A stretch of DNA of 64,000 bases from a phage: NCBI GenBank assembly GCA_036252695.1, contig GCA_036252695.1_4122.1; one strand, written 5' to 3'. Shown here in pieces: positions 1 through 64,000 of this stretch. Both the position numbers and the translations under genes were made by a program. The notes beneath the pieces were generated by a model, which saw only the letters and a list, made by a program, of their open reading frames with translations, had not been told where the DNA came from and did no database searches. Numbering within the stretch: the first letter of the stretch is position 1; the number at the start of each line of letters is the position of its first letter.

Positions 1-33
1 CAAACGTCTTAATACTGTTCCGAAGGATGCACA

Positions 34-204
34 ATGAAAGAAGTAATTGGCTACAAATGTAAAAATTGTGGCAAAGATAAGGGTAAGCATTCAATACAAG
101 GGATGGCTTGTCCAAATCCAGGACGTGGAAATTTCAGAGGGTTCAGTACTGAAAAGTCTTACGAACCGGATCATACCAAACCTGTAATGGGTTATAAATT
201 ATGA
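34..204 (+). CDS. small Cys-rich (zinc-ribbon-like) protein, 56 aa
   Basis: ATG at 34 preceded by GAAGGA; CxxC plus second Cys pair (CKNCG...ACPNPG); stop overlaps next start (ATGA). Below the 60-aa ORF track cutoff. Confidence 0.35.
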   Translation: MKEVIGYKCKNCGKDKGKHSIQGMACPNPGRGNFRGFSTEKSYEPDHTKPVMGYKL

Positions 205-560
205 GTGATTATGTAGCATTTCTTCATCGCTTTGGAGAAGCTAAAGAAAAACATATTATCCGTATGCCATTATATGGTGAAAAAGACTGGTACAAAAGTA
301 CTGTCAGTGTAGGTGCATTTCGTGACCGTGAAGCTGGATTCTTTCTGGGTAAGCAACATGAACGAGAGGTACTTTGCTCACTTTGGCGTTTAGATGAATG
401 GGATAGTGATAACGTAAGAACTGCTGAATCAATGATGGCTATTGTTGGTATTGCGAACTATCAGCACCCATATGATCTATTACCTACATTTGAACATGCT
501 TCTTTGTTTGACTTTTACAAAGCAGTAGGGTATGATTATAAAAAGAAACGTTACGTTTAA
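201..560 (+). CDS. hypothetical protein
   Basis: 119-aa ORF, ATGA coupling to upstream small ORF; no recognisable motif. Confidence 0.5.
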   Translation: MSDYVAFLHRFGEAKEKHIIRMPLYGEKDWYKSTVSVGAFRDREAGFFLGKQHEREVLCSLWRLDEWDSDNVRTAESMMAIVGIANYQHPYDLLPTFEHASLFDFYKAVGYDYKKKRYV

Positions 561-564
561 CATC

Positions 565-596
565 AGTACTGCCATCGTGTGCAGTACTTTTTAATT
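565..596 (+). terminator. rho-independent terminator
   Basis: Inverted repeat AGTACTGC/GCAGTACT followed by TTTTAATT. Confidence 0.5.
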
Positions 597-606
597 GGAG
601 ATTACT

Positions 607-1221
607 ATGACTACATCGGAAAAGTACTGGTGGATTTTGGGTCATCCTAAATTCATAAACAAAGATATGGTTCCAGCTAGGATTGATATTGAACCTCATG
701 ATGTGTGTCCAATGACAAATCGAATTGAAGATTTCAAAGCATTGAATACAAAGACTCAATTTTGGGTAGAATTTCTTTCACCAATGTATATTGAGCAAGA
801 CGACGAATGGGTACAAGCACATGATTATCAATTGGATTGTGGTGGTGATACGTATGAAGAGGCCATTGATGAATTATACAAAAATGTTCTGAACACATAT
901 GGGGATTATACCCAACAGGAAGCAGATGATAAATTTCATAAAATACATTCATTCAATGCATCACAATCAATATATAATCCCGCTAAAACAGTTTGGGAGG
1001 AACGACACAGTTGGAGTTCATGTGTAATCGATGAAGAAACCAAAGAAAAAATCATCGATGACATAAAAAATTTAAAAAATACAATCCAAGCCTTGCGTGC
1101 ATTCATAAAGTCTTGTACAATAGGAGAACAGCAAGAGGCAAAGATACATTTGGAGAGTGAAGAATGTAAACTTTGGGTTCTAGAAAAATCACTTGAAAAG
1201 GGTATAGACTTAGACTTATGA
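607..1221 (+). CDS. hypothetical protein
   Basis: ORF track 595..1221; ATG at 607 follows GGAG with good spacing; no recognisable domain. Confidence 0.5.
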   Translation: MTTSEKYWWILGHPKFINKDMVPARIDIEPHDVCPMTNRIEDFKALNTKTQFWVEFLSPMYIEQDDEWVQAHDYQLDCGGDTYEEAIDELYKNVLNTYGDYTQQEADDKFHKIHSFNASQSIYNPAKTVWEERHSWSSCVIDEETKEKIIDDIKNLKNTIQALRAFIKSCTIGEQQEAKIHLESEECKLWVLEKSLEKGIDLDL

Positions 1222-1586
1222 ATAGTAAATTGGAGAAACTTGTTGAAGAATTACGCCGGATGCCACCTATTGAGCAAGTAGGGAACTACAAGCGGTATCG
1301 TGTGATTGCTCGTGCACTGGATAAAAAAGGTCGAGTACTGGCAACTCGCACAAATTCTTATACACAGACTCACCCAGTACAGAAGGGTTTCGCCATTCGT
1401 GCTGGGCGACCGCAAGGTGAGTTTCTTCATGCTGAAATTTCATGTTTACTGGCTGCTCGTGCTGATGTTCATACTTTACTGATTGCACGGATAAGTAAAG
1501 ATGGAATTCCTGTACCTGCCAAACCATGTGAAATTTGCACATTAGCAATTATGGAATACGGGGTTAAGGAAATTATCCACACATGA
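1218..1586 (+). CDS. small CDA-fold nucleotide deaminase (cytidine/dCMP deaminase-like zinc-binding motifs)
   Basis: HAE (HAEISCLL) and PCxxC (PCEICTLAI) motifs about 32 residues apart; ATGA start-stop overlap with upstream gene. Confidence 0.55.
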   Translation: MNSKLEKLVEELRRMPPIEQVGNYKRYRVIARALDKKGRVLATRTNSYTQTHPVQKGFAIRAGRPQGEFLHAEISCLLAARADVHTLLIARISKDGIPVPAKPCEICTLAIMEYGVKEIIHT

Positions 1587-1807
1587 AGAAAATCGAGCGT
1601 TATACAAACCATACTGTTGTAGTTGAAAATGATATATTTTATTATTATATTTTCAGACCTATACATTGTTGCCAAATAACAACATTCAATAGTGGAAGGT
1701 TTTATGACAAGAACTTTCACATTACTGAGTTAGCAAAATATTCCAGTACTGAACACTTTAGTAATCTAGTATATGTGTACTGTATACCAAACCCAAATAA
1801 TAAGTAG
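1583..1807 (+). CDS. hypothetical protein (doubtful)
   Basis: 74-aa ORF with low-complexity composition in an AT-rich stretch; may be non-coding leader. Confidence 0.2.
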   Translation: MKKIERYTNHTVVVENDIFYYYIFRPIHCCQITTFNSGRFYDKNFHITELAKYSSTEHFSNLVYVYCIPNPNNK

Positions 1808-1816
1808 GAGATTAAA

Positions 1817-2176
1817 ATGGCTAAAACTATTTCTTTAAAAAATGAAAATGTAGGACAACGCAAAGATGGTTTCTTTGGATTCTCATGGACAACACTATTC
1901 TTTGGACCATTCCCTGCATTGTTTCGTGGTGACTTTATTACGTTCATCGGTGCATTTGTAATTTACTTCATCCTCAACGCAGTGTCATTTTGGATTGTGG
2001 GTACAATTGCAATGGTCGTGTGGGCATTTCTTTACAATAAGTACTACACAGTGAATCTCATTAAGAATGGGTATAAATTCAATGGCACACATGAAGAAAA
2101 TGCTGAAGCTGCAATGGCTTTACAAATTGATTTGAATAAAAACAACACAGTTGATAAAAACAAAGATCCAGAATAA
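1817..2176 (+). CDS. small integral membrane protein
   Basis: Strong RBS AGGAG; long hydrophobic stretches consistent with 2-3 TM helices. Confidence 0.5.
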   Translation: MAKTISLKNENVGQRKDGFFGFSWTTLFFGPFPALFRGDFITFIGAFVIYFILNAVSFWIVGTIAMVVWAFLYNKYYTVNLIKNGYKFNGTHEENAEAAMALQIDLNKNNTVDKNKDPE

Positions 2177-2395
2177 ATGGAAAAATATGACATAATTTAC
2201 GATTATTATGGTAAGGCTTATATGAAGTGTGGGCGTTATGTTGAACTCTCTAATAGAGAATCAATAGATCCCCACACTCTTATAACAATTCATAATTCGT
2301 ACTATAAAAAAGTTACAATAGCTAATTTCGCTACATACGTGAATAATCCATTATTTCCTTACATTATTCAGTACTACTGTCGAGTTATAAAATAA
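2177..2395 (+). CDS. hypothetical protein
   Basis: 72-aa ORF immediately after upstream stop. Confidence 0.4.
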   Translation: MEKYDIIYDYYGKAYMKCGRYVELSNRESIDPHTLITIHNSYYKKVTIANFATYVNNPLFPYIIQYYCRVIK

Positions 2396-2405
2396 GGTAA
2401 AAAAA

Positions 2406-2816
2406 ATGTTAGCCGATGATTTTATGTCTCTAAGTACCAAGATATTTGATATATTAGGAGATGAAATAGATTTCCACCTAAATGATACAACTATACCGTT
2501 CGAAGATGGTGGTTATTTTTTTGCATTTGGTTATAAGTACAATGTTGATTTCTCAATTCCGATTCCTGATGGAAGTGATTATACATCATCAACATATTTT
2601 GAATTTCAGTTCAACGGACACAAAGAGCGTTTACTAACATATAGACGTAAAGGTAATTTCAGTAGACCAGAGATTATATTAATGGATATTGAAAAACGAA
2701 TAGAAATTGCAAAGAATAATCCATTCTTCAGTTCTTATGCGTTAAACCAACTTATTGAACTATTTGATGGCTATCCAGACAGAATACGAGGGTCGTTACG
2801 TATCAATGCAGAATGA
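2406..2816 (+). CDS. hypothetical protein
   Basis: 136-aa ORF with AAGG RBS. Confidence 0.5.
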   Translation: MLADDFMSLSTKIFDILGDEIDFHLNDTTIPFEDGGYFFAFGYKYNVDFSIPIPDGSDYTSSTYFEFQFNGHKERLLTYRRKGNFSRPEIILMDIEKRIEIAKNNPFFSSYALNQLIELFDGYPDRIRGSLRINAE

Positions 2817-2991
2817 AATCTTTAAAAAAGAATACGATGGTGAAAGTCTCTATGATATTCAGAGAGATGTGCATGAAGCCTTCGATTCAAGATTTAACCC
2901 ATTAGCTGAACAAATCCCACAAGATGAGTTTGGTTTTCAAGAAGGGACGTTCACAGTAACTATTACATGGAGTCCAGATGAGACTAGCTAA
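2755..2991 (+). CDS. hypothetical protein (start uncertain, possibly ATG at 2806)
   Basis: ORF overlaps end of upstream gene in another frame; followed by a terminator. Confidence 0.3.
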   Translation: MNYLMAIQTEYEGRYVSMQNEIFKKEYDGESLYDIQRDVHEAFDSRFNPLAEQIPQDEFGFQEGTFTVTITWSPDETS

Positions 2992-3093
2992 ACTTGTCAT
3001 AGGTTGCAGTGCACTTGCTGCATATATGCTTTTTTCCGCACCAACCAATGTATTACTGCTAATTTGGGCAGTTGTTATATTAGCAGTACTTTA

Positions 3094-3117
3094 AAAGCAC
3101 CCTTGTGGTGCTTTTTC
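3094..3117 (+). terminator. rho-independent terminator
   Basis: AGCACC / GGTGCT hairpin followed by TTTTT. Confidence 0.5.
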
Positions 3118-3254
3118 TATTTGTGCAAATAAAAAGCAATGTGACTTTTCCTTGATATAGGTCAAGAGAAATAACCTGTTCTGACGCTATAATGTTGTCT
3201 GGTGATATTAAATATCTTCACCCCCAGATGATTTCAAAATACAAGGAATGTACA

Positions 3255-5060
3255 ATGCAATTAGATAAATTATATACCGATGTAACAAATTTCCTAAATC
3301 AGAGTAATACTGATCTTACTAATGAAAACGCTAATAAAGATGCAAAATGCGTCAATACACATAGAGATTTACTAGCAGGTATTCTATCTAAGCATTATTC
3401 ACAAGATGTTATTCCCACCGAGTTAATGCAATGGCATAATGATGGATATGGTCATATTCATGATTTAGATTACTATATTAGCCCATTGACCAATTGTTGC
3501 TTGGTTAACTATCCTGATATGCTTAAAAACGGCTTCACTATTGGTTGTGCTAAAATTGAAGAACCAAAAAGTTTCAGTGTAGCTTGCACAGTACTGACAC
3601 AAATTGTCCAAGCTGTTGCCAGTTCCCAGTACGGTGGACAATCGTTGGCTCATATTGACGTTGGTCTTGAACCTTACGTCCAAAAGTCATGGGATAAGCT
3701 GTTAGAAAAACAAAAGAAATATAATCTAAGTGATGAGTTCATTGAAGAAGAATTACGAAAAGAAGTATACGATGGATGTCAAACATTACTTTACCAGACT
3801 AATTCAATGATTAGCACTAATGGACAAGCTGCATTCATTTCTCTTAGTTTAGGGCTTAATACTTCTAAATTTGGTAAATTAATCACTGAACAGTACTTAA
3901 AAGTTCATGAGAATGGTTTAGGTAAAGATAAGATTACTCCAGTGTTTCCTAAAGTAATTTTCTTTTTACAAGATGGTATAAACATGAATACCAATGATAG
4001 TAATTATGACCTTAAACAGTTAGCTATGCGTTGTGCATCAAAACGAATCTACCCAGACTTTGTTTCAGTTCCATTAAATCACAAAGTGACTGGAAGTAGT
4101 AGTACTGCTGTAACACCGATGGGCTGTCGTTCATTCTTAGGAAAATGGGAAGATTCAAATGGAAATGAACAATACAACGGTCGTTTCAATTTAGGCGTAG
4201 TTTCTATCAATTTACCTCTAATTGCTCTTGAGAGTGCTTCTGATGGAGAGTTTTTTGATAAGATAGACGAGCACATGAATATTGCATATCGTGCTCAGAT
4301 GAACCGTGTGGAGCGTTTAAAAGGCACTAAAGCGAAGCAGAATCCAATTTTGTTCATGGAAGGTGCATTAGCACGTTTAGGTGCAGAAGAAACCATTGAC
4401 AAGCTATTTTACAATGGTTATGCTAGTATTAGTATTGGTTATGTTGGTCTTGTTGAATGTTCAGAAATCCTCACTGGTTCTATCAGTAAGGAGTTTTGTA
4501 TGTCAGTACTGAATTATATGAAAGTAAAATGTGATGAGTTCAAAAAAGAAAGTAATATTGCTTTTAGTCTATATGGAACTCCAGCAGAGTCGCTTTGTTA
4601 TAAATTTGCACGTTGCATTGAAGCAAAATATCCTTCAGTACTAAAACGTGATTACATCACAAATTCCTTCCATCAACCAGTATGGGTAGAAAGTTCTCCA
4701 TTTGATAAATGGAGTTATGAAGAAGGGTTTGCTTACCTAAGTAACGGTGGAAACATCAGTTATGTTGAATCTCCAAACTTAGCAAACAACATTCAAGCAC
4801 TTGAAACATTAGTTAACTATGCGTACACTAAGATACCATATTTTGGTATTAACCAACCAGTTGACCATTGTTATGAATGTGGCTTCCAGGGTGAGTTCAG
4901 TGTAGATAAACATGGTTTCCACTGTCCGGTATGTGATAATCGTAATGAGAAGACAATCTCAGTGATTCGTCGTGTTTCTGGTTACTTGGGTAATCCTTCT
5001 TCGCGTGGATTCAATAAAGGCAAACAACAAGAGTGTTGTGAGCGTATTCAGCACAAATAA
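3255..5060 (+). CDS. nrdD: anaerobic ribonucleoside-triphosphate reductase (class III RNR)
   Basis: Collinear similarity to T4 NrdD (NENANKD near N-terminus, PMGCRSF, C-terminal glycine-radical motif RRVSGYLG, CxxC zinc ribbon). ORF track starts at 3192; ATG at 3255 has an AAGGAA RBS and matches the T4 N-terminus. Confidence 0.9.
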   Translation: MQLDKLYTDVTNFLNQSNTDLTNENANKDAKCVNTHRDLLAGILSKHYSQDVIPTELMQWHNDGYGHIHDLDYYISPLTNCCLVNYPDMLKNGFTIGCAKIEEPKSFSVACTVLTQIVQAVASSQYGGQSLAHIDVGLEPYVQKSWDKLLEKQKKYNLSDEFIEEELRKEVYDGCQTLLYQTNSMISTNGQAAFISLSLGLNTSKFGKLITEQYLKVHENGLGKDKITPVFPKVIFFLQDGINMNTNDSNYDLKQLAMRCASKRIYPDFVSVPLNHKVTGSSSTAVTPMGCRSFLGKWEDSNGNEQYNGRFNLGVVSINLPLIALESASDGEFFDKIDEHMNIAYRAQMNRVERLKGTKAKQNPILFMEGALARLGAEETIDKLFYNGYASISIGYVGLVECSEILTGSISKEFCMSVLNYMKVKCDEFKKESNIAFSLYGTPAESLCYKFARCIEAKYPSVLKRDYITNSFHQPVWVESSPFDKWSYEEGFAYLSNGGNISYVESPNLANNIQALETLVNYAYTKIPYFGINQPVDHCYECGFQGEFSVDKHGFHCPVCDNRNEKTISVIRRVSGYLGNPSSRGFNKGKQQECCERIQHK

Positions 5061-5068
5061 GGTAAATT

Positions 5069-5401
5069 ATGGATTTAAAGCCAATTGTGGTTAACAAATA
5101 CAAAGAACCGTATGATGTGTATATTGGACGTGGGTCTAAATGGGGAAACCCATTTACCCATATTAAAGATAAACAAACTAAAGCCGAATTCATTGTTAGT
5201 ACAAGAGAAGAATCAATTGAAAAATTCAGAGAATACATTATTGAACGTATTTCTTGTGGAGAAGTTAAGATTGATGAATTACTTGAACTCGCAGGGAAAC
5301 GCCTTGGTTGTTTCTGTAAACCAAAATCATGTCACGGCGATGTTCTTGTCGAAATAGTGAGTGCAATATTAGATGAATTACCAGACGATAATGAAGGATG
5401 A
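5069..5401 (+). CDS. DUF4326-family protein
   Basis: Motifs YIGRGSKWGNPF and CFCKPKSCHGDVL characteristic of DUF4326; sits between nrdD and nrdG. Confidence 0.6.
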   Translation: MDLKPIVVNKYKEPYDVYIGRGSKWGNPFTHIKDKQTKAEFIVSTREESIEKFREYIIERISCGEVKIDELLELAGKRLGCFCKPKSCHGDVLVEIVSAILDELPDDNEG

Positions 5402-5843
5402 TTTAGTAAATGGAGAGGGCGTTCGCTGCTCTTTATTTGTTAGTGGGTGTTCGCACGGATGTGATGGTTGCTTCAATGAAGAAGCATGGGACTACCGAAG
5501 TGGACAAGAGTTCAGTACTGAAACAGTTGAGATTATACTACAGGAACTAAAAAAACCATATGTTAGTGGTTTGTCACTTCTAGGCGGCGATCCATTAATG
5601 AAAAAGAATATAGATGAAGTTTTAAATCTATGCAAAGTAGTTAAAGAAACTTATCCTAGTAAAACTATTTGGTGCTGGAGTGGGTATACTTTAGATGAGA
5701 TTATGAAAAATCATGCTAAAGATATACTTCAGTACTTAGATGTATTAGTTGATGGTAAGTTTATCGAGTCCGAAAAGAATTTAAAATTACCTTTCCGTGG
5801 TTCAAATAATCAAAGAATACTATATAAAAATAAAGATTTTTAA
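5373..5843 (+). CDS. nrdG: anaerobic RNR activating protein (radical SAM)
   Basis: CxxxCxxC cluster (GCSHGCDGC) and end-to-end similarity to T4 NrdG (FVNGxG, GGDPL, RGSNNQR). Confidence 0.85.
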   Translation: MNYQTIMKDDLVNGEGVRCSLFVSGCSHGCDGCFNEEAWDYRSGQEFSTETVEIILQELKKPYVSGLSLLGGDPLMKKNIDEVLNLCKVVKETYPSKTIWCWSGYTLDEIMKNHAKDILQYLDVLVDGKFIESEKNLKLPFRGSNNQRILYKNKDF

Positions 5844-5847
5844 CATA

Positions 5848-5869
5848 AGCACCCATTGGGTGCTTTTTT
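5848..5869 (+). terminator. rho-independent terminator
   Basis: AGCACCC / GGGTGCT hairpin plus T6. Confidence 0.55.
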
Positions 5870-5877
5870 GTTATGTA

Positions 5878-5885
5878 TATAAATA
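5878..5885 (+). promoter_or_regulatory. T4-type late promoter core TATAAATA
   Basis: Exact TATAAATA about 35 nt upstream of the tail-fibre start codon. Confidence 0.4.
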
Positions 5886-5919
5886 CATTAACTAATATCT
5901 AATTTATAAGGGATATATA

Positions 5920-8616
5920 ATGTCAAAGAAAATATATGGTGGCTTGGATGTCACACATAATGTGACAGTTAATGGTAAAAGAACAATACAAGGTATCAAT
6001 GATCAAGTATTTGATGCTAATGGCAATATGGAGCTAGATACTTATTCAAGAGATGAAGTACTAGATATCGTCAGTATGATGCCAATTTCCCATTATGGGT
6101 CACAAAACTATCTTCCTGCTGGTGTATCTGGTGATTTCAATGGTGCATCTGAAAACCAGTCCCAACGTAGAAATAAAATTTTATTAGAAAACGATGGTAC
6201 ACTCGTATTATTACGTAGTGGTACAAACGGTAGTGTTGAGGGATTATATTATTCATATTTGGCTAACGCATTATCAGTTGATGACATGAGCCGTACAATT
6301 AACACCAGTCGTCAATACAAGCCTGGTTTTTTCGGTTCAAATCGCGTCGCAATTGGCTTATACAATACTGATCCAAATATTTTACTCGGTAGATATGTAG
6401 ACACTTCTAACAGTACTAATGGATTGTTTATTTCTATTACTAATGGTACATTAGATGATAAATTACATACTGGTTTTTTTGTAAATCAAGCAGATATTTG
6501 CCCTGAAGGTGGTATAGAATTTGCAATGATGGCTGAAGATGGTTCAATCTATGTCTTTAGTGTTCTTAATGAAAATAACCAACTACAGTTAGTTGTTGTC
6601 CGAGTTGTATATAATATTAGCAATGGAACATATACGGCAACTCGTATTACAGGATGGACTACAAAAACATTCTATAATACAACTTATTCTGCACAGAATA
6701 ACATGGTTATTACTAATCAAGTAACTTCAACTAATATAGCAGATAAGCCTTATGTGTATGTACCACAAAACCTACGTGGTATTGGGATTTATATGACATC
6801 CATTGATTTGTATGTTGCACAGCAACCAGGAACACAGAACTTTCGTTTTAGAATGAATGGTGATGCATGGTTTACAATGGCGACATATAATGCCCGACCA
6901 CAACATAGCTACAGCTTTGCATTTAATATGAGTACTAAACAATGCACCCTAGACGCTGGGAATGACATAGGTTCATATCAAGCACCATTGGTTATAACCA
7001 ATACTGGTTCTGCATTAGTGCCTACAGGTAACGTTTTAAATAATGATCCATTATATAATCATGCTAATGCAAGAAACATTTATAGTTCTTATTTTTACTT
7101 AAGTTCAGGTGAAGCTTTTTGTACTGTGTGTCCAAACTTAGCAGAACCATTACTTATGCAAAAAGCAAAGTTTCCTATACAAATTGTTTATAGTATGATT
7201 AACGTTCGTGCAGTACAATCAACTGATTTTAAAGGTGGAGTTGTTAGACCATCCTTTGGTTCAGCAGTTGGTTCATTTATTAATGGTGTGGAGTTGTTAC
7301 CAGATAATAGTACTAAACAATATTCACGTGCGTCTGGTAGTGGTGGGTTTAGACCATCATATGCAGTTCATAAAAGTACTCCTAATTTTACATTTAAATC
7401 ATTATCTTTAGGAACCATACAAGGTTATGAACCTACAACTGAACGTGGTTATGTAGATGATAATGCCAATAATAGAATTTTCATTAGTAGTATTTCAGGT
7501 TCAACTGTAACAACTAATGGCGGTATTTTTATGGTTGGTCAACGTTATTCACAATCATTTTCATATGATAAAAACTTAAATGGTACTGGTGTTATTAGTG
7601 TTACACAATCAGTTCTAGATAACTTTAGAAATACAGAATATGCTAAAGTTCTAAGTGACTGGAACTTATCTTCACAAGCTTATCGTGATATGACATTATT
7701 TGTTCCACAACAAACTGACATTCCGGCTTTTGTTATGTTGAGTACTATAACAAATGACTATAAAAACTATATTAGAATTGCTGAAGTTAACGTTAATACT
7801 AGAGTTGGAAATATAACATCTATTACCTTTAAGCGTTTAGTACTAGAAAATACATATGGTGAAAACTTTACACCTAATGGTAATGGTTCGATTGCATCTT
7901 CTTCTGTTGGGTTAACAATTTATGATGGTGGTTCATTCTACTTCATTGGTGGTTCTGACCCATTAACACATCCAACAATAGGAAATACAGCAACTCATCA
8001 ATTTAGAGCATATGTAACTAAATCAACTGCACAATTTACAAGTTTTGTTATTACTGGTTCTCATGCCAGTTATGAACAAGGAAGACAACCCACTGCGTTG
8101 CCTGGTATTGGATTTGGTATTTTTGATCCACTGGATTATACAAATAAAATGTCATTTCAAAAATATGGAACAACGATAGCCGACTATAATAACTGGACTC
8201 CACAAGGTAGCCCAATTAACGTAGTATCACAAGACGTTGCTCAAGGGTTTATTGTTTATTTTACAGAGGAAACACCAGTTATACTATCAGGTAAGTCTTT
8301 TACACTACCAGTTTCAAATATTGATTTGAGAACTATAAAATCTAATCCAGCAAATACAACATTTTATGTATATGTTAAATTAGAACAAGGGTTGGCAAAC
8401 TACTACATAACTACTGATGTTATTTCCGAAACAGGAACAACTGCATATAATATTTTTTGGATAGGTACTATTCAAACTAACGCAATTCAAATCGAAACTA
8501 TTAATATACAAAAACGTTCACGTTTAGATATATTTGGTGCTTCACTTGAATCAGCAGGTTCATCGTTCCCAGTTAGCTACGGTCTACCATCACAAACAGG
8601 AACCATAAACTGGTAA
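5920..8616 (+). CDS. tail fibre protein (paralogue A, 898 aa)
   Basis: Large Ser/Thr/Gly/Asn-rich ORF behind a late promoter; N- and C-terminal modules shared with 9232..11961. Confidence 0.7.
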   Translation: MSKKIYGGLDVTHNVTVNGKRTIQGINDQVFDANGNMELDTYSRDEVLDIVSMMPISHYGSQNYLPAGVSGDFNGASENQSQRRNKILLENDGTLVLLRSGTNGSVEGLYYSYLANALSVDDMSRTINTSRQYKPGFFGSNRVAIGLYNTDPNILLGRYVDTSNSTNGLFISITNGTLDDKLHTGFFVNQADICPEGGIEFAMMAEDGSIYVFSVLNENNQLQLVVVRVVYNISNGTYTATRITGWTTKTFYNTTYSAQNNMVITNQVTSTNIADKPYVYVPQNLRGIGIYMTSIDLYVAQQPGTQNFRFRMNGDAWFTMATYNARPQHSYSFAFNMSTKQCTLDAGNDIGSYQAPLVITNTGSALVPTGNVLNNDPLYNHANARNIYSSYFYLSSGEAFCTVCPNLAEPLLMQKAKFPIQIVYSMINVRAVQSTDFKGGVVRPSFGSAVGSFINGVELLPDNSTKQYSRASGSGGFRPSYAVHKSTPNFTFKSLSLGTIQGYEPTTERGYVDDNANNRIFISSISGSTVTTNGGIFMVGQRYSQSFSYDKNLNGTGVISVTQSVLDNFRNTEYAKVLSDWNLSSQAYRDMTLFVPQQTDIPAFVMLSTITNDYKNYIRIAEVNVNTRVGNITSITFKRLVLENTYGENFTPNGNGSIASSSVGLTIYDGGSFYFIGGSDPLTHPTIGNTATHQFRAYVTKSTAQFTSFVITGSHASYEQGRQPTALPGIGFGIFDPLDYTNKMSFQKYGTTIADYNNWTPQGSPINVVSQDVAQGFIVYFTEETPVILSGKSFTLPVSNIDLRTIKSNPANTTFYVYVKLEQGLANYYITTDVISETGTTAYNIFWIGTIQTNAIQIETINIQKRSRLDIFGASLESAGSSFPVSYGLPSQTGTINW

Positions 8617-8627
8617 AGGATTACATA

Positions 8628-9215
8628 ATGGCATTTAAAATAAGAGCAGACCTTAAGGCAATGCAACAAGTTACAGTACAGGGTAAAAGTACTGGACTTG
8701 GTGTATTAGGTAATAATATGACTTATTACCCAACAAATTCAAATGGGGAATGTACATTCCCCTCTATTACCAAAGATGAAGTTAACTTTATTGTCAATGG
8801 ATTACCACTTACACAATACGGAGAATTGTATGATGACGCTAGTCTAAATATTACTTCATCAGGCTATAGTCTTACATTTAATAGACAGATACCATCATTT
8901 ATTGGTGGTTATCTTTATAAATTTCCAGCAGTTTCTATTTTTGCTTCAACTGTTTCATCTGGAACACAAACACAATATGTATATGCAACGTTAGTTCTCG
9001 GTGAACCAATTTATAAAATATCACCAACACAAATACAAGAATCTGAAATTATAATGTTTATTGGAACACTGACCGTTGGTACAAGTGGTATTACAAATAT
9101 AAACATTAATAAAGTATCCAGATTTAGTACATATAGACCTAGTGTTACACAAAAAGGTTCTTCATTCCCAGTCAGTACTGGAAAACCATCAGAAACTGGT
9201 ACAATTGGTTGGTAA
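8628..9215 (+). CDS. short tail-fibre-related protein sharing the fibre C-terminal module
   Basis: 195 aa; C-terminus ...GSSFPVSTGKPSETGTIGW matches the C-termini of both large fibres. Confidence 0.5.
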   Translation: MAFKIRADLKAMQQVTVQGKSTGLGVLGNNMTYYPTNSNGECTFPSITKDEVNFIVNGLPLTQYGELYDDASLNITSSGYSLTFNRQIPSFIGGYLYKFPAVSIFASTVSSGTQTQYVYATLVLGEPIYKISPTQIQESEIIMFIGTLTVGTSGITNININKVSRFSTYRPSVTQKGSSFPVSTGKPSETGTIGW

Positions 9216-9231
9216 ATTAAGGAAAAGAAAG

Positions 9232-11961
9232 ATGTCATCAAAACGAATTATAGGAAGTGCCGAGATCCTTGGGAACTTGGCAATTGGACAAAGGTACGCT
9301 ATGCGTACTTTTAATGGAACCTCACCGAATGCCAATACTGGAATTGTTCAATATCCAATATATAAGCGTTCAGAAGTTCAAAGTATTTTAGATATGTTGC
9401 CTATATCACGTGTAGGAGAAATGGATTACTTGCCATTAAACGTAAGTGGGTCGTATGAAGGTGCTACACCTATGTCAAGTGACCAAGTAGTTCAGCCAAC
9501 AATTATTGAAGATGATGGAACCGCCGTTGTTCTGCGTAGCGGAACCAATGGTAGTACTAAAGGTTTTTATTATTCATTTATACGAGAAATCAGAAATATA
9601 ACCATGATTTCACAAGAAAGTGTTATTTCAACCAATTCAATGTATAAACCTTCAATTATGAGTAGTACAGAGAATATTAAGTATTTTATTGGCTCTAATG
9701 GTTATGAAATGCTTGGATGTTTAAGTACAGAAGATAATTATATTTTTACTATAACTAATGGTACATTCAACGAAGTATCACATATTCATGCTAAAGTACC
9801 AAGTACTTCTTTTGGTAATGATATGCCTATATATACTCATATTGTTGGAACAAAAGTATATATTTGGTGTAAAGATAAAAGTGTTTCTAATTTAGGATTA
9901 GCACTTTCAATTTATACAGTAGAGCTAAGTGATGTGAAAGCAAGCTCAATGGCATCATTAACAAAAGTTACTGGATTATCAGGGCAAACTGTTCGAAATA
10001 CAAGTTATTCTGCATCTAATAACATAAGAGTGTTTGATAGATTATATAGTGTTGGTACTAGCTCGGATTCATTATTCGAAGTTACATCACCAGTCTCACG
10101 TGTAGAATTTTCGGATTATACAGACTTTAATATACAAGCAAACGTTAGTACTGATTTATCCAAAATACGTGTAACTTTATACCCAACCCATAGAATGGTT
10201 ACACCTTTATATATTTCAACAGTGTATGGTACTGGTATCAGTTTTGTTTATAATATAAACTCAAAATCTATGTCACTAGATGGTTCTGCTCGTGCTCCTG
10301 CTACAGTTTCATATGATAATGGATTTCAAGTTTCTAACCCATTTGAAATCAATATGGTCAACTTTACTGGGACAACTGCTGCTGGTGTATTAGGAAACGC
10401 AGGTGGTTTATGTCAAACCAAAGATGGTTTAGTATTTGCATCTAAATTTAGATGGAGTTCAACTGAATTTTATGGTCTACAACGATATAAGGTTAGTGGT
10501 ACACCGTTTGATTCATGGGTTGCTAGTACTAGATCCGCAAGTAACGTTATAAATGCAAACGTTTTACCAGTTTTTGGTAGTGCTGTTGGTGCAAACCTAT
10601 TAGGTGTACGTTTCATCGATAATAGAAAAATATTATTAGCATGTTCTGGTACGTATGATGATGTAACATATAATTATAATAATACTGTTTTTTCTGAAAT
10701 AGGCTCACAACCAACATATCAATATAACTCAGTTCAAAATAATACTACATTAAATGGTTTTGCACCACAATCTAATCGTAAACAAATAGGTGATGATTTT
10801 ACATACACTGCTATGATTTCTCTTGTTGATACCGATGGTAGTGTTAGATGTTATGGAACATCATTCATTGAAGGTGTATATAAAACAAGTGGTGGATTAT
10901 TAAACCCAGATACTTTAGAATTTGATGAAACATATACAATAGAACCAACGGTATTAGAATCATTAAAACAAGATATTTTTGCTAATCTAGGAAACTCTGG
11001 CATTGTTGGTACACTATCTGGACAAATTGTATTATATTATGTACCTGATAATACTTTTTCTAAATCCATTGCAGTAGTTTCAGCATATAATCTTAACAAT
11101 AACCAAGGTTATGCAATCTATGCCGAAGTTGATGTTGTATTATCTGGATCTAACATAACTTCAGCTACATTGGTAAGTACTAGATATGAGACACTTAGTT
11201 CTGTTACAGGAATTATTACTGAAGCATATATGAAACGTTGTACTGGTCTAACAGTTGCTAAATATTCAGGATTTGGTTATATTGGTGTTGATGCAGTTCA
11301 TCAATTTTCACAACCAGGTAATGCACAATTTAAGATGATGATAGCTAAAACAGTAAATGGTGTCATAACATCAAATCGTTTTTTATCATCTAGTTACATC
11401 CAACTCGGTGCAGCATATCAACATGGTGTTATTCCTGGTGTTGGTTTTGGATATTACAATTTTCAAGATTCTGACTATCAAACCAAATCTGTATTCAGCG
11501 TTTTTGGTACAACATCTGCTGAAATGGATGGTTTAATTAGCGGAAATGGTAGCGTTAAAGAAAAGATTGTGGTAGTATCACAAGACGTTGCACAAGGATT
11601 CTCAGTGTACTTTACACGTGAAGTTCCGGTATTTTTAGGTGGAATTTTCGACAGACTACCTATACAAAGTGTAGATTTAAGTACTGTAAAAAATAATCCA
11701 GCTAATACTACGTTCTATTTGTATATACAAATGAACAGGAATACTAAGAAAGCTTCATATGTTATTAGTACTGAAACTATTGATGAATCTTTAACTAGCA
11801 CTTACATTGGTAAGATAGTTACTGGAACTTCAGGAATTACTTCGATTGATACTGAAAAAGTGACTCGTTTTTTGACATATCGCCCAAGTACAACGAAACG
11901 TGGTTCAGCGATACCTGCCAGTACTGGTGTACCGTCTGGGTCAGGCACACGTTGGAAATAA
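9232..11961 (+). CDS. tail fibre protein (paralogue B)
   Basis: ORF track 9142..11961; ATG at 9232 with AAGGAAAAG RBS avoids overlap. N-terminus (LPISxxG..YLP, LRSGTNGS) and C-terminus paralogous to 5920..8616. Confidence 0.7.
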   Translation: MSSKRIIGSAEILGNLAIGQRYAMRTFNGTSPNANTGIVQYPIYKRSEVQSILDMLPISRVGEMDYLPLNVSGSYEGATPMSSDQVVQPTIIEDDGTAVVLRSGTNGSTKGFYYSFIREIRNITMISQESVISTNSMYKPSIMSSTENIKYFIGSNGYEMLGCLSTEDNYIFTITNGTFNEVSHIHAKVPSTSFGNDMPIYTHIVGTKVYIWCKDKSVSNLGLALSIYTVELSDVKASSMASLTKVTGLSGQTVRNTSYSASNNIRVFDRLYSVGTSSDSLFEVTSPVSRVEFSDYTDFNIQANVSTDLSKIRVTLYPTHRMVTPLYISTVYGTGISFVYNINSKSMSLDGSARAPATVSYDNGFQVSNPFEINMVNFTGTTAAGVLGNAGGLCQTKDGLVFASKFRWSSTEFYGLQRYKVSGTPFDSWVASTRSASNVINANVLPVFGSAVGANLLGVRFIDNRKILLACSGTYDDVTYNYNNTVFSEIGSQPTYQYNSVQNNTTLNGFAPQSNRKQIGDDFTYTAMISLVDTDGSVRCYGTSFIEGVYKTSGGLLNPDTLEFDETYTIEPTVLESLKQDIFANLGNSGIVGTLSGQIVLYYVPDNTFSKSIAVVSAYNLNNNQGYAIYAEVDVVLSGSNITSATLVSTRYETLSSVTGIITEAYMKRCTGLTVAKYSGFGYIGVDAVHQFSQPGNAQFKMMIAKTVNGVITSNRFLSSSYIQLGAAYQHGVIPGVGFGYYNFQDSDYQTKSVFSVFGTTSAEMDGLISGNGSVKEKIVVVSQDVAQGFSVYFTREVPVFLGGIFDRLPIQSVDLSTVKNNPANTTFYLYIQMNRNTKKASYVISTETIDESLTSTYIGKIVTGTSGITSIDTEKVTRFLTYRPSTTKRGSAIPASTGVPSGSGTRWK

Positions 11962-11967
11962 TTTTAA

Positions 11968-11996
11968 AGCTCGTCTATTGACGGGCTTTTCTTTTA
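11968..11996 (+). terminator. rho-independent terminator
   Basis: AAGCTCGTC / ACGGGCTT hairpin followed by a T-run. Confidence 0.45.
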
Positions 11997-12028
11997 TGTG
12001 TATAATTGAATAAAAATAGGAGGAAATT

Positions 12029-12595
12029 ATGGTTAAATCTTTGCTACCACCACCAAAACGTCATAAAATCAAAGAAATGAAAGAACAACGTACATTAAAG
12101 ATGTACAACAATTTAGTTCAGTTACTGTGTAAAAGTCCATCGCTCAAAGCAGAGTTTAAAACTGATGATGACCGCAAAGCACTAATTGAGATGAAGTATA
12201 TGCTCAGTAAAATGTCCTTTTACAAATTTGTAAAAGAATACACAACTGACCCATTTAGTCCTCGTTGGAGATCCAAACCAAGAGAGTATTTTTACGGTGG
12301 TTCATATACGGATCGCATTCAAGACACAGTGATGGGAGTTGAATTTGAAATCGATTATGAGCCGAATGGTGTGGAAAGCTGGCCGATTGAGAAACGTTTA
12401 CCAAGTGAAGAAGAAATTTATGTTTATGCAAGAAAACTTTCAAATTTCAGTTCAAGAATTACTCTAGGCAATTTAGATTCATTTATTATTTTCTATACAC
12501 GTGTTGGTGTAGATAAAATGGTAACTAAACTCAATGAACTTTCATTACAACAAAAACAGATTAATGCATACAAAGACATTACTGATTTATACTAA
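12029..12595 (+). CDS. hypothetical protein, tandem paralogue family member 1
   Basis: GGAGG RBS; shares motif (D/N)D(D/N)R(K/R).(L/I)(I/L)..KY.LSK with the next two genes. Confidence 0.5.
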   Translation: MVKSLLPPPKRHKIKEMKEQRTLKMYNNLVQLLCKSPSLKAEFKTDDDRKALIEMKYMLSKMSFYKFVKEYTTDPFSPRWRSKPREYFYGGSYTDRIQDTVMGVEFEIDYEPNGVESWPIEKRLPSEEEIYVYARKLSNFSSRITLGNLDSFIIFYTRVGVDKMVTKLNELSLQQKQINAYKDITDLY

Positions 12596-12601
12596 TGAGG
12601 A

Positions 12602-13123
12602 ATGGATATGTTTTTTGGATCAGTTGGAAAACAAAACAGTACTTTAATTTGGCATGAAATTATCTTTAAAATTATATCTAAAAGCTACTCACTAAAGGAT
12701 ATTATTACCACAGATAATGATAGACGTATCCTGTTAGATGCAAAATATAAATTGAGCAAACACCCTTTACTTTCTTTAATCATTGATTACGTTTGTGATT
12801 ATGAATCTAGTCGTTGGAAGTGGGAAGACGGCGGTTTATTTCGTGGAAAAACATTCTACGGTGCGGAACGATATGTTTTCAGTGATACATCAAATGGCGT
12901 TAAGTTTGTTATTAGAAACTTTAACTCCAAAGAAAATGATTATCTTGAAAGTGGAGTGAAAGTATATATCGATAATAATAGCAATGTACTAACATATGAC
13001 GAATCACTAATTATGTTACAAATAATGCGTGGTGTTGAAGGTGTAAGAAACAACCTTACTAAATTGAAAATCCAGCAAAATGATATACATAATAGACAGA
13101 AAATTAAGGGTTTATATAAATGA
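12602..13123 (+). CDS. hypothetical protein, tandem paralogue family member 2
   Basis: Paralogue of 12029..12595. Confidence 0.5.
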   Translation: MDMFFGSVGKQNSTLIWHEIIFKIISKSYSLKDIITTDNDRRILLDAKYKLSKHPLLSLIIDYVCDYESSRWKWEDGGLFRGKTFYGAERYVFSDTSNGVKFVIRNFNSKENDYLESGVKVYIDNNSNVLTYDESLIMLQIMRGVEGVRNNLTKLKIQQNDIHNRQKIKGLYK

Positions 13124-13629
13124 TTTCATTTTTCAAAAAGAAACAAAAAGTTGATGAAACCGGATTAGAATCGTTTCTATGGACTCTTATCATCAAAAAA
13201 AGTCCATTGATAAAAGAATATGCTATCAATGATGCTAATAGAAAAACTATCATTGAATACAAATATGAATTATCTAAATGTGATCCAATTGTTTATCACT
13301 TTGCGAAGTACTGTTCAAAAAATTTATCGGATATCACAATCTACCACGAGTCAGTCCCAATGAGTTTTCCTTATGGTGATTGGGTAGATACTTTTGATAT
13401 TTTTGATGGGTCAAATGGTTTCAGTTTCTTTTACTCGTCAAATAAAGCAAGTGTTCGTATTAAAACAGACATAGGTTGGACAAAGCATAGCTCAAATAAA
13501 GAAGATTATAATTTATTAGCTGACGTATACCGAAGTGTGAAGAATTCAAAGGATATTGATGAAAGAATTAAAAAGCAAAATCGTATATCTTTATCACTTG
13601 AAACATACAAGTCAAAGTATGGTGGTTAA
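13120..13629 (+). CDS. hypothetical protein, tandem paralogue family member 3
   Basis: Paralogue of the two preceding genes; ATGA start-stop overlap. Confidence 0.5.
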   Translation: MISFFKKKQKVDETGLESFLWTLIIKKSPLIKEYAINDANRKTIIEYKYELSKCDPIVYHFAKYCSKNLSDITIYHESVPMSFPYGDWVDTFDIFDGSNGFSFFYSSNKASVRIKTDIGWTKHSSNKEDYNLLADVYRSVKNSKDIDERIKKQNRISLSLETYKSKYGG

Positions 13630-13631
13630 CT

Positions 13632-14033
13632 ATGACTACAGTTGATGATATCTATAGCACTATACGCAATATGAGTACAGATAGAAAAGTATTTGGCGAT
13701 AAAGAAAAATCTAAGTGTTATGGTATTGATTCTTTTGATATAATTTCTTATGAGTACAATACAAGTGGAAATAGTTCACTGAATATCGTCTGTCCTCGTG
13801 ATCCAGAAAATAATTTTATGTATGTTGAAATTAATAATGATGGAATGTTTTTTACAAAAGTTTTCAAAGGTGGAATTAATTACGAACCTATTGAATGTAT
13901 GAATGAAGAAACTTTCTTTCAAGAAGATACAATTATCAATTTAGGTTTTAGTTTTGATGATTATAAAACATTAGAACATGACTTTAATCGTTATTATAAT
14001 GGTTTCTTAAAGGAGTTAACAATTTATCTATGA
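13632..14033 (+). CDS. hypothetical protein
   Basis: 133-aa ORF; stop overlaps start of next gene. Confidence 0.5.
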   Translation: MTTVDDIYSTIRNMSTDRKVFGDKEKSKCYGIDSFDIISYEYNTSGNSSLNIVCPRDPENNFMYVEINNDGMFFTKVFKGGINYEPIECMNEETFFQEDTIINLGFSFDDYKTLEHDFNRYYNGFLKELTIYL

Positions 14034-16306
14034 ATAACCAATATATTGAACAAACAATAGTGAAACACTTGGCTGGGTCACAAGCCTACGGAACCAGTAC
14101 ACCTGAAAGTGATACTGATTATCGTGGTATTTTTCTTGCTAATAAAGAATTTATTCTTACACCCTTCTATAAGGTCAAAGAGGTAGCTGATAAAAGCGAA
14201 GAAGATACTAAATTCTATGAGTTGAATCAGTATTTAAAATTATACACTGAAGCTAACCCTAATATTCTTGAATCACTTTGGGTTGAACCTGAACACATTG
14301 TTGAAAGTACTGAAATTTATGACTATCTTCGTTCATTTAACCAAAAACTTCTTAGTTCCAAGATTGCATTTTCATATACTGGTTATGCATATAATCAGAT
14401 TAAGCGTATGACAAATCATCACGGTTGGATGGATAAAGAGCATATTGCTGAACGTAAACTAAATGAAATTTTAGAAGAACATCCAGTCGATGAGGTTCTT
14501 GCGTGGATGTATGATTCATTTCCACAATATCTTGTTGAACGTTTAGATACATCGAACTTACATCCATTTAATGCTAAAAAGATTGATTTTGAAAAATATA
14601 TGCGTGATACGTCATTGCAGTTAGTTTCGAAAAATCCATTAAAGCAATATCATTTTGTAAGATTAGTGCATAACTACACTACTGATAAAATTCTAGATCG
14701 TGATTTCAATTTATTGAATTTTAATAATGGCTATGAACTAATTCATTACGGAGAAAACATTTTTGCGATTATTAAAAATCCGAATGAAAGTACTATCAAT
14801 GCTGATGGTTCACTACGTTACTTCAATAAAGAACGTACTTCGGAAGAATTAAAAGTTCGTCCTGAACTCATTGTAAAATTCAATGAAAAGGAATACAAAG
14901 AAAATAGTGAGAACCGTAAGAGTTATCACAAATGGAAGCAGAACCGTAATGCCAAACGTGCTATTCTTGAATCACACCACGGTTATGACTGTTATAGTTT
15001 TGATACTGAATTCTTAACTAAAGATGGTTGGAAGTTATTTGATGATATTACTGAAAACGATCTATTAGCTACTTTTGACAAAAATCACAAAGTTGAATAT
15101 CAGAAATACACTGAACGTTTTGATAATTTATATAATGGCAATCTATACCATTTCACTGGTCATCACCAAGATACTTTAGTGACTGCTAACCACCGAATGT
15201 ATGTTAAGGATTATGCACGAAATCAACAAAAAGATATGTCTGATTGGAAATTTGTAGAAGCAGCACAATTAAAAGAAACATATAAAATTTTGAATACAAT
15301 ATCCCCAATAACTAAAGAACACAAAGATAAAAAAAGTCCAATTGACTACATGGATATCAAAGTTTATCTTCAACTCATGGGATGGTTTATTTCAGATGGG
15401 TGCATAAATTTCAGGGATGGTAAAGTAAAATCTTTATATATTTCCCAGTCAAAAACTAGTCAAGGTATGCGTTGTGCTTTATCAAAATACAAAAAATCTG
15501 GTCAATTAATGTTTAATGAATACATTATAGAAAAGAAAGATTATCAAGCTAATGACGAATCAAGATATACATTCCCAAGTGAAGTAGCTGAAGCATTATA
15601 TAATGATTGTGGACATGGTTCATATAATAAACGAATTCCAAATTGGGTATTTGATTTAACAAAACGTAAAATGGATTTCCTTCTGAAAGGTTTGTTACAA
15701 GGGGATGGAACAAAACGAAATTTAGTTAATGACAATGATACATTTGTATATTATACTGCCAATTCATTATTAGCTGATGATGTTCAAAAACTAGCATTAC
15801 TATGTGGTTATGAAACATCAAAATGGGGACCATACACAAACGAAACCAATTTTGGTAGTGTTGATATATATCAAATTCATATCAATATGAAACCCAAAAC
15901 CGAAAAAATGAACATGAAACAAAATCTTGAAAAAATTCCAGTTACTAATTACAGAACTGTGTGTTTTTCTGTTCCCAACGGAACACTCATTACTCGTAGA
16001 AATGGAAAAACCGCATTACATGGAAATTGCAAACATGCTATGCATACAATCAGGCTGCTGAATACAGCCGAGGAAGCACTTGAAACTGGTATCATCCAAG
16101 TTCACCGACCGGATGCTGCTATGTTGATGGACATTCGTAACGGGAAGTGGTTGTATCAAGAAGTTATGGATTATTTCAACGAAAAGGTTGACTACATCCG
16201 AAATGTGGCGTATCATAAAACTCATCTACCGAAGCGACCGAACATAAAGTTGGCGACAAAGGTACTATTAGATATCCGTGAAATGCAATGGTACAGTAAA
16301 AAATAA
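14030..16306 (+). CDS. Pol-beta superfamily nucleotidyltransferase interrupted by an in-frame intein
   Basis: N-terminal GS...G....SDxD motif (GSQAYGTSTPESDTDYRGIF); residues 321-666 carry intein blocks and LAGLIDADG motifs; flanking extein reads GYD|CKHAMH. Confidence 0.7.
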   Translation: MNNQYIEQTIVKHLAGSQAYGTSTPESDTDYRGIFLANKEFILTPFYKVKEVADKSEEDTKFYELNQYLKLYTEANPNILESLWVEPEHIVESTEIYDYLRSFNQKLLSSKIAFSYTGYAYNQIKRMTNHHGWMDKEHIAERKLNEILEEHPVDEVLAWMYDSFPQYLVERLDTSNLHPFNAKKIDFEKYMRDTSLQLVSKNPLKQYHFVRLVHNYTTDKILDRDFNLLNFNNGYELIHYGENIFAIIKNPNESTINADGSLRYFNKERTSEELKVRPELIVKFNEKEYKENSENRKSYHKWKQNRNAKRAILESHHGYDCYSFDTEFLTKDGWKLFDDITENDLLATFDKNHKVEYQKYTERFDNLYNGNLYHFTGHHQDTLVTANHRMYVKDYARNQQKDMSDWKFVEAAQLKETYKILNTISPITKEHKDKKSPIDYMDIKVYLQLMGWFISDGCINFRDGKVKSLYISQSKTSQGMRCALSKYKKSGQLMFNEYIIEKKDYQANDESRYTFPSEVAEALYNDCGHGSYNKRIPNWVFDLTKRKMDFLLKGLLQGDGTKRNLVNDNDTFVYYTANSLLADDVQKLALLCGYETSKWGPYTNETNFGSVDIYQIHINMKPKTEKMNMKQNLEKIPVTNYRTVCFSVPNGTLITRRNGKTALHGNCKHAMHTIRLLNTAEEALETGIIQVHRPDAAMLMDIRNGKWLYQEVMDYFNEKVDYIRNVAYHKTHLPKRPNIKLATKVLLDIREMQWYSKK
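14990..16027 (+). mobile_element. intein with LAGLIDADG homing-endonuclease domain (346 aa, in-frame)
   Basis: Starts with Cys (CYSFDTEFLTKDGWK, block A), TxxH block B (DTLVTANH), two LAGLIDADG-like motifs (LMGWFISDG, LKGLLQGDG), ends ...ALHGN followed by extein Cys. Confidence 0.6.
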
Positions 16307-16316
16307 GAGGATTGTT

Positions 16317-16736
16317 ATGCTAAACGAACAAATCAAAGACGCACTACGTGTACTGAATCTCGAAGTTAACCGCATCCAGAAAAGTACTGACCGTTATAAA
16401 GTAATGCATGAAATCAAACAAGAATTGGAATCTATTAATAAGGGAGAGTGGTGGTATCTTCAGCCCGAATATCAAACTCGTGAATTAAACGATGTTGAAA
16501 AAGAAATTGTCAAATTCATCACTACTCGTTATTGTGATACATCAGAGAATGATGTATCAGCGAACTTCAATCTTACTAAATTGGAAGTCGAAGAAAAATT
16601 CCATTTTGATTGGCTTGATTGGATTGAAATGGTAATGGAACTAGAAGAAAAATTCAATGTTGAAGTTGATGAAAAGTTCGAGAATAATGAAACTAAGCTG
16701 TATGAACTAGTAGAACATATTCAAAAAATGTTGTAA
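16317..16736 (+). CDS. hypothetical protein
   Basis: ORF track 16278..16736; ATG at 16317 with AGAGG RBS lies downstream of the upstream stop. Confidence 0.5.
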   Translation: MLNEQIKDALRVLNLEVNRIQKSTDRYKVMHEIKQELESINKGEWWYLQPEYQTRELNDVEKEIVKFITTRYCDTSENDVSANFNLTKLEVEEKFHFDWLDWIEMVMELEEKFNVEVDEKFENNETKLYELVEHIQKML

Positions 16737-16789
16737 AACTATACAATTGTATACTCTAAATAATATCATCAACTATAGGAGATATTATT

Positions 16790-17164
16790 ATGAGTATGTT
16801 AGAAATAATTGTTTCAAAAATTCTTATTCCATTTTGGAAACCAATTTCTTTTGTATTATTAATTGGCGGTTCAGCTTATGCTGGTTGGGAAGCTAATACT
16901 TATTACAGTGGATATCAACAAAGCATAGAGCAACAAATAGCTAAAAAAGTTGATACCGCCTTGGATAAAATGCAACAAGAAAATGCAAAAAATTACCTTG
17001 AAACTAAAAAAATCATGGAAGATAATGCTAAAGTTATTGAAACAAAGGTTCCTTTTATTGTAGAACGTGAAGTTTATAAGAATGTATGTTTAGATGAAGA
17101 TGGTGTAAAAGTACTAAATGAACTAAAACAAAATTCTCAAGCAGCGAGGAATAAATTCAAATGA
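16790..17164 (+). CDS. i-spanin (Rz-like inner-membrane spanin component)
   Basis: N-terminal TM helix followed by charged coiled-coil-like periplasmic region; overlaps the lipoprotein gene by ATGA. Confidence 0.5.
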   Translation: MSMLEIIVSKILIPFWKPISFVLLIGGSAYAGWEANTYYSGYQQSIEQQIAKKVDTALDKMQQENAKNYLETKKIMEDNAKVIETKVPFIVEREVYKNVCLDEDGVKVLNELKQNSQAARNKFK

Positions 17165-17469
17165 AAAAATTATTAGTTCCAATGATTTCTTTTTTAATTA
17201 TAAGTGGGTGTGCCGAGCAAGTAAAACTACAATCCCCCGCACCAATTAAACAAGAAATTCTGTTAGAAAGATGTGATGATGATACACCTCTACCACAAAA
17301 AATTATGATTGACAAAAATGGTTTTAAAGGTTATGATGGTGCAGAAATTCTTAAAGTACTTACTCGTTGGGATGCAGTATACAATGAATGTGCTTTAAAA
17401 CATGACGCATTGATTAAAACTATTCGTGATTTACAAGGTAAAGATATTAAAATCAATATCAAGGAATAA
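17161..17469 (+). CDS. o-spanin (Rz1-like outer-membrane lipoprotein)
   Basis: Signal peptide with lipobox (LIISGC); small periplasmic protein directly after the i-spanin. Confidence 0.55.
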   Translation: MKKLLVPMISFLIISGCAEQVKLQSPAPIKQEILLERCDDDTPLPQKIMIDKNGFKGYDGAEILKVLTRWDAVYNECALKHDALIKTIRDLQGKDIKINIKE

Positions 17470-17470
17470 A

Positions 17471-18082
17471 ATGAACAAATATCATGTTTACTATACGACT
17501 AAATTATCACTTCTTGAAGAATTAAATCAACGAAGTACTAAGATGAAACGCTACACTTTAAATGGAATTACTTTTAGGTATTTCCCACAAAAAGTTCTTA
17601 CATTTATTAAGAATCCAAAATGCGTGGCATGTGGGATTGAAGCCACTGAAGTACGCATTGAACGTTCATTTTGTTCTGATCCAGTATATGGTAAACCACA
17701 TTTAAATATATATGCTGTATGTGGTCTTTATGAAGTGTTGATGACAGTTGATCATAATCATCTGGCATCTAAGGGTGGACCTGATTTAGAGTCAAACTTT
17801 AATACTATGTGCTCCAGATGTAATCAACTACGTTCGAATAAAACTGAAACAGTTGATGAGTTTCTTGAGAAAGTTAAAGGTCGTAATCTTCTCCAAGAAC
17901 ATATGAATAATTTCTTTAATGTACAAAAAAAGAAAAATAACATTGACAAGTCGAAACTACTAGAAGAACGTAGGTTACGTCAAGAATTATGGGAAACTGA
18001 TCATCTATGGCATGTTCGAGAGTTTGGTCGTCATATGAAAGCTTTGAAAAAAGAACAAAAGAAATTGAATAAACATGATTGA
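17471..18082 (+). CDS. free-standing HNH endonuclease
   Basis: Cys pairs plus DHNHLASKGGPD...NFNTMCSRCN (HNH motif); ORF track 17426..18082 but ATG at 17471 follows AAGGAA RBS. Confidence 0.6.
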   Translation: MNKYHVYYTTKLSLLEELNQRSTKMKRYTLNGITFRYFPQKVLTFIKNPKCVACGIEATEVRIERSFCSDPVYGKPHLNIYAVCGLYEVLMTVDHNHLASKGGPDLESNFNTMCSRCNQLRSNKTETVDEFLEKVKGRNLLQEHMNNFFNVQKKKNNIDKSKLLEERRLRQELWETDHLWHVREFGRHMKALKKEQKKLNKHD

Positions 18083-18095
18083 TATGATATTATAG

Positions 18096-18123
18096 GGACT
18101 TGAGTATTCAAGTCCTTTTTTTT
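18096..18123 (+). terminator. rho-independent terminator
   Basis: GGACTTGA / TCAAGTCC hairpin plus T8. Confidence 0.5.
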
Positions 18124-18134
18124 GGAGAAAATAT

Positions 18135-18407
18135 ATGAAAACTAAATTATTTCCACAACAAATAATGATTGAACTGTGCGAACATCAGTCTGGTGAAGTT
18201 GTTACAATCAGTGGTGATACGTATTCCATCATTTTAAATGAACAACAATTTGATCATACAAATCATACGAATGAACTGTATAATCTTATGTTTATGGACG
18301 ATAAGAGTGAAAAATACTATCATTGTACATATGAACGATGTATAGATACAACACCATTTTGTAATGAAATGGTTGGTGTTAAATGTTATGAATGTGAAGT
18401 GTTATGA
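18135..18407 (+). CDS. hypothetical Cys-rich protein, paralogue pair member 1
   Basis: Shares MKTK.F.PQ..M.ELCEH..G.VVTISG ... KYYHCTYER ... GVKCYE with 18428..18784. Confidence 0.5.
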   Translation: MKTKLFPQQIMIELCEHQSGEVVTISGDTYSIILNEQQFDHTNHTNELYNLMFMDDKSEKYYHCTYERCIDTTPFCNEMVGVKCYECEVL

Positions 18408-18427
18408 AGTTTTTTAGGTAAAAATAT

Positions 18428-18784
18428 ATGAAAACAAAAATCTTTCTACCACAAACCATGATGGAACTGTGTGAACATGATGCAGGAGATGTTGTCACTA
18501 TTAGTGGTTCCTGGAATGAGAGTACTGAAGACTTTATGCCAGATGAGGTATATTCTGTTGTTTTAAATGAACAGTACAATACAAGCCGTTGGAATGAACA
18601 GTACAATCTAGTTTTTCTTGACAATAACAATGAAAAGTACTATCATTGTACGTATGAACGAGGTCTGACAGAACGTAACTACACAACTCCTTTCTGTGAT
18701 GAAATGGATGGTGTAAAGTGCTATGAAGTTTCTGTTCGTCAGGTTCCAGTTGTTACTTACAAAACCGAGTGGGATTATCTGTAA
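18428..18784 (+). CDS. hypothetical Cys-rich protein, paralogue pair member 2
   Basis: Tandem paralogue of 18135..18407. Confidence 0.5.
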   Translation: MKTKIFLPQTMMELCEHDAGDVVTISGSWNESTEDFMPDEVYSVVLNEQYNTSRWNEQYNLVFLDNNNEKYYHCTYERGLTERNYTTPFCDEMDGVKCYEVSVRQVPVVTYKTEWDYL

Positions 18785-19182
18785 TGCTTAAAGATTTAGA
18801 TTTTTCAAATTTAGAGATCATCAGTGCAGTGAAGAATATTACTGATATGGATGATGAAAAAGGTGTAATGGTAACTATCACTTTCGTAAAGGAAGAGGAT
18901 AGCTATAAGCATCTTACTGGAATTGAAGAACTAATTCATAAAACCAATCTTGAGAATGATGGTAAACTCATCAAGCTTCAGGCTTCATATACGCAAAAAA
19001 CGTCAAATTTTATAGACCTAAATAATGTAGTCAAGGTGGTATACAATCATCCTGATCACACATATAGGAACACGACAAGAAATGAAAATGTTGCTAACGA
19101 TTCGAATATTATCGAAGATGTTGAATTCATAAACACAATTTTTGATCGTTGTTCTAAGGATTTAAAAAAAGTATACATGTAA
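18784..19182 (+). CDS. hypothetical protein
   Basis: ORF track 18769 (GTG); ATG at 18784 overlaps upstream stop (TAATG). Confidence 0.45.
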   Translation: MLKDLDFSNLEIISAVKNITDMDDEKGVMVTITFVKEEDSYKHLTGIEELIHKTNLENDGKLIKLQASYTQKTSNFIDLNNVVKVVYNHPDHTYRNTTRNENVANDSNIIEDVEFINTIFDRCSKDLKKVYM

Positions 19183-19183
19183 T

Positions 19184-19211
19184 GGGACATTATATGTTCC
19201 AATGATATAAT
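19184..19211 (+). promoter_or_regulatory. sigma70-like promoter (GGGACA-N16-TATAAT with TG extension)
   Basis: -35-like GGGACA at 19184-19189, 16-nt spacer, TGATATAAT at 19203-19211; same architecture recurs at 29933 and 48945. Confidence 0.4.
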
Positions 19212-19214
19212 GTA

Positions 19215-19735
19215 TATAGAAAATGACAACGGACATTGAAAAATGGACACTGAGAACCTACTTCTCTTGAAAATGTAAAGGATAGATGAGCTTTACCGTT
19301 GTAGCGAACAGCAGAAGAAACCTGTTAGAGTACTGGCATTTAAACAAACACGATGTAAGACCACGAATCACGGCGACACGGCTGTATAAAGAACTCCGAT
19401 AAGCATACAGAGAGTTCCTAGATAGATGTATAAGGTTCGCACCTTACCAGATTTGCTAAGGGAGTTTAAGAATAGCGGACGCAATTTTACAAGAAAGTTG
19501 CGTCCAAAATTTGAGAACAGGTACTTACTTTGATCGAATAGAGTTAGTACTGAGTGCTGTTGATGAAAAGACCAGCGACCGTTGCATATGACTGCGATAG
19601 AGAGAAACCGAGCAACCCGCTTTCGCTCTCTAAATTTTGGTACAAGAAAGATCCGTCCAAAATTTGAGAAATTCGCAATTCGATAATATCCGATGCCATC
19701 ATCGTCAAGAGAGACTTAATTGTCTCTTTTTTATT
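19215..19735 (+). ncRNA. candidate structured non-coding RNA (function unknown)
   Basis: About 0.5 kb between promoter and terminator with no ORF of 60 aa or more, higher G+C than neighbours, two near-identical 29-nt direct repeats (19488-19516 and 19641-19669) each forming a hairpin. Confidence 0.3.
19709..19733 (+). terminator. rho-independent terminator
   Basis: GAGAGAC / GTCTCT hairpin (loop TTAATT) plus T6. Confidence 0.5.
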
Positions 19736-19872
19736 ACCTTCATTCCCCTGCGGGGGGATGTAATAGTCCTCAACAAATCCCGTCAAGTTTTTAAAGTACA
19801 TTATCATTTTCAGAAGGAACTAGTTTACGAAGTAAACGCAGTGACTTCTTGAGTTACGAGAGAACGAAGTGA

Positions 19873-20301
19873 ATGAGTAACACAACGAAAATATCCGATA
19901 AATCTGAATTAACACAAATGTTATTCAAAGAATATTTTGAGTTCCAGATAAAAGACGAACATCAATTACCACAGCAATATTTGAAAAGAATTAAAGATCC
20001 GTCAGTAATTACTAAAGAAACTAATTTTTATAATAGTATTTTAGATTTCGTTAAATCAGTTCATACAACAAGACCTATTGTAGTTTTGTTTTTTGATAAA
20101 TCTATTCCTTTAGTAGTTCCTGAAAATGTATTTTTTATCTCAGAAACTGATTTAAATAATCAAAGTACTGTAAGTAGATTAAGAAATTGCTTACTTGTAG
20201 TATGTGATTCTTCTTTGTATAATAATAGAATACTATGGGATAGAAGTAAACGCAATGCAGTTTCGGAAATGAATCCTGAAATTACCTTTATTATTAACTA
20301 A
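19873..20301 (+). CDS. hypothetical protein
   Basis: 142-aa ORF; weak RBS. Confidence 0.45.
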   Translation: MSNTTKISDKSELTQMLFKEYFEFQIKDEHQLPQQYLKRIKDPSVITKETNFYNSILDFVKSVHTTRPIVVLFFDKSIPLVVPENVFFISETDLNNQSTVSRLRNCLLVVCDSSLYNNRILWDRSKRNAVSEMNPEITFIIN

Positions 20302-20333
20302 ATAATAATAGAATAACTCTAAGGAGAGATATT

Positions 20334-20774
20334 ATGGAAGATATTAATGATTTACGACACGTAATGGACTTTATCGGAAGTACTGAAGAAGATAATTCAT
20401 ATGATGAAGTACTATTAACTTTTATTGAAAATAGTTTGTTTTTAAGTTCTGCTGCACATAACTGGCACTTACAATGTCATTTTTATACAAAGCATTTACA
20501 ATTAGATGAACTATATAAAGAATTACCAGAATATGTAGACGCATTTGTTGAAGGTATCATGAATAATCGTGGTGCTTTGCAAGTTGGGACTGGTAATAGT
20601 TATCGTTTTACACCAATTGAAGATTGTGTACCAATTCTTGAAGAATATGTTGAGCAATGCAGAGCAATTCATGATATGCTTGAAGAATCGGGTGATTACG
20701 GCAGTGTAAACACATTAGAAGATATTATGAGTTTTGTTGAAGGAACACTTTACAAACTTAAAGTTTTACAATAA
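20334..20774 (+). CDS. hypothetical protein
   Basis: GGAGAG RBS; acidic 146-aa product. Confidence 0.5.
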   Translation: MEDINDLRHVMDFIGSTEEDNSYDEVLLTFIENSLFLSSAAHNWHLQCHFYTKHLQLDELYKELPEYVDAFVEGIMNNRGALQVGTGNSYRFTPIEDCVPILEEYVEQCRAIHDMLEESGDYGSVNTLEDIMSFVEGTLYKLKVLQ

Positions 20775-20781
20775 ACTATAT

Positions 20782-20810
20782 GGAGAGTCGCTATGACTCT
20801 CCTTTTATTT
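20782..20810 (+). terminator. rho-independent terminator
   Basis: GGAGAGTC / GACTCTCC hairpin followed by TTTTATTTT. Confidence 0.45.
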
Positions 20811-20822
20811 TGGAGAAATAAT

Positions 20823-21455
20823 ATGAAATCGCATGAATTAGCAAAATTACTACTGTCTCAACCGAATCTAGACATTTATCATTATGATGCAGAGAGTGAC
20901 TTGCATTATCAGAATTTTGATAATAGATTAATGGTTACACCATCTGGTATTTTCACCACAGTAAAAACCACATTAGATTATGAAAATGTACTTACTCCAT
21001 ACCATACACCACTCTTGGGTCACGTCCAAATTTTCTTTAAGGATGGTACTATTACTCCAAAATTGGAGGGTTCACATATCCAAACTGTTCTTAACTTAGA
21101 ATATGGGTTGGTATTTAACATTCCTTATGAAAAGCCAATTATTTTATTAGGTAAAAATCAATCAACACAATTCACTAATCAACATGCTGTTTGTTATACA
21201 TCCGATGATATTGATTTCATTTCAGTACTGACAGAATATGATCCTAATACTTGGCACGAAACATGGGAAACTATGTCATATGATGAAGCAATTGAATGTG
21301 GTAAAAATTTAGCCAAAATGTTATTTCCACCGAAAAAAGAACTTTCACAAGAACAAAATGAATCATTTTCTAAAGATTTTCCTGATTCTGAATTCAATGT
21401 TAAAGTATCAACTACCAAAATTGGTGAATTTCTAAATGAAAATCAAAAAGATTAA
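20823..21455 (+). CDS. hypothetical protein, paralogue of 21825..22409
   Basis: ORF track 20793; ATG at 20823 with GGAGAA RBS lies after the terminator; N-terminus paralogous to 21825..22409. Confidence 0.5.
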   Translation: MKSHELAKLLLSQPNLDIYHYDAESDLHYQNFDNRLMVTPSGIFTTVKTTLDYENVLTPYHTPLLGHVQIFFKDGTITPKLEGSHIQTVLNLEYGLVFNIPYEKPIILLGKNQSTQFTNQHAVCYTSDDIDFISVLTEYDPNTWHETWETMSYDEAIECGKNLAKMLFPPKKELSQEQNESFSKDFPDSEFNVKVSTTKIGEFLNENQKD

Positions 21456-21828
21456 ATTCCACCAGCATTGTTCTATACATGTCTGTGATGATTGTGGTAT
21501 ACAAATGAGTGATATTTATACAGTTTCCTGTAAAGGTTTCAAATTCACTCACGGTGAACCTGCATATTGTTATGGCACAGAAGAAGGTGATATCGAAGTA
21601 GTACTGAAAGAATTGTTCCAGTACTTGCAAAGTGTAGGTCATGATGTTACAATACCCACATATTATGAAGATGATTATGATGCACATGTAGAAGAAAATA
21701 CATATTATAATCAATTCGTTTATGGTAATGGTTTTATCACATACCTACATGAGAATGGTATTGGGGTAAAAACTAAGTACACCAGTGATGATTATGATGA
21801 TGATAATTCTATGGAGATTGTAGATTGA
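21436..21828 (+). CDS. hypothetical Cys-rich acidic protein
   Basis: 130-aa ORF overlapping the upstream gene end. Confidence 0.4.
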   Translation: MKIKKIKFHQHCSIHVCDDCGIQMSDIYTVSCKGFKFTHGEPAYCYGTEEGDIEVVLKELFQYLQSVGHDVTIPTYYEDDYDAHVEENTYYNQFVYGNGFITYLHENGIGVKTKYTSDDYDDDNSMEIVD

Positions 21829-22409
21829 AAGCAAAAGACTTAGCAGCACTGTTGTTGCAGAATCCTGAAATGGAAGTGTATCATGAGCACATGCACATTG
21901 ATGACATGTGTGACGCTTACTATTCACCAGAAAATGTGTCTGGTATTGAAATTACCCCTAGTGGAGTATTCATCAGTACTGAACGTATTGATTACAATTC
22001 CCAGCAAGAAATCAAAACTCCACATAATAAACCTCGCATTGGTGCAATTGACCTAGTATTTCATCAGGACCGTTTGGTGGAATATGATGAAGACGATGGT
22101 ACTACCCGAACAGATGTTGAGAATGTTGTTTTTCGTTTTTATAATGCATACGAAGACCCAACTACTGGAGAAGATTTCTTCCGTGAGCTATTAGAGGATG
22201 GAGAAGTTTATGGTCAGGATGGTACGGTTTTTGTACTGGACCCTAACTATGAGCCAGATCACAATACATGGCAATTCTATACACCAGAAGATGTAATGGA
22301 AGTTAAAGTACTTATCGATATTGACGATAAATGGAATCCTATGTATACTTCAATGACATATGAAGAAGCCAAAGAATACTTCGTTTCTAAACTAAACATT
22401 ACAAAATAA
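21825..22409 (+). CDS. hypothetical protein, paralogue of 20823..21455 (TTG start)
   Basis: Non-ATG start overlapping upstream stop; N-terminal motif LAALLLQNPEMEVYH matches its paralogue. Confidence 0.5.
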   Translation: MKAKDLAALLLQNPEMEVYHEHMHIDDMCDAYYSPENVSGIEITPSGVFISTERIDYNSQQEIKTPHNKPRIGAIDLVFHQDRLVEYDEDDGTTRTDVENVVFRFYNAYEDPTTGEDFFRELLEDGEVYGQDGTVFVLDPNYEPDHNTWQFYTPEDVMEVKVLIDIDDKWNPMYTSMTYEEAKEYFVSKLNITK

Positions 22410-22426
22410 TAAGGATTCACAAATTT

Positions 22427-22708
22427 ATGAAAATTGTTGCAAGTGCATGGATGAAACTACCAGATGGTACAACTGCTTTTGAAGAATATGGCTTTGTTGA
22501 AAGTGTCGATGAATTAAAGCGTTTCAAGTGTGAAAATGATGATGATGTTTTTGATATTGTATTTGTATATCATCATATTCCTAATGATACTGATTATGAA
22601 CATTATTATTATCATCCTGATTTGTTGGAAACACTTGTATGCGACAACTATCATGAAATTGATGAAAATACAGCTTTACTAATGTTGAGTACCGTATCTC
22701 CGGTATAA
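22427..22708 (+). CDS. hypothetical protein
   Basis: 93-aa acidic ORF. Confidence 0.45.
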   Translation: MKIVASAWMKLPDGTTAFEEYGFVESVDELKRFKCENDDDVFDIVFVYHHIPNDTDYEHYYYHPDLLETLVCDNYHEIDENTALLMLSTVSPV

Positions 22709-22716
22709 GGAGTAAT

Positions 22717-23196
22717 ATGTATAATCTTATAATTATCCGCGAACCATATGAATCTGACAACAGTTCAACTGATGGTGAGGTTTTAGTATATCAAAGTTAT
22801 GAACAAAGTGGCATTGAACATGAATTAAAAGATTATTTACGTCAACATATATATCTATATCGTACAGAACCACGTGAACAGTATGGAGATATAATGTTTA
22901 TCGTAACTCATAATGGTGCAGTAATTGAACATGTAAATATGACAAATAACATGTATTTTCATAATTACACTGACACGTCTAAAGAATTAGGAAACGATTT
23001 CAAGTCTGTTTTCGATGCATTGCGTATCAATTTTTTTAAAAATGACAAATTCTGTACTGATATTAGATTAGAAGAAGCAAATACAAAAAAGAAACTTTCT
23101 CGAAAATACGAGAGTGATAGAAAAAAAGAACAAGAGATTCAGCGTTTACACGAATTGATGAAAAAATACCCTAATGAGGTACAACATGGCTCTTAG
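22717..23196 (+). CDS. hypothetical protein
   Basis: 159-aa ORF with AGGAG RBS. Confidence 0.5.
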   Translation: MYNLIIIREPYESDNSSTDGEVLVYQSYEQSGIEHELKDYLRQHIYLYRTEPREQYGDIMFIVTHNGAVIEHVNMTNNMYFHNYTDTSKELGNDFKSVFDALRINFFKNDKFCTDIRLEEANTKKKLSRKYESDRKKEQEIQRLHELMKKYPNEVQHGS

Positions 23197-23524
23197 AGGT
23201 TCAAATCAATATAAATGTATTGCAGAGATCAAGAAGAAAGATGGAACACTTGTAGACCGAGCATTGAAGCAAGAATATAAAGAATTATGTGATGTGGTAC
23301 ATAATGATAGTTATGGTGGGATGCGTCGTCAAAAAATTTATGAATATCTAAAGAAAGGTTTAGAAATTCAGGTTAATGGTCTTCATTGTATTCAAACAAA
23401 AAACGATCCTGATATTCTACGTTTGTTGAAAGAAGATAAGATTGAAATGTTTAATGTTCCTATTTCATTCTATGGTAATAAACTAAAATGTAAGCATACT
23501 TTCTTGAGGATTAAAAATGGTTGA
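23186..23524 (+). CDS. hypothetical protein
   Basis: ORF track 23174; ATG at 23186 preceded by GAGGT. Confidence 0.45.
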   Translation: MALRGSNQYKCIAEIKKKDGTLVDRALKQEYKELCDVVHNDSYGGMRRQKIYEYLKKGLEIQVNGLHCIQTKNDPDILRLLKEDKIEMFNVPISFYGNKLKCKHTFLRIKNG

Positions 23525-23741
23525 TTCATTTATGAAAAAAATCTTTAAAAAATTACTATCTGGATTTGAAAAAGCAGCAAGTCTTATTTTCAGTTCAGTT
23601 GTAATGGTTATTACAGTACTGGCGTTTTCACTAGTACTGCATTTTGTACCATTCTGGTTAATCTTTATTGTACTTATTGCTCTGCTAGGTGCACATGTTT
23701 ATTATGTTTACCGTGACGCATTGGATGATGATAACGATTAA
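23517..23741 (+). CDS. small two-TM membrane protein (holin-like or immunity-like, unassigned)
   Basis: 74 aa with two predicted hydrophobic helices; followed by a terminator-like hairpin. Confidence 0.45.
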   Translation: MVDSFMKKIFKKLLSGFEKAASLIFSSVVMVITVLAFSLVLHFVPFWLIFIVLIALLGAHVYYVYRDALDDDND

Positions 23742-23786
23742 ATGTATTTGACCTCACTATGTGGGGTCTTTTTTAAGGAAAATTAT

Positions 23787-24239
23787 ATGCTTATAGAAAC
23801 AGCAACATTTAAGCGTTTTATTGACGTATGTCGTGATACGTGTTTTTGTTATCTTTCATCACAAGAACAGTTCGATGCAATGAGTGATGTGTTAGGTTAT
23901 CGCCGTTCGGTATTGATGTATTTTGATGGTCCTTTGATTGAAGTTCATGATGATGTGTATTCCCTACAATATGTATCAATTAACAATGCGTTCATTTTTA
24001 TTGCTGACTCGTACTCAATTGTAGTTGAGGAACGTGGTAAAGGTATACCAACAACACACTATATTGATTGTCAAAGAACTGATTGTGTTTATAGTTCTGG
24101 ACTAATACAAACACCAATTCCATATCCTAGCATTTATATAAACACACTCCATCAAGAAATAATTGAGTACTGTAATAGTATTTCTGATACAGATACACAG
24201 TATTTTCCTATTGTATTATTGAAAGGAATTAGAACATGA
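23787..24239 (+). CDS. hypothetical protein
   Basis: ORF track 23742; ATG at 23787 with AAGGAAA RBS lies after hairpin plus T-run. Confidence 0.45.
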   Translation: MLIETATFKRFIDVCRDTCFCYLSSQEQFDAMSDVLGYRRSVLMYFDGPLIEVHDDVYSLQYVSINNAFIFIADSYSIVVEERGKGIPTTHYIDCQRTDCVYSSGLIQTPIPYPSIYINTLHQEIIEYCNSISDTDTQYFPIVLLKGIRT

Positions 24240-24625
24240 GATGGAAGAAACGTCACATTAAGCGTTTTGACAAAATAATTAAAAAATATTACTCACATAA
24301 GTTAGATCCGATGAATCTTCAGCTAAGGACCAGTATTTTTGATAGACGTTATCCGCAGTGTTTAGCATCGTACAGTCGTAAGCGTTCCAAGAATGAATAC
24401 CAGGTGTATCGTTATGATTTATCTGAATTGTTTTTGAATACTCGTGTATCAGTACCAATCAAGCTGTACTCAAGGGTAAAACGAAGTAGGGTTCAAGATA
24501 TTACATATGGATATCTTATGATTGAAATCGACGACATCAATGAAAAAACTGGCAGAAATTACAGTACTTTATGTCTGGAAAACCATGATTCAATAAAAAG
24601 AATCATAGAAGAGTTGGGAAAGTGA
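24236..24625 (+). CDS. hypothetical basic protein
   Basis: 129-aa ORF; ATGA overlap with upstream gene. Confidence 0.45.
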   Translation: MRWKKRHIKRFDKIIKKYYSHKLDPMNLQLRTSIFDRRYPQCLASYSRKRSKNEYQVYRYDLSELFLNTRVSVPIKLYSRVKRSRVQDITYGYLMIEIDDINEKTGRNYSTLCLENHDSIKRIIEELGK

Positions 24626-24654
24626 GATTTTTAGTGCTATAATTGGAGATGAGT

Positions 24655-24999
24655 ATGAAATACATCGATAAAGGTACAGTGGAGACACAGTACTGGAATA
24701 TCCATATTGCTGGTGATATTCAAACAGCAAGAGAGTACACAAGAAAATTTGCGTTTAAGCATGGCTTTTGTGTACAATTAATTCCCTGTGAATATATCTA
24801 CACTGGCGGTCTTGAAAGTGGGATGTGTGCTCGTATTATTCAGTACCCACGCTTTCCAAAAGAAGAAGTATATCTCAACCGAGATGTATTAAACTATGCA
24901 AAGGGTTTAGCTGAAGAGTTGTGTCAAAAGAGCTTTACTATAGAGCGAAATAATGATACAATTTATTATGAAAGTGATGAACCTTTACACAAGAAATAA
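24655..24999 (+). CDS. hypothetical protein
   Basis: ORF track 24643; ATG at 24655 follows GGAG RBS. Confidence 0.45.
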   Translation: MKYIDKGTVETQYWNIHIAGDIQTAREYTRKFAFKHGFCVQLIPCEYIYTGGLESGMCARIIQYPRFPKEEVYLNRDVLNYAKGLAEELCQKSFTIERNNDTIYYESDEPLHKK

Positions 25000-25010
25000 A
25001 AGGAAAATAT

Positions 25011-25142
25011 ATGAATGGACTAAAGAAATTTGGTAAAGATTTTCTAAAATGTATACGCTATACATATGATGCAAACCCAGAAATGACTGCTATTGTGGGT
25101 GTGTTTATTACACTTGTTGTATTAAGTTTTATTGTGGTGTAA
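25011..25142 (+). CDS. small C-terminally anchored membrane peptide (43 aa)
   Basis: AAGGAAA RBS; hydrophobic C-terminal helix; below ORF track cutoff. Confidence 0.3.
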   Translation: MNGLKKFGKDFLKCIRYTYDANPEMTAIVGVFITLVVLSFIVV

Positions 25143-25146
25143 AAGT

Positions 25147-25350
25147 ATGATTGAAATTAATGCTGATATATATTGTAGTGCATCACCCAATTACTTCATT
25201 TATGCACTAAGTACATTTGGTGAAACTGAAGGTGAAACTTTTGTTTTAGTAGAGAATACTACATGGTTCAAAACAAGTAATAAAATTCCGAAAGATGTTT
25301 TGGAAACATATGTTCGTATTGAAAATAAAAACATATATGTAATTTTATAG
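25147..25350 (+). CDS. hypothetical protein
   Basis: ORF track 25132..25350; ATG at 25147. Confidence 0.35.
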   Translation: MIEINADIYCSASPNYFIYALSTFGETEGETFVLVENTTWFKTSNKIPKDVLETYVRIENKNIYVIL

Positions 25351-25357
25351 GTAACAT

Positions 25358-25768
25358 ATGATTGAAATGGAAGGAACTCTGGTGTATGATCCAGAACGTG
25401 GCACTATGAAAAAGAAGAAGGACTTCTGGTTAGTACTACAACTTCCATTACAGTTGGTTCGATACTACCAGTACTTCATCAGAACTGACTTACATATTGA
25501 TATTAAAGACCCACAATGGGGAGCACATGTCAGTATCGTTCGTGGTGAAGTGCCACCAAATCCAGAGTACTGGAAAAAGTACGATGGAATGAAAGTAAAG
25601 ATAAAGTTCAATCCTTGTATTGAGATAGTAAAAGATAAAAAGAATCCAGGTTCATTCTTTATCATTGAATTTGAAGATGATTTCATCACACATATTAGAA
25701 ATGAACTAGGACTACCAACCAAGTACTTTAAATATCACATCACTGTAGGTAGAACCTACTACGATTAA
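25358..25768 (+). CDS. 2H phosphoesterase superfamily protein (LigT/cyclic phosphodiesterase-like; possible Acb1-like anti-CBASS nuclease)
   Basis: Two H-x-(S/T)-x motifs (AHVSIV and YHITVG) about 70 residues apart in a ~136-aa protein, the hallmark of the 2H fold. Confidence 0.55.
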   Translation: MIEMEGTLVYDPERGTMKKKKDFWLVLQLPLQLVRYYQYFIRTDLHIDIKDPQWGAHVSIVRGEVPPNPEYWKKYDGMKVKIKFNPCIEIVKDKKNPGSFFIIEFEDDFITHIRNELGLPTKYFKYHITVGRTYYD

Positions 25769-25903
25769 TGTGGTTTTTACAGTAAATATGTCTTGTAATA
25801 AAATAAAAATATGCTATACTACTTAAACATTTGAAAAGAACGTTTTTGTACTGTAGAAAGTCCGATGAGGCTTTTACAAATGGCCTCTTTGCCATCTTTG
25901 TGA

Positions 25904-26863
25904 TTGCCCATCTTAACAATCAACAAAGGAGGCGTTTTGAAACAAGCGAAAAAAGCACTGAAAACTAAGACTACTTATGGTGTTCTAGTTTGCACAGTAC
26001 TTGTCGCTGCGATTGGATTTTATGGTTTTTCTCAAAATGATCGTGTATCATCATCGGACGAAAGTCAGGTACACAATTTAAAACCACAAGTTACGCAAAT
26101 TCAAAAGCAGGAATTACCAAAGGTAGAAATATCAAAGGATGTTCCACGCGGCGAGAAGCATTATACGGTTCAACCTGGTGATAGTTATTATTCTATTGCT
26201 AAAAAGTTTAAACCTAAAAATGTACAACTTGAAGAGTATGTTATTTTGTTGAAAAATATCAATTTAAATGCTACTCTTCATACTTCTCAGGGTATCTTTA
26301 TCCCAACAAAAGAGGATTTGAAGAACGTATTGTTACCAGATGTGACTGTACTGTTTGATTATAATGATCCAGAAATTGTCAATCACATCAAAGAAGCTGA
26401 AGGTTCAATTGAATTTCAGTCCAAGAACAAACGCCGTTTACTTGGTGGGAAAGTCGGAGTTCCTTTCCACAATTCTAAATTTCATCCCTACAAGGACATG
26501 AAAGGTAATTATACAATAGGTTATGGGCATTATTTGGGTAGAAAAGAATCTGATGCGATTAAGTACAGAAACGGTATTACCAAAGCTCAAGCCAATAAAC
26601 TTTTAATGCAAGATATGAAAAGAACATATAATGACTTTTTATTATTGATGCAGAAAAAAGAAGCAGTAAATCTGACCAAAGAACAACAACGTATTCTTTA
26701 TGAAATGTCCTATACAATGGGTGTTGATAAATTAGCAACGTTTAATAAACTTTGGAAAAGTGTGAAAAATGATAACCCTAAGAAATTTAAAAAAGAAATT
26801 ATGAATTCCTTATGGTATCGTCAAGTTACAAACCGAGCAGATTTGTTGTTAAGTTCACTCTAA
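25904..26863 (+). CDS. LysM-domain lysozyme (T4 e-like, GH24) with N-terminal transmembrane anchor; start codon uncertain (TTG)
   Basis: C-terminal half matches T4 lysozyme (YKDxxGxYTIGxGH, WYxQxxNRA); LysM motif YTVQPGDSYYSIAKKF; hydrophobic helix near N-terminus; no in-frame ATG before the domain, strong AAAGGAGG at 25925-25932. Confidence 0.75.
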   Translation: MPILTINKGGVLKQAKKALKTKTTYGVLVCTVLVAAIGFYGFSQNDRVSSSDESQVHNLKPQVTQIQKQELPKVEISKDVPRGEKHYTVQPGDSYYSIAKKFKPKNVQLEEYVILLKNINLNATLHTSQGIFIPTKEDLKNVLLPDVTVLFDYNDPEIVNHIKEAEGSIEFQSKNKRRLLGGKVGVPFHNSKFHPYKDMKGNYTIGYGHYLGRKESDAIKYRNGITKAQANKLLMQDMKRTYNDFLLLMQKKEAVNLTKEQQRILYEMSYTMGVDKLATFNKLWKSVKNDNPKKFKKEIMNSLWYRQVTNRADLLLSSL

Positions 26864-26880
26864 AAAAAGGAAGGTGAAGT

Positions 26881-27213
26881 ATGCTAAATCTAAATATCCA
26901 AGGCAACGTTGATATCACTCCAGCAATCCAAGATGCTATTTACAATGAAGCAAAAAGTCTGGATAAGTACCGTACTTCTTCAGTACTAGACATTGGTGTT
27001 CATGTTAAGAAAGAGCATAAAACTCAATATGCTGTAACTTTAACTGCTGGTAGTAAATCAGTAACTGCTGATGATGCTGATTTGTATAAAGCAATTGTTG
27101 AATCTTTTGATAAGATGGAAACTGTATTCAGTAAAGACAAAAGCATTAAATTACACCGCCGAAACCATCCAGAACACCCAGTTCTTGATGATTTGACAGA
27201 AAACGAAGAGTAA
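26881..27213 (+). CDS. hpf: ribosome hibernation-promoting factor (HPF/YfiA/RaiA family)
   Basis: Alignable along its length with E. coli HPF (MLNLNIQGNVDIT.. versus MQLNITGNNVEIT..; DLYKAI versus DMYAAI); AAGGAAGG RBS. Confidence 0.65.
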   Translation: MLNLNIQGNVDITPAIQDAIYNEAKSLDKYRTSSVLDIGVHVKKEHKTQYAVTLTAGSKSVTADDADLYKAIVESFDKMETVFSKDKSIKLHRRNHPEHPVLDDLTENEE

Positions 27214-27224
27214 TATATACTAAA

Positions 27225-27249
27225 GGGACAGATTAATTCTGTCCCTTTT
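27225..27249 (+). terminator. rho-independent terminator
   Basis: GGGACAGA / CTGTCCC hairpin plus T-run. Confidence 0.5.
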
Positions 27250-27266
27250 CTTATGGAGTTTTAATT

Positions 27267-34596: not shown

Positions 34597-37260
34597 ATGG
34601 CAGGAGATCTACTCTCACCTGGCGTTTCCATTTCAGTAACTGATGAAAGTATGAGTACCGCTGCTGCTCCTGGCACTGTACCACTATTTGTAATCGCTAC
34701 TGCTGAAGACAAACTTGTCCCAGGAAGCAGTGCAATTGCTGCGGGAACTACTAAAGCAAACGCTGGAAAACTACAGCTTCTAACATCACAAAAAAGCTCA
34801 CTTGATACCTATGGTACACCAATTTTTCAAATGAATAACGGTTCTGTTGTTCAAGGTGATGAACTAAACGAATATGGCCTACATGCAGTATATTCTTATC
34901 TAGGCATTACTAACCGTGCATATGTAATTCGTGCTGATATCGATCTAGCACAACTAGCACCAAGTGCTGAAGCACCAACTGGCCCAGTATCCAATGGTAC
35001 TTTGTGGTTTGATACCGCACAATCACAAGTAGAAGCGTATGTAGCGAAGAAAGATAGTCCAAGCAGTTTTTATGATTGGCAACTTAAGCCAGTAACTATT
35101 GTAAGTGCTGAAGAAGTTGAAGATGTAAGTCTAGTAGGTTTAAATGTTGATGATTTAGTTCTACGTTACAAACCAAGCAATGGTCAGATGCTAATGTATA
35201 AACGTTCTGCTTCTGGGCTAGTGCAAATGGAAACTTATCTATCACCAATTAACAAAGTTCCAGTTGGCTCAACTGTAGAAAAAGGTAACATTTGGATTCG
35301 TGATGGTTACACCCAAAATGGTTCAAACTATTTTGGTACTCGTTTTGTTATTAAACGTTATGCATCCCTAACTCAAGTTTGGAATATTGTACCAGCATAT
35401 ACTGGTAATTCATTCCAAGAAATTGAAGCGAAAAGTGGTGTACTAAACAATAGTTATATCGCATCTCGTTTTGATGAAGATAGTAAGAGTTTCTCTTTCT
35501 ATATTCAAAGTGCAAAACTAACAACAATTAGTGCTCCTGCTTTGCCACTTGGTGAAACTATTATTGAACAAGCAGGTGCTGATAGTTATATGACTTTTGT
35601 TTATTTGAATAAATCAGTTAAAGTACTAGCAGTTCCACAAGGCGGTGTTATTAATACCCAAACTATCATCAATAATCTAAATGCAAATGCTGAAATTATT
35701 AACGATGGTTTTAAATTTAAACGTGAAACTAATGGTGGTTTAGTTGTTTCCAATACAAAAGGTTACAGTTTCAAAATCACACAAAGTGGTGATGATATTT
35801 TTGCTGAATCTGAACTACAAAAACTAACAGTAGATAGTAACAACTACTCTCTAATTAACGTGAATAACTTCCGTGTTAGTTATTCAGTACCACGTAGTGT
35901 AGCAAAAGAAGGAACTCTCTGGTATGATTTCGGGAACTCCGATAATCTAACTGTAACTATGTATGTTGCTGATGTTGCTAATGATGAATGGGATCTAGTA
36001 CAAGAAGAAAACAAATATGTACAAGTTGATGAACCAGCGGCTGACCGTTTAATTTGGGTTTGTCCTTTGTCTCAAGGCATTGATGGTTATGATTTCTATC
36101 GTAACGTTGATGGTGAATGGGTTAAACTTGACAGTACTGATCAAAGTACACTAAATGGTATGATTTTCCAAGACTTTAATTTCCCAAGCCAAGTTCCTGC
36201 TGCGGCATTGTATCAAAATGGTATGCTTGCAGTTGACCTAGGTAACACTGAAGGTGTTGTTAAGAAAATGGTTAATGGTCAATGGGAAGTTGTTAGTGGT
36301 GTAAGTCTTGATGGTGCTGGCCTATTTGGTCGTGCTGCACAACGTCAACTAGTAGTTGAAGCACTAGCTGCTGTTATTATTGGTAATGATGACATTCGTT
36401 CTGAATTTATTGATTTTAACCTAATTTGTGTACCTGGTTACGTTGAAACACTTGATGAATGTGTAACTTTAAACACTGATCGTAAAGAAACTGCATTTAT
36501 TGTTACTGACGTTCCAGCACGTTTGAATCCAACCGGAAACGGTAGTGCTGTACAACAATGGGCTACTAATGCTAACAATGCACCAAGCAACGGTTCAGTT
36601 GGTCGTACAACTGCTTATGATTATGCTGCTCAGTATATGGGTTGGTGTCTAAGTACTAACGTTGATGGTGAAGAAGTTGCAGTTCCTGGTAGTACTATTG
36701 CAATGCGTACATATGCATACAGTGATAGTGTTAGTTATGTATGGTATCCACCTGCTGGTACAACTCGTGGTGTTGTAACAAACGCTGCAAGTACTGGTTT
36801 TATCAACAGCGAAGGTGAATATCAACCAGTAGTATACAACCAAGGTCAACGTGACGTTATGTATACTAACAACATTAACCCAATTGCAATGCGTCCTAAC
36901 CGTGGATTGCTTGTTTATGGAGATAAAACTCTATCTGCTAATCAAACTTCTGCACTAAGTCGTGTTAACGTTGCTCGTTTAGTTGTTTATATTCGTCGTC
37001 AACTAGAAATTATTTCCGAACCATTCCTATTCCGTTTGAATACTCCAAGTACTCGTCAGGAATTTAGTGGTGTAGTTAATAGCTTCTTGGCTGAAATTGT
37101 TCAACAACAGGGTCTTTATAACTTCGCAGTGGTTTGTGATGAAAGTAACAACACCGCAGAGCGTATTGACCGTAATGAACTTTGGATGGATATTGCAATT
37201 CAACCAACTAAGAGTATTAACTTCATTTACGTACCAATCCGTATCGAGAAAACTCAATAA
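34597..37260 (+). CDS. contractile tail sheath protein (T4 gp18 homologue)
   Basis: N-terminal LLSPGV matches gp18 LLSPGI; C-terminus VCDESNNTAERIDRNEL...IQPTKSINFIYVP matches gp18 VCDTTNNTPSVIDRNEF...IQPARSINYITLN; 887 aa, GGAGGA RBS. Confidence 0.9.
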   Translation: MAGDLLSPGVSISVTDESMSTAAAPGTVPLFVIATAEDKLVPGSSAIAAGTTKANAGKLQLLTSQKSSLDTYGTPIFQMNNGSVVQGDELNEYGLHAVYSYLGITNRAYVIRADIDLAQLAPSAEAPTGPVSNGTLWFDTAQSQVEAYVAKKDSPSSFYDWQLKPVTIVSAEEVEDVSLVGLNVDDLVLRYKPSNGQMLMYKRSASGLVQMETYLSPINKVPVGSTVEKGNIWIRDGYTQNGSNYFGTRFVIKRYASLTQVWNIVPAYTGNSFQEIEAKSGVLNNSYIASRFDEDSKSFSFYIQSAKLTTISAPALPLGETIIEQAGADSYMTFVYLNKSVKVLAVPQGGVINTQTIINNLNANAEIINDGFKFKRETNGGLVVSNTKGYSFKITQSGDDIFAESELQKLTVDSNNYSLINVNNFRVSYSVPRSVAKEGTLWYDFGNSDNLTVTMYVADVANDEWDLVQEENKYVQVDEPAADRLIWVCPLSQGIDGYDFYRNVDGEWVKLDSTDQSTLNGMIFQDFNFPSQVPAAALYQNGMLAVDLGNTEGVVKKMVNGQWEVVSGVSLDGAGLFGRAAQRQLVVEALAAVIIGNDDIRSEFIDFNLICVPGYVETLDECVTLNTDRKETAFIVTDVPARLNPTGNGSAVQQWATNANNAPSNGSVGRTTAYDYAAQYMGWCLSTNVDGEEVAVPGSTIAMRTYAYSDSVSYVWYPPAGTTRGVVTNAASTGFINSEGEYQPVVYNQGQRDVMYTNNINPIAMRPNRGLLVYGDKTLSANQTSALSRVNVARLVVYIRRQLEIISEPFLFRLNTPSTRQEFSGVVNSFLAEIVQQQGLYNFAVVCDESNNTAERIDRNELWMDIAIQPTKSINFIYVPIRIEKTQ

Positions 37261-37267
37261 AACACTA

Positions 37268-37292
37268 AGGGAACCAAAAGGTTCCCTTTTTT
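37268..37292 (+). terminator. rho-independent terminator
   Basis: AGGGAACC / GGTTCCCT hairpin plus T6. Confidence 0.55.
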
Positions 37293-37656
37293 ATTGATTA
37301 AAATTAAATACCTTTATATTGATGTTATAAAGGAACATTATGGATATGGAAGAAATACTAAAAAAAAACAATACAAGATGTCAGTAAAATAGTTTTAACT
37401 CAGTTGGAATCAGTACACATACTAAATATATTTTTAAAAAATTTGGAAGATTGTCGGTATAATTGAAAAATACGAAGTATACACAAATGGAAAATGGTCT
37501 ATATCAGTAAACTATATTGACCACACTAAACGAAAAAGATACTTATATTGTGTTAATATTAATTGGTTCCCTGTTGATGACACTTTAGTTAATTAAAAAT
37601 ATACTTCCAGATAGATAAATAATATAAAGATGTCATTCCATAATAGGAGAATATAA

Positions 37657-38343
37657 ATGGCTACAATGCTTGATCGATATGGCGTACCGCTCGCTGGCGG
37701 TGGTCGTATCTCTATGAAACAACCAAAAGCAAAATACAAATTTCGTGTTATTTTCTTTGGTTTTGGTACTAATGATGATGGTAATATGATTACACTAGAC
37801 ACCAATACAGTTGGGGCAGTATCTGTATCACATGAAAATGTCACTGTTCATAGTTACAACAGTTCTGCACACTATAAAGGTAAGTACACTTGGGATACAA
37901 TTGATGTTGCTTTCCGTGACTCAGTAGGTAATGCTTCTGCTAAAGCACTATACAACCAAATGCGTAAAGAATTCAACTACTACAGTCAAGAATCTCGCAT
38001 GACTGATTCACAATTTAAATTCGAAATGTGGATTCAAGAACTTGATGGTTCTAATAGTGAAAATACAACAAACTTGTTTGAAGGAACATTGAGTACTTGG
38101 GTATGTCAAGGTTGCTTTATTGAATCCAGTAACTTTGGTGATTGGGATTATTCCTCAAGTGAAGCACAAGTTATTTCAATGACTGTTCAACCAGATGGTT
38201 GTGCTAAATTGGGTCCAAATGGCGAAGCGTTCGGTGATGAAGTTAGTGGCTTCGGTAATCCATCAACTGCTACCTCTATTTCTGGTGCACAAACTAATAT
38301 TAGTAGTACTACTCTACCAGATAGTAACTTCTACGAAAATTAA
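37657..38343 (+). CDS. putative tail tube protein (paralogue 1)
   Basis: Immediately downstream of sheath gene; N-terminus YGVPL.GG.R.SM.QPKAKYKFRVI shared with 38439..39215; AGGAGA RBS. Confidence 0.5.
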   Translation: MATMLDRYGVPLAGGGRISMKQPKAKYKFRVIFFGFGTNDDGNMITLDTNTVGAVSVSHENVTVHSYNSSAHYKGKYTWDTIDVAFRDSVGNASAKALYNQMRKEFNYYSQESRMTDSQFKFEMWIQELDGSNSENTTNLFEGTLSTWVCQGCFIESSNFGDWDYSSSEAQVISMTVQPDGCAKLGPNGEAFGDEVSGFGNPSTATSISGAQTNISSTTLPDSNFYEN

Positions 38344-38364
38344 TTTTATTTAAACTTAATATAT

Positions 38365-38393
38365 AGCCTCGAATCTATTCGGGGCTTTTTTTA
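38365..38393 (+). terminator. rho-independent terminator
   Basis: AGCCTCG / CGGGGCT hairpin followed by T7. Confidence 0.4.
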
Positions 38394-38438
38394 TGCTAAA
38401 TAAAGTATAATGCCTTATAAAATAAAAAAGAGGTTGCT

Positions 38439-39215
38439 ATGGCAAATAACATGATTAATAAATATGGCGTTCCTTTACCATCGGGGCGTAATCGTTCAAT
38501 GCTACAACCGAAAGCAAAATACAAGTTTCGTGTTATTGTGTATAATTTCGGTACTGATATAGATGAACGTGATCACATCGCATTAGATGTTGATAAAATT
38601 GATAGACCTACTGTAACATTTAGTACTCATAAACTATATCAATTTACTACTAATACTTCCTATATAGGTAGTCATGATTGGGAACCAATTACAATATCTA
38701 TCCGTGATTCAGTTGGTAATGCATCAGCAAAAGCATTATCACGCCAATTACAAAAACAACTTGACTTTCAACGCAGAATAACTTCAAGAAGTGACCAAGA
38801 TTATGGTTCTTATAAATTTGGTTTGGTTATACAGATGTTGAGTGGACGTAACTCAGATGATACACTAGGAAATCTAGGAAGAGATACTCTAGTAGATGCT
38901 GCAACTGCTGCAACAAATAATTCTGGCTTAGTAAATGCAGTAGATCAATTTATTGGTGGTTCTTCATATAACAGTGCTGGTGTTATGGAATACTTTGTTT
39001 TAACCGGATGTGTTATTCAAAACATATCATACGATTCATTAGATTATAGCTCAAGTTCTCCAGTTGAAATGGTAGTGACTATCAAACCAGATAATTGTAT
39101 ACAATTTGATAATATTGAAGAAATGTATAGTACCAGAATTAATTCACTTTTACCTGAAAATGTCAATCAAGGTTTAGATATCATTGATCGTGTTTTTGGT
39201 AGTGTAGGATTTTAA
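38439..39215 (+). CDS. putative tail tube protein (paralogue 2)
   Basis: Paralogue of 37657..38343 (KYGVPLPSGRNRSMLQPKAKYKFRVIVYNFG). Confidence 0.5.
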   Translation: MANNMINKYGVPLPSGRNRSMLQPKAKYKFRVIVYNFGTDIDERDHIALDVDKIDRPTVTFSTHKLYQFTTNTSYIGSHDWEPITISIRDSVGNASAKALSRQLQKQLDFQRRITSRSDQDYGSYKFGLVIQMLSGRNSDDTLGNLGRDTLVDAATAATNNSGLVNAVDQFIGGSSYNSAGVMEYFVLTGCVIQNISYDSLDYSSSSPVEMVVTIKPDNCIQFDNIEEMYSTRINSLLPENVNQGLDIIDRVFGSVGF

Positions 39216-39226
39216 GGAGATAATGA

Positions 39227-41334
<2,108 letters not shown>

Positions 41335-41361
41335 CTTAAACGACCTTATGGAGTTATTAAA

Positions 41362-41898
41362 ATGAATAGATTACAACAAATCCTAACTGAAAAGAAACCA
41401 GTTTATGAATACCGAGTTAAGTTTGCAGTTGAACCAACACCTGAACAACTTAGTAAAGTAACACAGCGACTAATGGATCGCTATGATGCGTTTGAAATTG
41501 GAGCACTAAAGAAAACAATTTTTATGGAAAAACCATTAGATTTCTATGAATTAGATTGTGGTGAAATTTGGATGTTTGACTTTAAATGTCATCGTGGCGT
41601 TCAATCAAATGTACTAATGTATGAAATTGGCAATTTACTAAGCATGACAGAAGCATTGATTCGTGTTCGTAGTAAAGATGAACCTCGTCAAATTGAAATG
41701 ACTGATTTGGAAGATGATATCGATTTTGATGATGTTGATGAACCAGTTATTGGAGTGGATTTTGGCAAACCAGAAGACAGTTATGACTTAGCTGGACAAC
41801 AACGTGCAGACACTGCCGTTGATGATGCAATTGAAGCATCGAAAAAAGACAATAAATACTCTCAATATATGAGTGCTGGTTTTGGTAAAAAGGATTAA
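41362..41898 (+). CDS. hypothetical acidic protein
   Basis: 178-aa ORF with GGAG RBS. Confidence 0.5.
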   Translation: MNRLQQILTEKKPVYEYRVKFAVEPTPEQLSKVTQRLMDRYDAFEIGALKKTIFMEKPLDFYELDCGEIWMFDFKCHRGVQSNVLMYEIGNLLSMTEALIRVRSKDEPRQIEMTDLEDDIDFDDVDEPVIGVDFGKPEDSYDLAGQQRADTAVDDAIEASKKDNKYSQYMSAGFGKKD

Positions 41899-41901
41899 CA
41901 C

Positions 41902-42444
41902 ATGAGTATACTTAATGAAATGTTAGATTATGAAGACAATGAGTTAAATGAAGCTCGTCCTTATAGTCGTTCACAAAGTGCAGTTGATAGTGCAAAAGGA
42001 AAAGTAAAAGGCTTTTTTGGTAGTGGACAGATTGAACAAGGTGCACAAGAAGTTGGTGCTGAAGCCAACCGCTTATGGGCAGAGTTTAAACGTTATGTTG
42101 GACGTAAATATGGTAAAGCTCAACCATCAGTACCTTACGCTGATGTGGCACAGTTTTTTAAAGGTAACAATCTTGATATTAAACATTTAGGGAACAATCC
42201 TCGTCGTTCTTTTACACCAAAAGATGTAGGTACTGCTCTATTAAATGCTGCTCGTGATATAATGAATGACTACCGTGACCAACAAGGCGGCGAAGAAAGT
42301 TCAGAATCACAACCATCACAATCGACCTCAACTGAGCAACCAGCACAACAAGAACAACCAAAAGCACAAGGTTCCAGTATCCCTGATGCTCTACAAAAAT
42401 TAAGTCCAGAGCAACGCGACCAACTGTTACGTATGCTTTCTTAA
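41902..42444 (+). CDS. hypothetical protein with Gln/Ser-rich low-complexity tail
   Basis: 180-aa ORF. Confidence 0.5.
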   Translation: MSILNEMLDYEDNELNEARPYSRSQSAVDSAKGKVKGFFGSGQIEQGAQEVGAEANRLWAEFKRYVGRKYGKAQPSVPYADVAQFFKGNNLDIKHLGNNPRRSFTPKDVGTALLNAARDIMNDYRDQQGGEESSESQPSQSTSTEQPAQQEQPKAQGSSIPDALQKLSPEQRDQLLRMLS

Positions 42445-42457
42445 GGAGAATCAACAC

Positions 42458-43975
42458 ATGGATAATTTTTTCAGTACTGAAACTACCACAGTTCCTAATG
42501 GATATGTATATACGTCACATACTGGTGCAAAATATGTATTTCTTGAAGGATTCTGGTTCAATGACAATAATATGTTAATGGTAGACCCTAGAAAATACCC
42601 ATCCATGTACGCAAGTGCTCGACAACAGATTGTCGAGCACAATCTAGCTTCAAATGAATATAAGATTGGTAACAAATATATTGTTGAAGGTAAAGAGTGT
42701 ACATTTATTGGTGAAAACCGTTTCAATTCAAAAGATGGAATTCTATTAACTGAAAGTGAATTCATCACTGAATTAATGGCAGATGATCATCGAGTATATA
42801 ATGTTTCTAAAGAAACACTACAAAAAGAATGGAATGCATTAAAATTTTACATTCTTCCACCATATGCTGATGATATATCAATTCCAGCAGGTATGGAAGT
42901 AAGTGGTTTTAAATTTGTGCCAAAGAATCACCGTTTTGTTGATATGAAATCAGGACGAGCAGTTGATCCAGCAATGACCCGTAAACTATCAGATGAAGGT
43001 ATGCGTATTGCTCGTCAGTTAGCTTCTAAAAATAAACTAATTCCAATCAAATCAACCTTAGTTCAAGGCAATACACGTTGTGAGTGGAATGGTAAAGAAT
43101 TTTGTGATAATGATGGTAATGTAGTGATTCCAGAACAAAATGCACATGCAATTATTAATGCATATCAGCAATTTGTTAAGAATAACCCAAGTGATTTTCC
43201 TACATTAACGGGTGAACAAGAACATAGTGAGCAACGTTTTGGTTCAGGTGAAAAGCCACATAAAGCTTCACACCCTGCTAAACAGCCAGTATTTGCAACT
43301 AAAGAATCAATTAATGAAGCAGATGAAGAAATTGAAGAATTTGAAAGCATTACTGTTCCTGACGGTTATAGAATGACTTCTTCTAAAGGAAAAACATACG
43401 CTAAGAAAAATAACTTGTGGTATGATATCGAAAGTAAAAAGCAACTTAACACAAGTGCTTCTAAAAGTGTTGAACGAGCAGCACAGCGTGATATTTTCCG
43501 TCATAACAATTCCGGTGCTATGAAAATCGGTACAAAAGTTAAATCCAAACAAGGCAAAGAATATTCGTATGTTGGTGGTGACAGATTCATTAGTGCTGAT
43601 GGTAAGTTTATACCAAAAGCAACTGCTGCTAAATTACTTGCCAAATATGAACAAGATAAAGAAGTTAAAAGTGATGAAACACCTGAAGTAGACTCTGGTA
43701 CTGAGCAAATTCAATCAAAAGAAGAACCTAAGAAAGAACCAGAATCTGAACAAAAACCAGACGAAGTTTCTGAACCAGAAACTAAATCTGAAACAATTGC
43801 TGGTGATGATGTACAATCATTAGCTTCTAAAATTAAAGAGTCACCTTATGCTAAAAAAATCACAGTACTACTAACTCGTGGTGATGAGGTTTCTCTACTT
43901 GCTGCTGACATTTTACTTTCAGGTAAAAAGGATGAAACAGTGCAAATTTTAAAATCATTAAATAATAATGATTGA
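42458..43975 (+). CDS. hypothetical protein with internal sequence repeat
   Basis: 505 aa; N-terminal segment VPNGYVYTSHTGAKY..NN.W repeats near residue 300 (VPDGYRMTSSKGKTY..NNLW); Lys/Glu-rich C-terminus. Confidence 0.55.
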   Translation: MDNFFSTETTTVPNGYVYTSHTGAKYVFLEGFWFNDNNMLMVDPRKYPSMYASARQQIVEHNLASNEYKIGNKYIVEGKECTFIGENRFNSKDGILLTESEFITELMADDHRVYNVSKETLQKEWNALKFYILPPYADDISIPAGMEVSGFKFVPKNHRFVDMKSGRAVDPAMTRKLSDEGMRIARQLASKNKLIPIKSTLVQGNTRCEWNGKEFCDNDGNVVIPEQNAHAIINAYQQFVKNNPSDFPTLTGEQEHSEQRFGSGEKPHKASHPAKQPVFATKESINEADEEIEEFESITVPDGYRMTSSKGKTYAKKNNLWYDIESKKQLNTSASKSVERAAQRDIFRHNNSGAMKIGTKVKSKQGKEYSYVGGDRFISADGKFIPKATAAKLLAKYEQDKEVKSDETPEVDSGTEQIQSKEEPKKEPESEQKPDEVSEPETKSETIAGDDVQSLASKIKESPYAKKITVLLTRGDEVSLLAADILLSGKKDETVQILKSLNNND

Positions 43976-43997
43976 TAACTAAAAGGATTTATTTAAA

Positions 43998-44978
43998 ATG
44001 GCTAAAAAAATTAATGAAGCACAAGTTAAAATCGATATCGCAGGTTTAGAATCTGATGATTTGGAAACTCTATCACGTATGTTAGCTCTTGCTGGTCAAG
44101 CTGAACGTCAAGACCCAGTAGTTGCCGCTCCAGTACCATCTATGGGGTCTATGACTCCATCTCTTCCACCTATTGCTCCACTAGATCTCGATTCTATTGG
44201 TGCTGAAGAAGAAATTGGTGGAATTGAAACTTCAGTTGAAGACCCACTAGCAGCGGCAGTTGATGATCTTTCCGCTGATGTTGGTGATTTTGGTGCTGAC
44301 ACAGATGAAGTTAGTATGGATGCTGAATTTTCAGAACCAGGTGTAGAAGGTGAAGAAGATTTTTCTCTTGACCTTAGTGGTCAACCTCAACTAGAATCAG
44401 TTGAAGAAGACGATGAGGAAGAAGAAGAAATTATTGAAGAAGAATTCGATTTTAGTCGTATGCTATCTCTTGCTGGTATTAACGAAGAAGAAGACGAAGA
44501 TTTTTCAGTAGAGGGTAATCCTGCTACCGATAAAGAAATGAAAGATACCCAATTTCTACCAGATCTAAGTATCTCTGAAGATGAAGAACCATCTAACAGT
44601 ACTGATTATGGTCCATATGATACAGAAGCTGATGCCGTTCGTGATGGTCAACTAAAGACTAATGGTGTTGAAGGTGACCATTTTGTTGTAATTGCAAAAG
44701 GCAATCAATTTTATTGGAGACGTGTTGTAGATGAAGATCTTGACAATCGTCCAGAACCTGAGTATTATGATAATGAAGGGAACGAAAATCGTGTTCATAA
44801 ATTTGAACCAAAATTCCCAGGCACTGCATTAGGAGATAACCCACTAAATGTTAATGAAAGTGAAGAAGATGATTCACCTGAAGGTAACATTGACTTGGAA
44901 GATGATTCTGATGAAGAAGTAGAAGATATTTTTGAAAGTCTCCAAGAAAAATACAAGAAATTTTTAGGAGACAAATAA
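43998..44978 (+). CDS. hypothetical highly acidic protein
   Basis: 326 aa with long Asp/Glu runs (EEDDEEEEEIIEEEFDF). Confidence 0.55.
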   Translation: MAKKINEAQVKIDIAGLESDDLETLSRMLALAGQAERQDPVVAAPVPSMGSMTPSLPPIAPLDLDSIGAEEEIGGIETSVEDPLAAAVDDLSADVGDFGADTDEVSMDAEFSEPGVEGEEDFSLDLSGQPQLESVEEDDEEEEEIIEEEFDFSRMLSLAGINEEEDEDFSVEGNPATDKEMKDTQFLPDLSISEDEEPSNSTDYGPYDTEADAVRDGQLKTNGVEGDHFVVIAKGNQFYWRRVVDEDLDNRPEPEYYDNEGNENRVHKFEPKFPGTALGDNPLNVNESEEDDSPEGNIDLEDDSDEEVEDIFESLQEKYKKFLGDK

Positions 44979-44979
44979 T

Positions 44980-45375
44980 ATGCAATATAATTATCGTGAA
45001 CTAGTTGAAGCGTTAGACGAAATTACCGGAAGAGATGAAGACGAAAGTTTTTCAGTTGAAGTTGAATCCGATGTTGTAGCAGTTGATGTTCTTAAGGATA
45101 TTACCAAATGTCTTATTGATATTGTTGATAAGATTAAATCTGGTGAAGACCAAAAAGAAATTGTAGATAAACTACAAAAAGCCTGTGACATTTTGTCTGA
45201 CATTCGATATAATGATGAAAGTACTGAAGTTGCTGATGAAGAAGTGTTGGAAGCCATTGCAGGTTGTTTTGGAACTGAAGGTATGGGACCAACAATTGAC
45301 AAAGAAGGCGTACAACACTATAATGAGCCTGGTGCACCATCATATGCTGCACGTCAAGGTTTTGTTGGAGACTAA
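44980..45375 (+). CDS. hypothetical acidic protein
   Basis: 131-aa ORF starting right after upstream stop. Confidence 0.5.
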   Translation: MQYNYRELVEALDEITGRDEDESFSVEVESDVVAVDVLKDITKCLIDIVDKIKSGEDQKEIVDKLQKACDILSDIRYNDESTEVADEEVLEAIAGCFGTEGMGPTIDKEGVQHYNEPGAPSYAARQGFVGD

Positions 45376-45378
45376 TAT

Positions 45379-45759
45379 ATGTTTCCAGAACCATCACATA
45401 ACAGTACTGAATATCAAAATAATGTACTTTCCAAAGTTAGGGAAGTACATGAATCAGATTCAGAAATAACAGACCGTATGCTTCTGATGTCAATTTTTGA
45501 AAATTTCAGAACTGGCGGTGGTTTACGTCTTAGCAAGTTTGGGTATGGAATTTGTAAAGAAAATAATCTTTATGAATTTACAAAAATCCCCTTGCAAAGA
45601 GAATTTAAAAGTTCTATAATGTTTACATCACTTGACAGAATATGTACTTCACCTTATTATGTTGAAGGTCAGTACATATATCTGACAGATGCAATGATAA
45701 TAACTGAATTAACATTGTGTTGTGATGATTTTAAACAGTTATTTTCTATTCATATGTAA
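45379..45759 (+). CDS. hypothetical protein
   Basis: 126-aa ORF. Confidence 0.45.
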   Translation: MFPEPSHNSTEYQNNVLSKVREVHESDSEITDRMLLMSIFENFRTGGGLRLSKFGYGICKENNLYEFTKIPLQREFKSSIMFTSLDRICTSPYYVEGQYIYLTDAMIITELTLCCDDFKQLFSIHM

Positions 45760-45782
45760 GAAAAATGAATTAAAAATAAATG

Positions 45783-45810
45783 TTGACAAGATAGAATGAT
45801 GTGATACAAT
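45783..45810 (+). promoter_or_regulatory. sigma70-type promoter P1 (TTGACA-N16-TGATACAAT)
   Basis: Consensus -35, 16-nt spacer, extended -10; first of two near-identical tandem promoter copies. Confidence 0.5.
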
Positions 45811-45875
45811 AAGCATCAGACATAAAGTTTTCAAGCGACACAAGATGTGAGTTTGAAAAAAAAGAAAAAAAGTGA

Positions 45876-45903
45876 TTGACAAGTTGAAACGATGTGATAT
45901 AAT
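45876..45903 (+). promoter_or_regulatory. sigma70-type promoter P2 (TTGACA-N16-TGATATAAT)
   Basis: Second tandem copy about 93 bp downstream of P1; consensus -35 and extended -10. Confidence 0.5.
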
Positions 45904-46072
45904 GTTCACATCAAGACAGCAAAGAGATTTACCTTTTAAACACACGGATGATTCATGAAGTAACAAAGGAACTGATAAGTTAAATTATTTTAACACAGTT
46001 CCTTTACTTTTGCCCACGGATTGGCTATAATAGAAACTTAAACGATTTTATCCAACAAAAGGAAATATATAC

Positions 46073-47398
46073 ATGACTACTCAAAACGATATCCTGAACG
46101 TTAAACTGACTCCAAAGAAAGCTAAAGAAGCAATGGCACTAGCTGACATGATTCAAGATAGCCTGATGATTTGGGGTAGCCCAGGTATCGGTAAGTCTGC
46201 AATCGCTCGTCAATACGCTGATGAAAATTACCCACTGCGTAAAGATAACGTAGCTAAAATCGAGTTCATGAAACAACAAATCGAAGCTGACCCTGAAAAT
46301 GCTGATCAGCTACGCCGTGAACTGGCTGCATTTGAAGCAAAACTAATCGACCAAGATACTAACTTTATCGATTTCCGTTTGTCTCAAATCGAACCAAGTG
46401 ACCTTCGCGGTATTCCAGTACCAGAGAAGCTTTTCCGTAAAACTGACGGTTCTCTTCTGAAAGAATCTGAGCTTGCCGAAGCAAAAGATTATGTAGCTGA
46501 AACTGCGGTAGTATGGGCTGCACCTAAAGTTCTGAAATTGTCCGAAGATTGGAAAGGTGTTATTCTGTTTGACGAAATTAACTCTGCAATGCCTATTGTT
46601 CAGGCAGCGTCTTATCAGCTAATCCTCGACCGTTGTGTTGGTGAGATGAAGCTACCTAAGACTGCACTGATTCTTGCAGCAGGTAACCGTGAAACTGATG
46701 GCGGTGTAACTTTCTCTCTTGCTACACCACTGCGTGACCGTATGACTCACATTGAGATGATTCCTTATCATCAAGATTGGATTAACGATTATGCGATTGC
46801 AAAACGTTTGAACCCAGCAACTGTTGCGTTCATCAACAACACTGGTTCTAAGTACTTTAACACACTTAGTCCACAAGATCCTTCTCACAGTGGTGGTACT
46901 TCTCCACGTTCATGGGAAGCAGTAGCACGCTACGAAGATCTCAAGAAAACTAAGACAATTGATAAAGAAGTGTTCCGTGCAATGATTGCTGGTCGTGTTG
47001 GTGAAGGTGTTGCAACTGAATACATTGAGTACGTTGAGAACGTTGCTAAATTACCAGATACTATGTCTATTCTGTCTGGTGAAATCAAAGAAATCGACGC
47101 AACGCTGGATATTTCTGCGAACTACTTTATCACTCTGAACTTGGTTTATAAAATTATCGACCTGTTCAATGAGAAGCAAGAACAACGTCTACCAGTGGAA
47201 GAATGGGGTAAACTGTGTAACAACTTCATCACCTTCCTAGACCATAACTTCTCTGCAACTCAAGCAGAACTGGCAGTACTGGCAATTCGTACCATCACGC
47301 TTCATAAGGTTGCGATTTCCATTAAAGATGTACCAGCGTTTAAAGATTTCATCGCTAAGTACTCTGATCTTGTACGTAAAGCACGCTCTCTTGGCTAA
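46073..47398 (+). CDS. AAA+ ATPase, MoxR-like
   Basis: Walker A GSPGIGKS, Walker B ILFDEIN, sensor AAGN; strong RBS; elevated G+C and CGT/CTG codon preference relative to neighbours. Confidence 0.8.
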   Translation: MTTQNDILNVKLTPKKAKEAMALADMIQDSLMIWGSPGIGKSAIARQYADENYPLRKDNVAKIEFMKQQIEADPENADQLRRELAAFEAKLIDQDTNFIDFRLSQIEPSDLRGIPVPEKLFRKTDGSLLKESELAEAKDYVAETAVVWAAPKVLKLSEDWKGVILFDEINSAMPIVQAASYQLILDRCVGEMKLPKTALILAAGNRETDGGVTFSLATPLRDRMTHIEMIPYHQDWINDYAIAKRLNPATVAFINNTGSKYFNTLSPQDPSHSGGTSPRSWEAVARYEDLKKTKTIDKEVFRAMIAGRVGEGVATEYIEYVENVAKLPDTMSILSGEIKEIDATLDISANYFITLNLVYKIIDLFNEKQEQRLPVEEWGKLCNNFITFLDHNFSATQAELAVLAIRTITLHKVAISIKDVPAFKDFIAKYSDLVRKARSLG

Positions 47399-47419
47399 TT
47401 AACAAAGAGTTGTTGACAA

Positions 47420-47449
47420 GAAGGATGCCTAATGGTATCCTTCTTTTAT
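47420..47449 (+). terminator. rho-independent terminator
   Basis: GAAGGAT / ATCCTTC hairpin followed by TTTTAT. Confidence 0.5.
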
Positions 47450-47472
47450 CTTAACTAAACGAGGAAATATAC

Positions 47473-48897
47473 ATGTCAGATAACAAATCTACTTCAAGAT
47501 TCAATGAAGTATCTCCGGCACTCCAGAAAGAATGTCAAGATCGTCTGGTTCTGGCTCGTACATCTTTGATGTTAACTGCACCATTCTTTGGTGTACTCGC
47601 TTCACGTTTACGTCCAGTTCCTAATAATACATGGTGTCGTACTCTAGCAGTTGATGGTAAACATCTATTCTACAACGTAGAATTTGTAATGGGTATTCAA
47701 GACCCATCTAAAAAGAAAGAATATGAAGAAGCTATTCGTGAAAAGCATCCTGAAGTTACAGACGAACAATTAAAAGAAATGACTGAAGGTTTGACTGATG
47801 AAAACCTTATTGCTGTAATTTGTCATGAAATTCTACACTGTGCTTACGATCACTTCCTTCGTCGTGGTATGCGTGATCCACAACGTTATAACCGTGCAGC
47901 GGATTATGCCATTAACCAAATCATCGTTCGTGAGAAAATTGGAAAAATCCAAAGTTCATGGTTGTATGATAAAAAATATGAAGGTATGACCGCAGAAGAG
48001 ATTTACATTCTTCTTGAAGAAGAAGAACAAAAAGAAGATGGTGAAGGTGAAGGTCAACCACAAAGTGGTGGCGGTGAAGGTGAAGGTAAAAATCGCGGTA
48101 CTTTTGGCGATATTAAAGATGGTAAGGGTAAACCAAAAGGTACTACCATTGACCAGCATGACGTTCCACAAGAAGGTCAAGAAGGTGGTTCAAGTGAACA
48201 GCAAAAACGTGATTATATGGATGATTTCAAAACAGCAATGATGAATGCTGCACGTGCAGGTGGTACACCAGCAGAAATCGCTCGTATGATTAACAACTTT
48301 AAAGAACCAAAGATTGACTGGCGTTCAAAACTTCAACGTACACTTCGTAGTTGGTTGAAGTCTGATGCAACGTATCAAAGTCCTTCTCGTCGTTCATGGG
48401 GTGCTGGTTTTGGTTCTAATGGTTCATTCTATGGTAATCCAATTTACCCAGGGATGAAACCAGATGATGATATTGATATTGCGATTGCACTAGATGCTTC
48501 TGGGTCTATTTCTGAAGATATGCTTCGTGATTTCATTAGTGAAGTTCTTGGCATCACTAAACAATTCAAACAGTTTAAGATTCGTATCATGACTTTTGAT
48601 ACTGAAGTTTATACTGTAAAGGATTACAAAACTGGCGAAGAACGTAAGATTCTGGAATATCCAGTAAAAGGTGGTGGTGGTACTGACTTTGAAGCAGTAT
48701 GGGTTCATATGAAGAACGACAACTACAAGCCTAAACAGCTTGTAATGTTTACTGATGGTGAACCGTGGCAGTCATGGGGTGATCCAAACTACTGTAAAAC
48801 ACTGTTCGTGATTCACAGTAACCCAAATAAAGTTGCACCATTTGGTGAGACTGTACACTACGAATATGAAGCTGATAAAAAGCGTCAACGTAGTTAA
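47473..48897 (+). CDS. VWA-domain protein with N-terminal HExxH metallopeptidase-like motif (partner of the AAA+ ATPase)
   Basis: HEILHCAYDH motif in N-terminal half; MIDAS-like DASGS (IALDASGSIS) in C-terminal half; Gly/Glu-rich linker. Confidence 0.75.
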   Translation: MSDNKSTSRFNEVSPALQKECQDRLVLARTSLMLTAPFFGVLASRLRPVPNNTWCRTLAVDGKHLFYNVEFVMGIQDPSKKKEYEEAIREKHPEVTDEQLKEMTEGLTDENLIAVICHEILHCAYDHFLRRGMRDPQRYNRAADYAINQIIVREKIGKIQSSWLYDKKYEGMTAEEIYILLEEEEQKEDGEGEGQPQSGGGEGEGKNRGTFGDIKDGKGKPKGTTIDQHDVPQEGQEGGSSEQQKRDYMDDFKTAMMNAARAGGTPAEIARMINNFKEPKIDWRSKLQRTLRSWLKSDATYQSPSRRSWGAGFGSNGSFYGNPIYPGMKPDDDIDIAIALDASGSISEDMLRDFISEVLGITKQFKQFKIRIMTFDTEVYTVKDYKTGEERKILEYPVKGGGGTDFEAVWVHMKNDNYKPKQLVMFTDGEPWQSWGDPNYCKTLFVIHSNPNKVAPFGETVHYEYEADKKRQRS

Positions 48898-48907
48898 GTA
48901 CTAAATA

Positions 48908-48940
48908 AAGAGAACGGAATTTTCCGTTCTCTTCTTTTAT
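48908..48940 (+). terminator. rho-independent terminator
   Basis: AAGAGAACGG / CCGTTCTCTT hairpin plus T-run. Confidence 0.55.
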
Positions 48941-48944
48941 AAGT

Positions 48945-48972
48945 GGGACAACTTATAAAAATATGATATAAT
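48945..48972 (+). promoter_or_regulatory. sigma70-like promoter (GTGGGACA-N16-TGATATAAT)
   Basis: Third copy of the GGGACA-N16-TATAAT architecture. Confidence 0.4.
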
Positions 48973-49006
48973 AGTTAATGTACCAATATACATGGAGAGT
49001 ATTAAA

Positions 49007-49252
49007 ATGGAACAAGAAAATAATCAAATTCAACTAACCCTTCTAGACCTAATCAATGCTGCAAAAATCATGGAAGCTGCTGTTGCACGAAACACCTTTA
49101 AAGTTGAAGAACTTGTTGAGGTTGCTCCAGTTGTATCTAAATTTGTTTCTTTTGCAAATGTAGCTCTTGAAGATATTAAAGCACAAGAAGATGCAGCTAA
49201 AGAAGAAGCTGAATCACAAGATAGTGAAACTCAAGAAGATAAAGGAGAATAA
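49007..49252 (+). CDS. hypothetical acidic protein
   Basis: ORF track 48992; ATG at 49007 follows GGAGAG. Confidence 0.45.
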   Translation: MEQENNQIQLTLLDLINAAKIMEAAVARNTFKVEELVEVAPVVSKFVSFANVALEDIKAQEDAAKEEAESQDSETQEDKGE

Positions 49253-49254
49253 TT

Positions 49255-49911
49255 ATGGCAGCTATTCGTCATGTTGGTGTAATGCGTAATACAGGTTCTC
49301 GTGTTTTTGTTGTTTGGCGTTCACTACCAGATGATCCTGAACACTGCCTTATCGTTTATCGTGATTCACTACCAGAAGCATATGTTCACGCAGTAACTGA
49401 TATTGTTATGGGTCATGGTCAATCTAATATTGATTTGTGGGAAGTAATGCATAAAATTGGTTATCTCGATGGACGCAAAATGCTAGATGTTCTACACAAC
49501 ATGCAGCATCTACGTCGCGTTCGTACTTGTGACATTGATATGCACACTGGTGGTAATAATAAAATTTCTCTTGATGTTCTAAACAAAGCATTAGATGAAA
49601 ATCAAGCGAAAGTACAAGAAGATGGTAAAGTAAAAGACTTTAACCCATTCAATCCACAAGAAGCGGACACTAAAGTAGAAGAAGCTACTATTGTAGAACA
49701 ACTTCTCACTGATGCACAAAAATATGAAAAACTGGCTAAAGAACATTATGAACGTGCATATAATTTAGAGCCAAGCTTGCGTCCGCAAACACAAGTTGTT
49801 GAACAACCGAAAGATAGTAAAACAATTTATCTAGAAATTCCAGAAGGTATTTCACAGACTAAAGCTATTGAGAAAGTAAAACAACTATTTGCAGAACGTA
49901 AAGCAAAATAA
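49255..49911 (+). CDS. hypothetical protein
   Basis: 218-aa ORF with AAGGAGA RBS. Confidence 0.5.
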   Translation: MAAIRHVGVMRNTGSRVFVVWRSLPDDPEHCLIVYRDSLPEAYVHAVTDIVMGHGQSNIDLWEVMHKIGYLDGRKMLDVLHNMQHLRRVRTCDIDMHTGGNNKISLDVLNKALDENQAKVQEDGKVKDFNPFNPQEADTKVEEATIVEQLLTDAQKYEKLAKEHYERAYNLEPSLRPQTQVVEQPKDSKTIYLEIPEGISQTKAIEKVKQLFAERKAK

Positions 49912-49914
49912 AAT

Positions 49915-50508
49915 ATGAAAAAGAATGAATTAGATGAAGCAATTAAAGGTTTATCTAATGTATGTTTTAGTGGCGGGGCAGCAGGTGCTGACCGCCTTTT
50001 TTCTATCTATGCAAAAAATAATGGATTTGAAGTTATTAATTTTTCATTCAAAGGTCATGAGCATAGTGTAGATGAAAGTACTATATTAGAAATACCATCC
50101 AATATTCTATCTGATATTTCTATATTAAATCAACTAAACATTGCATGTTACTCGTTGCAGCGAAAAGTACCAAAACCTGGTTCTTATGTTTACAACTTAC
50201 TTGCAAGGAATAGTTATCAGATACTTAATACAGAAAGAATATATTGTATTGCAAATATCACATCACCAACTAAGGTAAGTGGTGGTACTGCATGGGCAGT
50301 ACAGATGTATATGGATTCAGTTGAAAATCCTGAAATTTATTGTTATGATATGAATTCACGTTCAGTATTTTATTTCGATACAGTACTGAAAGAGTTCACA
50401 CAAACATTCGTCGTTCCAGCACCACATGGTAACTGGACTGGTATTGGTTCACGCAATGCCACCGAAAAACATATGGAACATTTTATTACATTTTTCAAGG
50501 AAGAATAA
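49915..50508 (+). CDS. DprA/Smf-like (SLOG-type Rossmann) protein, tentative
   Basis: GGAAGAD near N-terminus, LLARNSYQI and SGGTAWAVQMY resemble the DprA G.ARGID, FP.RNR and SGS..TA motifs; directly upstream of td with ATGA overlap. Confidence 0.4.
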   Translation: MKKNELDEAIKGLSNVCFSGGAAGADRLFSIYAKNNGFEVINFSFKGHEHSVDESTILEIPSNILSDISILNQLNIACYSLQRKVPKPGSYVYNLLARNSYQILNTERIYCIANITSPTKVSGGTAWAVQMYMDSVENPEIYCYDMNSRSVFYFDTVLKEFTQTFVVPAPHGNWTGIGSRNATEKHMEHFITFFKEE

Positions 50509-51437
50509 TGAAACAACTACAAGAACTATATCAAAAAATTCTAGATGAAGGCGTAGAAAGCGTTGACCGTACTGGTGTTGGAACAATCAAACTTATCGGT
50601 CAACAAATGCGTTTTGACCTTAAAGATGGTTTCCCAGCAGTGACGACAAAACGTCTAGCTTGGAAAGCAATGACTTCAGAATTACTATGGTTTATTGAAG
50701 GTTCCCATGATGAGCGTCGCCTTTGTGAAATTTTGCATGGAACTCGTGATACAGAAAAGAAAACTATTTGGACAGATAATTACCTAAATCAAGGCGTTGC
50801 TCTTGGTTATACTGATGGTGAGTTAGGTCCAGTGTATGGTAAGCAATGGCGTGAATGGGAAGATTATAAATTTAGTTCCAGTACTGAAGAAATTCAAGAA
50901 TTAAAAGATAAAGGATACAAAGTTATCGATTATACTGGTTCACATGGTGTTGTTATGAAACGTACAACTGACCAATTACAAGAACTAATCAAAGGTATAA
51001 AGTCCGACCCATATGGTCGTCGCCACATTCTAAGTGCATGGAACGTTGGTGAGCTTGATGATATGACGTTGCCACCTTGTCATAGCTTTGTGCAATTTTG
51101 TGTAGTACAAGGGAAACTAAGCTGCATTCTACATCAACGCTCCGCTGATCTATTTTTAGGAGTTCCATTTAATATCAGTAGTTACTCACTACTAACTCAT
51201 ATGATTGCACAAATTACTGGTTTAGATGTTGGTGAATTTATTTGGAATGGTGGTGATTGTCACATTTATAAAAACCACGTTGAACAAGTAAAAGAACAAC
51301 TACAGCGAAAACCTCGTGAATTACCTGAATTGTGGCTTGATCCTACAATTACTAATATTGAAGATTTCACAATGGATTCTTTCAAATTAGTGAATTACAA
51401 CCCAATGCCAACAATTAAAGCACCGATGGCTGTATAA
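50508..51437 (+). CDS. td: thymidylate synthase (ThyA-type)
   Basis: Canonical motifs DRTGVGT, GPVYGKQWR, LPPCH, QRSADLFLGVPFNISSYSLL; uninterrupted ORF. Confidence 0.9.
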   Translation: MKQLQELYQKILDEGVESVDRTGVGTIKLIGQQMRFDLKDGFPAVTTKRLAWKAMTSELLWFIEGSHDERRLCEILHGTRDTEKKTIWTDNYLNQGVALGYTDGELGPVYGKQWREWEDYKFSSSTEEIQELKDKGYKVIDYTGSHGVVMKRTTDQLQELIKGIKSDPYGRRHILSAWNVGELDDMTLPPCHSFVQFCVVQGKLSCILHQRSADLFLGVPFNISSYSLLTHMIAQITGLDVGEFIWNGGDCHIYKNHVEQVKEQLQRKPRELPELWLDPTITNIEDFTMDSFKLVNYNPMPTIKAPMAV

Positions 51438-51444
51438 ACGAAAA

Positions 51445-51471
51445 GGGAGAACATTAGTTCTCCCTTTTTTT
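51445..51471. terminator. bidirectional rho-independent terminator between convergent gene blocks
   Basis: GGGAGAAC / GTTCTCCC hairpin with flanking A-run and T7; lies between td (+) and the first minus-strand fibre gene. Confidence 0.55.
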
Positions 51472-51472
51472 A

Positions 51473-53437
51473 TTATCTAATTGTTACCAATGTTCTTCCG
51501 TCGAAACGTACATCAGGAGTTGAAGGTATACTAAACACTACGTTAGTGCCGTTAAACGTAACGCTATCGACCTCAACACGAGTATAGACACCAGGACTAA
51601 CCTGTTCCTGTATCTCTGCTGTGACGATGTTTGAGGCTGTTACAGTAAGGGTGTAGTAGTTACCACTTAATACCCAAGATGAAATTGTAAAAGCATCGGT
51701 TCTCACTGAACCTGAACCAATTGGAACCCATTGACCTTGAACTTTTTGCATTGAAGTACGCTCGGTATTGGAGTATGCAATCATACCATCAACGCCAACA
51801 GAGTTATCAATAGTAGCTAGTACTGGTAATTGGATACCATATCTATTAAAACGTGTTCTTATAGTTCCATTATCATAGATACTTACATCAGCATAATTAC
51901 CCATTGATAGTTTTAAATCAGAACTAACTAATTGGATTGTACTTTGATTAGTAGTACTTTCTAATGTAATTATACCATTAGCTAATAGATTTATATTTTT
52001 AAATTTATTAGTTGTTCCATTGAAATTAGTGTTTGCTGTAAACGTACTAACTCCATTAACTGTAATTGTATCAGATGCAGCATCGCCTAATGTAGTATTA
52101 CCTTGAATGTTCAAATTACCACTAGCAGTGATATTACTAGCTGATGTATCACCAGTCAATGTACTTGTACCATCAACCACAATATTACCATGAAACGCAC
52201 TTTCACCATTTTTAAATTCAACTTGTACTTTATTCATTGAACTAAATGAAATAATATTACTACTAGCACTTAGTCCAACATTAGTATTGGTTGCATTATC
52301 AAATCTTAGTACTGGGGTTGATGCTGGGGTTGAAGTTGTTTGGTATAATGTTAATGTTGAATTATTAATTCTAATACGTTCAGTTCCAGCAGTACTGAAA
52401 CCAATTGCATCATCTGCTGGATGAAACATACCAGTATTAGCGTCTGACCATTTTGCAGGATCATTACCTGGGTTATTGGTTGGATCAAATGGATTGTTAT
52501 TAAATGTCAATGCTGGTGCTGCTGCACTACCATAGACCACACCAAAACGCCCTGAGCCGCTTGTTCCATCATTATACATGGAATCACCAGTTCTACGTAA
52601 ACACTCAATCACAACGTTATCTATGGATGTTTGAACGGTCCCTGCGTTTGTCCTAAATTGACGATGATTTGCAATCATTACAGTATTGTCATATAATACT
52701 GAAGCAGCGGAAATGCTTGTTCTTGACTGGCGTAGACGTATGTTTTTATCTTCAGTTATAATAATCCAATCACCATCTGATAGTGCGGTTTGGTTCATTG
52801 GAACACCTGAAGCAAATGGTTTGGTTAAGTCAGCATCTGTTGCTAAATTTTTAAGACCATCATGACCAGTACTAGGAATAGATGCAGGAATAATTCTAGC
52901 GAAAGCGTATGTTACTAGTTTAGCACCAGATATATTTGGATTAGAGTCAACATAATATAAAATTTCAATCCAATTACCTTGTCCAGTTGGATTTGTAGGT
53001 GTAAATGTAACAGGACTTGTTTGTGGATTATTTGCTTCATAATGGGCTTGTGCGGCATCCATAATACCACGAACAACATAATAATCACCATTTAGTGATG
53101 CTGCTGGTGCTGGTAGTGGTGTTTGTGCTAAAGGTGGATCAATATCATCTGGGATAGGATTGTATGTACCAACAAACTGTAAACCACTAGTTACTGAATC
53201 TGGTAATTGGGAAGTAAGAAGTTTACCATTTGCATCTAAGTTTGCAAAGCGGCGATATGCCATAGTACCATCTTCAAAATCCAGAACACCTTCAAATGAT
53301 TTCCATTCCTTATTGTATCTAATCATCCCTGATCTTATTACATCAGCGGTTTCTTTTGATGGTGCTTTCGGTAACTCTAAAAAAGATTTACTATCAATAA
53401 TTACACCACCATCACCTCTAATTCGATTTATACTCAT
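51473..53437 (-). CDS. tail fibre protein (654 aa)
   Basis: GAGGAA RBS; Thr/Ser/Asn/Gly-rich with beta-rich repeats; part of the minus-strand fibre cluster. Confidence 0.65.
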   Translation of the reverse strand: MSINRIRGDGGVIIDSKSFLELPKAPSKETADVIRSGMIRYNKEWKSFEGVLDFEDGTMAYRRFANLDANGKLLTSQLPDSVTSGLQFVGTYNPIPDDIDPPLAQTPLPAPAASLNGDYYVVRGIMDAAQAHYEANNPQTSPVTFTPTNPTGQGNWIEILYYVDSNPNISGAKLVTYAFARIIPASIPSTGHDGLKNLATDADLTKPFASGVPMNQTALSDGDWIIITEDKNIRLRQSRTSISAASVLYDNTVMIANHRQFRTNAGTVQTSIDNVVIECLRRTGDSMYNDGTSGSGRFGVVYGSAAAPALTFNNNPFDPTNNPGNDPAKWSDANTGMFHPADDAIGFSTAGTERIRINNSTLTLYQTTSTPASTPVLRFDNATNTNVGLSASSNIISFSSMNKVQVEFKNGESAFHGNIVVDGTSTLTGDTSASNITASGNLNIQGNTTLGDAASDTITVNGVSTFTANTNFNGTTNKFKNINLLANGIITLESTTNQSTIQLVSSDLKLSMGNYADVSIYDNGTIRTRFNRYGIQLPVLATIDNSVGVDGMIAYSNTERTSMQKVQGQWVPIGSGSVRTDAFTISSWVLSGNYYTLTVTASNIVTAEIQEQVSPGVYTRVEVDSVTFNGTNVVFSIPSTPDVRFDGRTLVTIR

Positions 53438-53489
53438 TTAAATATTTCCTCAGAATAGATTTATATGATGTATTTATTTTAGTTAAAAG

Positions 53490-53516
53490 AAAAGGCCAAG
53501 CATAGGCTTGACCTTA
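53490..53516 (-). terminator. rho-independent terminator (minus strand)
   Basis: Imperfect hairpin (GGTCAAGCC / GCTTGGCC on minus strand) followed by T-run on minus strand. Confidence 0.4.
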
Positions 53517-53521
53517 AAAAA

Positions 53522-54301
53522 TTAACGTATACGTTCAGGAATATCAACACCTTCATATACCCAAGTTGCAGCTTGTTGTGCCTTATAAATTGCATCAGGA
53601 TCTAAATCATCAACTGCATCAATTGCTGCACACTGATTGTCACATTCTGTAAACAATTGCTCAATCATAGCAAAGGCTCCAGTGTATAGTTGTGTCATTT
53701 CAGTAGCAGATAATTTTACAATTGCGTCATCAAGAAAAATAGAAACACTTTCAGAACCTGAAGTGACTTGTGTATAGTAATTAAGAAGCATTTGACGACC
53801 AGACATATCAGTACTGTAACGATGACCATTGAACATATAACCAGAATTCATACGATTTGTACGTTCTGATATAGTTCTTGCTTTTAAATCAACTTTAACA
53901 TCTGCTATTGGCATATCAATATAATGATATGTTTTAAGAACAGTTAGTGCTTTATATTCTTCGGTAGCGTCTTCTAAAAATTCAACAATAGGTTGATTTT
54001 CATCTTTTAATTTAATAAACTCCAACGGTTGTTCAATAGCATTAACATTTCCAACATTTTTATACACTAACCACCAAAAACCTTCTTCTTTTCTAACAGC
54101 ATCATTAGGTTCTACTGGGGAACCATCTTTACTTGAAATACCATAAAGAGTTCTAATATCACTATAAAGATAACGATAGGTTTGTGGATCTTCTGGTGTT
54201 GCACCAGGACGTTCTTTAAGTCCTTTTACACCAATTGGATTGGAAATAATGTTTCCCAATTCATAATTTTCTTTTGAATTTCCTTTCACATATGTGAACA
54301 T
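53522..54301 (-). CDS. hypothetical protein within fibre cluster (possible fibre assembly/accessory protein)
   Basis: 259-aa ORF with GAGGT RBS between two fibre genes. Confidence 0.5.
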   Translation of the reverse strand: MFTYVKGNSKENYELGNIISNPIGVKGLKERPGATPEDPQTYRYLYSDIRTLYGISSKDGSPVEPNDAVRKEEGFWWLVYKNVGNVNAIEQPLEFIKLKDENQPIVEFLEDATEEYKALTVLKTYHYIDMPIADVKVDLKARTISERTNRMNSGYMFNGHRYSTDMSGRQMLLNYYTQVTSGSESVSIFLDDAIVKLSATEMTQLYTGAFAMIEQLFTECDNQCAAIDAVDDLDPDAIYKAQQAATWVYEGVDIPERIR

Positions 54302-54365
54302 ATAACTACCTCACTTGTTATGATGGTGTCACCCAAAATGAGTGACACCTTTATTATTATAATTA

Positions 54366-57300
54366 TTAAGCAGTACGTTGTGCAATAAACATATCTGTTA
54401 CTGGACTCACACCGTCATAAATGACTTGGTAGATAGTTACAGAGTTTGCAGTTTTGTTCAGTGTGCCATCAACAACCGCATAAGTACCATCAGTAGTAAA
54501 GTTTCTATTACCTGTTGCATCTTGTTTCACATAAATGTATACTGAAGATGCTTTACCACCACCGATTAGACCAGTGATTGGTGCTAGAGTGGTATCTTGA
54601 TCTAGAGTGATAAAGTATACGTTGCTAGTACCGTCTGGGGTCCAAGTACCAGTTGGTGCGATAACAGAAGAAGTTACTTGATTAGGAATAACATCATATT
54701 TTTTAGTAGTTACTGTTGTAGTAGTTAGGTCAGCATTAGTAGTTGTTAATTGACCAGTTACAGTTACATCTTTATCAAATACTGCATTTTCTTTGAAAGA
54801 AGATGTTGCATTGACAGTTAATGTATCAGCAGCAGCGTCACCTAAAACAACACTACCATTTGCAGTCATTAAACCAGTAACAGTTAAAGTACCACCGATT
54901 GTTGCTGCTCCAGTAACAGATGCACTAGCAAGTGTTGCTGCACCAGAAGTAGTAATGGTAGTTACTGAAGTTGCTGCTAGGGTTGCAGTACCTGTTGCAG
55001 AAATATCACCACCAACAGTTAGGTTACCAGAAGTAATTCCAACGGTTCCAGTAATGTTAGCACCACTTGACATTGTTACTGCACCACCAAATGAACCAGT
55101 AGTAGTTACTTCAAGGGTGTTCCCTTTTAGTAGACCAGTTGCAGTAATACTTGTACCTGCGGTAATACTAGTACCAGCAGCAACACTGTTGGTTGCAGTT
55201 AATGATTTAACAGCCACGTCAGAGTTTGCTTGGTTTAGTGTTGCGTTAAGTAGACCAGTTACTGTAAAGTTACCGTTGTTAACTACGTTACCATTGATTG
55301 TTAAGTTGTTGTTTTGTGAACCAACATCACCAATAGTTGCTGATTTGGAAATCAACTCTGCACCAGAAGTAATATTACCCGCTGCACTAATAGTGTCCGC
55401 CGCAACAACTGCATAAGGTTCAATTGTTTGACCACTAACGTCAATATCAGCGTTGATACCACCATCTACACGCAAGGAGCCAGCAATGTAAGTATTAGGG
55501 AAAATCTGAACTGTCTCTGGTTGATCGCCAATTTTAGTACCGATAATAACATCAGCACCAGTTTTAACTGCACCAGAGGTTGTTAGAGAACCTAAAGTTG
55601 TAGCACCAGTTACACCTAATGTACCACCAATTGTTGCGTTATTAGTAACTGCTAACGCAGCACCTTCACCATTAAGAGCGATTGATGGAGCAGATACTGC
55701 ACCAGTTACGCCTAATGTGCCACCAATTGTTGCGTTGCCATCTGAATGTAGAGTTGTAGCTACAGAAAGACTGTTAGCAACTACATCAGTACTAGCTAAA
55801 TCCAATGCACCTGGGGTTAATGTACCAGTAATGTTAACATTATTACCAAAGGTCGCTGCACCAGTCACATCTAGTGTAGTACTAAATGTACCAGATGTTG
55901 CAGAGATTGCACCTGAATCTAGTGATCCAACAGTTGCTTTACCAGTTACACCTAAAGTTCCACCAACAGTTCCATTTGTGGTTACATCCAATGTACCAGT
56001 ACTTAGTTCTTGTGCGGTTACCTTACCGGATGCAGTAACAGTTGAAGTGGAAACACCACCAGTTAGAGTACTAGCACCAGTAACACTTAATGTGGTTGCC
56101 GCAGTTACGCTATTCACACTAAGATCAGCACCGGATAAGTCCAAACCACCTTCAGGAACAAATACACCCTTAACAGTTAGTTTTTGTACTGTACTATCAC
56201 CTGTTACATCCAATGTAGAAGCAGTTAAACCACCATTCATACTTGCTGCACCAGTAACACCTAGTGTAGTGGTTACAGTAGCACTATTAAGTGTTGAGCT
56301 ACCAGAAATATTAGCACTAGAAGCAGTAATAGTTCCAGAATCAACTTGTATACCACCAGCAACAACCTGAATTCCACCAGCATTAACTGTTAGTTTACCA
56401 GCAGTATTCAATGTATTTGAAACTGTTGTTGCACCAGTTAAAGTTGTAGTGCCAGTTACACCTAAGTTACCAGAAATAGATGGACTACCTGTAATGTTAC
56501 CAGTAGTTAGTATCAAATCAGTACCTACGGTAGTGGAGCCAGTACTTTCTAGTGTTACACCGACGATGTTTGCAGAACTTAGGTTAATAGTACCATCAAC
56601 AGTTAAGTTACCTTGAACGGTTGCATCACCTAGAGAAGTTAATGTCTTCACAGACACATCAGTTGTGCTAAGATCAATAACACCCGCAGTTAGTGTTCCA
56701 GATACTGCTAAATTACCAGTAATCGCGGTATTTTTAGTAATGGATACATTTTCTGCCGCTGAAGTAATAGAACCAACAGTAAGTACACCACCAACAGTTG
56801 CGTTATTAGTTACATTTAGAGCAGTTCCAACACCAGATAGTGTTGCTGACCCACCAGTAATTGCACCTGAGATTGAAGCTGTTGCTGCTGAAACATCACC
56901 AGAAACTACTGCATTTGTTGCATTTAGAGCAGACACAGTAACTTCAGTACTTTGAACTTTAGGTAGAACGTTGATACCTTCTGCACTACTAACTGTAATA
57001 ATACCAGTACTTGTTAGAGATTTAACAGATACATCAGCACCACTTAAATCAACTGTACCAGAAACAACAAGATCTCCACCAATATTTGCTCCAGCGGTAG
57101 TAGTAATGGATTTTGCACTTACATCAGTTGTGCTCAAATCAATTGCACCTGGTGTTACTGTACCAGAAACTGTTAGGTCACCAGTAATAGATGTATTATT
57201 GGAAATAGATACACCATCAACGTTACTAATTGTTGGGGTTTCTACAGAAACTGCTTTAACTTTACCTGAAGAAGTTACGTCAGCTACGGTAGATGCACCA

Positions 57301-59891
57301 GTAACATTCAAATTAGTAATATTTGCAGTTGTTGAACCAAGGGTTGCAATAGTTGCATCAGTACTTTGAAGTTTAGGTAGAACACTACTAATTGTGGATT
57401 CATTACTAACAATTGCACCAGTACTAGTTAAAGATTTGACAGTAACATCAGCCGTAGTAAGATCTACTGTACCATTAACAGTTAGGTTACCACCAATAGT
57501 TGCACCAGCAGTAGTAGTAATGGATTTAGCATTAACATCAGTTGTTGCTAGATCGATAGAGCCTGGAATAACTGCACCAGTAACAGTTAGGTCACCAGTT
57601 ACATTTGTATTATTGGAAATAGTGACACCACTTGCATTTGAAATGGTTGGGGTAACCAACGATGCAGTTGTAGTTTCACCAGTTACAGTTAAAGTTGACC
57701 CAACTAGAACAGATGAGCTTGAGTAAATTGTACCCAAATTAGCAGATCCGGTAACAGTTATATCATCAGCATTAACAGTAGTTGCCGTTATGGTAGTACT
57801 ATTAAGTACTGGAAGTACGTTAGCATTAACAAGATCATTACTTTTAACAATACCAGAAGTAGTTAATGATTTAACATTAAGGTCGGCTGCTGATAAATCA
57901 AAAGAGCCTTGAACTACTAAATCACCACCAATAGTTGCACCAGCAGTAGTAGTGATTGATTTAGCATTAATATCGGTAGTGCTCAAGTCTAGAGAACCAA
58001 CAGTTAAGCTACCAGTAATATCAACATTTTCTGTAAAGTTAGTATTACCACTAATAGTTGGTGCAGTCAGAGTTGTTGCACTAATATTAGTACCGTTAAT
58101 TGTTTGCCCACTTACAGTTCCACTCGCAGTGATAGTAGGGGCCGTTACTTCAGTAGATGCACTAATTGTTGGTGCAGATACAGAAGTTGTACCAGTAATA
58201 GAACCAGAACTTACTGAACCAGCGGATAATGCACCAGAAAGAGTTGCAGTTGTACCAGCAATATCACCAGTAACAGTTAGTTTAGCACCCACGGTAGTGT
58301 TACCAGTACTTTCAAGTGTTGCACCTTTAATATTTGCTGCCGCGACAACAGAATTAGGTGTTAGATCCTGCCCACTAACATCAACAGTTAGTCCAGTTAC
58401 TGTTCCAGTAAATTCAACATCATTAAGAATTGCTTTACCACCAACTTGTAGGAATGGTGTACCTGGAGCTTGTGTTTCGTTACCAGTAATAGTTAGGTAA
58501 TCTAGTTTGTTTAGACCGTTACCAGTAATACCATAAGTGGAAAGAGAAGCGTTACCGAAAGTTGCTGTTTTAAGAACGTTCAATGTAGAAGGAGAAACGA
58601 CTTCTGATTGAACTTCGTTAGGTAGAATAACTGTTGGGCGTTGACCTGGTGCAGTATATCCAAAACCTAGTTTCACTGCCGCATCTTGACTATTTTGACC
58701 TAAGCTGATAGCTTTAAAGGATGCAGTACTGTTATAACCAGTAATATTAGAACCAAGAGTAACACCACCAACTAATGAAGTTACACCAGTAACGTTCAAA
58801 GATACTGCATTAATATCGTCTAGTTGGAACGTTCCACCAAGAAGACCAGAAACATTAATGTTATTAAAATTAGCAGTACCAGTACTTTCGATATTTGGAA
58901 TAGTTGCAGTTCCGGTTACTTCAAAGTCAGCAACTTTAGTTTTTCCTTTTTGAACTTCTAATAGTGGTGTGTCTGGTGATTGTGTATTGTTACCAGAAAC
59001 TGTTAGATAATCTAATTTGTTTAGACCATTACCAGTAATACCATAAGAAGATAATGACGCATTACCAAAAGAAGCAGAGGTCAATACTGTCAAGTTTGCA
59101 GGTGACATTAGCTCGGACTGAATTTCGTTTTGTAGAATAACAGTTGGGCGTTTACCAGGAGCAGTGTAAGGGAAGCTTAATCTGAAGGTTTGTGATTCAG
59201 AGTTAGAACCAATACGAATGTCTTTAAAAGTAGCAGTACTGTTAATACCAGTTACGTTAGCACCGAAAGTTACTGCACCTTGTTGGTTAGATGCACCAGT
59301 AACGTTCAATGTTACTGCATTTAAGTCAGATAGATTAAACTCACCACCAAGTGTACCACTAATTGTCACATCGTTAAATGTAGCAGTACCAGTACTACTA
59401 ATATCTGTTGTACTTACATTAGTAATTTCTGCGGTATTAGCAGTAATTTTATCAAATGCAGCAGTAGTCCCAACATCAGCAGTAATATTACCTTTAAATG
59501 CTGTTGTTTCAGCAACTTCTAAGTTTTTAACTTTAGTTGCTTGTAGAGTGGTTGTACCAGCAGTTTGTGTAAAATCAGAACCAACTGATACAGTACCGTT
59601 AAAGGTAGCGTTTGAATTAATTGTTGCTGTATCAGACCCGACAACTGCACTACCGATTGTAGTATTACCCTCAACACCAAGACCACCAGAAAGTGTTGCT
59701 TTGCCACCTACATCTAAAGTAGATGTAATGTTGGCAGTTGATGATTCAATGGCAGTAAAAGTTGCATTTGCAAAAGTTACAGTACCATTTACAGTTAGGT
59801 TATTGTTGAAAACAGCATTTCCTTTGACTAAAAGATCCTTACCAACCGTACCAGCACCAGTAATATCTAAGTCAGTTTTTATTGAGTACAT
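54366..59891 (-). CDS. giant tail fibre / adhesin-like protein (1841 aa) with internal tandem repeats
   Basis: GGAGGG RBS; extremely Thr/Gly/Ser/Ala/Val-rich; contains a ~170-aa duplicated segment and three or more ~135-aa repeat units. Confidence 0.7.
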   Translation of the reverse strand: MYSIKTDLDITGAGTVGKDLLVKGNAVFNNNLTVNGTVTFANATFTAIESSTANITSTLDVGGKATLSGGLGVEGNTTIGSAVVGSDTATINSNATFNGTVSVGSDFTQTAGTTTLQATKVKNLEVAETTAFKGNITADVGTTAAFDKITANTAEITNVSTTDISSTGTATFNDVTISGTLGGEFNLSDLNAVTLNVTGASNQQGAVTFGANVTGINSTATFKDIRIGSNSESQTFRLSFPYTAPGKRPTVILQNEIQSELMSPANLTVLTSASFGNASLSSYGITGNGLNKLDYLTVSGNNTQSPDTPLLEVQKGKTKVADFEVTGTATIPNIESTGTANFNNINVSGLLGGTFQLDDINAVSLNVTGVTSLVGGVTLGSNITGYNSTASFKAISLGQNSQDAAVKLGFGYTAPGQRPTVILPNEVQSEVVSPSTLNVLKTATFGNASLSTYGITGNGLNKLDYLTITGNETQAPGTPFLQVGGKAILNDVEFTGTVTGLTVDVSGQDLTPNSVVAAANIKGATLESTGNTTVGAKLTVTGDIAGTTATLSGALSAGSVSSGSITGTTSVSAPTISASTEVTAPTITASGTVSGQTINGTNISATTLTAPTISGNTNFTENVDITGSLTVGSLDLSTTDINAKSITTTAGATIGGDLVVQGSFDLSAADLNVKSLTTSGIVKSNDLVNANVLPVLNSTTITATTVNADDITVTGSANLGTIYSSSSVLVGSTLTVTGETTTASLVTPTISNASGVTISNNTNVTGDLTVTGAVIPGSIDLATTDVNAKSITTTAGATIGGNLTVNGTVDLTTADVTVKSLTSTGAIVSNESTISSVLPKLQSTDATIATLGSTTANITNLNVTGASTVADVTSSGKVKAVSVETPTISNVDGVSISNNTSITGDLTVSGTVTPGAIDLSTTDVSAKSITTTAGANIGGDLVVSGTVDLSGADVSVKSLTSTGIITVSSAEGINVLPKVQSTEVTVSALNATNAVVSGDVSAATASISGAITGGSATLSGVGTALNVTNNATVGGVLTVGSITSAAENVSITKNTAITGNLAVSGTLTAGVIDLSTTDVSVKTLTSLGDATVQGNLTVDGTINLSSANIVGVTLESTGSTTVGTDLILTTGNITGSPSISGNLGVTGTTTLTGATTVSNTLNTAGKLTVNAGGIQVVAGGIQVDSGTITASSANISGSSTLNSATVTTTLGVTGAASMNGGLTASTLDVTGDSTVQKLTVKGVFVPEGGLDLSGADLSVNSVTAATTLSVTGASTLTGGVSTSTVTASGKVTAQELSTGTLDVTTNGTVGGTLGVTGKATVGSLDSGAISATSGTFSTTLDVTGAATFGNNVNITGTLTPGALDLASTDVVANSLSVATTLHSDGNATIGGTLGVTGAVSAPSIALNGEGAALAVTNNATIGGTLGVTGATTLGSLTTSGAVKTGADVIIGTKIGDQPETVQIFPNTYIAGSLRVDGGINADIDVSGQTIEPYAVVAADTISAAGNITSGAELISKSATIGDVGSQNNNLTINGNVVNNGNFTVTGLLNATLNQANSDVAVKSLTATNSVAAGTSITAGTSITATGLLKGNTLEVTTTGSFGGAVTMSSGANITGTVGITSGNLTVGGDISATGTATLAATSVTTITTSGAATLASASVTGAATIGGTLTVTGLMTANGSVVLGDAAADTLTVNATSSFKENAVFDKDVTVTGQLTTTNADLTTTTVTTKKYDVIPNQVTSSVIAPTGTWTPDGTSNVYFITLDQDTTLAPITGLIGGGKASSVYIYVKQDATGNRNFTTDGTYAVVDGTLNKTANSVTIYQVIYDGVSPVTDMFIAQRTA
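56640..58030 (-). repeat. in-frame tandem coding repeats (~415-430 bp unit, about 3.3 copies) inside giant fibre gene
   Basis: Repeated DNA blocks seen near 56650, 57001, 57418 and 57851, encoding (I/L)DLSTTDV.AKSITTTAGA.IGG.L.V.GT.DL. Confidence 0.5.
58440..59460 (-). repeat. in-frame tandem duplication (~510 bp x 2) inside giant fibre gene
   Basis: 58451-58570 aligns with 58961-59080 at the DNA level; encodes duplicated TGTA(T/N)FN...GITGNGLNKLDYLT segment. Confidence 0.5.
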
Positions 59892-59994
59892 TTATACCCT
59901 CCATTATAACCTTGTTAATATGTATATATTTAGTTTTATTATGCTGTTATCCAACAATTAATATGTTATTTGACAAAAGCAAATATAATAAAAA

Positions 59995-60020
59995 CCAGAC
60001 TTATTTAGAACAAGTCTGGT
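59995..60020 (-). terminator. rho-independent terminator (minus strand)
   Basis: CCAGACTT / AAGTCTGG hairpin flanked by A-run and T-run. Confidence 0.45.
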
Positions 60021-60028
60021 TAATTTTT

Positions 60029-60925
60029 TTACTTACCAGAGATGACAATCTTACCACTGAAAGAAATATCAGAAGTGAAGATTACATCACCAGTACTACT
60101 AATTTGTGTATCAGTCACTACCAATTCAAATGGAGATGACGAAACACTCCCAGGTGTTTTATTTGCATAAATTGAAATATACAAATTATCTGGTGTTTGA
60201 TTGTGTTCAGATGCAGGAATAGTGATTGTAAAATCACCATCACTAGAAACCCAATCTGCTTGGTTTACCAATTTACTATAAGGTACTGTCATTGTTGTTG
60301 CTCCTATAATGTTTACTTTAACACTTGCATAATCTGTGATTTGACCAATCACATCAATTGTTATATCCCCAATACCACTAACTGTTACTGTGGTTTGGAA
60401 TACTGATTCCAATGCAACATTACCTGGGTCACCTTGTAGTTGGATCATAATATCAGAACCTCTACCATGAACTGATTCTGGTAGTGTGTAAGTATAATGA
60501 TCAGTAGTATCTGGCACTAATGTAAATGCAGAAACAGGAACTATTTCAGTAGTTACATATGAGCTATCAGTCCCAGGTGAGCTACCTTTAAATGGTTTCC
60601 AAATACCAAGATCTTTAATATAAATTTGAAGAACATTAGTACTATCAACCAAAAAGTAAACGTCACCATCTAGACCGATCGAATCGGATGGTGCTGTTGT
60701 TCCACGTAAGATACCAGAACTACCACCACCACTGTGTGCGTTTAAATATCCCAATGTAACCAAGTGTGTGTTTGCAGTTGGTTCACCTGCTGAAATTGGA
60801 AGAAGTTGTGTTCCTGAGTAGTTTTGAATTTGCACAACACTACCATTTGTGGTAATCTGTGCACCATTCTTCCCAAGAATGAAGGACTTCTTCATGGTTC
60901 CTTCTAAATTAGAAAAAACTGCCAT
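60029..60925 (-). CDS. tail fibre/spike protein with conserved N-terminal anchor module (298 aa)
   Basis: AAAGGAG RBS; N-terminus MAVFSNLEGTMKKSFILGKNGAQI paralogous to N-terminus of 60942..63083. Confidence 0.55.
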   Translation of the reverse strand: MAVFSNLEGTMKKSFILGKNGAQITTNGSVVQIQNYSGTQLLPISAGEPTANTHLVTLGYLNAHSGGGSSGILRGTTAPSDSIGLDGDVYFLVDSTNVLQIYIKDLGIWKPFKGSSPGTDSSYVTTEIVPVSAFTLVPDTTDHYTYTLPESVHGRGSDIMIQLQGDPGNVALESVFQTTVTVSGIGDITIDVIGQITDYASVKVNIIGATTMTVPYSKLVNQADWVSSDGDFTITIPASEHNQTPDNLYISIYANKTPGSVSSSPFELVVTDTQISSTGDVIFTSDISFSGKIVISGK

Positions 60926-60941
60926 TTTAATATAATCTCCT

Positions 60942-63083
60942 TTATGGTAGGGTTATGTAAGTTACGGGTTGGGCAGCTTTTAATGCTGCACCAGCGGCAG
61001 TTGCTGTTATGATAGGATCTGCAATATCAATTCTATATACGTTGTTTACAACATACACTGCACGAGTTATATACGTTCTCAAATCACCACCATTTTCACC
61101 AGCACCGGATATAATGATCTCAGTACCAGCAGCTTTTGCATATTGGTTTTCACCCCATGACACACCCAATGCTTCTATGTATGTTTGTCCTGCTACCGTT
61201 TGTCTAATTGTGTCATATTTTCCGAAAAAAGAACCACCAACAGTTACAATATATTTTCCACCCGATTGTTTATGAATAATCGTGCCTTCAGAGAAATAGC
61301 GTCCCCCAGGAAAAGTATCGTATGGAATATAATATTGCTCAACTACAGGTATCAGTACTGGGCCACGGTGTCCTGTACCATCGATTGCAGTTGTAACTTT
61401 AAAGTTATTAGATGATTGGTCTATTCTGTCTACATACATTTTAGAAAAACTATATTTTGAAACATTACAATCATCTTGAACAACACAGTTAGTCCAATTA
61501 GTATAAGTATATTTAGAGCGAGTATAGATACCACCACCTTCGCCTTCGGTAGAGAGGTGTTGACCAATTACATCTAATTCTTTAGTTCTAATATCACTAA
61601 ATTTAGATGATGATGGCAAACCACGCCAAAGGATTTTAGAACAGGTGATATTGCTCAATTCTGTATTATTTAACCAATTATCAGAACCGGAAGTATAAAC
61701 AAGTATAGAAGACTCTGGAATATAGAGATTAGAAATTTTAAAGTTTCTAGGTGGTCCAGCAAAACGACCAGAAGTTACACCCCAGTTTATTGAAACCATT
61801 CTATTTGTGATAGAAGGATCATTAAGCAAATGACCAGTCAACCCATCAATAATGAATTCTTTCGAACCATAAGTTATAACACCAGCAGTGGTTAATCCAG
61901 TACCAACAGAAACTAAAGATGATGGATAAACTTCATTATTAAGTATTTTAAAGTCCATTCCTAATTCAACGTGGATACATTGTCTAACATTATATAGTCT
62001 GTTATTTTTAATAACAAAGTTTCTGACATATTGTGTATCTGGTGCATCTAAACCATAAGGACCAGAACCAGCAACGCCAATACCAATGCCCCAGTTTGAA
62101 AGTGGGATTGGAGCGTTAGAACCATCAACGTTTTCAATTACGTTTCCTTCAATCACAAAACCATCAGGATAATGTGAGTTAATTACGTTTAGTTCAATTG
62201 CATCACCATATATATCATGTATGTGGTTATATGAATATCTACCAACCTTCATTTTCTCACCAGTACCTTGTTGAAGAACACCATACTTACATTGGGTCAT
62301 TTCATTAAAGCAAAAATCTATTGTTCCTGGTTGTGTCATACCTTGCATTAAAAATGCAGCAGTACTTGTGATGTTTATAAATTTATTAAAATAAAACTTA
62401 CCATCGCCACCGAAGAATTTTAAATAACATCCAGTAAGTGTTGCAAATTGTATTTGGGAATTAATAACGGATACCATAGTACCACCATTACCAGTAATAG
62501 TTCCCCCAAACCAAGTTACATCTTCCAGGTATATTGCAGTTTTGATACGGTAATTACCACCAGCCTGAATTTGGATTTTATTTTCTTTAGCATAAGCAGC
62601 ACATAAATTTACAGCAGCAGTGTCATCAGTTTCGCCATCACCTTTAGCACCAAATTCTTCTGGTGTTATATAAAACTGGGCCTGTTGAACTGTACCTCCA
62701 GTAATAAGTCCGATGAAATCGCCACCATTTTTACTGGATATAACTTTTTTATTAATGTATAATGATTTTACCCATGTGCCATTACTTTTTGCAAAAATAT
62801 CAACAATACCATCTTCATCAATTTGAAAATACGTATTATTGTTCTTTCCTACATCATCGGTAGGGGGTACAACACCAAATAATGCATTAGGGTTATCTTC
62901 AAGATATTTTACGTTAACTGCTGAATTAGGGTCAGATGAAGTTCCTACCTTCAGTGGTAGGAACTGTTCTCCTAGATAATCTTTTATAGAAACTGAATCA
63001 TTGATAAAATTTATTGAAGCACCTTTTTTCCCCAATATGAATTTGGGCTGCATAGTTCCTTCAAAATTAGAAAATACTGCCAT
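60942..63083 (-). CDS. tailspike protein with predicted right-handed beta-helix (possible polysaccharide depolymerase)
   Basis: AGGGAGGA RBS; shared N-terminal anchor MAVFSNFEGTMQPKFILGKKGASI; central region with repetitive Asn/Gly/Val beta-helix-like rungs. Confidence 0.6.
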   Translation of the reverse strand: MAVFSNFEGTMQPKFILGKKGASINFINDSVSIKDYLGEQFLPLKVGTSSDPNSAVNVKYLEDNPNALFGVVPPTDDVGKNNNTYFQIDEDGIVDIFAKSNGTWVKSLYINKKVISSKNGGDFIGLITGGTVQQAQFYITPEEFGAKGDGETDDTAAVNLCAAYAKENKIQIQAGGNYRIKTAIYLEDVTWFGGTITGNGGTMVSVINSQIQFATLTGCYLKFFGGDGKFYFNKFINITSTAAFLMQGMTQPGTIDFCFNEMTQCKYGVLQQGTGEKMKVGRYSYNHIHDIYGDAIELNVINSHYPDGFVIEGNVIENVDGSNAPIPLSNWGIGIGVAGSGPYGLDAPDTQYVRNFVIKNNRLYNVRQCIHVELGMDFKILNNEVYPSSLVSVGTGLTTAGVITYGSKEFIIDGLTGHLLNDPSITNRMVSINWGVTSGRFAGPPRNFKISNLYIPESSILVYTSGSDNWLNNTELSNITCSKILWRGLPSSSKFSDIRTKELDVIGQHLSTEGEGGGIYTRSKYTYTNWTNCVVQDDCNVSKYSFSKMYVDRIDQSSNNFKVTTAIDGTGHRGPVLIPVVEQYYIPYDTFPGGRYFSEGTIIHKQSGGKYIVTVGGSFFGKYDTIRQTVAGQTYIEALGVSWGENQYAKAAGTEIIISGAGENGGDLRTYITRAVYVVNNVYRIDIADPIITATAAGAALKAAQPVTYITLP

Positions 63084-63097
63084 TATGACATCCTCCC

Positions 63098-64000
63098 TTA
63101 AATATTATCTTGAATCGGTTGGATAGGAGCTTGCCATGAAAGAGTACAAATAATTTCCATTTTTCCATAAGGACTGTTGTTAACAGAATCGTTGAATACA
63201 CATGAAATAATTTCATCAACATCGGATGCTGCATGATTAGTTTCATTAACAATAAAACGCATCTGACGATTGATATCAAAGTAGGAAGTTGGTGCAATTA
63301 CAGTCCCACCAATATCTTCTTGTGCTTCACCACCAAAACGTACAAACATATCAGTTACAGGAAGAGAATAAGGTTGTATAACGTTTACATCAATATTAGA
63401 AACTACATATCCAGCAGGACACGTACCAATAACTAATAGTGCGTTAGTCCATGAGCTATCTATTGTATTTCTAATAGAAATTGTATCTTTACCTGGTGCA
63501 CCTGGTTCGCCTTGTATACCTTGAATACCTTGCTGACCTTCTTTACCACGGAATAGAATACCCTCACTCCACTCTTTTGCAGGAGGGGTAGTTGTAGTTA
63601 CTTCATCAACATAATATAGTTTTCCATCAGTGTTGTTATAAAAACAATAATCAACTGGAAGATTTTCAATACTTGGAAATTGATCACCACTGCTATCAAT
63701 ATGGAAACGACCACGCGGACCTTGTTCACCACGGAAAGGTATACCATCACTCCAAGTAGCAGTTACACTTTGATAGAAATAAAGTTTACCATCTTGAGTA
63801 TTATAAAATGTATAGTTATCAAAAAGACCAGTTGTTGGGAAAGTAGTTCCAGCACTATCAATGTGGAACGGCTTACCCGCTTCACCCGTATCACCTTTAC
63901 CAAACTCAACACTAATCCATGTACTTGTCGGATCTTGTGCATCATTTGATTTAAAGTATAGAGTACTGGTATTGTTAGCCAAGCTTAAGTAGCACCACCC
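63098..64000 (-). CDS. collagen-like repeat-containing tail fibre protein (5' end beyond window)
   Basis: Gly-X-Y runs (GKGDTGEAGKP, GEQGPRGR, GKEGQQGIQGIQGEPGAPGKD); reading frame stays open to the window edge, so the true start is probably outside. Confidence 0.6.
   Translation of the reverse strand, partial: GWCYLSLANNTSTLYFKSNDAQDPTSTWISVEFGKGDTGEAGKPFHIDSAGTTFPTTGLFDNYTFYNTQDGKLYFYQSVTATWSDGIPFRGEQGPRGRFHIDSSGDQFPSIENLPVDYCFYNNTDGKLYYVDEVTTTTPPAKEWSEGILFRGKEGQQGIQGIQGEPGAPGKDTISIRNTIDSSWTNALLVIGTCPAGYVVSNIDVNVIQPYSLPVTDMFVRFGGEAQEDIGGTVIAPTSYFDINRQMRFIVNETNHAASDVDEIISCVFNDSVNNSPYGKMEIICTLSWQAPIQPIQDNI

Follow-up and report, generated by a model that had tools for sequence, protein, structure and literature searches.

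A gene for a MoxR-like AAA+ ATPase, followed by a gene for a VWA-domain protein with an HExxH motif and preceded by tandem promoters, raises the question of what a phage uses such a pair for and what the pair acts on. The locus is part of a 64 000 nt sequence (the window) from an Asteriusvirus jumbo coliphage sharing 99.8 % identity with G17, 121Q and phAPEC6, and the locus features mapped below are on the forward (+) strand. The original prediction of promoters, an ATPase and HExxH/VWA protein pair, and a terminator for each gene was borne out, as all were found at the locus. The coordinates first given stop at 48897, but the conserved unit extends to 49911. By existing annotation the pair is a known system, N4 gp24/gp25-like, and the RaK2 orthologues already carry the labels 'gp24-like' and 'gp25-like', those of phAPEC6 being named 'MoxR ATPase' and 'N4 gp25-like protein'. 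The pair in these jumbo phages has been described earlier (PMC4193335 and PMC7824862); in the latter, Iyer et al. (2021) interpreted it as a MoxR-vWA chaperone pair to which a metallopeptidase is fused. New here are a hairpin leader, a host-like codon bias, a MoxR-VWA-X-Y cassette, its linkage to thymidylate synthase and a pattern of peptides in virion preparations. Virion structural genes adjoin the locus, several with TATAAATA-like motifs upstream, and in the 121Q record the neighbours are tagged 'structural protein' while the ATPase and VWA genes do not carry that tag. A search of the whole window against Rfam found no family at the gathering score.

The ATPase (46073–47398; 441 aa; PHROG 1297) was recognized from its motifs and homologues, and corresponds to 121Q gp563, phAPEC6 gp265c, RaK2 gp053 and the N4 gp24-like proteins. 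Motif conservation was assessed in 46 homologues of the ATPase and 45 of its partner, down to approximately 32 and 43 % identity, respectively. In the ATPase, the Walker A motif GSPGIGKS occupies residues 35–42 and the Walker B motif FDEIN residues 166–170; G35, G38, K41, S42 and E168 are invariant, as are N205, R223 and R279, and D167 is found in at least 90 %. Against the curated Pfam thresholds, AAA_3 failed (16.7 bits, cut-off 27), AAA_5 was not listed and the generic AAA model was the only AAA model passed (21.3, cut-off 21.2). Homologues at 28–33 % identity carry AAA_3 (PF07726) and AAA_5 (PF07728), and the fold is closest to solved MoxR members. Single-sequence and profile searches of the PDB gave P-loop-level matches only, and the C-terminal 160 aa or so form a long helical domain with no Pfam match. 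The proposed assignment as a MoxR-like AAA+ protein was confirmed, and the ATPase gene is directly upstream of a VWA gene in 51 of 52 viral loci.

The partner (47473–48897; 474 aa; PHROG 1314), identified from Pfam, motifs and homologues and known elsewhere as 121Q gp564, phAPEC6 gp264c or N4 gp25-like, consists of an N-terminal HExxH zincin-like domain, a disordered linker rich in Gly and Glu (residues 190–240 approximately) and a C-terminal VWA domain. Both models of the DUF2201 family (PF13203 and PF09967) score above the gathering threshold, DUF2201_N with an E value of 2.7e-34 (119.5 bits, cut-off 23.2) and the VWA-like domain with 7e-21 (75.1 bits, cut-off 26.4). In the HEILH motif (residues 118–122), H118, E119 and H122 are invariant, and the VWA fold carries a complete MIDAS comprising D341, S343 and S345 of DASGS (residues 341–345) with T404 and D428, again invariant. 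The proposed DUF2201-type assignment, with a VWA/MIDAS and an HExxH motif, was thus confirmed. A third zinc ligand could be H127, which is conserved in at least 90 % and would give HExxHxxxxH, or the invariant D144. The reading of the N-terminal domain as a peptidase is inferred from the HExxH motif and the DUF profile. Other matches to this domain were weak, namely PhageMetallopep (E 0.006), Peptidase_M48 (E 0.04) and the chain of MJ1213 (E 0.59), a minimal metallopeptidase (minigluzincin). Single-sequence and profile searches of the PDB found no significant solved-structure relative of the domain, and every match listed in the fold searches fell on the VWA domain. Neither the partner nor the ATPase was matched in NCBIfam. 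PHROG 1314 and many GenBank records name the partner an 'HNH endonuclease', and the Pfam models found were only DUF2201_N, DUF2201 and VWA. This widespread name seems to be an annotation error copied between records, which the HExxH region may have prompted; it is wrong and should be corrected.

The closest known relatives are gp24 and gp25 of N4-like phages. The ATPases are homologous (approximately 29 % identity, E 3e-21), as are the DUF2201 proteins, and in both groups the genes are adjacent, on the same strand and close to thymidylate synthase. The N4-like proteins are shorter, approximately 350 aa compared to 441 for the ATPase and 390 compared to 474 for the partner. [quoted passage not shown] The pair is one of very few sets of genes common to N4-like podoviruses, rV5-like myoviruses and Rak2-like jumbo phages, and it spans phages of Roseobacter, Pseudomonas, Vibrio, Enterobacteriaceae and Bacillus hosts (PMC4193335 and searches here). 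The 'group 2.2' jumbo phages of Iyer et al. (Viruses 13:63) are of the same kind as this phage and encode this very system, with the domains interpreted identically. As far as the available text goes, their proposal of a virion-assembly chaperone with peptidolytic processing is comparative only and concerns two genes, with no mention there of a four-gene cassette, the leader, codon adaptation or a link to thymidylate synthase (PMC7824862). The MoxR ATPase of Acidianus two-tailed virus, cited in the same source, belongs to the one viral MoxR-vWA system known to have experimental backing, in tail development and virion morphogenesis; that system comes from an archaeal virus and lacks a fused peptidase.

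Cellular systems are more distant. NorQ-NorD and CbbQ-CbbO also combine a MoxR AAA+ protein with a VWA adaptor, but they share only about 14 % identity with the phage ATPase, which has extra insertions and the long helical C-terminal domain. NorD and CbbO have no HExxH domain, and the clients of these systems are metalloenzymes or Rubisco. In RavA-ViaA of Escherichia coli, a MoxR ATPase and a VWA partner are encoded in one operon with the VWA protein far scarcer (PMC3893208). It is a stationary-phase host system without a peptidase domain that acts on respiratory complexes, and no direct sequence match between it and the phage pair was detectable.

The two genes are the first two of a four-gene cassette, MoxR-VWA-X-Y, that is almost invariant. 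As had been proposed, each of the two is followed by its own predicted intrinsic terminator. The first (47418–47445), a hairpin and T run between the ATPase and VWA genes, has equivalents in RaK2, BF and Munch, of which the one in Munch is annotated, and no good promoter was found 3′ of it. The second (48908–48933) follows the VWA gene and is also annotated in G17 and UE-S1. Beyond it, a predicted promoter of the GGGACA-16-TATAAT class of the phage with the TG (48945–48972) precedes X; others of this class occur at 19183 and 29933 in the window and, in Munch, upstream of both the ATPase gene and X. X (49007–49252; PHROG 13789) is an 81 aa helical protein with disordered acidic tails. Y (49255–49911; PHROG 15894; phAPEC6 gp262c) is a protein of 218 aa in which, together with 70 homologues, no Pfam domain was found, and single-sequence and profile searches of the PDB with Y returned nothing significant. 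X directly follows the VWA gene in 47 of 49 loci and Y directly follows X in 48 of the 49. Six Rak2-like lineages, five of which the ICTV names as genera, were checked and the cassette keeps its position in each; identity of the ATPase and VWA proteins falls to 55–60 % in the most distant. Neither X nor Y was found beside the pair in the N4-like phage G7C or in an rV5-like phage using BLASTP and profile HMMs, so they cannot be universal partners of the pair.

A thymidylate synthase gene is often found downstream of the cassette, 2–4 kb away in 14 of the 49 viral loci, encoding ThyA in nine and the unrelated ThyX in five, a non-orthologous replacement at the same position. In the window, the order VWA-X-Y-SLOG/DprA-like-ThyA falls within one promoter-to-terminator stretch. 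The ORFs of about 100 aa found 3′ of Y in RaK2 and in a metagenome contig showed no homology to each other. In the N4-like phage G7C, the order is gp24-gp25-dCTP deaminase...ThyA...rIIA. In Delftia phage RG-2014, a dUTPase gene is 3′ of the VWA gene. Mass spectrometry of purified phAPEC6 virion preparations (PMC7247149) detected the ATPase (six peptides, 19 % coverage), Y (one peptide) and ThyA, and no peptide of the VWA protein.

The pair could be an activase for nucleotide metabolism, helping an enzyme or multi-enzyme complex of dNTP synthesis or replication to mature or regain activity, though we consider this unlikely. Most characterized MoxR-VWA pairs serve metalloenzymes (NorQD, CbbQO and CoxDE, and also the chelatases BchID and CobST), and such a role would be consistent with the replacement of ThyA by ThyX, the gene order in the window, the dUTPase in RG-2014, the proximity of the G7C middle genes to dCTP deaminase and ThyA (PMC4193335), the early-type promoters described below and the recovery of ThyA with the ATPase and Y from phAPEC6. 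However, an invariant HExxH domain is unexpected in a pure activase, and ThyA and ThyX need no metal centre. Only 29 % of the loci, as a raw proportion, have a nearby thymidylate synthase, and shared history instead of function could explain the synteny.

Two near-identical tandem promoters upstream of the ATPase gene had been predicted, and both are strong matches to the σ70 consensus with the TG of an extended −10. P1, with its A-rich upstream tract, spans 45763–45810 and matches 11 of the 12 consensus bases; its core (45783–45810) is TTGACA-16-TACAAT, with the −35 at 45783–45788 and the extended −10, TGATACAAT, at 45802–45810. P2 (45856–45903) matches all 12, with a core at 45876–45903 of TTGACA-16-TATAAT, the −35 at 45876–45881 and the extended −10, TGATATAAT, at 45895–45903. 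The cores are identical at 23 of 28 positions and lie in a 48 nt direct repeat (71 % identity, spacing 93) that takes in the A-rich tract. The extended pattern TTGACAAG-N11-TGATAYAAT has exact matches in the 64 kb only at P1 and P2, where approximately 1.4 matches are expected at up to three mismatches. P1 is kept in all aligned Asteriusvirus sequences as well as RaK2 and Muenster. P2 is found in all of the Asteriusvirus sequences but is missing from RaK2 and Muenster, and is therefore a lineage-specific duplication.

Contrary to what had been supposed, the genes do not lie directly behind these promoters, since a terminator-like hairpin and a third promoter-like site intervene. The hairpin (45965–46012) has fully complementary 10 nt arms (45965–45974 and 45996–46005) followed by ACUUUUG, and an ARNOLD terminator is annotated at this position in G17. 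Compensatory changes in the stem were seen in RaK2, Munch, Hallingskeid, BF, Yen9-04 and GAP32; these were read by hand as MAFFT misaligned the 5′ arms, and the pair counts that follow are for the second hairpin only. That hairpin, GCC-CACGGAUU-GGC (46012–46025), carries GGA in its loop and is kept, with covariation, across six Rak2-like lineages (10 sequences), five of which have an ICTV genus name. Pairing was found in 82.5 % of cells compared to 69.8 % after shuffling, and the covariation score was 0.383 compared to 0.136, a value reached in one of 500 shuffles; at one pair, C-G, A-U and U-A are all found. Each Rak2-like genus checked has both hairpins in the interval from the promoters to the ATPase gene. 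The putative third promoter-like site, P3 (46003–46031; TTTACT-17-TATAAT, 10 of 12 consensus bases), is 3′ of the terminator-like hairpin, and its position reads TGGTATAAT in JNE01 and Hallingskeid. Because a conserved terminator-like hairpin comes after them, P1 and P2 may not simply drive the ATPase and VWA genes.

The CsrA binding consensus involves GGA motifs in hairpin loops, one overlapping the Shine-Dalgarno sequence. A CsrA-type host regulator may read the leader via the GGA-loop hairpin; a GGA within the Shine-Dalgarno sequence is found in some lineages only. An Rfam search of the leader gave nothing meaningful. In addition, ACCUUUU (45931–45937) could pair with AAAAGGA (46057–46063), and this pairing is part of the minimum-free-energy fold. 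It is invariant in Asteriusvirus and RaK2 and missing from other genera, which makes sequestration of the Shine-Dalgarno sequence by ACCUUUU a weak idea.

Codon adaptation and GC3 were calculated across the window, and both genes stand out in CAI and the ATPase gene in GC3. The ATPase gene has a G+C content of 0.422 (z +3.1), GC3 of 0.344 (z +3.1) and an E. coli CAI of 0.464 (z +4.4). For the partner gene, the G+C content is 0.391 (z +1.9) and the CAI 0.410 (z +3.3), but GC3 is not unusual (0.240, z +0.7). The proposed status of the genes as compositional outliers holds. No other ORF of at least 150 aa in the window reaches either CAI value; those of X and Y are 0.35 against a mean of 0.255. 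The RaK2 orthologues share the bias (CAI z +4.9 and +3.1 for the ATPase and partner). Codons avoided in the pair are AGA, ATA, GGA and TTA, and those preferred are GGT, ACT, TCT, AAC, TAC, TTC, ATC and CGT, the last as predicted, while GCC, GGC, CCG and GTG remain rare. A preference for CTG held for the ATPase gene (41 % of Leu codons) and far less for the partner gene (15 %, background 5 %), and one for GAA did not hold (75 % in the ATPase gene, background 85 %). Nor is codon use like that of the sheath gene, which has no CTG, 55 % CTA, a GC3 of 0.19 and a CAI of 0.319. The bias is of the kind produced by translational selection and resembles that of the host, and no tRNA genes that could account for codon dialects were found within the 64 kb window. 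Very high expression, as originally proposed, is a reasonable inference from the codon bias, the promoters and the peptides in virion preparations.

A composition that does not stem from expression, with the genes a recent import from a source of higher G+C and the promoters serving mainly to make a short non-coding RNA terminated at the hairpin, seems improbable. The G+C content is indeed above that of the neighbours, the conserved terminator-like hairpin lies 3′ of the promoters, and the possession of promoters and terminators of their own is moron-like. However, the bias does not track G+C, as four-fold degenerate codons ending in G or C are rare while optimal T-ending codons and two-fold codons ending in C are raised. 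Much of the excess is at first codon positions (0.56 compared to 0.47) and thus reflects amino acid content. The acquisition is also old rather than recent, because RaK2 shares the bias and the place of the cassette is kept in six lineages, with the ATPase and VWA proteins diverged to 55–60 % identity in the most distant.

The promoters and codons bear on when the pair acts. The σ70 early promoters and host-like codons, which set these genes apart from the neighbouring structural genes, fit a role in the replication phase better than one in virion assembly, as does the membership of the N4-like pair in the middle gene class, next to dCTP deaminase and ThyA. For RaK2, the main text of the published description is silent on gp053 and gp054 in virions, the CRISPRi-ART and phage Tn-seq papers contain no data on these genes, and no transcriptome is given in the Sharanji paper. 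The σ70 consensus promoters and host-like codons also point to expression within the first minutes, which would suit host takeover or counter-defence by an early complex that captures and cleaves a host protein or complex. Proteases directed to their targets by a binding domain are common weapons, and MoxR-vWA couples act in bacterial conflict systems (PMC7159879). We nevertheless regard this as quite unlikely. Neither protein matched a family in the PADLOC protein models at E ≤0.01, the pair belongs to a core set across very different hosts whereas conflict genes are usually variable, and it is tightly linked to two further phage-specific proteins.

The interpretation that we favour, at somewhat less than even confidence and by analogy, is that the pair is a phage MoxR-type complex for ATP-driven remodelling and processing that finds its client via the MIDAS site. 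As in NorQ-NorD, CbbQ-CbbO, RavA-ViaA and midasin, the ATPase would form a ring, probably a hexamer, on which the partner docks, with the MIDAS Mg2+ gripping an acidic residue of the client before ATP hydrolysis remodels it. The invariant HExxH zincin-like domain, on its flexible linker, suggests that the client is probably cut as well as remodelled. X and Y would most likely be dedicated adaptors or the first clients. Judging from the sequence, expression of the cassette should be early and strong, from host σ70 promoters and with host-adapted codons, gated by the conserved leader with its terminator-like hairpin and then the GGA-loop hairpin. The intergenic terminator would grade the output, leaving more ATPase than VWA protein. 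MoxR-VWA complexes have a stoichiometry of approximately 6:1, which such a graded output fits. The likeliest class of client would be a large phage-made assembly, which might be virion parts, in line with the proposal of Iyer et al., or some other abundant complex; a host protein is less likely.

A more specific version, which we put forward only tentatively and consider doubtful, is a four-protein machine of MoxR, VWA/zincin, X and Y, conserved as a block throughout a large clade of jumbo and uncultured phages, that would act in the replication phase on X, Y or the enzymes of dTMP synthesis encoded nearby and not on the virion. The leader would then be of the attenuator type, maybe read by CsrA, with the order of strong promoter, terminator hairpin and GGA-loop hairpin setting the output. 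The pair belongs to the N4-like core and looks heavily expressed, and its cassette partners and leader make it a tractable target. X and Y are candidate clients or adaptors for the MoxR-VWA pair, and the thymidylate synthase neighbourhood offers a concrete alternative to the proposal of a virion-assembly chaperone.

The segment at 45700–48950 showed 99.8% identity to the Escherichia phages vB_EcoM_G17, Sharanji, 121Q and phAPEC6 and 87–94% identity to other members of Asteriusvirus, and because of these identities the source of the window is assigned, from sequence, to a jumbo coliphage of Rak2-like type, roughly 350 kb in size. Orthologues of the MoxR-like AAA+ ATPase (46073–47398, + strand, 441 aa) and of its VWA-domain partner (47473–48897, + strand, 474 aa) are already named in these phages. 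They are recorded as 'ATPase' (gp563) and either 'Zn-dependent hydrolase' or 'HNH endonuclease' (gp564) in 121Q, as 'MoxR ATPase' (gp265c) and 'N4 gp25-like protein' (gp264c) in phAPEC6, and as 'gp24-like' and 'gp25-like' in RaK2. As it has been annotated and described before, the MoxR-VWA system is not novel as a kind. The name 'HNH endonuclease' (PHROG 1314), carried by many records, is unsupported for the partner, in which Pfam shows DUF2201 and VWA models.

The open reading frames, motifs and two terminators (47418–47445, between the genes, and 48908–48933, after the partner gene, both + strand) were as described in the original prediction, and its protein assignment was correct. The partner was identified by profile (Pfam DUF2201_N, E 2.7e-34; DUF2201 VWA-like domain, E 7e-21), and both its HExxH motif (H118, E119, H122) and a full MIDAS (D341, S343, S345, T404, D428) were invariant in 45 homologues. 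Its N-terminal domain gave weak matches to known peptidases, namely PhageMetallopep (E 0.006), M48 (E 0.04) and a chain of MJ1213 (E 0.59), which we take to be a minigluzincin, and H127 and D144 are candidate third zinc ligands. The ATPase itself fell below the Pfam MoxR thresholds, and the class was seen in homologues at about 30% identity, which carry AAA_3 and AAA_5. Walker A, the Walker B residue Glu168, N205, R223 and R279 were invariant and Asp167 was present in at least 90%. About 160 aa at the C terminus form a helical domain, for which no family match was obtained. Neither protein matched a PADLOC or NCBIfam model, and no relative of either was found in a sequence search of solved structures.

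With tblastn, 618 phage records matched the partner and 343 matched the ATPase, counts that are not directly comparable as the E-value limits differed. The matches included Rak2-like jumbo phages, PA5oct, Atu_ph07 and Bacillus phage G, as well as rV5-like, PVP-SE1-like and CR3/CR8-like myoviruses and N4-like podoviruses. In N4-like phages the two genes, known as gp24 and gp25, are two of 14 core genes and both are middle genes (PMC4193335). Gene order was examined in 80 IMG/VR loci containing a relative of the partner at 36–100% identity. The ATPase gene was directly upstream of the partner gene on the same strand in 51 of the 52 loci with enough flank, and the order downstream was also constant, with two small genes, X (49007–49252, + strand, 81 aa; 47 of 49 loci) and Y (49255–49911, + strand, 218 aa; 48 of 49 loci), completing a four-gene cassette. 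Pairwise homology to the proteins of one metagenomic contig was detected for both X (E 8e-11) and Y (E 1e-16). In X, disordered Ala/Glu/Gln-rich tails flank a helical core of about 50 aa that is conserved (LTVQDL..IIDVA..RGAFK..E...VG..Y.KL..FL); Y is conserved over an N-terminal domain of about 115 aa, and no relatives of known function were detected for it. Neither gene was found close to the pair in the N4-like phage G7C or in one rV5-like phage. In rV5-like phages (EduardKellenberger, 1159–7455) the DUF2201 and MoxR genes are not adjacent, lying about 3.6 kb apart on opposite strands, and the gene directly upstream of the DUF2201 gene in EduardKellenberger is annotated 'anti-sigma factor'.

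A thymidylate synthase gene was found 2–4 kb downstream in 14 of 49 loci (raw count), nine encoding ThyA and five the unrelated ThyX. A single promoter-to-terminator stretch of the window, from 48945 to 51469, carries X, Y, a SLOG/DprA-like gene and thyA, and in G7C the pair is followed by genes for dCTP deaminase and ThyA. The SLOG/DprA-like gene (49915–50508; PHROG 768, E 1e-26; weak YAcAr match), which lies between Y and the thymidylate synthase gene, is kept at the same position in RaK2, BF, Yen9-04 and GAP32 and was present in only five of the 49 viral loci, the closest five.

The pair had been predicted to lie behind duplicated consensus promoters. Both promoters are real consensus matches with a TG extended -10, P1 at 45783–45810 (TTGACA-16-TACAAT) and P2 at 45876–45903 (TTGACA-16-TATAAT), both on the + strand. 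They form a 48-nt direct repeat at a spacing of 93 nt that includes an A-rich upstream tract, and a longer pattern common to both had exact matches at these two sites only in the 64 kb scanned. The genes are not simply behind them, because a leader with a terminator-like hairpin and a GGA-loop hairpin, both conserved, intervenes before the ATPase gene. An ARNOLD terminator is annotated here in G17, and consists of a perfect 10-bp stem (45965–74 / 45996–46005) with an inner stem extension, followed by ACUUUUG. When the upstream regions of Asteriusvirus, RaK2/Muenster, Munch/PHA46, Hallingskeid, BF, Yen9-04 and GAP32 were aligned, all lineages included, in order, a strong promoter, 45–100 nt, the main hairpin with a U tract and a short hairpin with an (N)GGA(U) loop. 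The promoter itself differs between lineages: Asteriusvirus has a doubled TTGACA type, RaK2 a single one and Munch TTGGGACA-N-TGTGATATAAT, and in BF, Yen9-04 and GAP32 an A tract is combined with TGGTATAAT.

Paired substitutions were seen across lineages in the main stem (GGAACUG/CAGUUCC, GGCACUG/CAGUGCC, AGCACUG/CAGUGCU, GGACUG/CAGUCC). In the second hairpin, 82.5% of cells were paired compared to 69.8% in shuffles, the covariation score was 0.383 compared to 0.136 (1 of 500 shuffles was as high), and one pair was seen as C-G, A-U and U-A. Its 3' arm overlaps a third promoter-like site (46003–46031, + strand, TTTACT-17-TATAAT), which reads TGGTATAAT in JNE01 and Hallingskeid. The whole leader folded better than shuffled sequence (z -4.1), and an Rfam search with it found no family match. 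From its sequence, the leader resembles an attenuator under regulation, or else a gene for a short RNA with read-through. CsrA binds sites of this kind, with GGA presented in the loop of a hairpin, which makes the protein a lead as the candidate reader of the second hairpin.

Other promoter-like sites were seen in the window. T4-like late-promoter motifs (TATAAATA or near variants such as CATATAAATC) precede several structural genes (5844–5919, 32459–32704, 53438–53521); the Asteriusvirus MoxR leader has no such motif and reads TATAATAG, but CATATAAAC stands at the same place in RaK2. The window has 12 sigma-70-like sites matching at 11/12 positions or more, every one on the + strand; shuffled sequence gave 4.2 ± 2.1 over both strands. 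Strong matches cluster at 44740–45903; six of the 12 are within 1.2 kb directly upstream of the MoxR gene, four of these six are intragenic, and a perfect 12/12 match lies inside coding sequence at 45296–45324. A second promoter class specific to these phages, (GT)GGGACA-16-TATAAT with TG (TGATATAAT), occurs at 19183–19212, 29933–29960 and 48945–48972. In Munch this class precedes both the MoxR gene and X, whereas Asteriusvirus has TTGACA upstream of the MoxR gene.

Behind one such promoter (GTGGGACA-N-TGATATAAT) is a 690-nt stretch without a long open reading frame (19183–19872) that appears, from its sequence, to be a structured non-coding element, conserved and present in several copies. 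Its folding was stronger than that of shuffled sequence (z -4.0), and Rfam gave no family match. The sequence CGTCCAAAATTTGAGAA is repeated exactly within it, at 19501 and 19654. In 72 Rak2-like phage records the stretch is found at about four places per genome; its identity is 99.3% in BF17, where the MoxR region reaches only 87%, and about 70% in phages of Erwinia and Yersinia. A 729-nt 'intergenic' gap at 25769–26497 was rejected as an artefact of ATG-only ORF calling, as a gene that starts at a codon other than ATG (ggaggcgttTTGaaacaagcg...) and has a membrane-anchored product apparently lies there.

Both genes had also been predicted to differ in composition from their neighbours, and this was largely the case when they were compared with the window's 36 other open reading frames of 150 aa or more. 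E. coli CAI was computed with Sharp and Li (1987) weights; absolute values are approximate, while ranks are robust. The ATPase gene ranked first for G+C (0.422, z +3.1), GC3 (0.344, z +3.1) and CAI (0.464, z +4.4). The partner gene was second only to it for CAI (0.410, z +3.3) and had raised G+C (0.391, z +1.9), with an ordinary GC3 of 0.240. The ATPase gene lacks AGA, AGG, CGA, ATA, GGA and GGG and uses TTA for 2% of Leu compared to 35% elsewhere. Of the codons in the predicted preference, CTG was enriched (41% of Leu against 5%) and GAA was not, and AAC (85% against 31%), TCT (67% of Ser against 24%), ATC, TAC and TTC were all higher. The G/C-ending four-fold codons GCC, GGC, CCG, GTG and ACC are still rare, so this is not simply higher G+C, and the pattern is the outcome expected, as judged from sequence, of translational selection towards the major tRNAs of the host. 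Half of the G+C excess is at first codon positions (0.56 compared to 0.47) and is an amino-acid effect. Across 48 kb of RaK2 the orthologues were likewise outliers (ATPase CAI 0.50, z +4.9; partner 0.41, z +3.1), and the effect was weak in Munch and BF. In the window, X and Y also had elevated CAI (0.35).

The proposed likeness to the sheath gene (34597–37260) did not hold, as its CAI was 0.319 and its GC3 0.19. CTG is never used in it, 55% of its Leu codons are CTA and 49% of its Ser codons are AGT, which with the MoxR gene amounts to two codon dialects in one genome. Adaptation of late genes to phage tRNAs and of early genes to those of the host may lie behind this; no tRNA genes were found in the window.

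The best-supported reading is that the pair would follow the general MoxR-VWA mechanism, in which a ring ATPase works with an adaptor, here the partner, whose MIDAS metal would grip an acidic residue of the client and which may additionally supply a zincin-like active site. The intergenic terminator, conserved in RaK2, Munch and BF, would leave the ATPase in excess over the adaptor. Such complexes have a roughly 6:1 stoichiometry, with which an excess of ATPase agrees; consistent with it too are the higher codon adaptation of the ATPase gene and the presence of the ATPase, without the partner, in virion preparations. In the phAPEC6 virion proteome, gp265c (ATPase) was represented by six peptides (19% coverage), gp262c (Y) by one and gp259c (thymidylate synthase) by three, and gp264c (partner) was absent (PMC7247149). 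Because a nucleotide-metabolism enzyme is in the same list, we read these detections as abundant proteins, or a large complex, that co-purified, and do not take them to prove a structural role. They speak neither for nor against the pair being ordinary structural proteins, the outcome that would have refuted the original prediction.

Iyer et al. proposed, by analogy with Acidianus two-tailed virus, that the system acts in virion assembly, with processing by proteolysis (PMC7824862). Early-type promoters, host-like codons and the middle-gene status in N4 all pull against a purely late role of this type, and a literature search found no transcriptome or gene-essentiality data for the gp24/gp25-type family. 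We rank a phage-made assembly first as the client, a link to nucleotide metabolism second and host takeover third. To the known system the analysis adds the four-gene cassette, the conserved leader, a host-type rather than sheath-type codon adaptation common to RaK2, and a recurrent thymidylate synthase neighbourhood.

Follow-up and report, generated by a model that had tools for sequence, protein, structure and literature searches.

The open reading frame (ORF) described here occupies positions 49915..50508 of the window, by which we mean the whole 64,000-nt stretch of phage DNA that was analysed. It lies on the + strand, starts with ATG and encodes a single-domain protein of 197 aa (22 kDa). 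Positions 48900-51500 share 99.5% identity with Escherichia phage 121Q (a 121Q/PBECO4-type jumbo coliphage, Asteriusvirus), in which this ORF is gp567, the name used below. Directly downstream, td (50508..51437, + strand) encodes a 309-aa thymidylate synthase (Pfam PF00303, E=7.7e-102; NCBIfam equivalog NF002497, 342.9 bits vs a cut-off of 327) that exceeds the 264-266-position model by ~45 residues, apparently located at ~aa 97-150 to judge from the split NCBIfam alignments. The stop/start overlap reported in a first-pass annotation of this DNA is present—the final A of the gp567 TAA (50506-50508) is also the first letter of the td ATG (50508-50510). A Shine-Dalgarno-like AAGGAAG (50497..50503, + strand) can be read inside the last gp567 codons, the arrangement that would be expected if translation of the two genes were coupled.

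Two genes precede this pair, orf86 (48992..49252, + strand; 86 aa, phrog_13789) and orf218 (49255..49911, + strand; 218 aa, phrog_15894), and the four closely packed genes are predicted from the DNA alone to form one transcription unit, in the order orf86-orf218-gp567-td, bracketed by hairpins and a promoter match. Specifically, a terminator-like hairpin that would close the preceding gene (48908..48933, + strand) is followed by a sigma-70-like promoter (48945..48972, + strand; GGGACA-16-TATAAT with an upstream TG), and immediately downstream of td, where converging genes meet, lies a second terminator-like hairpin (51440..51469, + strand; 13-bp stem and T run); all three are recognised by consensus match only. 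No use of the T4-type late promoter TATAAATA was seen around the cluster, and this octamer is strongly under-represented in the window as a whole (2 copies of TATAAATA vs 10.5 +- 3.0 expected from shuffles). The gene upstream of the unit (47473-48897) encodes a putative metallopeptidase (Pfam DUF2201_N) with a VWA-like domain, similar to N4 gp25, and follows a gene for an N4 gp24-like AAA ATPase (46073-47398); the RefSeq label "HNH endonuclease" on the 121Q, RaK2 and CBB orthologs of this metallopeptidase/VWA gene looks wrong.

Conservation in 86 phage records, matches to a large set of protein clusters and a confident predicted fold (pLDDT 97.2) show that gp567 is no chance ORF. The motifs singled out earlier from the letters alone, namely GGAAGAD (residues 20-26), ARN (97-99) and SGGT (122-125), are all present and fall on invariant or near-invariant columns of a 251-sequence family alignment. 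Four motifs characterise this family (SGGAxGAD, LLxRNxxQ, GGTAWA and a C-terminal TGIGSR), represented in gp567 by SGGAAGAD (aa 19-26), R98-N99...Q102, GGTAWA (aa 123-128) and GIGSR (aa 176-180). Six positions (G20, G24, D26, R98, T125 and G178) are identical in 251/251 sequences, G123 and G124 in 250/251 each and N99 in 241/251 (96%), while Q102 (98%), W127 (97%), R180 (97%) and A128 (>=96%) are nearly as constant.

From 106 collected homologs, 65 were aligned, and the alignment was used for an AlphaFold2 model of gp567 (pLDDT 97.2, pTM 0.92). The model is a three-layer alpha/beta Rossmannoid fold whose nearest structural relatives are SLOG members, and the glycine-rich loops and GGx motif of SLOG proteins are represented across the 251 sequences by SGGAxGAD, GGT and GIGSR. 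The SLOG-like Rossmann fold that the first-pass annotation had suggested is thus supported by predicted structure, since the model displays neither a DHFR fold nor a lack of Rossmann-like architecture. In a Foldseek search, the top-ranked match was PDB 3imk, a "putative molybdenum carrier protein" of Syntrophus aciditrophicus, which we take to be the structure behind Pfam PF12694 (cpYpsA), the circularly permuted YpsA SLOG family. At 197 aa, gp567 is larger than 3imk (158 aa), to which it adds a three-strand beta meander (aa 141-164) and an N-terminal helix. The match to 3imk carries no functional information.

In DprA/Smf, as given by the E. coli Smf sequence, the order is GSR, SGxAxGxD, RN and SGS/T, whereas the GSR strand of gp567 (aa 178-180) comes after all other motifs; this C-terminal position of the GSR strand indicates a circular permutation relative to DprA, in agreement with 3imk as the best structural neighbor. 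When the last ~30 residues were shifted to the front in ten diverse family members, six of the ten rotated sequences gave alignments to Pfam DprA that spanned the newly made joint (best E=2.2e-5), compared with 6/65 native sequences (best E=6e-3), though all matches of either kind were sub-threshold. gp567 has a circularly permuted YpsA-type SLOG fold that is structurally like 3imk.

Profile comparisons with DprA, LOG and other SLOG families, the affinities at issue since the sequence was first read, returned sub-threshold Pfam matches, one firm match to PHROG 768 and no match to PpnN. The PHROG 768 match (E=1.3e-26, 94.3 bits; aa 4-161 vs profile positions 23-181 of 191) brings with it the name "DprA-like DNA recombination-mediator protein," an annotation label for a predicted role; RefSeq carries the DprA-like name onto 121Q, RaK2, CBB and others, and some GenBank records label gp567 orthologs DUF2493. 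The only Pfam family that gp567 matches is PF10686 (YAcAr/DUF2493; E=5e-4, aa 6-44), where its 20.2 bits fall short of the gathering score of 28.2. Weak matches to PF10686 occur in 28/65 members (all sub-threshold, best E=1.2e-4) and cover only the SGGAxGAD strand-loop-helix of the 66-position model. For PF02481 (DprA/Smf, DNA_processg_A), the best score of any kind was 26.0 bits vs a cut-off of 29.6. PF12694 gave no match for gp567, and three fused homologs reached 16.5-19.5 bits against its cut-off of 26.2. NCBIfam and PADLOC searches with gp567 gave no matches, and PDB sequence searches with gp567, the family profile and one fused homolog returned nothing meaningful.

The canonical DprA/Smf element order is absent in the permuted gp567, and its model has neither the N-terminal SAM domain nor the C-terminal winged helix of DprA/Smf and ShosA; such accessory domains are not universal in DprA, and their absence is weak evidence. 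LOG/PpnN proteins carry the hallmark PGGxGTxxE, whereas the phage family, with a fold that is circularly permuted by comparison, has xGGTAWAxQ, as mapped by motif inspection only. By the same inspection, position 130, the slot of the LOG catalytic Glu, is Q in 195 of the 251 sequences (78%), E in 17 (7%), A in 9 and T in 6, and the glutamine in place of this catalytic residue argues against a LOG-type hydrolase. Alignment of the family with single E. coli PpnN and Smf sequences by hhalign gave probabilities of <1%, and HMMs built from the native and rotated alignments scored the same two sequences with negative bit scores, so that only motif spacing is illustrative and no residue-level mapping to LOG or DprA is statistically founded. 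Taken together, gp567 represents a distinct, circularly permuted SLOG family of the DprA/YpsA branch that is neither DprA proper nor LOG.

The family is large. When 1.84 billion cluster representatives (clustered at 50% identity) were searched with the family profile, 2,775 clusters matched at E<=1e-3, of which 730 reached E<=1e-30, and most matching clusters are standalone proteins of 175-210 aa. Scanning 185,579 species genomes for a single peptide pattern identified only 13 loci; judged with this one pattern, the family appears to be overwhelmingly viral. One recurrent setting on Flavobacterium, Myroides and Paenimyroides chromosomes (11 Flavobacteriaceae loci) consists of a divergent MiaB gene, the SLOG gene, a WYL/WCX regulator and topA; the block is whole in ten loci, and one 2-kb contig holds only the SLOG-to-topA part. 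This arrangement resembles the dprA-topA adjacency of Firmicutes.

Full-length copies are also embedded in very large proteins. One such copy (168 bits) spans residues 984-1156 of the protein annotated as virion RNA polymerase (vRNAP) in the N4-like phage Pylas, a second (159 bits) lies near the C-terminus of the ~4,300-aa gp38 of the crAss-like phage cr113_1, and further copies reside inside several metagenomic proteins of 1,700-4,050 aa. Every invariant SLOG motif is intact in these giant-protein copies. PHROG and Pfam scans of the host proteins detected only the SLOG domain, plus, in one 2,942-aa metagenomic giant, a NADAR domain directly after it. Another SLOG homolog is fused to a His_Phos_1 phosphatase, a domain that is also found as a neighbor elsewhere. 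Over its final 1,595 codons, the reading frame of cr113_1 gp38 (positions 1-4786 of the stretch compared) has 19 in-frame code-11 stops, including one within the SLOG domain, a pattern consistent with stop-codon recoding.

The coupling of this gene to td, proposed from the window alone, proved to hold within one clade only. In the window phage and RaK2 the two genes abut, and in GAP32/CBB-type relatives an ORF of ~110 aa separates them; outside the Rak2-like clade, however, td is not a neighbor. Among 79 IMG/VR loci, reduced to 55 by dereplication at 80% identity, td was a neighbor in 7/55, all Rak2-like. The recurrent neighbor is instead a T4 gp1-type dNMP kinase (Pfam DNMK, 52.5 and 53.6 bits vs 27.1), located within +-4 genes in 27/55 viral loci; in 20/55 it directly precedes the SLOG gene in the same orientation, and the two genes often overlap by 4 nt. 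By phmmer, DNMK lay within 5 kb in 32/55 loci, and DNMK or td in 39/55. The DNMK-SLOG pair is kept through at least four differing surrounding gene arrangements, with the sheath gene on either strand, a PTH2-like or adaptor neighbor and even a reversed pair. td coupling is thus clade-specific and dNMP-kinase pairing general. Literature searches aimed at the pairing found no published description of it, nor did the literature searched contain an experiment on this SLOG family.

The window phage has its own T4 gp1-type dNMP kinase (33876..34502, + strand; Pfam DNMK, 44.8 bits vs 27.1), with the tail sheath gene (34597..37260, + strand) directly after it. In Atu_ph07-like phages the order is DNMK-SLOG-sheath, whereas the window phage has DNMK-sheath with the SLOG slot empty; its SLOG gene lies ~15 kb from the dNMP kinase, against another dNMP enzyme, td. 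A subgroup of homologs ~304 aa long (Phosso, positions 3983-4897 of the stretch compared), encoded in Atu_ph07-like huge phages just downstream of the dNMP kinase, bears a conserved C-terminal extension of ~100 aa that has the motifs IIYVP...GGWATV and no Pfam match. Among 250 representatives there were no DNMK-SLOG fusions and no Walker A motifs. In five extra Pfam-labelled contigs, the SLOG neighbors include dCMP deaminase, an adenylosuccinate-synthetase-like protein, PRTase_3, HAD, His_Phos_1, NAMPT/NMNAT-Nudix and KptA. None of the dCMP deaminase, PurA-like, His_Phos_1, PRTase_3, HAD and NAD-salvage neighbors recurred at a distance of 5 kb or less in the 79 IMG/VR loci, which marks these nucleotide-enzyme neighbors as sporadic rather than as a general association.

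We hypothesize, with a probability of roughly 40%, that gp567 binds nucleoside monophosphates and serves phage dNMP metabolism as an accessory or processing protein. Elsewhere among SLOG proteins, loop and arginine motifs of this type bind the phosphate and ribose of nucleotides; the conserved site of gp567 would bind a 5'-phosphorylated (deoxy)ribosyl unit, its phosphate held by two invariant or near-invariant arginines (R98, R180), its sugar by the glycine loop and D26, and the base by W127. The most likely ligand may be a free (deoxy)nucleoside monophosphate, given that gp567 is made together with a dNMP enzyme (td here, dNMP kinase elsewhere), and the dominance of small-molecule nucleotide enzymes among SLOG neighbors and fusions argues for the same reading. 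Two roles could follow: a dNMP-binding accessory or regulatory partner of td or dNMP kinase in the DNA-precursor pathway, or a nucleotide-processing enzyme (e.g., an N-glycosidase) with chemistry unlike that of LOG. As there is no conserved acidic residue equivalent to the LOG Glu, we weight the non-catalytic binder slightly above the enzyme. Several observations count against a role in dNMP metabolism, i.e., the lack of any DNMK-SLOG fusion among the 250 representatives, motifs that are closer to DprA than to LOG, some DNA-centered contexts, and the NADAR and ADP-ribosylglycohydrolase associations that hint at ADP-ribose chemistry. Moreover, DNMK sits within a conserved T4-like structural block, and part of the adjacency could therefore be inherited synteny rather than selection.

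A bolder form of this hypothesis, which we think improbable as it stands, extends it to the family as an unrecognised component of phage deoxynucleotide metabolism: a stoichiometric partner of dNMP kinase and td that binds or processes a specific (d)NMP and also serves as a virion-delivered module. Such a partner might be a dNMP N-glycosidase whose chemistry is not that of LOG, or else a subunit with an allosteric or channelling role. The module would reach the cell interior as a domain built into virion RNA polymerases and further giant proteins of the virion.

The principal alternative to a role in dNMP metabolism, doubtful in our estimation though still to be reckoned with, is a DprA-like ssDNA-binding module that would serve as a minimal mediator of recombination or as an adaptor for ssDNA, of the kind proposed for jumbo-phage DprA-like proteins (Iyer et al., 2021; PMC7824862). 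It might stand in for T4 UvsY or tether precursor enzymes to replication forks, with the GSR and RN arginines holding on to the DNA backbone in the manner of DprA and ShosA, where R52 and R143 of HpDprA and R139 and R234 of ShosA are the ssDNA-binding arginines (PMC12961424). By motif, R180 and R98 of gp567 would correspond to HpDprA R52 and R143; the third DNA-binding arginine of HpDprA, R170, has no obvious counterpart. Apart from the PHROG 768 and RefSeq names, this alternative draws on motif types that match DprA/Smf (GSR, SGxAxGxD, RN, SG[GS]T) better than LOG, and on the greater success of rotated sequences against Pfam DprA (6/10 vs 6/65 native). Context adds the Cr30 SLOG gene that adjoins gp46/47, the SLOG-WYL-topA arrangement in the 11 Flavobacteriaceae loci, the copy in an N4-like vRNAP and BFVD structural matches that include helicase-containing phage proteins. 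Isoelectric point and net charge did not discriminate between DNA binding and nucleotide binding, and the spreading label "DNA recombination mediator" sits uneasily with the permuted 3imk-like structure and the gene context.

An anti-defence function, as predicted for viral YpsA-clade SLOG domains (Iyer et al., 2022; PMC9503650), is less probable again. Here gp567 would act as a sponge for, or cleaver of, NAD-derived immune signals (cADPR isomers, ADP-ribose derivatives); the SLOG domain of the Thoeris effector ThsA is reported to be activated by 3'cADPR. Consistent with such a function are the NADAR domain that follows the SLOG domain in the 2,942-aa giant protein, an ADP-ribosylglycohydrolase ~700 nt upstream in two Bacteroidales loci, and the NAMPT, NMNAT-Nudix (NAD salvage) and KptA neighbors in some phage contigs, the NAD-salvage genes being among those that failed to recur in the IMG/VR loci. 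If ejected, the vRNAP and crAss-like giant copies would act at the start of infection.

There is next to no likelihood that gp567 is a non-canonical dihydrofolate reductase or folate enzyme in the T4 frd slot, as its only support is positional analogy with T4 frd-td, and Rak2-like phages, like close Asteriusvirus relatives, have an ordinary DHFR gene in another part of the genome. T4 frd shares with gp567 the position immediately upstream of td but neither sequence nor fold, and the earlier remark that the protein does not resemble DHFR is borne out by the absence of DHFR among the structural matches and of a Pfam DHFR (PF00186) match. Both the fold and the separate frd of relatives led us to reject a DHFR replacement at this position. 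Specifically, a DHFR, CBB_313 (CBB gp313), has been reported for the Rak2-like group (PMC5259590), and tblastn with it located DHFR ~97 kb from td in RaK2 and ~106 kb in ph0011, an Asteriusvirus relative whose SLOG protein is 94% identical to gp567. 121Q itself is absent among the matches listed, and by analogy with these relatives it probably carries a DHFR as well. In RaK2 (NC_019526.1, ~134984-135511), K64-1 and Muenster, the DHFR gene adjoins an annotated "Mom-like DNA modification enzyme," which hints at DNA modification in RaK2-type Klebsiella phages.

The fold assignment as such is already public, with RefSeq and PHROGs calling these proteins DprA-like; surveys of jumbo-phage SLOG domains also exist (PMC7824862, PMC9503650). 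New here are the permuted topology, the 3imk-type nearest neighbor and the placement of the family outside DprA, cpYpsA, YAcAr and LOG in sequence- or motif-level tests, together with the size and viral restriction of the family, its general pairing with dNMP kinase and the copies embedded in vRNAP and other giant proteins. If the pairing reflects function, this SLOG family would be a new player in phage DNA-precursor synthesis; should gp567 turn out to bind ssDNA or to soak up signals, interest would shift to its occurrence within virion RNA polymerases.

Virion proteomics of another phage bears on the neighboring genes. In purified virions of phAPEC6, mass spectrometry (MS) detected the thymidylate synthase gp259c (3 peptides), the orf218 homolog gp262c (1 peptide) and the N4 gp24-like ATPase gp265c (6 peptides) (PMC7247149, Table 1). 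phAPEC6 (MK817115.1) also encodes a 197-aa protein 100% identical to gp567, yet in the annotated genome the ORF is broken up into two short CDS, gp261c and gp260c (1520-1657 and 1897-2094 of the stretch compared), so that the published MS database would have lacked the full SLOG protein. Because the ORF was mis-called, the absence of the SLOG protein from the phAPEC6 virion proteome is uninformative. The occurrence of td in these virions brings to mind early accounts that placed td and frd in the T4 baseplate.

Follow-up and report, generated by a model that had tools for sequence, protein, structure and literature searches.

The tail-fibre gene and its surroundings

The window analysed here is a stretch of 64,000 nucleotides of phage DNA (GenBank assembly GCA_036252695.1, contig GCA_036252695.1_4122.1), and the gene under study occupies positions 54366–59891 on its minus strand, as do all modules described below. 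The ORF starts with ATG and encodes a tail fibre of 1841 aa, which corresponds to gp571 of phage 121Q and gp256 of phage phAPEC6. The 5526-bp gene is 100% identical in 121Q (gene 571), vB_EcoM_G17, SHEFM2K, Sharanji and E9.1, and seven more records match it at 98.8–99.9% identity. All 12 matching records belong to the genus Asteriusvirus (the E. coli 121Q group), jumbo myoviruses with genomes of ~350 kb. The fibre gene belongs to a block of host-interaction genes that all have the same orientation. Among the neighbouring products are two structural proteins, of 259 aa (with DUF4376) and 298 aa, a protein of 654 aa without assigned function, and a spike of 713 aa that degrades colanic acid and has a pectate-lyase-like region. 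A terminator-like hairpin (59993–60021, minus strand), a candidate recognised by its consensus match only, lies between gp572 and the fibre gene; its 13-bp stem is followed by a T run.

An earlier note, made from the sequence and its ORFs, had placed an 1841-aa fibre at 54366–59891. The ORF is exact, and PHROG 4549 (‘tail fiber protein’) matched the protein with an E-value of 9e-227. The fibre gene of phAPEC6 is 99.9% identical to that of the window, and virion mass spectrometry of phAPEC6 detected gp256, a tail fiber protein of 180.38 kDa, with 15 unique peptides (PMC7247149). Because the computed mass of the 1841-aa protein, 180.38 kDa, equals that listed for gp256 in the virion table, it is a virion component. 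The phAPEC6 particle carries six baseplate fibres as well as unusual ‘hairy’ fibres on sheath and capsid (PMC7247149). Gene and protein are thus already known as the 180-kDa tail fibre of the 121Q group.

The most frequent residues of the protein are Thr (19%), Gly (12%), Ser (11%), Val (10%) and Ala (10%). Searches of the fibre against Pfam and NCBIfam gave no match above threshold, and the Bactofilin matches that appeared below it (E 0.027, 15 bits against a cut-off of 27.9) were rejected as an identity for the protein. No paralogue of the fibre was found elsewhere in the window at E < 1e-5.

Three arrays of in-frame modules

The earlier note had proposed to compare the gene with itself, and this comparison gave clear off-diagonal lines. 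In a diagonal scan of the protein with a 60-aa window, scores reached 249 at an offset of 170 aa, 234 at 138, 202 at 145 and 177 at 155, and also 207, and the maxima of five shuffles were 53–73. Because the real scores far exceed the shuffle maxima, the off-diagonal lines are real. A direct-repeat search of the DNA returned a pair spaced by 510 nt (58443–58658 and 58953–59168, 75% identity over the best 216 nt) and a four-member family within 56531–58018, with 60–75% identity and spacings of 465, 414 and 435 nt. All unit lengths (510, 435, 414, 465 and ~336 nt) are multiples of 3, and hence all units are in frame; the repeats are both in frame and recognisable in DNA, as had been claimed. Tandem Repeats Finder reported four short low-scoring arrays with periods of 12–21 nt and none of the three arrays described here, since the copies of these long arrays are too diverged for it. 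BLASTP of the fibre against itself returned the trivial self-match only.

Read from the N-terminus, the fibre begins with a region of 144 aa (aa 1–144, 59460–59891), which lies 5′ of the first module and is presumed to be the virion-attachment end. It is followed by array A, which spans 58440–59459 and consists of module A1 (aa 145–314, 58950–59459) and module A2 (aa 315–484, 58440–58949), each of 510 nt. A1 was delimited by the direct-repeat search together with the protein self-comparison, and the position homologous to A2 is where phages JP4 and CRJP21 and the metagenomic homologue P0002 carry an extra unit. The two modules share 77% identity in their best 60-aa protein window, and the array coincides with the ~510-bp tandem duplication that had been seen at 58440–59460. 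A linker shaft (aa 485–612, 58056–58439) separates arrays A and B; its self-similarity in the diagonal scan was not above background, and it aligns with residues ~306–445 of the tail fibre of phage phiTE.

Array B spans 56310–58055 and contains four copies, which start at aa 613, 758, 896 and 1051: B1 (aa 613–757, 57621–58055, 435 nt), B2 (aa 758–895, 57207–57620, 414 nt), B3 (aa 896–1050, 56742–57206, 465 nt) and B4 (aa 1051–1194, 56310–56741). B4 (score 134.5, E 1e-42) resembles the other B modules over its first ~70 aa and is then diverged. An array of ~415–430-bp units had been noticed at 56640–58030, and the array itself stands; it had been counted as about 3.3 copies, and we found four over the longer interval. 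Moreover, the gene had been described as having two arrays, and a third, array C, is also present. It consists of two units of ~113 aa at about aa 1213–1442, detected at protein offsets of 112–113 with a local alignment score of 197, compared with 75 ± 11 in shuffles. Module C1 covers about aa 1226–1338 (55878–56216, ~113 aa) and module C2 about aa 1339–1450 (55542–55877), where phages UB, JP4 and CRJP21 have one further unit. The fibre ends in a globular all-beta domain at about aa 1744–1839 (54375–54662), which is kept family-wide and in the phiTE fibre.

Antisense ORFs arise from codon composition

Seven plus-strand ORFs of 96–247 aa, counted with a minimum of 96 aa, overlap the fibre gene. 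They had been described as spurious and as created by the repeats; the former holds and the latter does not. All seven share one antisense frame, and they are not confined to the repeats but reach into the rest of the gene. When codons were shuffled, so that the repeats were destroyed and the codon content was kept, the antisense frame contained 31.9 stops, compared with 30 in the real gene, and the longest open antisense stretch was 221 ± 55 codons, compared with 281. The most open antisense frame had 5.4 stops per kb in the fibre gene and 10–17 in five other genes of the window. The antisense ORFs stem from codon composition. In the PBECO4 records the fibre gene is cut by the record end, and three of the antisense ORFs are annotated there as hypothetical proteins.

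The phiTE-type fibre family

Homology searches gave 25 homologues at E ≤ 1e-10, and PF26209 is present on 23 of them according to precomputed annotation. A profile of module A found only 52 proteins among 1.84 billion representatives. In the set of 72 proteins made up of the profile-search representatives and the 25 homologues, 28 proteins had a single module A, 25 had two and 3 had three. The one-copy proteins are mostly fibres of 540–1100 aa with the module at residues ~170–310, as in phiTE. The start of module A is also well kept: it lies at aa 145 here, at 141–184 in nearly all representatives and at 168 in PDB 9cuy_g, so that an N-terminal region of ~140–180 aa precedes it in nearly all family members. 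At the other end, a C-terminal domain of ~135 aa was matched in 24 of the 25 homologues, the truncated P0004 giving no match, and this domain also matches 9cuy_g (E 2e-24).

The only solved relative is the 793-aa putative tail fiber protein of phiTE, a flagellotropic Pectobacterium phage of the Vequintavirus group (PDB 9CUY/9MJN, chain g). In a search with the entire 1841-aa fibre it matched with an E-value of 4e-30, and it shares one module A at residues 168–314 (E 5e-23). Unlike the 1841-aa fibre, it has only this single A module, lacks strong B or C arrays and is under half as long. Its N-terminal ~170 residues showed no reported match to the 1841-aa fibre, and the mode of attachment to the baseplate may therefore differ between the two. 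The map of chain g models N-terminal residues only, and the parts shared with the 1841-aa fibre lie outside the experimental structure. Judged by homology, the position of module A and the C-terminal domain, the fibre of the window falls within the phiTE-type or PHROG 4549 family.

In GenBank the label ‘long tail fiber proximal subunit’ on 121Q gp571 would instead give the protein the identity of T4 gp34. The two proteins resemble each other in being long, intertwined fibre proteins that contain internal repeats. Along the T4 protein, globular domains alternate with repeated alpha-beta units and triple beta-helix segments, and its repeats are ~33–47 aa long (PMC5537660), compared with 112–170 aa in the 1841-aa fibre. 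T4 gp34 chains were absent from the PDB matches at E ≤ 1, obtained by phmmer with the protein and by three profile searches, and no gp35-, gp36- or gp37-like partner is adjacent to the fibre gene. Because there is no match, the repeat size is different and gp35–37-like neighbours are missing, we consider the label unsupported as a family assignment, and T4 gp34 was rejected as an identity.

Structure prediction gave different pictures for two parts of the fibre. The AF2 monomer of module A had a pLDDT of 63 and no secondary structure, and a module that is disordered as a monomer would fit an obligate intertwined oligomer, though the model carries no further information. The AF2 model of the C-terminal domain was all-beta, with pLDDT above 90 over model residues 65–160, and a fold search with this model gave no convincing match. 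The long fibre of phiTE (LTF, perhaps chain g) is a trimer with a predicted extended beta-helix of 512 Å (PMC11972413). The 1841-aa fibre is probably a homotrimer as well. With the phiTE prediction of 512 Å for 793 aa as a rough scale, an A unit would correspond to about 11 nm and a C unit to about 7 nm, and we infer that each module would add a fixed length of shaft, roughly 7–11 nm.

Module number differs among relatives by whole units

Orthologues of the fibre have 1841 aa in the 121Q type, 1834 in ph0011, 1827 in UE-S1, 1959 in UB and 2129 in JP4 and CRJP21. In a MAFFT alignment these length differences resolve into one gap of 170 aa and one of 112 aa, plus four indels of 1–7 aa. A copy number fixed in all relatives, which the earlier note had named as the outcome that would speak against its reading, was thus not found; instead, the relatives differ by exact units. 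Array A has three units in JP4 and CRJP21, and array C has three in UB, JP4 and CRJP21. The C array even differs within one ICTV species, with two units in PBECO4 and three in UB. Array B, on the other hand, has four units in six of six close relatives, and its copy number differs only in distant family members. Of the recombinational expansion and contraction that had been suggested, expansion is supported at A and at C, the array added here, and array B is constant in close relatives.

The extra units are themselves informative. In JP4 the first ~460 nt of the middle A unit are 82–100% identical to A3, and over the final 51 nt the identity is 88% to A1 and 68% to A3. The middle C unit of JP4 has the same polarity: 264 nt are 79–100% identical to C3, and the last 72 nt are 91–100% identical to C1 compared with 45–75% to C3. 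Judged from sequence, the extra units are hybrids, in which the 5′ part is like the downstream module and the 3′ tail like the upstream one, and this is the signature of unequal crossover. The apparent crossovers fall in the best-conserved stretches of the modules, marked by ‘GNASLS.YGITGNGLNKLDYL’ in A and by ‘GGTLGVTG’ in C. The middle A unit of P0002, a metagenomic homologue that is 49% identical, has the same hybrid polarity with a crossover nearer the 5′ end, and the hybrid A unit of P0011, also metagenomic, has its crossover near the 3′ end. The different crossover points in JP4, P0002 and P0011 point to at least three independent expansions of array A; for array C we found one independent expansion from two units to three.

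Short-read assemblers can collapse or duplicate similar repeats, and gain or loss of units could be mimicked in this way. Most of these genomes are presumably short-read assemblies, and the A2 unit of UB is the one that could resemble such a collapse of two similar repeats. JP4 and CRJP21, however, come from different laboratories, both have three copies and are 99.6–99.8% identical, and their agreement argues against an assembly artefact. The three-copy state was found not only in these independent isolates but also in the metagenomic P0002, P0011 and P0012, and the two-copy state in more than 14 records. Moreover, 64 of the 510 nt distinguish A2 from A3 in JP4, and this divergence suffices for reads to be placed. 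The chimeric A2 of UB is JP4-A2-like at the first 17 of these informative sites and JP4-A3-like at nearly all of the other 47, and the switch falls within a gap of 11 nt that has no informative site (positions 230–242), outside the exact run of 84 nt at which a k-mer assembler would have jumped. Thus we consider it very unlikely that the differences in unit number were made by assembly, and the UB unit is either the product of contraction of a three-copy allele or that of an equal crossover between two diverged two-copy alleles.

We consider it likely that the gene encodes a long modular virion fibre whose arrays arose, and slowly change, by unequal homologous recombination. In this view an N-terminal anchor would be followed by two 170-aa A modules, the linker, four B modules of ~145 aa, two C modules of ~113 aa, a distal shaft and, at the end, a globular C-terminal beta domain of ~100 aa. 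Neighbouring modules would recombine inside a single genome, or between two genomes in a co-infected cell, with unit n+1 of one molecule paired to unit n of the other. If the crossover then falls where adjacent modules are best conserved, one in-frame module would be gained that has the 5′ part of the downstream unit and ends with the 3′ tail of the upstream one; in the reverse event a module would be lost. The comparisons above support the earlier interpretation in part: unequal recombination does change module number in this family, but slowly, and among close relatives at A and C and not at B.

Stability of the arrays in the 121Q-type allele

The arrays had been described as prone to recombination, and for the allele of the window this does not hold. 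The DNA of A1 and A2 is 65% identical over the whole unit, and no exact run exceeds 19 nt; the pairs of B units are 48–64% identical with exact runs of at most 30 nt, and the longest exact run between C1 and C2 is 15 nt. Exact homology as short as this (15–30 nt) is poorly suited to recombination. In the 12 isolates (98.8–100% identity), which were isolated on many different E. coli host strains, the gene always has 5526 bp and aligns in a single piece. In Asteriusvirus phages the A1 and A2 modules group by their position in the array, which indicates that this duplication is old and predates the genus. With modules so old and diverged, the copy number appears to be effectively fixed in the 121Q-type allele, and these comparisons point to a slow evolutionary process and no fast switch.

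A sharply different behaviour would be that of a high-frequency contingency locus, with phase-variable-like arrays, so that fibres of different length would occur together in each lysate. The repeats of known contingency loci are short and nearly identical to one another. In favour of this reading, gain or loss of a tandem in-frame unit preserves the reading frame, and neighbouring units do share 84–119 nt of exact homology after an expansion. The units of the present allele, on the contrary, are diverged units of 336–510 nt with at most 65% identity and exact runs no longer than 30 nt, unlike the known contingency repeats, and the length of the gene is invariant in the 12 isolates. Together with the lack of any of these arrays in the Tandem Repeats Finder output, this led us to reject a phase-variable locus for this allele, and as a general account of the gene we regard it as extremely improbable.

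Another reading is that of frozen structural repeats, that is, ancient duplications kept for the fold, where copy differences are rare accidents with no adaptive role and there is no present variation. The 48–65% DNA identity between copies, the constant gene length in the 12 near-identical isolates, array B being fixed in close relatives and a duplication of A older than the genus are all in its favour. Against it stand the independent expansions, at least three of A from two units to three and one of C, and the difference in C units between PBECO4 and UB within a single species. Furthermore, the expansion in JP4 and UB is recent, with C2 and C3 ~90% identical and sharing an exact run of 119 nt. 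On balance a wholly frozen set of repeats seems rather unlikely.

The expanded alleles are expected to behave differently from that of the window. A2 and A3 of JP4 share 84 nt of exact homology, and the exact runs between C2 and C3 are 119 nt in JP4 and 35 nt within the unit in UB and CRJP21. With such homology, 84 nt for A in JP4 and 35–119 nt for C, lower stability is predicted, and the three-copy alleles of JP4, CRJP21 and UB should be much less stable.

Possible consequences of module number and comparison with other fibres

Module number would alter the length of the fibre on the virion, and it may affect adsorption. A further step would be that module number is a setting relevant to host range, through reach or through lateral binding sites, with mixed-length lysates from the unstable three-copy alleles of JP4, CRJP21 and UB; we consider this speculative and improbable at present. 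If true, such a setting could matter for passing the capsule or for binding flagella. The flagella idea comes from phiTE, which is flagellotropic, and from an isolate with the identical gene that has been proposed to use flagella.

In the T-even phages, short conserved motifs of the distal fibre genes gp37 and gp38 serve as crossover points at which segments are reshuffled, and the result of this motif-mediated recombination is that adhesin specificity is exchanged between genomes. The T-even genes and the present family are alike in that both recombine at conserved motifs within a fibre gene; they differ in that the former swap adhesin specificity and the latter gains a whole shaft module. 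Tandem repeats of BACON domains in crAss-like phages are likewise in-frame domain arrays in a virion or host-interaction protein, although the domains are unrelated, and they are regarded as evolution hotspots (PMC6949934). Tandem-module fibres shaped by recombination are thus already known, and the present work is a modest addition to fibre biology with no new mechanism. We found no earlier description of the arrays in the literature, and they go unmentioned in the publications on phAPEC6, JP4, Sharanji and fEgEco12; the module map and the evidence from hybrid units therefore appear to be new.

Work to characterise the 121Q/PBECO4 group of jumbo phages for therapy is under way, and the receptor-binding apparatus of these phages is poorly understood. 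Discrete modules that can be gained in frame offer natural design points for engineering the length of the fibre. For annotation, the misleading ‘T4 gp34-like’ label and the wrong antisense-ORF annotations in the PBECO4 records are corrected, and module gain accounts for the differences in gene length between isolates.

Duplications in the fibre gene and its surroundings

By nucleotide comparison, a 50-nt segment of the window (55592-55641; query 1227-1276) was found to share 92% identity with a fibre gene in Xanthomonas phage XbC2. The segment codes for the motif 'NNATIGGTLGVTG' of the C module, one of the in-frame tandem modules of the fibre gene, and the crossover of the C array maps to this same conserved stretch, that is, the one matching XbC2. 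Besides such module duplications, the sequences of two relatives point to a tandem duplication of the whole fibre gene in BF17 and fEgEco12, because the paralogues are adjacent and both copies that were read (the 1906-aa gene of BF17 and g317 of fEgEco12) carry the A x2 array together with B units. The paired genes lie side by side at 3501-12399 of the BF17 record and 1-9847 of the fEgEco12 record, with sizes of 1906 aa and about 1640 aa, and 121Q has one gene at that place.

UB (235-1602) and CRJP21 (1-1276) have an additional 1368-bp gene, flanked by their gp570 and gp569 homologues and labelled 'hypothetical' or 'structural protein', and this gene is missing from the window. The linear record of PBECO4 (KC295538.1, 1-4993; also NC_027364.1) ends inside the fibre gene, and at the place of that gene AGC35229, AGC35230 and AGC35231 are annotated on the opposite strand as hypothetical proteins; these are composition-driven antisense ORFs.

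Possible transcription unit, neighbouring genes and possible receptor

Directly upstream of the fibre gene is a strong terminator-like hairpin with a 13-bp stem and a T run (59993-60021, minus strand), and directly downstream is a second, GC-rich hairpin, GGTGTCAC...GTGACACC (54302-54365), with its T run on the plus strand. Flanked by both hairpins, the fibre gene may form a separate transcription unit. Also on the minus strand are gp572 (60029-60925), a structural protein of 298 aa, and gp573 (60942-63083), a colanic-acid-degrading spike of 713 aa. Both have the N-terminal motif MAVFSN(L/F)EGTM..FILGK.GA, possibly a shared docking peptide through which they use a single attachment site. In CRJP21, the homologue of this spike (9617-10828) is labelled 'putative MutT/NUDIX hydrolase family protein', a label that is probably shifted or wrong.

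The fibre gene of SHEFM2K is 100% identical to that of the window, and flagellar structures have been proposed as a possible receptor of SHEFM2K (PMC11895373). Pectobacterium phage phiTE, the source of the only solved relative of the window fibre, is flagellotropic, which makes a suggestive coincidence with that proposal.

Follow-up and report, generated by a model that had tools for sequence, protein, structure and literature searches.

We find that two adjacent minus-strand genes of an Escherichia coli jumbo phage, one for a predicted colanidase tailspike and the other for a putative core virion protein, carry the same N-terminal module. The tailspike and the core protein probably share an anchor within this module that docks both of them, the tailspike gene having arisen when a duplicated gp572-like gene gained an enzyme body. 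The proposal builds on what was observed here: the module and its division into two parts, a beta-helix fold, sequence homologies, conserved gene order and a chimeric intermediate. The finding is real and largely known; the exception is the shared module, for which no description was found in the work on the PBECO4 enzyme or in genome annotations. A literature search on Asteriusvirus and colanidase, or on phage SHEFM2K, likewise found no study of the two genes.

Genomic context of the two genes

Judged by nucleotide identity, the 64,000-nucleotide stretch of DNA that was analysed (the window) comes from a 350-kb Asteriusvirus jumbo myophage of E. coli of the 121Q/PBECO4/phAPEC6 type, being 99.9% identical to SHEFM2K, phAPEC6 and SP27 and 99.6% identical to 121Q. 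An earlier, sequence-only reading had singled out two adjacent minus-strand genes with near-identical N-termini, and both open reading frames were confirmed, each with an ATG start and an AGGAG-like ribosome-binding site. The gene at 60942-63083 (minus strand) encodes 713 aa and is orthologous to 121Q gp573 and to the protein named "colanic acid degrading protein" in PBECO4; the gene at 60029-60925 (minus strand) encodes 298 aa and is the ortholog of 121Q gp572, CBB_227 and GAP32_221. Upstream lies the 3' part of a gp574-like "tail protein" gene (63098-64000, minus strand; 371 aa in 121Q), the product of which has short collagen-like GXY runs. The three genes are separated by gaps of 14 and 16 nt, and a terminator-like hairpin with a 13-bp stem and a T-run stands directly 3' of the 298-aa gene (59993-60021, minus strand). 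Because of this tight spacing and the position of the hairpin, the gp574-like, 713-aa and 298-aa genes would form one transcription unit closed by the hairpin.

The order gp574-like, gp572-like, giant fibre, DUF4376 protein, gp569-like and thymidylate synthase is found in both 121Q and CBB, and the locus of the 298-aa family is conserved between the gp574-like and giant fibre genes. Directly upstream of the gene that bears the anchor, and in the same orientation, a gp574-like gene is present in 121Q, PBECO4, JP4, JNE01 and A4; this directly upstream neighbour is also conserved in phAPEC6, CBB, RaK2 and K64-1. A colanidase gene sits between the gp574-like and gp572-like genes in 121Q, PBECO4, JP4, JNE01 and A4, and no gene occupies this slot in CBB, RaK2 or K64-1. 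Three plus-strand genes of the window had also been read as fibre genes, an assignment that finds no support: one encodes the tail sheath (887 aa), and the 898-aa and 909-aa paralogs are virion proteins for which a fibre role is unsupported.

The 713-aa protein is a predicted colanidase tailspike

Homology and structure prediction place the 713-aa protein among the beta-helix depolymerase tailspikes, as a member of the WcaM/colanidase family. It is identical to PBECO4 AGC35227.1 at 712 of 713 positions and belongs to phrog_6117 (E 2e-263); its residues 96-712 match PDB 6e0v, the phi92 gp150 colanidase tailspike (E 4e-235), with 57% identity to phi92-type gp150 over 617 aa, and Pfam PF27800 (WcaM family) is precomputed for its close homologs. 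Homology, AF2 and Foldseek together delimit a right-handed beta-helix catalytic body with a C-terminal domain, carrying PF27800, at aa 141-713 (60945-62663, minus strand). The AF2 model has a mean pLDDT of 80, with most of the body above 80 and a run of short strands at 149-506, and its best Foldseek match is 6e0v (E 1.6e-54, TM 0.74), followed by the HK620, Sf6, CBA120 and Det7 tailspikes. The beta-helix body typical of depolymerase tailspikes that the sequence-only reading had proposed is thus borne out by the model, by Foldseek and by the PDB profile match.

Ahead of the body is a junction and neck at aa 107-140 (62664-62765, minus strand), placed by BLASTP and pLDDT. Similarity to the paralog stops at about W104-K106, robust phi92-type colanidase similarity begins at about S107, and residues 109-136 have pLDDT below 50 in the monomer model. 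An apparent 27-33% identity of the module to the phi92-type N-terminus in a MAFFT alignment was set aside as a gap-placement artefact; BLASTP finds nothing there.

Purified PBECO4 enzyme reportedly degraded colanic acid and let T7 infect mucoid resistant mutants in the work of Kim et al. (2015, Appl Environ Microbiol 81:900), and the enzyme assay has reportedly been published, in essence, for this protein that matches ours at 712 of 713 residues. A later article cites Kim et al. 2015 for polysaccharide degradation by PBECO4 gp547 (PMC10059673), and phi92 gp150 cleaves colanic acid at its Glc-beta-1,4-Fuc bond according to Xu et al. 2025, as cited in PMC13450770. By analogy with this literature on the PBECO4 and phi92 enzymes, the 713-aa protein would hydrolyse colanic acid. 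In phage JP4 the gene has an in-frame deletion of residues 152-659 that keeps the N-terminal module in frame; JP4 was nevertheless isolated and propagated as a lytic phage, and therefore the enzyme body is dispensable on its host.

The 298-aa protein is a putative core protein of near-constant length

The 298-aa protein is a full-length member of phrog_10468 ("virion structural protein", E 1.5e-100). Its homologs form 73 clusters, 41-85% identical, of which 72 are 284-309 aa long; the remaining cluster is represented by 203 aa encoded on a contig of 6 kb. The hosts of the family include Escherichia, Salmonella, Cronobacter, Yersinia, Erwinia, Pectobacterium, Serratia and Xanthomonas, and the C-terminal half of the protein is 41-45% identical in CBB, GAP32, Munch, fHe-Yen9-04 and XaC1. 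Two beta-sandwich (Ig-like) domains of a generic kind are predicted at aa ~121-206 and 207-298 (together 60032-60589, minus strand). The last of them is homologous to the C-terminal domain of a metagenomic chimera, P0079; a by-eye likeness to the C-terminus of another metagenomic protein, P0174, was discarded, the BLASTP comparison not being significant.

Family membership and length distribution thus indicate a core protein of the Rak2-like jumbo phages, one with little resemblance to an exchangeable receptor-binding protein. Both proteins had been taken for receptor-binding proteins; the 713-aa protein is supported as a beta-helix tailspike, and a variable receptor binder is an unlikely identity for the 298-aa protein, with its near-constant length across many hosts.

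The two proteins share a bipartite N-terminal module

The N-termini read MAVFSNLEGTMKKSFILGKNGAQ in the 298-aa protein and MAVFSNFEGTMQPKFILGKKGAS in the 713-aa protein and agree at 17 of the first 23 positions. The proposed sharing of an N-terminal anchor therefore holds, although its supposed length of ~25 residues does not: in BLASTP, residues 1-109 of the 298-aa protein align with residues 1-104 of the 713-aa protein at 38% identity (E 1e-19), giving a module of ~105 residues. Likewise, the complete divergence that was expected directly past residue 25 sets in only after about residue 105, beyond which BLASTP finds no similarity between the two proteins. Against Pfam (E <= 10) and in a PDB profile search, the module gave nothing significant.

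The module consists of two parts, a 66-aa lineage-specific anchor and one unit of a widespread ~45-aa repeat. In a scan of every six-frame ORF of the window that is 50 aa or longer, the 66-residue anchor HMM matched exactly two, the 298-aa protein (aa 1-66, 60728-60925, minus strand; E 1e-36) and the 713-aa protein (aa 1-66, 62886-63083, minus strand; E 2e-29), and the similarity is therefore far beyond chance. Residues 1-66 also head unrelated bodies in metagenomes, which marks the end of the anchor. The AF2 models are weak in parts of this region, with pLDDT below 50 at residues 1-12 and 45-70 of the 298-aa protein and weak stretches at residues 1-9 and part of 50-70 of the 713-aa protein.

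The repeat unit follows at aa 67-112 of the 298-aa protein (60590-60727, minus strand; repeat HMM E 1e-25) and aa 67-106 of the 713-aa protein (62766-62885, minus strand; E 2e-19). In the alignment, a poly-Gly loop precedes it in the 298-aa protein and is missing from the colanidase copy. Its consensus is G-x-P...G-x-x-(G/N)(D/N)-x-Y...K-x-x-G-x-W, with a single unit in each of our two proteins; elsewhere the profile matches hundreds of large proteins that have 4-16 units each, interleaved with collagen GXY, as in P0125 and in P0129, the latter carrying Pfam Collagen. Both AF2 models render the unit as a small beta domain, and it may act as a trimerisation knob. A by-eye likeness of the repeat to motifs of the gp574-like protein was dropped, the repeat HMM having failed to recover it at E < 0.01.

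The near-identity of the first ~22 residues reflects constraint on the protein. A recent gene conversion between the adjacent genes could also have made the first ~22 codons near-identical, and the first 69 nt are more similar (50 of 69 identical, 72%) than the rest of the module. This origin is, however, scarcely credible, and we rejected it on the synonymous differences: of the 15 identical codons able to vary at the start of both genes, six differ synonymously. Moreover, M1, A2, F4, S5, N6, G9, T10, G18, K19 and G21 do not vary among orthologs with as little as 42% identity, including single-copy orthologs of distant phages, and these ten anchor residues are invariant across both paralog families. 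Taken together, the synonymous differences and the invariance in distant orthologs argue for constraint at the protein level and not for recent conversion.

The anchor heads other bodies in related phages and metagenomes

Among cultured phages, the anchor is found almost only in Rak2-like jumbo phages, with one weak match in Salicola phage SCTP-2. The E. coli phages of the group (Asteriusvirus and close relatives) have two anchor ORFs per genome; all other cultured Rak2-like phages have one, as do IMG/VR contigs. In RaK2 and K64-1 the module is kept as a stand-alone ORF of 115 aa, and an unrelated metagenomic protein of 113 aa, P0123, is a stand-alone module too.

A metagenomic search covered 1.84 billion representatives, and the best 150 of 513 matches were examined; among these, the anchor occurs in ~20 clusters and always at the extreme N-terminus. 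It heads at least four other body types: a pectate-lyase-like body with a Peptidase_S74 chaperone (P0149), a Beta_helix body (P0162), a BNR/sortilin propeller (P0174, P0192, P0206 and P0253, the last two also with CBM_5_12) and, in P0236, a body of no assigned type. Conversely, the colanidase body is found behind at least six N-terminal anchor types, and one metagenomic Rak2-like contig bears two further anchor-headed tailspikes. The modular swapping that had been suspected is borne out by these combinations.

P0079 joins the module to a colanidase body (50% identity) and ends in a counterpart of the final Ig-like domain found in the 298-aa protein (E 4e-13); its gene adjoins thymidylate synthase on a Rak2-like contig. 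Such an intermediate suggests that a duplicated gp572-like gene captured an enzyme body. The N-modules of the colanidase type are equally far (33-42%) from all gp572 orthologs, and therefore the duplication is either ancient or fast-evolving, and these distances do not root its direction. Even though colanidase orthologs agree with one another at no more than 58-66% of module positions, the invariant anchor residues are kept.

Virion association

In CBB, ESI-MS/MS of virions picked up CBB_227, which is orthologous to the 298-aa protein, with 5 peptides and 32% coverage (PMC5259590); the colanidase has its N-module in common with the 298-aa protein. The 713-aa and 298-aa proteins are absent from the virion mass spectrometry lists of phAPEC6 and JP4; these absences are weak evidence, because gp254, gp255, gp257 and gp258 are precisely the CDSs missing from the phAPEC6 record, and the JP4 data are shallow, many proteins resting on one or two peptides and the gp574-like protein being missed as well. 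In phAPEC6, the gp574-like gp253 reached 65.6% coverage. ORF061 and ORF062 are unreported in the virion mass spectrometry of RaK2. We infer a docking function for the module and a trimeric state for the proteins that bear it and, for the colanidase, a location on the virion.

Proposed mechanism and alternatives

We hypothesize that the anchor docks a trimer of the 713-aa or the 298-aa protein onto the same kind of tail or baseplate site, where the collagen-like gp574-like tail protein, putatively co-transcribed, would be the favoured candidate partner. The 298-aa protein would be the ancestral occupant of this site. In the E. coli lineage, a gene of the 298-aa type would have been duplicated, and a WcaM/colanidase beta-helix body gained by horizontal transfer would have taken the place of the interior of the copy. 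The resulting virion-borne enzyme could cut colanic acid and so give the phage access to the surface of cells that are mucoid or covered in slime.

The sequence-only reading had seen instead a branched, multi-receptor adsorption apparatus, in which the 298-aa protein would bind a second receptor through its C-terminal domains. We consider this unlikely, as a C-terminal half so conserved, in a protein of near-constant length across hosts, is unlike host-specific receptor-binding tips. The branched arrangement itself finds no counterpart in the data: Pfam searches detected no branching domain (T4 gp10-like, or TSP1/gp66-type, PF18668) in the 713-aa protein, the 298-aa protein or four neighbouring fibre-cluster proteins, the N-module gave no branching-domain match even at E <= 10, and published electron microscopy of phAPEC6 and CBB shows six short baseplate fibres and whiskers (PMC7247149, PMC5259590), without branched fibres. 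It is less likely still that the module is only a folding or trimerisation unit, with virion attachment lying elsewhere or lacking altogether. A pure trimerisation unit would not need lineage-specific conservation, whereas the first 66 residues are lineage-restricted and, in the best 150 of 513 matches, stand without exception at the very N-terminus, ten residues are invariant across both paralog families, and an ORF consisting of the module alone persists in RaK2 and K64-1 after cargo loss.

That the colanidase is a soluble enzyme freed at lysis, its N-terminal similarity being a relic without present function, would agree with its PHROGs category ("moron/auxiliary"), with its being missed in two virion mass spectrometry studies and with the lytic growth of JP4 despite the deletion. 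Nonetheless, we regard this as very improbable: colanidase orthologs that have diverged widely in the module retain the invariant anchor residues, JP4 lost the catalytic body and kept the module in frame, and the characterised relatives of the body are all virion tailspikes, mounted on P22 head-binding, T7 fibre N-terminus or TSP1/gp66 anchors.

Beyond the proposed docking of the two proteins studied here, the 66-residue MA(V/I)FSN...GK.G anchor may, as a tentative generalisation that we would put at somewhat below even, represent an undescribed plug-in docking system of Rak2-like jumbo phages, whose single virion site takes the two Ig-like domains of gp572 as default cargo, a bare plug or enzymatic spikes. 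The bare plug would be the 115-aa protein of RaK2 and K64-1, and the spikes would be colanidase, pectate-lyase-like with S74, beta-helix and BNR propeller proteins. A second anchor-bearing gene would then be the route by which these phages come to a depolymerase and, if this is true, jumbo phages could be retargeted by way of the anchor.

The colanidase itself is known, and its use against capsules and biofilms has already been suggested. Our analysis adds its probable mode of mounting, by a lineage-specific N-terminal anchor borrowed from a core virion protein, and a module separable into a putative docking part and a generic trimer-type repeat, reused on other spikes in uncultured relatives. 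The region around residues 105-108 offers a testable boundary at which enzymatic bodies might be exchanged in Asteriusvirus and in the other jumbo phages of the Rak2-like group. An unannotated anchor domain family and an unannotated widespread repeat are flagged for curation, and several database labels are corrected, among them "colanic acid biosynthesis protein" and "MutT/NUDIX hydrolase".

Comparison with known systems

Between the 713-aa protein and the PBECO4 enzyme (712 of 713 residues identical) or 121Q gp573, at the same genomic position, there is no difference of substance, and the 298-aa protein, at the same locus, is a full-length member of the CBB_227/GAP32_221/121Q gp572 family from which it does not differ. 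With phi92 gp150 (6e0v/6e0w; Justusliebigvirus), the 713-aa protein shares the catalytic beta-helix and C-terminal domain at 57% identity and with a matching fold. However, phi92, a 150-kb myophage of another family, carries an unrelated N-terminus of ~188 residues (PF26208, precomputed) on this enzyme, whereas the anchor module of the 713-aa protein is specific to Rak2-like jumbo phages.

In dual or branched receptor-binding systems, as described in PMC6872550, PMC13352976 and PMC10253068, a common short N-terminal element fixes varied enzymatic bodies to a shared partner, and therefore bodies can be exchanged. The KP32/KP34-type Klebsiella podophages, the TSP complexes of CBA120 and G7C and RaK2 gp526-534 follow the same logic, by analogy only. 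Unlike in those systems, the anchor of the 713-aa and 298-aa proteins is an unrelated, uncurated domain, with no T4-gp10-like or CBA120-type TSP domain, and in RaK2 itself the depolymerase fibres (gp526-534) carry N-domains of the CBA120-like kind in place of the 66-residue anchor.

The two adjacent genes and their shared N-terminus

The 3,055 bases carrying the genes for the 298-aa protein (60029-60925, minus strand) and the 713-aa protein (60942-63083, minus strand) match Escherichia phages SHEFM2K, phAPEC6 and SP27 at 99.9% identity, 121Q at 99.6% and PBECO4 at 99.5%, all jumbo myophages of the genus Asteriusvirus with genomes of about 350 kb; SHEFM2K is the closest relative of the window. 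The 121Q counterparts are gp572 ("structural protein") for the 298-aa protein and gp573 ("colanic acid-degrading protein") for the 713-aa protein, within a minus-strand cluster ordered gp574 tail protein, gp573, gp572, gp571 (1841-aa fibre), gp570 (DUF4376) and gp569 (654 aa); the next gene, thymidylate synthase, is on the opposite strand.

The sequence-only reading had given the two proteins near-identical N-termini of about 25 residues. The shared N-terminus is real but longer: by BLASTP, residues 1-109 of the 298-aa protein pair with 1-104 of the 713-aa protein (38% identity, E 1e-19), with no similarity downstream. An HMM built on residues 1-66 was run over every six-frame ORF in the window and matched these two alone. 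Within the first ~22 residues, 6 of 15 identical degenerate codons differ synonymously, and the conserved positions are invariant also in distant single-copy orthologs; by this sequence pattern, the near-identity reflects constraint at the protein level.

A profile search of 1.84 billion representative proteins separated the module into two parts. The first, the anchor (positions 1-66), always lies at the extreme N-terminus; in the best 150 of 513 matches roughly 20 clusters carry it, among them the gp572 family, colanidases, stand-alone proteins of ~113-115 aa and proteins with other bodies. The last include P0149 (pectate-lyase-like signature and Peptidase_S74 chaperone), P0162 (Beta_helix), P0174, P0192, P0206 and P0253 (BNR/sortilin propeller, with CBM_5_12 in addition in P0206 and P0253) and P0236, whose body has no domain assignment. 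The second part is one ~45-residue unit (G-x-P...G-D-x-Y...K-x-x-G-x-W) of a repeat with very wide occurrence. P0125, P0129, P0130 and several hundred further proteins contain it; in large phage-fibre-like proteins and one Gram-positive LPXTG surface protein it alternates with stretches of collagen-like GXY, and the Pfam copy searched has no model of it.

The 713-aa protein matches known colanidase tailspikes

Residues 96-712 of the 713-aa protein match the crystal chain of the phi92 gp150 colanidase tailspike (6e0v, E 4e-235). Modelled by AF2 on a composite alignment, at a mean pLDDT of 80, the protein begins with a small beta module, passes through a neck of low confidence (109-136) and continues as a long beta-helix; Foldseek ranked 6e0v first (TM 0.74), followed by the HK620, Sf6, CBA120 and Det7 tailspikes. 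The protein shares 712 of its 713 residues with the PBECO4 "putative colanic acid degrading protein". Reportedly, Kim et al. 2015 showed that the purified PBECO4 protein degraded colanic acid and that T7 infection of mucoid mutants was rescued. In PMC10059673 this gene is called gp547 and Kim et al. 2015 is cited for it, and PMC13450770 cites phi92 gp150 as cutting the Glc-beta-1,4-Fuc bond. Given the 6e0v match, the beta-helix model, the Foldseek ranking, the near-identity to PBECO4 and the published enzyme work, the proposed beta-helix depolymerase tailspike is correct and was already known. GenBank names of orthologs are misleading: 'colanic acid biosynthesis protein' in BF17, slurp01, Sharanji and UE-S1, and 'MutT/NUDIX hydrolase family protein' in CRJP21.

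In phage JP4 the colanidase gene (L006 3501-4106) has lost residues 152-659 by an in-frame deletion located at a GDGE/GAGE microhomology, with the module kept; the enzyme body is therefore dispensable on JP4's isolation host. The JNE01 gene (L007 3501-5643) is broken into 141-aa and 588-aa ORFs, through a frameshift or else an error in sequencing.

The 298-aa protein belongs to a core virion protein family

The 298-aa protein had been taken for a swappable receptor binder, but its homologs argue otherwise. A database search gave 73 homolog clusters, 41-85% identical and nearly all at full-length coverage; 72 span 284-309 aa, and the remaining one (203 aa) lies on a 6-kb contig. The C-terminal 188 residues are 41-45% conserved in CBB (Pectobacterium), GAP32 (Cronobacter), Munch (Salmonella), fHe-Yen9-04 (Yersinia), XaC1 (Xanthomonas) and others. 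The CBB locus has the same layout without the colanidase (CBB_228, CBB_227, the fibre CBB_226, the DUF4376 protein CBB_225, CBB_224, thymidylate synthase), and ESI-MS/MS of CBB virions detected all of CBB_224 to CBB_228, with five peptides and 32% coverage for CBB_227, the ortholog of the 298-aa protein (PMC5259590). In an AF2 model (pLDDT 77.6) residues 1-70 are poorly defined, 71-111 form a small beta domain, and two beta-sandwich domains are predicted with confidence. By these results the protein belongs to a conserved family of core virion proteins and does not look like a host-specific, exchangeable receptor binder.

In the published phAPEC6 virion table the gp574 homolog gp253 (65.6% coverage) and the giant fibre gp256 appear, but gp254, gp255, gp257 and gp258 do not. 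This absence is probably technical, since the phAPEC6 record MK817115 (L009, 1-2337 and 7864-11069) has no CDS for exactly these four, their ORFs being intact, and CBB virions contain orthologs of gp257 and gp258 in abundance (PMC5259590). The 49-protein virion list of JP4, with mostly one or two peptides per protein, also lacks them and misses the gp574-like protein too.

Neighbouring genes

The gp574-like gene (63098-64000, minus strand) overruns the window end, with its first ~77 codons outside, and appears within the window as a 294-aa TTG-start ORF; its product combines two brief collagen-like GXY stretches with a globular part at the C-terminus. Gaps of 14 and 16 nt divide the gp574-like, 713-aa and 298-aa genes, and a terminator-like hairpin with a 13-bp stem (60021-59993, minus strand) lies 3' of all three; the giant fibre gene (54366-59891, minus strand) starts 137 nt further on, past the hairpin. 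The short gaps and the hairpin fit one late transcription unit, and this apparent common unit makes the gp574-like protein a candidate partner of the shared module.

The giant fibre has 1841 aa in the window and 121Q, 2129 in JP4 and 1553 in CBB, and its gene is missing from RaK2 and K64-1. Long antisense ORFs lie on the plus strand within this repetitive gene; one (59218-59961, 247 aa) is carried as PBECO4 CDS AGC35229.1, probably a spurious gene call. The 654-aa protein (51473-53437, minus strand) has a 510-aa RaK2 homolog, ORF060w (L002 12513-14045), 51% identical over the N-terminal 345 aa and 35% over the C-terminal 130 aa, the middle being absent in RaK2; the version on metagenomic contig L010 is 1050 aa long.

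The three supposed plus-strand fibre genes found no support: the 887-aa product (34597-37260) is the tail sheath and not a fibre, with the tail tube at 39227-40321 (plus strand), and the 898-aa and 909-aa products (5920-8616 and 9232-11961) are paralogous virion proteins of the uncharacterised family phrog_3573. The 909-aa gene starts at ATG 9232, not at the upstream GTG 9142, and its product is JP4_235, detected in JP4 virions. The plus strand also carries the anaerobic ribonucleotide reductase NrdD (3192-5060). The suggested branched adsorption apparatus found no support. According to the Sharanji paper (PMC11895373), the SHEFM2K study proposed flagellar structures as Asteriusvirus receptors.

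Distribution and origin of the module

Among cultured phages the anchor is almost confined to Rak2-like jumbo phages. Those of E. coli (Asteriusvirus and close relatives) carry it twice and the others once; the sole outlier is a weak match in Salicola phage SCTP-2. Eighteen IMG/VR loci repeat this pattern. On a 120-kb metagenomic contig (L011) syntenic with window 3192-13629, two extra anchor-bearing tailspike genes, absent from the window, flank the phrog_3573 paralogs. In RaK2 and K64-1 the module alone remains, in a 115-aa ORF flanked by the gp574 and gp569 homologs; it can therefore exist by itself. Both phages lost the Ig-like domains, the giant fibre and the DUF4376 gene together and, as this is one contiguous deletion, the joint loss is weak evidence for a functional link between Ig-like domains and giant fibre.

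Colanidase-type modules form a separate clade, 58-66% identical to one another and 33-42% to every gp572 ortholog, and the poly-Gly loop is missing from them. In P0079, a metagenomic protein of 792 aa whose gene adjoins thymidylate synthase on a Rak2-like contig, a module of the colanidase type is joined to a colanidase body (50% identity), and the C-terminus is formed by the last Ig-like domain of gp572 (34% identity, E 4e-13). On the simplest reading, with P0079 as the intermediate, a gp572-like gene would have been duplicated, the middle of the copy exchanged for a colanidase body, and the terminal Ig-like domain subsequently lost in Asteriusvirus.

The anticipated modular exchange holds in both directions, with the anchor before several bodies and the colanidase body behind several N-terminal domains. 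Judged from the homolog list, the body is highly mobile: its N-terminal partners are P22 head-binding PF09008, T7 fibre N-terminal PF03906, TSP1/gp66 N-terminal PF18668, PF26208 and PF12571, and in bacterial copies an anchor is absent. The phi92-type protein of phage muut (804 aa, full length) is 57% identical to the 713-aa protein from muut residue 189 onward; its first ~188 residues are unrelated. Both genes and the enzyme are already known and annotated in dozens of genomes; we found no published account of the anchor that the two proteins share, of its division into two parts, of the family around it or of P0079 as an intermediate. Among modular tailspikes, a well-known class, the anchor represents a new type.
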